Below are positions 1-32,283 of a stretch of 32,283 nucleotides of DNA, in pieces. This stretch comes from Trichosphaerium sp. ATCC 40318. Lineage: Eukaryota > Protista > Tubulinea. The number at the start of each line of letters is the position of its first letter. Within the stretch, counting starts at the first letter, position 1. A program made the translations under genes and the position numbers. The notes under the pieces were generated by a model. It ran no database searches. It was not told the DNA's origin and worked only from the letters and a program-made list of their open reading frames with translations. The stretch lies in the NCBI GenBank assembly GCA_038496445.1, contig JALMLS010000380.1, positions 1-32,283 of the forward strand, given 5' to 3'.

Positions 1-242
1 AAATTAATTTTAAGTTGCAGCGTTTACGTTGTTTGGTTGTTGATTTACTTTAATGTACCAATTTTTATCTTTTTGATTTTAGTATGTGATGTTTTTATTT
101 AATAAGTACCCTAAACGGAAAGTGTCGTGTATCCACTTGTAGTTTAGATTTTAACATAGAAGAACATATAATAGTTCCGTAAAAAAACAGAGCGGAAGAT
201 TTTCATATAAGAATATTTAGAGTTTACAATATAAATAAAAAA

Positions 243-458
243 ATGTTTGATATTTTATTAATTTTAGTTTTATTAAACTTATTTTAGGGGATTTAGCTAT
301 GTTGCAGTTATTGAGTCGTTTACATCATAGAAGCAGAAGGTAAGAAGGAAACTACACAATTGAGGGAATGTTTAGGCTATATCTTAATTATTAGAAAGTG
401 TAACTTCTGGTTGAGTATATTTTTAAAGTATTTAAAGAACTTTATGAAAAAAAATTAA
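243..458 (+). CDS. Small putative edited ORF with hydrophobic N-terminus (possibly atp4/atp8-like)
   Basis: ATG at 243 reads MFDILLILVFIKLILGDLA. About 2 single-base insertions extend it to TAA at 456-458. No diagnostic motif. Confidence 0.2.
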
Positions 459-635
459 AAATTGATTTTTAATTTTTTGCTTAATAGTGTAGAAAAAGGT
501 AAGAACTAGAAAAAGAAAAATTAATTTTAATTTTTCTACCAAGGTAACGTTTTTATTAAAAAAAATTTTAAATAGTATATTTAAGTTTTTTTTAATAAAT
601 TGCAAAATAATAATTTGTAAATATATTTTTGCGTT

Positions 636-2840
636 ATGGCTTTATAAAAAGATTTGTGTTATAAGCATGTATTTGTACATTATACAAAAAACGTTTGGAT
701 TGATTAGATATTGAAGAGAGTGAGCTCTTGAATGAGCTGGTTTTTATGCCGTTGATTCTTTTATAATAAGATAATGACATTGATAAGAGTTTATCTGATT
801 GATTACATATATATCCACGTGGGTATATAGATGGTTATTAGTACGACGAGGCTTAGTCCTATAGGTAGACGTAGAGAGGGTAGGGTTATTGAAGAATTAA
901 TTTTGGTTGGTAAAGCGTCGTTATGTAAATTTTAGGAGTCTTTTTATTTGGATTTAGTTACTTTTGTGGGAAAGTAATTGTTGGATCGCTCTAAGTTATT
1001 TAGGTGCCAAAAATAAGGATGATAATTATCGTAAAGTAGAAATAATTTTGTGCATTATATTTGGTTAATAGGTATGGGAACCAACGTTGAGATAAAAGAA
1101 AATAGTATATTATGAATATTGAGTAAATAAATTAATGCAGTGAAAAGACAGCCTCATATTTTAAGTTCGAATATACTTATGTTATGTTTTGTATGGTGTT
1201 CCTATATTAATAGATTATTAGGTGAATTTAGAAAAAGAAGCGAAAAATGAAACTTAAATATTTTTGAGTATAAAAAGTAGAGTAATAAAATAGTTGAGAA
1301 AGATTTATAAAAAATAGAAAGTATATTCTTGGGAATTAATTTTTATGTATGGTCCTGATGGTATAGAGATGTAAAAAAACAAAATATAGGAAGGGAAAGA
1401 AAGATTGGGAAAGCTATCTGCAGAAGAAAAAAAATTAGCTGAATATGATACAAAAATTTGAGTAATATGAAAGTGAAATTAAGAAGATTACGCTTTTATT
1501 TATTTAAGTTTTTTTTTTTATTATTCGTCTTTTGAAAATATTTTAAGTTGAGTGCATTATGTAAAGATATTTTTGTGAGAAATAATTAAAACATGTTGAT
1601 TTATGCGTAATATGAGATATATACTATAAGATATTGACTTAGTTATAGGATATAAGACTTTTATTTATGAGATTTTTTTTTAAAAGTATGGTGGAATATA
1701 TTTTGTAAAATTAGAAGATTTAAGAATCGTATATATTGTTGATAAAAAATATATTTCTTTACTTTTATTTTTTTTTAAAGTTATATTGACATATTATAAT
1801 ATTAAAGGGTATTATAAAGATATTTTTTTTTATATTACTAATACCTTCTTATATTATATATTTTTTAATTAGATCAAAAAAAAAAATAAAAGAAATAAAT
1901 AAAAAAAAAGTTAAAAAAGTAAAAGAAGTAAAACAAAAAATAAAAAAAATAAAAAAAGAAGTAAAACAAAAAATAAAAAAAATAACGAGAGTAATAAAAG
2001 AAAAAAAGAGTATATTAAAAAAAAAATATATTTTTTTTATTTATTTCTTTCGTTATTTTTGAAAAAAAAAGAGTATAATAAAAAAAATATATTTTTTTTA
2101 TTTATTTCTTTCGTTATTTCTGAAAAAAAAAGAGCAAAAATTAAAATACAGTTTAAATGTATTAAATATAAGCATCATGAGTAGCTTAAATTTATTAAAT
2201 AAGGTTAAAAAAAAGAAAAATATTATACCCTTTGATCATTATTTTAAAATAATGATCAAAGGGTATAATATTTTTCTTTTTTTTAACCTTATTTTTTTTT
2301 TTTTCTTTTTTTTAGAAAAAGAAAAAAAAAATGAGGTTTTTTTTAATAAGGTGTTTTATGTTTTCAGTGCTTTTATTCTTCTTAAATTTAAGAAGAATAA
2401 AAGCACTGAAAACATAAAACACCTTATTAAAAAAAAGGAAAAACTCATAAAAGAAAAAATAAAAAAGAAAAAAAAACATAGTTATGTATATATATTAAAT
2501 TTAAAAAAAGAAATAAAGCAAGCATAGAACGTAAAAAAAGTAAAAAAGAATTATATACTTGAGTTTGCGTATAGTACATTTTTATTGTGTGGATACTATT
2601 TTTAACTGTGTAAAAAGTCTTTATGGCGTCGAATCTTGATACAGATATCAAATTAAACAGGCTAATCTTTGAGAAGACCCCTGTTGTGTGTATAAATACA
2701 GTTTCTATGATGATATATATCAAATCTTATTTAAATACCAAAAACTTTAAGTTTTTTGCGTATAAATGTTTAAATTTATGTATAAATGTGTAGCTGCATT
2801 ATTAAAAACCTTGGTTATAGGTATGTTGCTAAATTAAAAG
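636..2840 (+). CDS. rps2: Ribosomal protein S2 cryptogene with ~1.4 kb Lys-rich internal expansion
   Basis: After frame repair: IHVG..W (~812-835), NNFVHYIWLIGMGTN (~1042-1086; S2 'YV..RWLGG.LTN'), and at ~2615-2745 LFMASNLDTDIKLKQANLLRRPLLCVINT (S2 'LFV.D....A..EA..L.IP...I.DT'). The 3' end is uncertain and may run on towards ~3740. Confidence 0.45.
1918..2135. repeat. Short tandem/direct duplications
   Basis: aaagaagtaaaacaaaaaataaaaaaaataa x2 (~1921-1985). A ~60-nt unit aaaaagagtata...tatttatttctttcgttattt x2 (~2003-2133). Confidence 0.8.
2198..2293. repeat. Perfect palindrome, 96 bp, no spacer
   Basis: aataaggttaaaa...gatcattatttt|aaaataatgatc...ttttaaccttatt, centre 2245/2246. Confidence 0.95.
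2337..2436. repeat. Perfect palindrome, 100 bp
   Basis: ...ttttcagtgcttttattcttcttaaa|tttaagaagaataaaagcactgaaaa..., centre 2386/2387. Confidence 0.95.
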
Positions 2841-3722
2841 TGTTTTTAATTTTATATTTATTTTAAAAGAATATTATTGTTAAGTATAAAAGGTGTAAGG
2901 CATTCAGTAATAGAAATAGGATATCAAAAAGAAAAGAAATATAGAGCATGGGAAAATAGCTGGTTGAACAGAAATAGAAATAAAAAATAGATTAAGGAAG
3001 CTTGGGAAAAGGAAGTTAAGGTTACCTATATTAAAAAAGCTGAGGAAATATCTATGAGGAGCTTTATAAAAAAGCAATGGATGAAGGATGATAAAGATTA
3101 TTTATAAATTATCGCAGCGCATGGTCATCCAGGAACTTTATGAAAATGACTCAAATAGATTATTGGGCAGATACAAAAAGAGAAAAGATAAGAAACAGAA
3201 AAAAAGAGAAAAAAGAAAAAAAGTGATAGTAAAAATATTGTCTTTTTTTTTTAAATCTATTAATTTTATATTTTTTAATTTTATAAAATTAATATTTTTA
3301 TGTTTAAATAGATTTGATTTGTATGATTATTTATTTTTTAATTTAGAAAAAAAAATGAAAAATAAAATAAAAAGATTTGAGCAAAGAAAAAAGAAAAAAG
3401 TAATATCTAAAGAAGAAAAAGAACAACTCGAATGAGAATTAGCTGTATCAGGTAAAATTGAAGAGTAAAAATGGATTATTTGATAATAAGGTAGAATTTT
3501 TTTCCTGAGTCCATACAAAATGCAACATTTTTATTTGAAGAAGAATTGAAAAAAAAATGAAATAATATTAAATTTAAAAAATTAAAATTAAATAAATTTT
3601 TCTGGGAAGAAGAATATCATTTAAAAAAAAAGAGAATAGAAAATTGGTGAGGTTGGGATTATTATTATTTCAACAAAGAGGAAATAATTTTAAAGGTTTA
3701 TTTAAAAAAGAAATAAGAAAAG

Positions 3723-3790
3723 AAAAAAAATAAATAAAAGAATAGAGGTATTAAACGTTTAATACCTCTATTCTTTTATTTATTTTTTTT
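3723..3790. repeat. Perfect palindrome, 68 bp
   Basis: aaagaatagaggtattaaac|gtttaatacctctattcttt. Confidence 0.95.
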
Positions 3791-3893
3791 AGTATAAGTA
3801 TTTTATATCAAGTAAAGTATCAAATTTTTGAAACTTTTTAATTAAATTATTTAAATTTTTTAATTACTTTAGTGTTAAGCTTATATAGTTTTA

Positions 3894-4043
3894 TATTAAG
3901 GAGAAAAGAAGATCCTTTTATAGAGGTCACTAAACTTACTTTTATCCATATATCGCTCACGTCTTGAATTCAAGACGTGAGCGATATATGGATAAAAGTA
4001 AGTTTAGTGACCTCTATAAAAGGATCTTCTTTTCTCCTTAATA
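3894..4043. repeat. Perfect palindrome, 150 bp
   Basis: ...atatcgctcacgtcttgaa|ttcaagacgtgagcgatat..., centre 3968/3969. Confidence 0.95.
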
Positions 4044-4049
4044 CAAAGA

Positions 4050-4664
4050 AATAAAGAAAATTTAATAAAAGCATTTGAGAAAGTGACAATTTGTTAAAAA
4101 ATTGAAAAAAGAAGGCAAGAAGAAGATTTAGATTTAGAAAATTATACGTTTCTAGAAAAATGAAGTATGAAATGATAAATAAAGTGGGTTTGTATTTTGG
4201 TGGATCATATGGACCTTCAGTCAGGTTTATGAAAATATCTATTATATAGGGAGAATGTGAAGGAGTTTGATCACAGAGATGATTGAATGAGGAAATAAAA
4301 AAATATATATCTTTAGTTTTTTGCAGGTAGGTCTTGCTTTTAAGGTAGTAAAAAAGAAAATCCGATGAGTGACTTGAACAGACTGTTGGCAACAGTTTAG
4401 GCCAAAGATAAATACTAAAAATTATAATATAGGAAACGTGGATTTCCAATTAATCAATTTATACAAGGTTATAATTGGGGGGACTTTTAGTGCATTGAGA
4501 AACTATGGGCGTAATAATTTTGAGGTATACATGATTATGTTTACATATACAAAATATGTTGGATTCTTTAGTGATGTAAACTTTAAAACAAAAATAGGGG
4601 AATCAAGAGAGCTGATGTATTTTCTATTCGTTTAAAGATCGTTTTAAAAGTTTGTATTTCTTAA
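4050..4664 (+). CDS. rpl16: Ribosomal protein L16 cryptogene
   Basis: KARRRFRFRKL...LYFGGSYG (L16 'K.K(F/Y)RK...L.FG.YGL'), KRGFP (~4434-4448; 'IRVFP'), GIHDYVYIYKICWIL ('G...(Y/W)V..VK.G.IL') after single-base repairs. Position upstream of rpl5-rps14-rps8 fits the ancestral order. Start not located. Confidence 0.55.
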
Positions 4665-4689
4665 TTTATTAAATTTGATAAAAGACAAG

Positions 4690-5365
4690 ATGTTTATTTT
4701 TTTTTAATAAAGTAAGAGTAGTTTTAATAGACAGGGTGATTTTTTGTACTGCAAAATATATATTTTATGAAGATATTGCATTTTTAAAAGAGATAATTTT
4801 CGAAGTAAAAGGATGAGTGATCTGGGGAATTTTACTTCGAACTAGACAAACAAAATCAAGGTACTCTTATGATATTCAAGAATTGCATAGAGATTTTTTT
4901 TTTAAGCGTCGGTTGATCTTTATAAGTTTTTTGCGTTTGCTTAGAGGAAGAAGTTCGTATTTGAATGAATGGGGTGATTTGGTAGGGAAGTTGCAAGACC
5001 TAAACTTTGGAATGTTTACATAGTGATTCTTCGAATCAAATTTTAGTATACATCCTTTACTTATGACTCGTTGATTTTGTCAAATAGTGTTACGATTTAG
5101 TATATAAACAGAATTAAGATTTAATATATTATCTTTTGGGAATGAATTTTACCTTATTTAGATAGTGTTATTTTGATAATTTTGAAGCGTTTAAATGTTG
5201 TATTTTTGTAGTAATGAAAATTTTTTGTTGGTGCATCGTTGAGTTTACCAGATTTTTGACGTTATGAGTCTTGTTTGATATATATAAAATTGGTCAAATA
5301 AGTGGTTATAAAAGTGTTTACATAGATAATTTTTGAGTATTAAGGGGAAACCTAATTGTTGAAGT
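4690..5365 (+). CDS. rpl5: Ribosomal protein L5 cryptogene
   Basis: Repaired C-terminal part NILSFGNEFLPYLDSCYFDNFEAFKCCIFCSNENFLLGASLSLP resembles L5 'N.SFG....FPE..YD.....G..I.I.......LL....P'. Synteny rpl16-rpl5-rps14-rps8. Confidence 0.45.
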
Positions 5366-5431
5366 ATCAAGTAAGTGTTAAAGTTTGTTTTTTTTTAATA
5401 TAAAAGAATATATAAAAAACGTAGTTAAGTA

Positions 5432-5692
5432 ATGTTTATGATAAATAATTTTTATCATTGTGAGATGTAGTGTTTGAGCAAATTTGTTTTAATATTTTTA
5501 TGGAAGAGGAGTAAAAAAAAGTATGTGCGGTTTAGAACTAAAGTCTACGAGGTTGTTATACAACAGTAGCATTATATATATAGGTATTGATGTACACAGT
5601 AGCCATTTAGTGAAATTTTTGGATTAAATATTTGTTTTTTCTGTAAGGTTTGTTTGTGAGAGGTATGTTATTGTTTTTAAACATGGAGGTAA
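5432..5692 (+). CDS. rps14: Ribosomal protein S14 cryptogene
   Basis: Size ~90 codons. YRYWC...IFGLNICFF...RGML....TW* resembles S14 'RNRC......FGLSR..FR.....G.L.G..K.SW'. Lies between rpl5 and rps8. Confidence 0.45.
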
Positions 5693-5846
5693 TCTAGTAC
5701 CCATTTAAAGTTTTTATTTTTTTTTTTAGTTTTTTTCTCGGACTTTTTTTTAAATTATTGTTATTTTTATTTTTAATTTTTTTATTTTTATATTTTTTTT
5801 ATTTATATATAAAGTTCTAAAAACTATAATAAAGTTAAGTTATAAT

Positions 5847-8250
5847 ATGAGTTTATAGATTATATTGCGATATTACTAAAAATAATACGTTAGGTGGTTT
5901 GTTGCAATGTTAGAAAAAAAAAGTGAAATTATGAAAAGTATTATTTTTTTAAGATAATTATTGTGTAAATAGTGGATTTAATGTTAAATAAGTTCTATAA
6001 TATTAAGTCGACTATGAGGTCAAGTTATTCATGTGTAATAATTTTAAATGGTTAGATATAAAATTCAAATTTGGAGGAATTTGAATTTTATATCTAACCA
6101 TTTAAAATAGGAAAAAATTATGATACTGTAAAAAGACGTCGAGATAGTCATTTTAAAGTACTTATGAAAGTAAATAAATCTAGAGTGAGAGGAAAATATT
6201 TTAAAAAACCATGGGCATTTGAACATGGTTTAGTAGGTAAGAGGTCGTGAGATGAAATAGAATCAAAATTAAAAATAGTATCTGATTATAAGTTAGATAG
6301 ATTTCATTTTGATAATAGGAAGTTGATTATTTACGGAATTAGATTTTTTAATAAAAGATTTGTATTTAATTTAGGAGTAAGAGATAATGAATCTTCTATA
6401 TTTGCTGGCAAATGATGGATCCTAATAAGGATGACGTTATTGTGAAATACCTAGGCAAATAGATCAAAAGTATGGGATCGTTATCAAATAAAGCATGTTG
6501 ATTTATTTGATAACGAACGAAAACCAATAATAGATAAAGAAGGAAACGTTAGTTATAGTCTTGGCTTAGATAAAATTGCAATAACTAGACCGACTATTTT
6601 TAAAGATGAAATAACAAATAAATCAGATGGAGTATCGAGTGGAGTAGATTTAGAGTTTATAAATCATCAAGAGGTTTTGAAGATGAATGGTAGATCCTTT
6701 TGATTTAAAAGTCTTTTTAGAAGATATATTTTTAGGAGGCATTAAAAAACAACGTGGCAAAGAATGAATAAAAAAATGATAGATAATTCAGAAGATCTTT
6801 ATATTATAATTCTATTATAGAGATTTAATAGTAAACTTACAGAACCTATACATAGTTTTTTTTATACTAAATTTATTTGTCGCGCTCGAAAAAATTTACG
6901 TAAACAAACTTGATATTTTAAATGTGAAACTAAAGAAGAGTTAGTAAAAAAATAAATTTTAGAAATATTTATTTTTTAAGGGAAGCTCAAAGGCTCTTTT
7001 TAATAAAATGATTTAATTTATAGAGGATTAATAAGTACACCAGAGCAAGGGCATACAGTATAGAATCTGATGAAATGGAATGTGATATTATCCTTATCCT
7101 ATGAAAACAAAAGAAAAACCAAACGATTTAATATTGCATAGATGATTTGATAATTTTGAGAAATGCTTTATGATGATTATGTTGAGATGAAAGTGAGGAA
7201 ATTGAGCATACTGATTTAAGGTTGAAAATGAAAGTAGATTAGTGTTTTGAAAATTTTATTTTTGAGGAGAATTTTAGAAGTAGCGGTTTTATTTTTAAAG
7301 ATATTGTAATGAAGATTTTTATTATTGTTCTGAATGTATAAATTTAGATTAAATAATATTAATGAAGGGTAAAAAATCGTGGATTTAAATTAAAAGCTTG
7401 CGAACTAACAGCTTCTTATTTAATATATTAAATAAGAAGCTGTTAGTTCGCAAGCTTTTAATTTAAATCCACGATTTTTTACCAATAATTGGGATTTAAA
7501 TTTATTGAGTTTATTTTTGATTATAAGGTACATTTTCTTTTTGGATATATTTCTAGATGATTTTTTTTTGAAGTTAACAATATAACCTTAATGTATTAGA
7601 GAGAAGAATAAAGAAATCAACTTGACGGAGCGATTTTATAATAGCGATCTAATAGACAATTTATAGATTTTGGTTTGAAGCATTATTGAGGTAGAAGTTT
7701 ACCACCGCGTCGACTAAAGTGTTTTGCCCACCAGTACAAGAAGGTTTATGGGTTTTTTGCTCGATGAGATGATATATGAGTGAAGAATCTAAACTTATTT
7801 TTTGAATAGTATATATAGAGATGAGCTTTATATGGTGAAAATAATAGGCTGAGATAAGACAAGAGAAAGTAAGTTGATTTGGTTTTGAGTGATTACATCG
7901 TTCAGAAGAAATGTTAGATAACCATTGAGGAGCCTCTTGAGATTTACATGATATTATTATAGATTTAGATCTTGGTTTTTTTAAAAGTGAAATCATATGT
8001 TGGTAGATTTACGAAGTATGAAGAGCATAATCGTTTATTTCTTTTGTTAAATCTTATGTAGATATAAAAAAAATTTTAGTAATGGTAGTTTTAAAGTAAT
8101 CGTATTTTCGCGATTAAAAAATTAAAAACGGAATATTTTTATTAAATACTATGTTTATCTCAAAGTAAGACATATATATAAAGTAAATATAAAGGTATTG
8201 TCAATACCGTATCACAGATAATGCTTTAATATTGCAGTTCATCGATGAAC
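5847..8250 (+). CDS. rps8: Ribosomal protein S8 cryptogene; N-terminus clear, probable C-terminus ~2 kb downstream
   Basis: Repaired N-terminus MSLIDYIAILLKIIRLG...KKSEIMKSIIFLRIIIVLNSGF (S8 'D.IADMLTRIRNA......S.....IL..L..EGF'). A weaker match FSR....RNIFIKY...IYKSKYKGIV at ~8105-8202 resembles 'ISKPG.RVY...I.STSKG'. Confidence 0.5.
6041..6109. repeat. Inverted repeat, ~31-bp arms with short spacer
   Basis: attttaaatggttagatataaaattcaaatt ... aatttgaattttatatctaaccatttaaaat. Confidence 0.9.
7368..7483. repeat. Perfect palindrome, 116 bp
   Basis: ...gcgaactaacagcttcttatttaata|tattaaataagaagctgttagttcgc... Confidence 0.95.
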
Positions 8251-8328
8251 TGCAATATTAAAGCATTATCTGTGATACGGTATTGACAATACCTTTATAT
8301 TTACTTTATATATATGTCTTACTTTGAG
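8159..8328. repeat. Perfect palindrome, 170 bp
   Basis: ...aatattgcagttcatc|gatgaactgcaatatt..., centre 8243/8244. Confidence 0.95.
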
Positions 8329-8405
8329 TAATTTTAAATTTTGAGCATTTATTTGTTTTTTTATTAATTTTTGTATGTTATTATTAAAAGTAATATTCTA
8401 TTTAT

Positions 8406-8539
8406 TTATATATTGATGAACATTAATTTTTTTAGTATTTTTGTCGGCTGGATTTATTTTTTAATCGGTTTTAAAACCGATTAAAAAATAAATCCAGCCG
8501 ACAAAAATACTAAAAAAATTAATGTTCATCAATATATAA
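8406..8539. repeat. Perfect palindrome, 134 bp
   Basis: ...gtcggctggatttattttttaatcggtttt|aaaaccgattaaaaaataaatccagccgac... Confidence 0.95.
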
Positions 8540-8686
8540 TTTAGTTTATTTAGTAGGGCGTAATAGTTTGTAAGCTATATTTATCTTTAATTTTAACTAA
8601 ATCTGAGTATAAGTTATTATAAGTTTATTTAAATTTGTAAAAAGTAAAAAAAAAGAAAAAAAAGACGCAAAAGAAGCAAAAGCAAG

Positions 8687-9308
8687 TTGAACTTGAACCT
8701 GAATAGTGTTACTTGTATCAAACTTTTTAAATGGTTTGACGGATTTAGAATTTTATTTAGTTTTATTTGCGTCTTTTTTTTCTTTTTTGCTCTTTTTTTT
8801 AATACTTCAAGAAATTTTTGTTTGAATAGAGAAAAAGTTAAAAAAAAGAGCAAAAATAAAAAAATATAAAAAAGAAATACAAAAATTAATAGTCAAAGAG
8901 AATATTATGGAGGAAAAGATAGCTAAAATAGAAGAGAAATTAACAGTAGAAAATCTTATTAAAAACTATGATTCAAAAGAGGAAAAACTATTTACGGAGG
9001 ATGCAGCTTGAAATAATTTTAAATCTTTTATGAAGCAAAGAAATTTACTGTTAGAAGAACGTATAAAAATAATTGAGTTGTGACTAAAAGAAGAAGATTC
9101 AAAAGAATTGAAAAGGCAATGTAAAATATATTTAGGTTATAGTTTAAAAACAAAAGAAAAACTAAAAATAAAAAGTAAAATAATGAGCGATATTGAAGAT
9201 ATACATTTTAGGGCACGTTTTAGTTTTCGAGGTTTAACTAAAGAAAAAGTTATAGAAATTATAGAATTAGAAGAAAAATTAAAAGAATCGTTATCTATTT
9301 ATTATTAA
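8687..9308 (+). CDS. Unknown protein, N-terminal hydrophobic segment plus E/K-rich coiled coil
   Basis: With TGA=Trp the frame is open from ~8847 to TAA 9306-9308. One extra A in the run at ~8839-8847 joins it to the 8687 ORF. The architecture is atp4-like but there is no diagnostic motif. Confidence 0.5.
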
Positions 9309-9406
9309 GTAATAGCATATTCATTCTTTATTGTTTTGTTTTTTATAATAGTTTTTTAGTATCAAAAAAGCATATGTAAGAGGGGAATTTTTGAAAAAAA
9401 TAGTAA

Positions 9407-9524
9407 AAAAAAAAGAGAATGTTATTTGTATTATAAATGAATATCTAAAAAGGATAGTTATTTGTTTATAATTTTTTATAGTTTCAAGGGAAGAAGCGAA
9501 ATTAAAAATAAATTAAGTTCTTTA
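9407..9524 (+). repeat. Conserved ~120-nt dispersed element, copy 1 (upstream of nad5)
   Basis: agagaatgttatttgtattataaatgaatatctaaaaaggatagttatttgtttataattttttatagtttcaagggaagaagcgaaatt. Near-identical copies at 25119 and 32187. Confidence 0.95.
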
Positions 9525-9577
9525 AATTTTATATTTTTTGTTTTTTATAATTAAAAGTAAAAAGAAAGAAAGAAATT

Positions 9578-11450
9578 ATGATTTTAGTATAGTTTTTTTT
9601 CCTTTATGTAGTGTATTAATTTTAGTCTTTATGGTAAAAATTTGGGGAATCGTTTCGTATAAATATATCAATATTTTATTTATTTAATGGTTTATTATGT
9701 TCGTGCTATGCTTGTATGATGTTTTATTTTGTCGTTAATAATTTTTGGAAAGATTATTTTTTGCTAGAATCTATAGGTTGCCGGTTGGTTTTTTATTTGA
9801 TTTTTTAACTTTAAGTTTAATCTTGTTGTTTATGTGGTGTCATTTGTGTTCAAGTTATAGTATAGATTATATGTCGGAAGATGCTCATAAATTAAGTTCT
9901 TCTGTTATTTATCTTATTTACATTTTTTATGTTAATTTTAGTGAGCGGGATAATTTAGTACAAATGTTTTTAGTTGAGAAGGCGTGGGTTTAGCTTCTTT
10001 TTTATTAATAAATTTTTGTTTAAAAGATTAAGCGCAATAAAGCTGCGCTTAATCTATGATTGTTAATAGAGTTGGTGATGTTTTTATTTTGTTTGTATTG
10101 GTTTAATTTTTATATATTTAAAAACTATAGATTATAGTGTTATTTTTGGTTGTTGAATAGATTATAGGTCAAACTGTTTATTTTTTAGGCTTTGAATTTA
10201 TATTGCTGATATTATTTGTTTTTGTTTTCTTATAGAGTTATGGGCAAATCAGCGCAATTAGGTTGCATACATGATTACCAGAAGCATGGAAGGACCAACA
10301 CAGTATCCGCATTATTCATGCGGCAACAATGGTTACGGCAGGAGTTTTTTTATTAATAAGTTATCGTTTATTTTTGAATATTCAATTATATCTTATATTT
10401 AATTGTTTTTATTGGGGGTTTACAAGTTTAAGTGCAGCATATTTGCGTGTTTTCAGGTAGATATTAAGAAGTTGTTGCATATTCAACATGTAGTCATTTA
10501 GGTATTATGGTCGTTGCGTGTGATGTTCTTGTTTTCAAATCGGCTTTTTTCATCTAGTTATACATGCGCGGTTAAATCGTTATTATTTTTAGGTAGTGAG
10601 CACTAATTCATTCATTTAGTAATGAACAGGATATGCGTAATTTGCAAGGGTATCTAAATATACACGTTTTTATACATTTTGTTTTTATTAGGTTAAGTTC
10701 TTTAGCAGGATTACCTATGTTATCAGGTTTTGATCAAAGGATTTATTGTAGAATTGTTATTTTTGAATAGTTCTAGTTTGTTTTTATTTTTGTTATTTTA
10801 TTATCTTTAGTTTTACAATACTTTATTCTATGCGCTAGCTTTTTTTTTATTTTTAGATTTTCCTGTAGGTGTAAAAGCAAAGAAAGCTTAAAAATAAAAG
10901 AAAAGCCAACAAGTAAATCTTTTATTTTTAAGAGTTATTTTTCTAATTATCATTATTTAAATAACGTATGTTTTGAATTCTAATTTTTTAAGTCATATTA
11001 GTTTATTTATAGGTTATTTTTAATGGATTTATTTAATCTAATTGGGTATGAGGTCATTTATTTTAGATGATTATGATTATTTGTTAGAGTTTTATTTTTA
11101 GATATAAATTGAAAATATATATATTAACTACATTACTTTAGCAATATGAGTAGCACCCGCGTTTTATGGTTTAGATGTTCTTTTTTTAAATTTAATTTTC
11201 TTTATTTTTTTTGTTTAAAAGTTTTTATTTTGATTATATTTATGATATTTTTTTGTTAAATTTTTTTTTTGTTTTCTTATAAATATAGTTTTAATTTAAT
11301 GGAAAAAGTATATTAGAATGAATAGGTCCTTTTGGTATTTATAATGTTGGGTTCAAAATATAAATAAAAGAGAAATATTGTGGAAAGTGTGATATTTATA
11401 AATATTTGATTTTGTAGGTTTAGGGTTTTTTTTTTTACATTAATTATTAG
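9578..11450 (+). CDS. nad5: NADH dehydrogenase subunit 5 cryptogene
   Basis: After single-base insertions: GFLFD, [119 protein letters not shown]. Confidence 0.97.
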
Positions 11451-11690
11451 TTATAATTTATTTTTAATTTTAATTTTTATAATATTTTTTATAAGCATTT
11501 TAATGCTTTTTTATATTTATTTTAATAAAATAAATATAAAAATAATATCTTTAGTGTCTAAAATTAATTAAAAGAGCGTTCTCTTTTAGTTTAAATATAA
11601 ATAAAATAGAAAAATTTAATTTAAAATTAAAAAAAAAATATAAAATAAAAAAAAAGAAAGAATAAAAAAAGAAATGAAAAAAATAAAAAT

Positions 11691-13169
11691 ATGTTAAATT
11701 TTTTAGGAGTACCTTATGTAATAGGATTTCAGTCGAATAGTTCGGCTGTAGAGAAGCATTAGTGCATTTATATGATATGGTATGTGTATGTTGATGATTG
11801 TATTAGTATTTGTGTTAAATTTTTTATGGAAGGTGTAATATGTTTACAAGAAGAGAAAGAAAGTATTAGTAGAAGTGTGGTTTGTGTTGGTAGGTTTTTA
11901 TTGGGCATGCTAATAGACGTGTATTAGAAGTACTTTTACAGAAGCTTATTGAAAAAAAATAGTAAAAAAAATATATATAAAAATAAAAAATGTTTAAATA
12001 TAGAGGTAAATCTAAAATTTATTTATATAAAATGTTAGAAACAAATCAAGAATCTAATTTATTAAGACCTCGTTTGTGAAATAAATCATTTGTTATTTAT
12101 GAAGTTTATTTTTTTTATTTTTTAAACTTATTGCTTAGTTTGTTAGAACCTTTTTTACCTAAAGACAAAAAAGGTATATATAATGAGATTTTGGATAATT
12201 ATATAAATTTTAATTTTGAATTAGAATATAACTTAAGTGTAGAAATTAAAAATTTAATTTGAGATTTTTTTCACTTAGAAAGAGTATCTCGTTATGAACT
12301 ATGGTATCATCATTATACTTTTACAGGTGTTATATGAACATTTTTAGATTGAAATTATATGAGAATGCGAAAATGTTTTAAATTTTGTGAGTATAGTAAT
12401 TGGATAGACAACCTCAGAAAAGGCTAATATAATAAAAAGTTTAGGTGCTCGAAGTATGTTAAGCCTCAATTTACTAGAGATGTTTATTTTAATAAGATAA
12501 ACAAAGTGAACATATTTTGGATTAGAAAGTTTCCGGAACGAAATTTAATTTATATTTTTATGGAGTATCAGCTGTTCAAGATATTAGATGGAAACTTGAT
12601 GAACATTATCGCCAGTGCATTACTTTTTTTTTGATGATTTCCAACTTTATTAGTGTATATTCTCAAGGTGATTTTTTGCACCTATGTATTCATTTAATGT
12701 TGCAGGCAAGCAATGAGCTGGCTATATGAAATAGCAAATTTAATGTTAAAAATCAAAGTAAATTACAGGACATTTAAATATGTTGATACTATGGGTATTA
12801 TGAACCGGGTCTAGCGTTCGTTAAATTACAAATGGCGTGAAGGTAATTACTATTTTAGATACTACAGCGTTGGATTTAGGAGTAATTTAGTACAAGATAT
12901 AATTTACATCCAGGTCTTTTAAGATTATTAGAAACTAATCATTGATAGGATTAAAAATGAATATGAATTAAGAGTACTTATTTCTGGTATAGATGTTATA
13001 CATAGCTTTGGTATACAGGATTAGGTTGTAAAATGGATGCTGTACCAGGAAGGTACATGGAATAACAGTTTTTTTAAAAAGACCTGTATGTTTTATGGTC
13101 ATGTAGCGAATTATGTGGAGTAGAGCATGGTATATGCCTATAGCGGTTGAGTTGTTAAATTATCTTTAA
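11691..13169 (+). CDS. cox2: Cytochrome c oxidase subunit 2 cryptogene with large insertion
   Basis: PYVIGFQ at the N-terminus, METWWTLSP (~12588), [58 protein letters not shown] with CuA ligands intact. The stop may instead be at ~13219. Confidence 0.97.
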
Positions 13170-13212
13170 TAAAAGGAAGTAAATTTGGATACAATGAATT
13201 TAAAAAAATAAA

Positions 13213-14822
13213 ATGTTAAGTTTTTTATTTTTTAAATTAGGAAATTTAGGCAGAGAATTTTATTTAAATTGTCTAGCTATATATAGAACAGATTTTTGAT
13301 TAAATTTTTATTTAAATGAAAATGAGTTATATGAAGAAGGTTATGATACCAACGACCAAACGGTCGAAAAAACAGAAACGTGAAATAATTTTTTAGGCGG
13401 TGACTCAAACGTCTCTATACTTCTAGTAAATTTTGTTAGGTGAGGTACATCTGTAGGAAGAGTCTGAAAAAACTACAAATCTGAAATACAAATATTTAAT
13501 AAAGTGCTTATTTTAAGGAGAATGGCATGAAGTTTTTTAAGTGTAATCACTGGGTTAATAATAGTTGAATTTTTAAGTTGAATGGATTTATTGAATTACA
13601 GCAGTTATGTTGGTTTTAGTATTATATCAACCGAAATGTTTTGGTAACGAAAGAGTTTTTGTTTATATTGCACAAATGTTTATATCAGAAGCTTTTGTTG
13701 GCGAAGATGTATTTGTAGTCTAATAGGTATGTGTGAGATCTTATAAGGTATTTTTTTACTTTTTTACTTTGGTTGATAAATATTGGCATATATCATGCTT
13801 AAGTGTTATTATCTTCAAATATGTATTTAGCTGTTTATTTCAATATTTATTTCTTTATTTTATTATATTTTTATAAATACAATGTATTTATATACAAGTT
13901 GTATATTGTCCATTTCCATATTTTAGTGAGATTTTGAGTTGATTTATACAATAATAATAGAGTTATGAGGGAATTTAATGAATATTTATCATTGATAAAT
14001 ATTTAAATATAATTATATAGATATATTTATAACAGATATTTATTGTGAAGAGAATTAGTAGGTTAATAGATACATTGATTGATACTCTTTTTTTATATTT
14101 TTTATAGAACATCTTTTGCTGAGGTGATGTCCTTACAGTGATTAATTTTATTTTTGAAAGTTAGATTCAAAAATATATCAAATTTTTGAATCTAACTTTC
14201 AAAAATTTGATATAAGTTCTGTAAATTTTTTTTATTTGTTTTACGAGCATTATGAATCAAGCTTATACGTTTTTTCATTTTTTAACTTATATATTTTTTA
14301 GTTTTAAATTTAAAATAATAAATATCATATGTGATATTTATATTAATTTCTCTAGTAATTACTTCGATTTTGGTCTGGATGCTTTCTGCTATTGCCTTTT
14401 TGAAAAGGCAATAGCAGAAAGCATCCAGACCAAAATCGAAGTAATTACTAGAGAAATTAATATAAATATCACATATGATATTTATTATTTTAGTTGTTTA
14501 TTAATAAAAGTTTTTTTATAATGTTATTAGATTTTAATTGAAGGTTATGTTTTTAATATGGGTAACTTAATTTTTAGCCAATTTTAATAGATTTTATTTG
14601 TTTATTTTAAATTTAAATAATAAATTTTTACAGAATTAGATTTTTTTTCTTTTCATGTTTTTATTTATTTAGATTTTGATGTTTATAGTTTTGTTGACAT
14701 TTGTACAATATTTAACTTTTGATGAGGTGTTTTTACTCCAACATTAATTTTAGAACAGATCGTTGAGTAATGTTCAATTTTTTAATTTTGAGAGTTTTCT
14801 TTTTTTGCTTTTTCTTTTATAA
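13213..14822 (+). CDS. tatC: Sec-independent translocase TatC (mttB) cryptogene with N-terminal extension and insertion
   Basis: LRRMAWSFLS, SEAFV (~13686), LLWLINIGIYH ('W.F..PGLY'), IELWGNLNEYL, GVFTPTLILEQI...E ('TPPD..SQ......E'), plus multiple hydrophobic segments. Confidence 0.55.
14320..14483. repeat. Palindrome ~164 bp (a second, shorter one lies at ~14151-14206)
   Basis: ...gatgctttctgctattgcctttt tg aaaaggcaatagcagaaagcatc... Confidence 0.93.
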
Positions 14823-17565
14823 ATGATTGTATTTTTTTCTATTTAGTGGGTTGATAATTTATGTTTCACAATAGTTTGAATATTATCAATTTTGTGGTTG
14901 ATTCTATTCAAATGTGTATAGTTTACCGTATTTTTGGCTATATAAGTATCTAGTTATTTTAAGCTCAGTTCTATTCTTGTATTTTTTTTTGATGGTGAAT
15001 ATTAAATTATACTATAGTAACATATCAGGTAAAGAAAGAGAGTAATAGATGGGACTTATAGTGGAAGTATCCGGTTGCTTTAGATATTGTATTTAGTTGT
15101 GCGGGGATAAATTTTTTAAAGAAACATTTAAAGCTCGTAGGATTATGATTTTTCTTGTTTTTGAGAGAGTATGATCCAGAAATGGATTCGATGTGCGGGA
15201 TGATCTTGTGTCTAGTTATATACAGGTGAACAAATAGTTGAGATTTTGATGAAGAATTTATGATGACTTAGATGCTATAGAGAACGTGTTTTAATGTTAC
15301 TTATATACAAGAAAAATCAAATGTGCAGAAGGCAGCAGATATAATTTGGATAATAGTGAGATGTAGCATCAGGTTCAGTTTTCTTTTTGATGAAGTGCCT
15401 GATATTCATACGGGATAAAATCCTATTATGGTTTAAAAGTGACGCGGAACAAGATCCAGATGATGAATATGAGAAGATATAGTGGATTTGGAAATTTATT
15501 TTGAAGATATGGTAAGGAATATTTAGTTCAACGGAAGATAAAGATTTGAATCTCCGGAAAATAATTTATATGATTGAATAGGGACGAAGCTTTAGCTGGG
15601 TTGAAGCAGATATGGATGAATGTTCATTTATGAAAGAGTAGTATAAATATGTTAGAAAATTTGAATGTAGAAGGGTAAATGTAGAAATGCTTGAGGTATG
15701 AGAGATGGGTAGATTTTAGTTATTATGATATGATAGAGGAAGAAGTCCTGTAGAAAATATACCGCACTTATGAGTTGTATTATTTTTGGGCAGTGTATAC
15801 ATGTAATAGGTTTATTTTTGAAGATGATTTATTTTGGAATATTATAAAAAGCCTTTAAAGGGGCTCCAGAGGAATATCAGTGTTAATGGAAAGAAATTCA
15901 ATTTTTTGATCTTGGGTATTATTTTTCACGAGTGATTCAATCATAATGGAAACTAGATAGATTTGTTTGTACATGCAAGATATACATGGACGTAAATTAT
16001 ATTTAGAGAATTGAATAGATGGTATTCTTATCTAGTTAGTACGTGAAATCCAGATAGTTGCTTAAATATAGCTTACGTTTTATAGTTATGCTAAGCGTTG
16101 TGAAAAGGTAGATGAAGTGTATTATCAGGCAAATTAATAGATGGTGCAAGATGTGACACGTTATTGAAAGGGCGGTTTGTTTGATTTTGCTTTAACTAAG
16201 TTAAAGCAAAATCAAACCAAAAAGTTAAAAAATATATCGGGTTATTTATTTAATGATTGGATGTAAATTATCAAGAAAAATCAGATTGAGAAAGGATACT
16301 CCCGGTTAAGGTTGGAAAATAAAGAATTGTATTAAGTTCTGCAATATTAAAAAGTGCCAAGAAAAATGAGTTTAATTTATAATAAAAGTAATTTTATAAG
16401 AGAATGCAAAATAAAAAAATAGATAGTTTATAACAGCTAAAGATATATTAATTGGTATAATTTGAATGATTTTAGTGAATATGGTATATAGCAAAATGAG
16501 CTGATTTAGTAAACTAGAAGCTTAAGTTATTATGTAAAACTATAAAAAGATCCGGCATTAATTTAAGATGTATTTTGGATGGGAGTATTTTATTATAGTT
16601 TATTTAATATACGTTTTGGGAGTTATTGGGTATAAATTATGAATGGTGTATAGTGATAGAATACTAAAATAAAAATAAAAAAAAATAAAGAATATTTGAT
16701 AGATCCTTAATAAAAACACCAAATGTGAAGGGATAAGTTACAAGGTTAAAATTATCAGGATTTATCTTCTTATATAGACTTAAAAAAAAGAAAAAATATG
16801 TATAGAAATTATATTTTTAAATTAAATGGAGAAAGAAAAAAAGGGAATCCAAAAATATTGTTTTATAACTGACAGCAGGATTTAAATTTAAATCCTGCTG
16901 TCAGTTATAAAACAATATTTTTGGATTCCCTTTTTTTCTTTCTCCATTTTAATTCTTATGATATATTAAAATTATATAATTTAGGTAAATTTGATTCTAT
17001 TTATTTTTATTTAAAATCTAATAATTTTTTCTATAAAGATTTTTTAAATTTATATGATTTAGGTAATTCAAATTTGAATTTTTTTTTATTAGATTTTTAT
17101 TTTTATAAATTATTAAAATTATATAAATTAGATGTATATATTTTTACTCTTTGAAATAATACTAATATAAATTTTTACGATTATATATATATATATGATA
17201 TATTAAAATTATATAAATTAGATGTATATATTTTTACTCTTTGAAATAATAAAAATATATATAATTATATACATGACATATTAAAAAAATATAAATTAGA
17301 TAGTTATACTTTTGATGATATTTTAAATATATATAATTATATATATGACATGTTACAAATATATAAATTAGAAAATTATACGTTTAATGATATTTTAAAA
17401 GATTTAGAATATTCTTATGATTTATTAAATATATATAATTTGGATGAAAATAAAGCGAAATTTAAAAAGAAAGTACGGAAATTAAGCATTATTAAGTTTG
17501 TTAAAGAAAGACAGCTATTATTTATTTATTTGGTAATTTTTTTAAGAGGATTTAAAATCATTTAA
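14823..17565 (+). CDS. Large unknown cryptogene A (hydrophobic N-terminus, D/E-rich core, Tyr/Leu-repeat tail)
   Basis: ATG directly after the inferred tatC stop. An acidic reading such as DEVPDIHTGIKSYYGLKSDAEQDPDDEYEEDIVDLEIYFEDYGKEYLGSTEDKDFESPENNLYD is obtained only by adding a base every 20-40 nt. 16921-17565 is open without repair. It may be more than one gene. Confidence 0.5.
16824..16949. repeat. Perfect palindrome, 126 bp
   Basis: ...ataactgacagcaggatttaaa|tttaaatcctgctgtcagttat... Confidence 0.95.
16958..17445 (+). repeat. Degenerate in-frame coding repeats (Y-D-I/L-L-K/N-x-Y-x-L)
   Basis: Recurrent tatgatatattaaaattatataa-like units. Exact ~50-nt duplicate ttaaaattatataaattagatgtatatatttttactctttgaaataata at ~17114 and ~17204. 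Confidence 0.85.
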
Positions 17566-17613
17566 TTTATATAAGTTAATTTAATAAATGTAGATAATAG
17601 AGTTTTTATAAAA

Positions 17614-20600
17614 ATGAACATAATTATTATAGGATTGGTTTTTAAAAAATTGTTGGATTTAGGTTCTAATTTTAAGTTAAATGTTTTATGGTTATTTTAC
17701 CTAGTATTGTAGGTTCTTTGTTTGATTAGTTTTTTATTTTTATGATTTATAGAATATATAATATTGTTAAAATGGACTAAAAAGCCAATGCCAAAGTATT
17801 TATCTTTAATTCCTTTGTGGTTTTTAGAAGAACTTTATATGGAGTTGATTCGTTATATACCAAAAACGTCTTGCTAAATAAAAGGGAGCTTAGTAGATGA
17901 ATTTTTGGGAAAGTGAGTTTTTTGTAGGTTATAGTTGCTGGTAGAGGCAGAGCAGATTTGGTTAGAAAGAGCCTTGAAGAGTACCTAGATATATTCATGA
18001 TAAATTGGAGATTATGAATGCGTACAAAGAAAGAATAAAATTAGATAAGGTGCGGTACAGAATGCAGATAAATGGTTTGGATGCAAGAAATGAAGTAGCT
18101 ACGGATTATATTACTATGATAGAAAGTTATCCGGAGATGAATCCGAACAATTATATATAACGGTACCAAATTTTTATACGGGAAGCAAGGAAGTTGTTGC
18201 TGTGCCCATGCCAGCAATAAATTATGAAAAAGTACATGGTATAAGTTGAGAGGACTCAAAAAAACAAAAGAAAAAATTAACAAAATTAGGTAAATTAATG
18301 AATAGAATTAATTTTAAATTAAAAAGAGATAAAAAATTGAGAGATAAATATTTATTAAATTATATTAAAGCCAAAAGATACTATACAAAGGGAAGAAATT
18401 ATATATATAAACAAAAAGTATCCAACAGATCTTTTAGAAATTTTAAACTAGGTCCTGGTGCATTAGATAAATGATGTAAAGATGAAAATGTATATAAATA
18501 TTTAGAAATGTCTTTAATAAAAAGTGAGGAGTTTAAACAAGATATTATTGCTAAAGAAAGAGGTGAAGAGTTTGCAATTTCGCCACCAAAAAAAAGATAT
18601 GAAAAAGATTTAGAGAACGATGCTGAACCAGTTTCACGTAGTGAATTTTTTTTTAATTTTGGAAAAATGTATTGAAATCTTAATCATTTTGGTTGAAATT
18701 GAATACATTTAACACGTAGCGAATATCCTATGAGAAAATTAGCAATGCTGGGTGTAGGAGAAGGTTATAGGACATTAAAAGCATGTATACTCCGTATAAG
18801 AAAGGTTCACGTTTGTTGAATGAACAACTGATGAAAGCAATATGGTCTATACCAGAATATAAAATGGAAAAAAATTGGAATTTTACAGAAGCAAATATAC
18901 AGCGATGGAGTTAAATTAAAGATAAGAATAAATAGATGAATACATTGCGGTTTGTTGATCAATGGGTATGTGAAGAAATTATTGATATTTATTTCAAAAA
19001 AGACAAACTAATTTTTTTAGAAATAAGATTATGTCTAACGATAAAAAAAGATGACATAGATCTTTTTTTATTCTTTTTGGGTTACGTGGTTGTGGAAAAG
19101 AAGCTCGTTATAAAAAATCGGAACAATTAGGAGAGTTGGCTTATGTGTGAGATTATTGTTTTATTCCAGCAGATTGAAATCGTTATAGACAATATGGTGC
19201 AAAATGATGATTACTGTTCAAATATTATTATCCAGTAAGATACACATGAATAGATTATTATAGATCATTTATGAGAACAACCGATGATGCTAATGTGTTT
19301 GGTTTATATAGTTTAAGGTTATTGGGAGATTATAGTGTGGTATATTCTTATTATTATAGAAAACTTATGAATTTTCCATATCATCGTGTAGTATATGCTA
19401 GAGAAAATTTAAATTTAAATCGATTTTGAAAAGGAAAAAAAAAAAAAAATATAAAAATAAATAGATTAAGTTATTGATGAGAGTTTTATTTAAAAAAAGA
19501 ATCAAATTTAAATAAAAAAGAATTTAAAAATTTAAAAGAAGATCAAAAATATAAATTATATATAGAAAAAATAAAAAAAGAGACAAAATTGATTAGATCG
19601 ACAGATTTATTTTTAAAAGAAATACCTGATTTATTTAATTTTTTGGGTGATTCCATAGTAAAAATTAGAAATTCAAAAATAAATAATATAAATTATATAA
19701 AAGAAAAAGCAAGAAAATGAAGCGAGGTGACGTCACCTAAATTTTTTATTAAAGAAATAGAAGAAAAAAAAAACAAGGAGCAAATGAAAATATTAAAAAA
19801 ATATGAAAAAGAATGAATAAAAGAAAACAATATAGATATTTTAGATGAGACATATGAAGAAAAAAGGAAAGCTATAGCAAGAAAATTAGAAAAAAAAACG
19901 CAAAAAATTCTAACTAAAGATCTTTATATTTTATGAAAAATTTTAAATACATATAATAATAAAAAAAGAAAATTTAGAGATATAATGAATTTTAAAAAAG
20001 ATATTTATACTTTAAATAATTATGAGTTGCTAGTTTTGGATTATTTTGAATATAAAATTCAGAAATTGATGCTTAAAAAATTTTATTTATTAGGTTTAAG
20101 TTATAAGAAAGAAAGTAAAATAAAATTTGTAATGCATTATGGGAAAATGTTTGATTTATTTTTTCATTTAAGAAGAGATCAGCAAGAATTAGAAAGACGT
20201 TTATATAGAAGGGTTTTTAATATAGATTTAAGATATAGAGAAGGTATATCTGAAATTGAATATAAAATGTTTCCGGAAATTGATGAAAATAAAAAGTTAA
20301 GAAGCTCTAATAATCTAAGTAAAAAAAATGAGAAAAGTTTAGAAATTATTTGAAGAGATTTGGGCAAAAGATTAAAAAAAAAAAAAAATTTCAAAAAAAA
20401 AAATATTAATTGAACATTAAAAAGAAATAAGATAAATACCTTATTTGGTAATGATTTTTATATTAAAAAATGAAATAAAAAACGAGGTAATTTTTTTATT
20501 TGAGTCTTTAAAAAAACACCGTCTAAGTGGAGTTTTTTTAAAGATGTTATAGTAGAACCTATAAAAGAGTTATGAGATAATTTTTATGAAGATATGGTAA

Positions 20601-20899
20601 TAAAATTCAATGATTTTAAAGAAGATACTTATTATCCATGAAAAGAGGATTTTTATCATCAACTTACCATAGAAGCTGAAGCATTAAGAGAATTAAATGA
20701 AGAAAATTTAGGAGGTAAGAGTAATAACTTTATAACAAGGTTGCGAACAAGATGAGCTGCTTATTTTGATGAAGTATCTCAAAGAAAAGTTAAAATAGAA
20801 GAAAAGCCAGAGGCTGAGTTTGACGAGGTTTGAAGAAAAAAAAAAGAAATAGAGTGAGATAATTTATGGGAAAAAAAAAAACAAGAGCCTAAAGAATAA
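17614..20899 (+). CDS. Large unknown gene B (edited 5' part, unedited K/E/W-rich 3' part)
   Basis: ATG 17614 with a hydrophobic start and a frameshifted 5' portion. With TGA=Trp the frame is uninterrupted from ~19326 to TAA 20897-20899 (>520 codons). Another open block lies at ~18285-18780. Confidence 0.6.
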
Positions 20900-20984
20900 A
20901 TGTGCCAATAAAATAAAATAAATAGTTAACTTTTTATTTTATTTTATTGGCACATTTATTCTTTAGGCTCTTGTTTTTTTTTTT
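20871..20984. repeat. Long hairpin overlapping the stop codon of gene B (possible terminator/processing signal)
   Basis: caagagcctaaagaataaatgtgccaataaaataaaataaa ... tttattttattttattggcacatttattctttaggctcttg, followed by a T-run. Confidence 0.9.
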
Positions 20985-21012
20985 GTTTTTTTGGTATGTA
21001 AAAAACACTGTG

Positions 21013-21182
21013 TAGGGTGGGGAATTTTGTTTTTTTGGTATAAAAAAAAAACAAAATAGATAATTTATGAGAAGAAAAAAGCCTAAAGAATAAAATTCCC
21101 CACCCTAGGCGGAAAAAACTTAAATAAATAGTGGTATATTTTCTATTATTATACCACTATTTATTTAAGTTTTTTCCGCCTA
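21013..21182. repeat. Two adjacent inverted repeats upstream of nad2
   Basis: tagggtggggaatttt...aaaattccccacccta and taggcggaaaaaacttaaataaatagtggtata...tataccactatttatttaagttttttccgccta. Confidence 0.9.
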
Positions 21183-21256
21183 CGGCAAGTATCGCTATTC
21201 GAATAGTTATAATATATATAAGTAAAAAAAAGTATTAATATAGACTTATATATAAG

Positions 21257-22632
21257 ATGGCTAATCTATTTTATTTTTATTTAGAAGAGAGATTCTTATT
21301 TTATTTTTATTTGGTGATTAATTTTTGGTACTAGTTTACAAATTTGAGGAAAAAGTGCAGGATTCTTGCAAAAGATTTAGGATTATTATGTTTTGTTTTT
21401 CAATTTTAAGCTTTAGTTGTGCGCGTTAATGCAGTGATATGACTGGATCAAACTTATTTTGATGCTTCGGTTGTATCTATTTAAAAGTGTTATAGTGTGC
21501 TTCTTTTTTTTTTTGACTTCTATGAGGAAAGTGATTCCTACAATGGTGTTTACTTAATTTATGTATATGTTATGTAGTTTTTTAATATTATCGTTTTCGA
21601 GTTGTTGTGTTGTTGAGTTGTTTTAGAATTATTAGAATTTGTTTCTATATTTTATTAAGTGTAGGTCGAATAAAGTTTCTAAATCTGAGCAGCCCTAAAA
21701 TATTTAATTTTTAATAAATTAGCTCAGGATTTATTTTTATAGGTTGTGTTATTTTTTGACTTAAGAGTTCATGTGGTCGTATAAGTTTATAGAGTGGGTG
21801 TGGATTTTTATATTTGGATGGTTTATTATCGTAGGGTTATCTCTATTTTTATGTGTTTATTTATAAAATTAGGGATATTTCCGTTTAATTTTTGATTGTT
21901 GATAGCTATGAGGCAGGTTCTTTGGGGCTTTAAGTATTTTAACAGTAGTAAGTAAAATAGTGACCTTGATGTTTTTTTGAAAGTATTTTTTGTATTGATA
22001 CAAATTGAAGAAATAAGTCAATAATAACAGTATTTTCAGTTATTAGCATGTGGTTTTTGTATTTTTAGGTGTTAGTCAAATAAGATTAGAAGAATTTGAG
22101 CGTATAGCTCAGTGTAAATTTAAGTTATTTATTATTAGCATGTAATACTGCATCTCATTTAGTTTTTTATGTATTTTAATTTATTTGGTATTTATATGCT
22201 TGTAAGCATGGGTTTTTTTTTAATTTGTTTATTTTGTTAAGTCATTTACAAAATAGAGTATAGTAAATATGTTAGATTTTTTAAATTTAATCATATAGCG
22301 TTTCGTGAAGTATATTTTTTTGATTAAGTTTTTTATCTGTAGCAGGATTACCTCCGCTAATGGCTTTTTTTCTAAATTTTTGTTAATATCGAGTTTATTA
22401 GCGGTAGTGATTGATTACTTGCTATATTTTGCATTTTAGTCGTATTTTTGCATTAAGTTTTATTTAAACGTTTTCAAGGATTCCTGTTTGGTAAATTTTG
22501 AGGATGAGGCTTATATATAAGGCGAGACGAAATATTTATTATATGTTAGCTTTTTTTTTATGGCTAATATTTTATTTATTTTAATTATGATGTTTTATTT
22601 TTATTGATATAGATATGTTAATTTAATTTAAA
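21257..22632 (+). CDS. nad2: NADH dehydrogenase subunit 2 cryptogene
   Basis: LEL...FYILL, SEAALKYLI, KLGIFPFNFW..D.YE, IRRIWAYSSV.N, SVAGLPPLMGFFSK after single-base repairs. Confidence 0.93.
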
Positions 22633-22635
22633 TTA

Positions 22636-24056
22636 ATGACAAATTGACTTTTAATTTTGGGTAATAGGGATTGCGTGTTATTTTTTTAGTATATATAAAT
22701 GTTATATTAGTTGGCTTTTTTTATTTTATTTTTTTGTGATACTGAGTTATTTTATATTTTTAGTTACATAGGTAATTTTTTTAGGAGGAACAGAGGATTG
22801 GATGTGACGTTTGTCTTATCTTTTCATATTTTAAGCAGCAGTTTGTTTATATAGGTAAGCTCCTTAATTGGGATCGCAAGTATAGAATAATAGTTTTATT
22901 TTTATGCTTTTAGCATAACTTGTTGTGCGCAGGTGCTTTTTTAGTATATGATCTTATTTTTTTTTATATTATTTTTGAGTTTTTTTAATACCTCTTTTTT
23001 TTTTTATAGGTATTTGAGGTACTAAAAAGCGACGGTAATAGCATCCTTTAAATTATTTTTATATACGTATTAGGATCTTTTTCTATGCTTATAGGTTAAT
23101 GTCTTTATATTCTCAAGTGGTACATTTGATCTGTATACCTTATTTTATATAATAATAGTTTTCAGCGAGATTAGGTACATGTATTTTATTTTTAACAGCA
23201 TTTGCTGTTAAACACCCATGTATCCATTTCATTTATGTTACCCGAAGCACATGTAGAGGCAACAACAGTAGGTTCGGTTATTTTAGCAGCTTGATTTTAA
23301 AATTAGCTTGTATGGGCTGTGTAGATTTGTTATTCTTTGTTTTTTGAATCTATAAAATATATGCGCCTTTATTTTTTGTAATTATAATAATTGTATTTTA
23401 CATAGTGTATGTTTATCGTGTAGACATGTGATGTTAAAAAAGCATAGCTTATATGTCTATAGCACATATGATTTTAGTTTGATTGGTTTGTTTTCGTTAA
23501 ATATAGTAGGTGTGCAAGATGCATTTATTTATTAGTAGGACATGGTTAGTATCGAGTGGTTATTTATTTTAGTAGGTATTTTATATGATAGTTTAAAACT
23601 CGTGTTATTTTTTATTATGGAGTATAAGTCAAATAATGCCATTATGGCATTATTTTATTTTATGTTTATTTTTGCTAATTTTGGTTTTCCTGTTTTTTAA
23701 ATTTTGTGGAGAACTTTTAATTTTTTTTTCTTGTCTTTATATAGTTTTTTATTAAGTTTTTTTTTATGTTTAGGTATGTTATATCTACAGGGGCTAGTGT
23801 ATGAATGTATAATAGGATAGTTTTTGGGAAGTTAAATACGAAGGCATATTAAAAAAGGTTTGAAAAGAAGTCAAAGAGAAAAAAATTGAAGATTAATGGG
23901 AGTAGTAGAGGTTGGTTGATTAGTACGTATGGTCGTACAGATTTAACTTGGCGTGAATTAATATTTTATGCTTTTTATTATGTACCGTGTAATATTAGGA
24001 ATATTACCATGGTTTGGGAATTCAGCGTTGGTCATTTTATACTACTAACAGAATAA
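22636..24056 (+). CDS. nad4: NADH dehydrogenase subunit 4 cryptogene
   Basis: DLIFFYIIFE..LIP...IGIWG, [87 protein letters not shown], LGILP. Confidence 0.97.
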
Positions 24057-24071
24057 ATAAGCTTACTTATC

Positions 24072-25094
24072 ATGGAAAATTCTAAAATTGTTGATGAAAT
24101 AATGGAAAAAATGGCACGTTTTTTTTTTGTTTTTTTTAATTGCCTAAAAAGCAAAAAAAGCAAAGGGGCCTACGTGTCTATACCAGGATTGATATTAGAA
24201 CCTCAAAATTTAGAGGAGGTTATACATAATAGGTTCATTTTATTAGGAGTAACAAGTGTATTATTTATAGTTTGTTTAGGTTTTGCTGCAGGTTTTTATT
24301 ATAATAGTAATAATCATATAATCTCTGTAGATATGGACTGTATTGATCAGGTGCTTCGCTATAATTTAGGGTATAAAAATTTAAAAAACGATGTGAATCT
24401 TGAGAATTGTGAAGCATATTTTGAACCGCAAAATATATTAATATTACCAGCTTTTGAATTTGAAGATCCAGATTTAGATTTAGACGAAAAAATAATTGAG
24501 GGAATTTTAGAATTGCAGCAACAAATACCAAAAGTAGAGGTAGAGTTAGACGTTGCAAGTGAAACAGTAAAAATAATGGAGCAAGCTTTAGAGTCTTACA
24601 ATTGAGGTAATTATAGAGAAAATATAGTAAATATCGAAGATGAACCTACTTATCAAGGGACAGAAAATTTTCAAGGATATAATAATCCAAATTTAGATGA
24701 GTTATTGTCAGATGCAATAGCTTCATCTAAATTTAATGTATCTGATGAACTAGATGATAGTTCATCAGATACATTAAATTTAGATGAAGCTATTGCATCT
24801 GATGGTTCAAATGAAATTTTTGAGAATATTGTGACTTTTGAGGAAGAAGATTATGGAGGAAAAGATACTTTAGAAGGAATTGACATAGTGTTTCCCGGAG
24901 AAAATCAACTGGTAAGGGAAATTGGTGAAAATATTGATGGAAATTTATATTGTAGTTATGAAGAAAATATGGTAGGTTGTTATGATTGTTTAAATGAAAC
25001 TACTCAGATTTTTTTAGATATGGATAATGATTTTTTTTTATTTGTTGAAATATTAAAAAAAGTTATATATTTTTTAATATCTATTTTTTTTTAA
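24072..25094 (+). CDS. Unknown acidic membrane protein, 340 aa, needs no editing
   Basis: Track ORFs 24072..24605 and 24705..25094 are in the same frame and join through TGA=Trp. One TM segment (FILLGVTSVLFIVCLGFAAGFYY), a very D/E-rich body and a hydrophobic C-terminus. Confidence 0.8.
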
Positions 25095-25118
25095 TATTTT
25101 ATTTTATATTTTTTATTT

Positions 25119-25235
25119 AAAAAAAGAGAATGTTATTTGTATTATAAATGAATATTTAAAAAAGATAGTTATTTGTTTATAATTTTTTATAGTTTCAAGG
25201 GAAGAAGCGAAATTAAAAATAAATTAAGTTCTTTA
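25119..25235 (+). repeat. Conserved ~120-nt dispersed element, copy 2
   Basis: Same as 9407-9524 except atatttaaaaaagatag in place of atatctaaaaaggatag. Confidence 0.95.
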
Positions 25236-25269
25236 TTTTATTTTTTTTTGTTTTTTAGATAGCTTTTAT

Positions 25270-25810
25270 TTTTTTTTTTATATTTAAGTGTTTTTAGGTT
25301 TAGCATTGTAGGTTGGTTAAAAGAAGATTTTAATAATATAGTTTACATTTTAAAAAAAGAGTAAGACCTATTGTTTTTATTCTTTGTGATTAGGTTACGA
25401 CGGTTTACGTGTTATAATGAAGCATATAATTTTAATAGGGCATCTTTAGTGTGTCAAACAGATATTGTGTAGGTATGACTACATGGATGGTTATGTAGGT
25501 GGATGTATTTGGATAAATGGTATAGCTAAGTGGTAATAATTATAGTTTTAATTGTAATGCTGAAGTGATGGTTTTACTGAGTTGCTATAACAAAAGGTTT
25601 CTTTATGTTTTGAAAAAAAGAAATTTAGTTTTGAATTACTAACTAGTGATATTTTTTTAGAGAATTGTTGCGTTACCAAAAAATTAATTTTTTGGTAACG
25701 CAACAATTCTCTAAAAAAATACAGAGTAATCATCTAGATATTAAAGTTTTTTAAAAGGTTATTTATGTGTTGGAGGATAACGAACAAAAAAAGATTTAAG
25801 GGAATGATTT
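25270..25810 (+). CDS. rpl6: Probable ribosomal protein L6 cryptogene
   Basis: DGY....IWINGI (L6 'GF...L.L.GVG'), INFLVTQQFSKKIQS...KVF.KG (L6 'DKQ.V.QFAA.I......YKGKG'). Start not located. Confidence 0.35.
25650..25721. repeat. Perfect palindrome, ~72 bp, inside putative rpl6
   Basis: agagaattgttgcgttaccaaaaaatt|aattttttggtaacgcaacaattctct. Confidence 0.93.
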
Positions 25811-25939
25811 TAAAACTAACATATTTAAATATCGCTTATTTTTAGGTTGTTTAAACAACCTAAAAATAAGCGATATTTAAATATGTTAGTTTTAAAATCA
25901 TTCCCTTAAATCTTTTTTTGTTCGTTATCCTCCAACACA
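25766..25939. repeat. Perfect palindrome, 174 bp
   Basis: tgtgttggaggataacgaac...ttaggttgttt|aaacaacctaa...gttcgttatcctccaacaca. Confidence 0.95.
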
Positions 25940-25979
25940 GTTTATTTATTATTTAATAGGGGTTTAGCTGATTTAAGGT

Positions 25980-26360
25980 ATGAATATGCCTTGATATGTT
26001 TATGATCAATGGTGATATATAGTTGTTTTGTAAAACTTGGTTATATACTTGTTATAGTAGTCGTAATGTGTGTTTTATAGTGTTCTCGTTTTATGGAGAT
26101 CAATTTAATAAACAAAAATTAGCCAAAATAGATCAAATGTGAGGTTTAAGTTAACTTATATGAAGGAAGAAAAGCTTCTATAAACTTGGTTATGTTTATA
26201 AATTAAGAATTTTGTGCAAGAAATTTAGAGTTTTTATATTAATTATAAGTTTTTACGTAAGGGTGGTTTTTAGGTGTTAATTGAGGCGTTTTTTAAAATA
26301 GCAAAGTTTTATATTTTGTTTTGCTAAATTTTGTATTATATTTTGAAAAAATAGGAATAA
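25980..26360 (+). CDS. rps11: Putative ribosomal protein S11 cryptogene (core; may continue through the Lys-rich region to ~31300)
   Basis: YSSRNVCFIVFSFYG ('T.NNT.IT.TD..G'), YEGRKAS ('FKG..K.T'), FLRKGGF ('V..KG.G'). Possible terminal GKGC ('HNGC') at ~31269-31280. Confidence 0.35.
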
Positions 26361-26770
26361 TTTAGTTAGATTAGGGTTGGTAAAATGGAAAATTTAAATC
26401 ATTCGTTTTCGGTTTATTTTTTGATATTTTAAGTTTTTTTATACGTGTTTATATTTTTATGTAAAAGTGTTTAGAAGTTTATACCACGTCGTAGTAATCT
26501 TTTTGAAAAACTTTATGAAAAGGTAAGCGTAATTAATTTTAAGAAAATATCTTAATAGTAAGCAAATTTTGTATTATATCGTGAAATAAGAAACCAGAAA
26601 AAATAAGCAATAAATTAAATAAATTACATATTAGTGGACGTTATAGAAGGTAAAATTGCCTATAAAAAATAAACTTATTTTAAAAATAAATTAAGTTTAT
26701 TAATTTTGTAAATTTAAATAAAAATATTGAATAGAAAAAAAAAAGAAAAAAAAAAAAAACGGCGTTTTAA

Positions 26771-27198
26771 AAACAAAGACGTAAACTTTATATCCCGCTT
26801 TATTAAATTTTTATCGATAGGTAAGCGGGATATAAAGTTTACGTCTTTGTTTAGTTAACTAAAAGAGAGACGTAAACTTTATATCCCGCTTACCTATCGA
26901 TAAAAATTTAATAGTAATTAAGTCATTAATTTTGGGTCTCTTTAATTTTACTAGTAAGAAAAAACCTGGATATTTCTTACTAAGGTTATCTAATATTATT
27001 TCTTCGCTGGTATACTTAATTTTAAATTAATTTAAAATTAAGTATACCAGCGAAGAAATAATATTAGATAACCTTAGTAAGAAATATCCAGGTTTTTTCT
27101 TACTAGTAAAATTAAAGAGACCCAAAGGTTATTTGTGAAAAAAAACAACCTTTGGGTCTCTTTAATTTTACTAGTAAGAAAAAACCTGGATATTTCTT
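26771..27198. repeat. Cluster of nested/serial inverted repeats including a 196-bp perfect palindrome (26931-27126)
   Basis: agacgtaaactttatatcccgctt appears forward, inverted, then forward again (26777-26891). tttgggtctctttaattttactagtaagaaaaaacctggatatttctt appears forward (26931), inverted (to 27126) and forward (~27150). Confidence 0.93.
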
Positions 27199-30100
27199 TA
27201 AAAAATCGCGATAGGATCTTTTTTAAAGAAACAAATAAAAGTGAAGGTATAAATACATATCTAAAAGAAACAAATAAAAGTGAAGGTATAAATACATGTT
27301 TAAAAGAAAGAAAAGAAGTTAGTTTTAATATTGATTTAGTAGGTAAAATTAAAAGTAAAATTAAAGAAAGTAATTTAAAATTATATTTTTTACGTGATAT
27401 TTTATTAAGTCAAAGTTTTCTTTCTTTTTTAGATAGTCAATACACGTTGGACGTACGTCCAACGTGTATTGACTATCTAAAAAAGAAAGAAAACTTTGAC
27501 TTAATAAAATATCACGTAAAAAATATAATTTTAAAACCTTCATTGTTTTTTCATAAACGTTACATTAGAAAAAGGTTTTTATTAAAAAAAATAAAAAGAA
27601 TAGTAAAAAAACCAAGTAAAATATATAAAAAATACTTACGACGTCAGTATTTTTTATATTTTAGAAAGGAAAGAAAAAAAAAAACAAAAAAAAGGAAAGA
27701 AAAAATAAAAAAGATAAAAAAAGAACATTATAAAAAAAAATACATTAAATTTAAATTTTTTCAGAAGCTTCTGAAAAAATTTAAATTTAATGTAAAATAT
27801 AAAATAAAAATTTTTAATTCTAAAATAAAAATTTTAAAAACCAAAAAAAGTCAAGGTAATAAAATAAAAAGAATATTAAAAAAAAAGAAAAAAAAAAAAA
27901 AGGTATTAAAATTTTTAGTAGGTAGATATACAAAAGGTTATTTTAGAAAAAAAAGAGCATGAGATCGCAGGCAAGAAAGAATAAAACAAAAAAAAATTGA
28001 AAAAAAAGAAGAGATTAAAAAAAAAAGAAAAAAATTTTTTAAAAAACTTAGGAAAAAAAAAAAAGCAATAAAAAAAGAGATTAAAAAAATAATAAAGCAA
28101 AAAAAAAGATATAAAAAAGAGATTAAGAAAATAAAAAGAAAATATAAGTTAAATAAACTTATGATATTAATATTAAAAAATAAAATGATTAAAATGATTA
28201 AAAATTTTAATCATAAGTTTTTTAAATTTTTAGTTATTAGAAAAAAAAGAAGAATCAAATTTAATATAAAATCTCTTCTTTTTTTTTATTATGTTAAATT
28301 GAAAAATAAAAGAAAAAACGTAGAACAAACTAAGTATAAAAATTTAATGAGATTTTTATACTTAAAAAAAAAAAAAGAAAAAAAAAAAAAATTAGAAAGC
28401 TTAAGAAATTTAATTTATAAAAAAAGAGGGAAAAAAGTAAAAGAAGAAAAAAAAAATATATATAGAAAAATTTATAAAAATTATTATAATAGTTTTTATA
28501 AAGGATGAATTTTAAAAGCAAACAAAAAAAGAATGAAACGGAAAAAAAAGAATGAAAAAGAAAAAAAAAGTGTTAGTTTAAAAAAAAATTTAGAAAAAGA
28601 ATGGTTTTGATATGGGATACGTAAAATACTAAAAAAAAAAAAGCAAAAAAAAAAAAAGAATGAGGATATATTTTAGGTACAAAATGGCGTAAAAGATTAA
28701 AATTAAAAAAAAAAGAAAAAAAAAAATCAAAAAATAGAAATAGAAGATTACAAGCATGAGTTTTAATAAAAAAAAAGTGAGGTAAAATAAAGTATAAAAT
28801 AATAGATAATAAAAAAAAATATATTAGATTTTTAAAGAAAAAACGATTGTTAAAAAAAAAACGTTTATTAAAAATAAAGAAAAATAAGGTATTAAATAAG
28901 AATGTATATAAAAAAAGAAAAAAAAAGTGGAGAAAGTATAAATATATTAGTAGAAAGAAGCGTTTTGCTATGTTGGAAAAGGTTAATAAAAAAATAAATA
29001 AATTTTGAAAGCAAAATTTATTTAAAAACAAAGCAACTAAATCTTGTCAAATAAAATTAAATACGTTTAAATCAAAAGGTTTATGGAATCGTAAAACGTT
29101 TCGCTAGACGCTTTTCCTAAATTTTAGGAAAAGCGTCTAGCGAAACGTTTTACGATTCCATAAACCTTTTGATTTAAACACAAGGTTATCTTTTAAAAAT
29201 TTTATTTTGAGAAATCGACTTTATTATAATAAAGTCGATTTCTCAAAACGTAAAAAAGCTGGGGGATTTTGTTAAATAGTCAAAGCTTTACGCATACGTT
29301 TGACAATACGTTGCATAAAAGATCGTGCTGCATTAGAAATGCAGCACGATCTTTTATGCAACGTATTGTCAAACGTATGCGTAAAAAAACTGGTTATTTA
29401 AATTACGAAATAACTTAGCATACCTTTGAAAAGGAAATTTTGTAAAATTTAAAAAATTTATATCAAAAAGACGGTGACAAAATAAAAAATTTTATAAAAA
29501 ATGATTATTTGGTAGCAAAAATCAATGTGTAAATTTTAAAAAAAATAGAAATGTAAGATGATTTCTACCTAATAGTTAAAATTAAAATCATTTGGAAAAA
29601 ATTGATTGTTTTTTAATGAAAAAAAAAAATGAAAAGAATTTTATAGAAAATTAAGATATATTTATGGTGAGGATCGTAAAGATAGATTATTTTGAGTATG
29701 GCGTCATTGAATAATATTTAAAAATAAAGGTAGAGCCAAACTATTGCAGTTAATACGTCGTAAATATAAACATAGTATAGATATTTATGGTTTATGAAGA
29801 CTTATAAAAAAAATAAAATTAAATGCTTTTAGAGAAAAAGAAGGTAAACGTAAGGAAATAAGATTTATTAAACAATGGTTCAAATGAAAAATAAAAAGAC
29901 CAAAAAAGTTACAACAAATAATCTAGGTTTTAATAATATGATGAATATATTAATACGTTCTACTCTTTTAGCGAGGGACAGCTTATATTATAATAAATTA
30001 ATTTGAAGTTTAGATAAAAGTGGAAAACTATCGAGAAAAATTAAATATAATCTTTGATTAAAATATAACAAAGGAAAAAAATGAAACGAAAAGAAGATAA

Positions 30101-31020
30101 GAACTATATATTTAAAAAAATTAAGAAATAGACGTATTAACTTTATAGAGAAAACGTTTAATGGGAGATTATTTAAATCATTTTTTTGAAATAATTATTT
30201 AAATAATAAAAAAAGGTTTACTTTAAAAAAAACTAAAAGTTTAAAAAGAGGAAAAAAAAATAATTATTTCAAAAAAAGTCAAATAAAAGCATGAAAATGA
30301 GCAAAAATAAAAAAAAAGAGAAATAATAGGAGAGGTTATGGGAAAAGATGAAGAAAATTTCGTATAAAAGATAAAAAGTTAATTTATAAATTAAAAAAAA
30401 GGAAAAAAAAAGAAAAAAAAAAAAAATAATAAAAAAAGGAAAGGTATATAAAATAAGGTCTTTTAAGAAAATATTAAAGATATATAATCTTATTAGAAAA
30501 AAACTAAAAAAAAAAAAAGAAAAAAAAAGGAAAAAAAAAAAGAAAAAATATGATAAGGTATATTATTATAATTATATATCTTATCTATTGAAAAAAGGTA
30601 TATTTTCAGATATAACTAAAAAGAAGCGTGAATTAGCTTTAAAAATTGGTTGTGTATTATCCTTAAAATCTAAACGAGCACGTAAATCACGTAGAAAGCT
30701 TTTACGTAAATTTTTAGCTAAAGTAGCTCGTCTATCTGATAGACGAGCTACTTTAGCTAAAAATTTACGTAAAAGCTTTCTACGTGATTTACGTGCTCGT
30801 TTAGATTTTAAGGATAATACACAACCAATTTTTAAAGCTAATTCACCAAGGTTTTCTTATATAAATACTTTAAATGATTTTAGAAATTATCGTTTAGTTT
30901 TAAGTGAAGGTTTTGAACATAGCAGGCTTATGTTCTTAATTTCTTTACGCAAGGTTTTTCTAGAAAATTTTGAATGTGATTGAAACGGGAGGAAAAAAAA
31001 AAAAGAAGAAAAGCAAAAGC
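27135..31020 (+). CDS. Extremely Lys/Arg-rich coding region(s) of unknown identity, probably an expansion of a ribosomal protein
   Basis: Track ORFs 27135, 28161 and 30588 all end in TGA (=Trp) and continue. Frame changes fall mostly in A-runs. Contains a 39-nt tandem duplication (KETNKSEGINT x2). Confidence 0.45.
27374..27535. repeat. Perfect palindrome, 162 bp, within an open frame
   Basis: ...caatacacgttggacgt|acgtccaacgtgtattg...; the + and - strand ORFs share identical peptide here. Confidence 0.95.
29065..29385. repeat. Three consecutive palindromes (~29065-29179, ~29206-29248, ~29287-29385)
   Basis: cgctagacgcttttcctaaa/tttaggaaaagcgtctagcg; gagaaatcgactttatt/aataaagtcgatttctc; gatcgtgctgcatt/aatgcagcacgatc. 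Confidence 0.93.
30629..30846. repeat. Palindrome, 218 bp, within an open frame
   Basis: gtgaattagctttaaaa...gctcgtctatc t gatagacgagc...ttttaaagctaattcac. Confidence 0.95.
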
Positions 31021-31215
31021 TGATTAAGCCGAGCAATTGTCTTCATGATTTTAAAACCTGGTTTTTTACATGTAAAAAACCAGGTTTTAAAATCATGAAG
31101 ACAATTGCTCGGCTTAATCAGCTTTTGCTATAAATAGAAATAGATTATGAATAAAAAGCTAGTAAATAATCTATTTCTATTTATAGCAAAAGCTGATTAA
31201 GCCGAGCAATTGTCT
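31012..31215. repeat. Double fold-back: palindrome 31012-31129 whose right arm is re-inverted at ~31160-31215
   Basis: agcaaaagctgattaagccgagcaattgtctt occurs forward, inverted and forward. Confidence 0.93.
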
Positions 31216-31462
31216 TTAAAAATGAAACTAGTTCAATTTAAAAAAATATATAAAGGTGATTTTAATTTAGGAAAGGGTTGTATTTATTTTTTAATTCTTT
31301 TTGAAGAAACTTAAGGTTAGTGTTTATGATATAAATATATAGACTGAAAAAATGTAAAATGAATTAATATGGTGATTTTTTTTATAACGACATAAGACAC
31401 GATTTTTATGTGAATACGTACTATTTATATATAAATAAAGTATAAATTGATTTGTTTTATTG

Positions 31463-31570
31463 TTAGTTTTGTTTCTTATATTTTTGAAGATCTATATAGT
31501 TATATGTATTAGGTTGAAGTGGGTTTGTTTTTCATGTATAGATCTTCAAAAATATAAGAAACAAAACTAA
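31463..31570. repeat. Inverted repeat, ~34-bp arms
   Basis: ttagttttgtttcttatatttttgaagatctata ... tatagatcttcaaaaatataagaaacaaaactaa. Confidence 0.9.
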
Positions 31571-31675
31571 TAAATAATAAATTTAAATTAATTTGGTGTT
31601 TTTATTATAAGGAAGGTAATAAATTGTATATATTTCTAAATTATATTTAAAAAAGAAAATATATATAAGTAATTT

Positions 31676-32115
31676 ATGAGCTTATTTAAATTTAAAATAG
31701 GCTATCTTTATCTTTAAATGCTGGTATAGTTGAGTATTATTGCGTTATAAATTGTTTTCATTTAGTACTTTATTTAGGAAAGAAATCATAAGAACCGACG
31801 TTAAAATTTGTTTTTTATAATTTTATATGAGAGGAGTTTTTAAATTTAATCGAGATATAAATATAAAAATAATGCAAATTATCGTTTAAATTTTTACGTC
31901 AAAAAGAGATTTAAAATGATTTGAAAAAAGAAGTTTTTTATAGGTAAAATCAATGAGATTGAACGATACGGGGCGTGTATTAGGTATATTTTGAAATTCA
32001 GGGCATGTGGTATAAGAGGCCTATACAAGATTATGTGTAAATTTTATATAAATAAAGAGACGTGAAGTTTAGTAAAATCTGAGCATTTAATTTTTTTCTT
32101 TGATAGCTTAAGTAA
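31676..32115 (+). CDS. rps13: Ribosomal protein S13 cryptogene
   Basis: LYLLNAGIGW ('L..IYGIG'), NDLKKEV....MRLNDTGRVLGIFWNSGHVVIRG ('DLRREV...I.RL..I..YRG.RH..GLPVRG') after repairs. Confidence 0.5.
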
Positions 32116-32186
32116 ATCAAGTGTATAAATAATTGACATTTATCTTTTGTTTTAAAAGATTTATTCCAGAAAAGTAAAAAAATGTG

Positions 32187-32283
32187 AAAAAAAAAGAGAA
32201 TGTTACTTGTATTATAAATGAATATCTAAAAAGGATAGTTATTTGTTTATAATTTTTTATAGTTTCAAGGGAAGAAGCGAAAT
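32187..32283 (+). repeat. Conserved ~120-nt dispersed element, copy 3 (truncated by window end)
   Basis: Same as copy 1 except gttacttgta in place of gttatttgta. Confidence 0.95.

What the first reader, a model, noticed from the sequence alone, without database searches (positions are those of the whole stretch)
9578..24056. Pervasive 'duplicate-the-neighbour' insertional RNA editing using several different nucleotides
Seen in sequence: nad5, cox2, nad2 and nad4 keep their invariant motifs but lack single bases. By hand I count 27 sites in ~900 nt of nad4 (22930-23830), about 1 per 33 nt. I needed no deletions and met no residual nonsense codons. The missing base is not one fixed nucleotide. 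G is required at nad5 9973 (tta g[g]t tga gaa, LGWE) and 10235 (ata g[g]a, IG.MGKSAQ), cox2 13086 (cct g[g]t, RPG) and nad4 23692 (FPG). C is required at nad5 10301 (aca c[c]a, GPTPVS), cox2 13016 (ata c[c]a) and nad4 23335. A is required at nad4 23471 (atg a[a]t, AHMN). A or G is required at cox2 13101 (ca[a], GQCSE). U or C is required at cox2 13054 (agg t[t]a, PGRL). One rule fits every site examined: the inserted base repeats an adjacent base. I found no site needing a non-duplicating insertion. Established knowledge: myxomycete (Physarum) mitochondria insert mostly C co-transcriptionally at similar density, kinetoplastids insert/delete U with guide RNAs, and paramyxovirus polymerases stutter G at a single site. 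Inference: here the mitochondrial RNA polymerase or an editing factor reads one template base twice at hundreds of specified sites. I know of no described system with this rule, but I cannot check the literature.
Basis: partly seen in the sequence, partly recalled or inferred. Interest (0 to 1): 0.97.

Follow-up and report, generated by a model that had tools for sequence, protein, structure and literature searches.

The report
Neighbour-doubling RNA editing in amoeba mitochondria
This marine protist's mitochondrial genes lack one DNA letter about every 30, and the RNA copies put each back as a repeat of the letter beside it; this rare kind of RNA editing was published once before, in the amoeba BB2, so this is a new and much denser example, not a new kind.

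Summary
Independent DNA contigs match the window without a gap. RNA-derived contigs carry only single-letter insertions, about one per 30 nt: 31 in 9914-10910, 27 in 12389-13188 and 19 in 15042-15577. All 12 insertions the tool listed (10 G, 1 T, 1 C) repeat the next DNA base. Applying them opens a stop-free 118-codon frame.

An MMETSP transcript protein, P0002, threads exactly onto cox2 DNA with 8 insertions, all solvable by duplication. Environmental relatives keep cox2 and nad5 without any indel. All 15 cox2 substitutions fall on third positions of the edited frame.

- The rule is already published for the heterolobosean amoeba BB2 (Yang et al. 2017, PMC5421314).
- The transcript shows Gln, not Pro, at 13016, so the inserted base is G or A and not C. 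It shows Val, not Leu, at 13054, so G is inserted and not U or C. Editing is therefore mostly G.

The host is not BB2. It is marine, editing is about four times denser, and it is probably the amoebozoan Trichosphaerium sp. (inferred). Verdict: a new member of a known kind. The scan had already reached this reading on other contigs of this genome.

The parts
9600..11600 (+). nad5 cryptogene, densely edited; boundaries approximate
   Evidence: PF00662 matches the piece 9742-9990. PF00361 matches 10375-10803 read through 9 stops. RNA contig X6 over 9914-10910 has 31 insertions, and X19 over 9947-10186 has 7, while DNA run X3 over 9930-10327 has 0 gaps. The motifs GWEGVGL and GKSAQ..[17 protein letters not shown] are restored by duplications. 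Relative L013 is 84% identical over 9796-10743 with no indel.
11987..12424 (+). Unedited open reading frame upstream of cox2 (146 codons in code 4)
   Evidence: It is stop-free in code 4. RNA contigs over 12017-12164, 12253-12403 and 12228-12401 lie on it with 0 gaps. Substitutions against relative L016 fall 30/13/5 on codon positions 3/1/2 of the fixed frame.
12389..13203 (+). cox2 cryptogene, about 27 editing sites
   Evidence: This is the only PF00116 match in the 70-Mb genome. X9 RNA contig has 27 insertions and X19 has 7 over 12879-13120, while X3 DNA has 0 gaps. P0002 threads exactly from 12957 to 13194 with 8 insertions, at about 12965, 13018, 13053, 13086, 13101, 13130, 13151 and 13188. 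The next codon is TGA (Trp), followed by Ile and TAA. L016 is 90.9% identical with zero indels.
13204..13644 (+). Unedited, fast-evolving ORF downstream of cox2
   Evidence: It is stop-free in code 4. X19 RNA contig over 13285-13435 has 0 gaps. Against L016, indels inside the ORF are 6, 3 and 6 nt only, and substitutions show no codon-position bias.
14823..16750 (+). Edited gene of unknown identity encoding an acidic protein; extent approximate
   Evidence: X9 contig over 15042-15577 has 19 insertions, and X6 and X19 contigs in 14823-15507 also carry insertions. The 12 listed insertions between 15066 and 15355 give one stop-free 118-codon frame over 15042-15385. DNA run X3 covers 15066, 15102, 15299, 15327 and 15355 without the extra base.
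16750..20896 (+). Block of long ORFs that are unbroken in the DNA: 16750-17562, 18049-19008 and 18932-20896 (655 codons). No known family
   Evidence: Code-4 ORF list. No Pfam family for the pieces tested. The minimum-insertion path needs almost none across 18078-20577.
20900..22600 (+).
   Evidence: At least 11-14 frame corrections are needed per 500 nt. The ORF pieces tested have no Pfam match.
22600..24056 (+). nad4 cryptogene; boundaries approximate
   Evidence: Repairing 23189-23335 by duplication only takes 4 insertions (at about 23218, 23237, 23289 and 23306). The result matches residues 220-268 of solved Nad4 chains at E=6e-18. The DNA-frame piece 23159-23344 matches nothing in Pfam. 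The lower bound for 22930-23830 is 14 insertions.

Best explanation
The window is mitochondrial DNA of a marine protist, probably the amoebozoan Trichosphaerium sp. Its conserved genes (nad5, cox2, nad4 and at least one unidentified gene) are cryptogenes: the DNA lacks one nucleotide about every 30.

Shown: every missing nucleotide is present in the RNA as a single inserted base that is identical to an adjacent encoded base. It is G in about five of six cases, and less often U, C or A. There are no deletions and no substitutions. This is the same editing rule described for the heterolobosean amoeba BB2.

[quoted passage not shown] How sites are specified is unknown.

Edited genes are interleaved with lineage-specific ORFs that are read straight from the DNA.
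For: - DNA and RNA differ only by +1 insertions: 31, 27, 19, 7 and 7 per contig. An independent DNA run is colinear with the window.
- All 12 listed insertions repeat the next base, and 9 of the 12 sit at a single, non-repeated base. Together they open a 118-codon frame.
- MMETSP transcript protein P0002 equals the window DNA plus 8 insertions with no substitution, and all 8 are solvable by duplication.
- Three environmental contigs from relatives (L013, L016, L015) keep nad5 or cox2 with no indel at 84-91% identity.
- All 15 substitutions in the P0002 region are third positions of the edited frame, against 8/5/2 in any fixed frame.
- The 70-Mb genome has no intact COX2 or Proton_antipo_M gene elsewhere.
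- Neither of two edited stretches exists as DNA on either strand.
- There is one T7-like RNA polymerase gene, on contig C209.
- The same rule, G bias and stutter model are published for BB2 (PMC5421314).
Against: - Only 12 of about 94 insertion rows were displayed, so the identity of the other 82 was not seen.
- All runs were Logan contigs, which cannot show editing efficiency, partially edited molecules or timing.
- X6 and X9 are RNA only by inference. X19 and the MMETSP transcript are declared RNA.
- No motif or signal that specifies the sites was found.
- Co-transcriptional re-reading rests on analogy with BB2 and Physarum.
- The organism's identity rests on a match of genome size, habitat and assembly method to a paper, not on a labelled sequence.
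Confidence: 0.85

Rival explanations
1. Physarum-style non-templated addition. The polymerase or an accessory factor adds a chosen nucleotide, mostly G, at marked sites without re-reading the template. The identity with a neighbour would then be a by-product.
For: The density is like Physarum's, and so is the mosaic of edited classical genes and unedited ORFs. The host is probably an amoebozoan like Physarum (inferred). Most sites are not homopolymers, so classical slippage does not fit.
Against: All 12 listed insertions match a neighbour, including the one T and the one C. I estimate the chance of that at about 4e-6. All 8 protein-threaded sites are solvable by duplication. No dinucleotide insertions appeared, because net length gain equals the gap count in every contig.
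Confidence: 0.1
2. Post-transcriptional insertion directed by guide RNAs, as in kinetoplastids, but using any nucleotide.
For: Nothing positive. Small RNAs were not examined.
Against: Two edited stretches of 41 and 47 nt have no match on either strand anywhere in the 70-Mb assembly at up to 3 mismatches. There are no deletions and the editing is not U-specific. BB2's authors likewise found no guides and almost no unedited RNA.
Confidence: 0.03
3. Assembly or sequencing artefact: long-read homopolymer under-calling removed bases from intact genes.
For: The assembly is probably Canu on Nanopore and PacBio reads. Contig C305 carries noisy mtDNA copies with scattered indels. A missing repeat of a neighbouring base is what homopolymer errors look like.
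Against: An independent DNA run reproduces the window with 0 gaps over nearly 4 kb. Runs X1 and X2 hold 95% and 89% of its 31-mers. Three metagenome contigs from relatives show the same frameshifts. Nine of 12 sites are single bases, not runs.
Confidence: 0.01
4. The RNA is colinear with the DNA, and the ribosome repairs the frame by programmed frameshifting or bypassing; or the genes are dead copies.
For: None beyond the broken frames themselves.
Against: RNA contigs and an MMETSP ORF contain the extra bases. Relatives show purifying selection in the edited frame, with 15 of 15 substitutions at third positions. No other cox2 exists in the genome.
Confidence: 0.01

Closest known systems
Mitochondrial insertional editing of the heterolobosean amoeba BB2 (ATCC PRA-19), Yang et al. 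2017, PMC5421314
   Same: Single-nucleotide insertions only. The inserted base is always identical to an adjacent encoded base. G dominates (84% in BB2, 10 of 12 here), with minor A, C and U. Most sites are not in homopolymer tracts. No guide-like sequences were found. A phage-type mitochondrial RNA polymerase is present. No motif specifying the sites is known.
   Different: Density here is about 1 per 30 nt, against 475 sites in roughly 70 kb of unique sequence in BB2 (about 1 per 120-150 nt). This mtDNA is 77% A+T, BB2's 70%. BB2 grows at 42 C in an axenic peptone-yeast-serum medium, while this organism turns up in marine metagenomes and in MMETSP. It is probably an amoebozoan, which would mean an independent origin. 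In BB2, 43 of 44 protein genes are edited, including all four unknown ORFs. Here long lineage-specific ORFs are unedited.
Myxomycete (Physarum, Didymium) co-transcriptional insertional editing
   Same: Similar density, about 4% of mRNA residues. Classical genes are cryptogenes while many unidentified ORFs are read directly. All four nucleotides can be inserted. The enzyme context is a T7-like polymerase. The host is probably also in Amoebozoa.
   Different: Physarum inserts mostly C, also adds dinucleotides and has some C-to-U changes, and only some inserted bases match a neighbour. Here G dominates, only single bases are added, and every one seen matches a neighbour.
Polymerase stuttering in paramyxovirus P genes
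   Same: A pseudo-templated extra G is added next to encoded G during RNA synthesis.
   Different: The viral case is one site per genome on a slippery A(n)G(n) tract and gives a variable number of Gs. Here there are hundreds of sites, mostly at single bases, each with exactly one insertion.
Kinetoplastid U insertion/deletion editing
   Same: It repairs frameshifted mitochondrial cryptogenes at high density.
   Different: It is U-only, includes deletions, is post-transcriptional and is directed by guide RNAs. None of these fits here.

Membership tests
BB2-type duplicate-neighbour insertional RNA editing | RNA carries single-nucleotide insertions relative to colinear mitochondrial DNA | tested here: met
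   RNA contigs carry 31, 27, 19, 7 and 7 insertions, and DNA run X3 has 0 gaps over the same places. P0002 equals the DNA plus 8 insertions.
BB2-type duplicate-neighbour insertional RNA editing | Every inserted nucleotide is identical to an adjacent encoded nucleotide | tested here: met
   All 12 listed insertions equal the next base. All 8 protein-threaded sites have a duplication solution. The other 82 rows were not displayed.
BB2-type duplicate-neighbour insertional RNA editing | G strongly predominates, with minor A, C and U | tested here: met
   The listed insertions are 10 G, 1 T and 1 C. A G duplication is possible at 7 of 8 cox2 sites, and A is implied at 13101.
BB2-type duplicate-neighbour insertional RNA editing | No deletions, dinucleotide insertions or substitutions | tested here: met
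   In every contig the length gain equals the number of gaps. X9 contigs show 0 other letters over about 1.5 kb.
BB2-type duplicate-neighbour insertional RNA editing | rRNAs and many tRNAs are edited as well | tested here: inconclusive
   ARAGORN finds no tRNA, and Rfam finds no rRNA or tRNA in the window even at E<=1. Either none lies here or they are too broken to recognise.
BB2-type duplicate-neighbour insertional RNA editing | Very high efficiency and accuracy, with almost no unedited RNA | not testable with these tools
   Only assembled contigs were available, and these drop minority variants.
BB2-type duplicate-neighbour insertional RNA editing | Host belongs to the BB2 lineage (Pharyngomonada, Heterolobosea) | tested here: inconclusive
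   It is not BB2 itself, since density, base composition and habitat differ.
Myxomycete insertional editing | Inserted nucleotide is mostly C, dinucleotides occur, and insertions need not match a neighbour | tested here: not met
   Only 1 of the 12 listed insertions is C, no dinucleotide insertions appear, and all 12 match a neighbour.
Kinetoplastid U-indel editing | U-specific insertions and deletions templated by guide RNAs | tested here: not met
   Insertions are mostly G and there are no deletions. Nothing in the genome matches the two edited stretches tested on either strand.
Homopolymer slippage (paramyxovirus type) | Editing occurs on a slippery homopolymer tract | tested here: not met
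   Nine of the 12 sites duplicate a single base. The run lengths of the other three are 2, 3 and 4.

The most novel reading that the evidence does not exclude
The host is an amoebozoan (Trichosphaerium or close kin), so duplicate-neighbour editing arose independently of BB2 in a different eukaryotic supergroup, at Physarum-like density. Myxomycete and BB2-type editing would then be two outcomes of one latent property of phage-type mitochondrial RNA polymerases. At least three related taxa sit in public metagenomes with conserved sites, so the unknown site-specifying signal could be found by comparison.
Probability: 0.5. Interest if true: 0.75.

Novelty: new member of a known kind. Interest (0 to 1): 0.6.

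Why it matters
How insertional editing sites are specified has been an open question since Physarum editing was found, and BB2 gave no motif. This is a second, culturable host, and it is about four times denser than BB2. It also has natural controls: unedited ORFs next to edited genes, and relatives whose sites are conserved through 9-16% sequence divergence. That makes comparative and in vitro tests of polymerase re-reading practical.

There is a practical side too. The mitochondrial genes of this genome cannot be annotated from DNA. They are invisible to standard tools (0 tRNAs, 0 Rfam hits, almost no Pfam hits), and barcode genes such as cox1 would mislead.

Tried and rejected
- Pfam scans of 30 DNA-frame ORF pieces gave only two weak nad5 hits, so the genes cannot be mapped that way.
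- A search of 1.84 billion representative proteins with the best nad5 piece returned one 40-aa DNA-derived fragment. It gave no reference proteins, but it led to relative L013.
- The look-up of encoding contigs found nothing for the ORF downstream of nad4 or for P0002, so no RNA contig could be fetched.
- A 72-aa hand-repaired nad4 peptide found no candidate in the protein collection. This is uninformative: the length filter, an absent transcript or errors in my repair could each explain it.
- An exact or optionally edited cox2 pattern was absent from the JGI metagenomes.
- The Rfam SSU search of the whole genome, meant to check the organism, failed twice.
- No supplementary files of the BB2 paper are held, so no primers were available to compare.
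- GG runs are not depleted in the cryptogenes, so the idea that every GG is made by editing is rejected.
- A is the preceding base at 10 of the 12 listed sites, but this did not hold at the cox2 sites.
- L014 from the degenerate pattern search is an unrelated cox2 with one missing A, not a relative.
Full report
WHAT THE WINDOW IS

The window is contig C339 of a 70.3-Mb, 642-contig eukaryotic assembly. The same mitochondrial sequence recurs on contigs C309, C305 and C214. It is 23% G+C with a strong excess of G over C along its whole length. ARAGORN finds no tRNA. Rfam finds nothing at gathering score, and at E<=1 it finds only A+T-rich hairpins. Open frames on the + strand are short wherever conserved genes lie, but several very long ORFs are open in genetic code 4.

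CHECKING THE OBSERVATION WITH READS

One 6-kb stretch (9578-15577) was searched for in public runs and then laid against four of them.

- Run X1 holds 95% of the stretch's 31-mers and X2 holds 89%. Candidate RNA runs hold 5-22%, which is what a change every 30 nt or so would leave.
- DNA run X3, from a different study and organism label, lies on 9930-10327, 10591-10992, 12166-13088, 13068-13676 and other places with 0 gaps.
- RNA-type contigs differ from the DNA only by insertions. X6 has 31 over 9914-10910. X9, from the same sample as X1, has 27 over 12389-13188 and 19 over 15042-15577. X19, which is declared RNA-seq, has 7 over 9947-10186 and 7 over 12879-13120.
- In every contig the length gain equals the number of gaps, so there are no deletions. 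The X9 contigs have no substituted letters.

The tool displayed 12 of about 94 insertion rows, at 15066-15355: ten G, one T and one C. DNA run X3 covers five of these places without the extra base. Each of the 12 inserted letters equals the following DNA base. Nine of them duplicate a base that stands alone. With the local base composition, I estimate the chance of 12 neighbour matches out of 12 at about 4e-6. Inserting these 12 letters turns 15042-15385 into a single stop-free frame of 118 codons, while the other two frames are full of stops.

AN INDEPENDENT TRANSCRIPT

I repaired the cox2 copper-site region by eye and searched the protein collection with the 51-residue result. The top hit, P0002, is an 82-residue ORF from an MMETSP transcriptome, 96% identical to my repair. 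P0002 threads onto the window DNA from 12957 to 13194 with exactly eight single-base insertions and no substitution. Every one of the eight has a solution in which the inserted base repeats a neighbour. The ORF ends at a TGA, followed by Ile and TAA. That fits TGA coding for Trp, which a standard-code ORF caller reads as a stop.

The inserted base is therefore G or A, not C.
The inserted base is G, not U or C.

COMPARATIVE EVIDENCE

A search of representative proteins with the best nad5 DNA-frame piece gave one hit, a 40-residue fragment from a JGI metagenome contig, L013. L013 is 84% identical to 9796-10743 and aligns without a single indel across a stretch where the RNA carries roughly 27 insertions.

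A degenerate DNA pattern for a GQCSE motif lacking the base in its Gln codon found two more relatives.
- L016 is 90.9% identical over cox2 (12389-13203) with zero indels. Its only indels lie downstream of cox2: a single base at 13209 just after the cox2 stop, 6, 3 and 6 nt inside the downstream ORF, and 15 nt beyond it.
- L015 is 84.7% identical over 12847-13210, with no indel in the coding part.

In the P0002 region the window and L016 differ at 15 DNA positions. All 15 are third codon positions of the edited frame. In any fixed DNA frame they split 8/5/2. My script also flagged one extra first-position difference and one amino-acid difference. Both come from how it copied a neighbour into L016 at site 2, not from the DNA.

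So the frame really does shift at these sites. The shifts are shared by related taxa, and selection acts on the edited reading. The nad5 site at 10301 reads ACA-C[C]A in the window and ACA-C[C]G in L013.

OTHER CONTROLS

- The only COX2-family match and the only Proton_antipo_M match in the 70-Mb genome are the broken mitochondrial ones.
- Two edited stretches of 41 and 47 nt do not occur anywhere in the assembly on either strand, even with three mismatches. So there is no DNA copy of the edited form and no long antisense guide.
- The genome has one phage-type RNA polymerase gene, on contig C209.
- Contig C305 carries noisy mtDNA copies. The window itself is confirmed by independent DNA.

EXTENT OF EDITING

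The minimum number of duplicating insertions needed just to avoid stop codons recovers only a third to just over half of the number seen in RNA in the long covered stretches: 15 against 31, 15 against 27, and 6 against 19. It is close to zero across 18078-20577.

A duplication-only repair of 23189-23335, using four insertions, matches residues 220-268 of solved Nad4 chains at E=6e-18. The unrepaired frame matches nothing.

A MOSAIC OF EDITED AND UNEDITED SEQUENCE

RNA contigs lie with 0 gaps on 12017-12403 and on 13285-13435. Both stretches sit inside ORFs that are open in the DNA. The upstream ORF shows ordinary codon-position bias against L016, 30/13/5 on positions 3/1/2. The downstream ORF shows none, and its indels are all multiples of three. 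The longest ORFs, up to 655 codons, match no Pfam family. The run lengths of G are not depleted in the cryptogenes. Only about one G run in five or six is duplicated, so something beyond the presence of a G must specify the sites. I found no such signal.

WHAT IS ALREADY KNOWN

Yang et al. 2017 (PMC5421314) describe 475 mononucleotide insertions in mitochondrial RNAs of amoeba BB2. [quoted passage not shown] They propose polymerase stutter.

The present organism is not BB2.
- BB2 mtDNA is 70.1% A+T, with about one site per 120-150 nt.
- BB2 grows at 42 C in an axenic peptone-yeast-serum medium.
- This mtDNA is 77% A+T, has one site per 30 nt, and occurs in marine metagenomes and in MMETSP.

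Among papers in the library that cite or resemble the BB2 study, I found no second organism with this rule.

The assembly's size and contig count are close to the published Trichosphaerium sp. draft of 70,866,254 bp in 710 scaffolds. That genome was assembled with Canu from Nanopore and PacBio reads and polished with Pilon. The organism is a marine amoeba rich in giant-virus genes. The paper does not mention mitochondria or editing, and the library holds no paper on its mtDNA. This identification is an inference. I could not compare a labelled sequence, and the SSU search failed.

MECHANISM

Shown: single-base insertions are present in the RNA, they match a neighbour, they restore conserved proteins, and the sites are conserved in relatives.

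Inferred: the phage-type polymerase reads one template base twice at marked positions during transcription. All four nucleotides obey the neighbour rule, which argues for templated re-reading and against base-specific addition. Most sites are single bases, which argues against ordinary homopolymer slippage.

Timing, efficiency and site recognition are untested.

EARLIER FINDINGS OF THE SCAN

Four earlier follow-ups on other contigs of this genome reached the same reading. I found the BB2 paper and ran my own tests independently of them, and my results agree.

VERDICT

The phenomenon is real and striking, but its kind is already described. It is a new member of that kind: denser than BB2, and probably in a different supergroup.

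Noticed in passing
window 16750-17562, 18049-19008, 18932-20896, 24057-25091, 27081-28673, 30390-31130: Very long ORFs (up to 655 codons) are open in code 4 directly in the DNA. They are lysine-rich and match no Pfam family. They lie between densely edited genes, so edited and unedited coding sequence form a mosaic, as in Physarum.
   Followed up: partly
window 2346-2427, 14364-14439, 16824-16950, 20875-21182, 24709-24801, 25649-25889, 26808-26906, 29086-29362, 31010-31131: About a dozen A+T-rich hairpins of 60-120 nt score as microRNA-like in a permissive Rfam scan on both strands. They could be processing signals or mobile palindromes. No true Rfam family is implied.
   Followed up: no
window 9360-9551 and 25095-25259: A repeated element gives a nearly identical translation in both copies (RECYLYYKWI.KKDSYLFIIFYSFKGRSEIKNKLSSL). 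Both copies lie at the edges of gene clusters.
   Followed up: no
window 9893-9906 against L013: The Arg-Phe-Phe stretch of nad5 seems to need its insertion at AG^T in the window, but about 9 nt further on in relative L013 (CGT TTT TTT G^T), with no change in DNA length. An editing site may have slid between species. The relative's RNA was not seen.
   Followed up: partly
window 9884-9913 (loose end of an X19 contig at 9914): A metatranscriptome contig continues upstream of 9914 with a different sequence that encodes HLPRFMSYLS, a canonical Nad5 stretch. It is probably an edited nad5 from a related organism, or a chimeric contig.
   Followed up: no
G000 contig C305 (loci L007, L008): The assembly holds several redundant mtDNA copies. 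Those on C305 carry scattered single-base indels and a garbled stretch, which looks like unpolished long-read sequence and not real variants.
   Followed up: partly
L014 (Ga0137414_1257063) 3831-3867, minus strand: An unrelated A+T-rich mitochondrial cox2 is intact except for one missing A in the Gln codon of GQCSE, the same place as editing site 13101. It is either an assembly error or an isolated editing or frameshift site in another organism.
   Followed up: partly
window 13017-13020: The transcript-derived Cox2 has Gln where nearly all Cox2 proteins have Pro (HSFGIQGLG). Relatives L016 and L015 keep Gln through a synonymous CAG/CAA change.
   Followed up: yes
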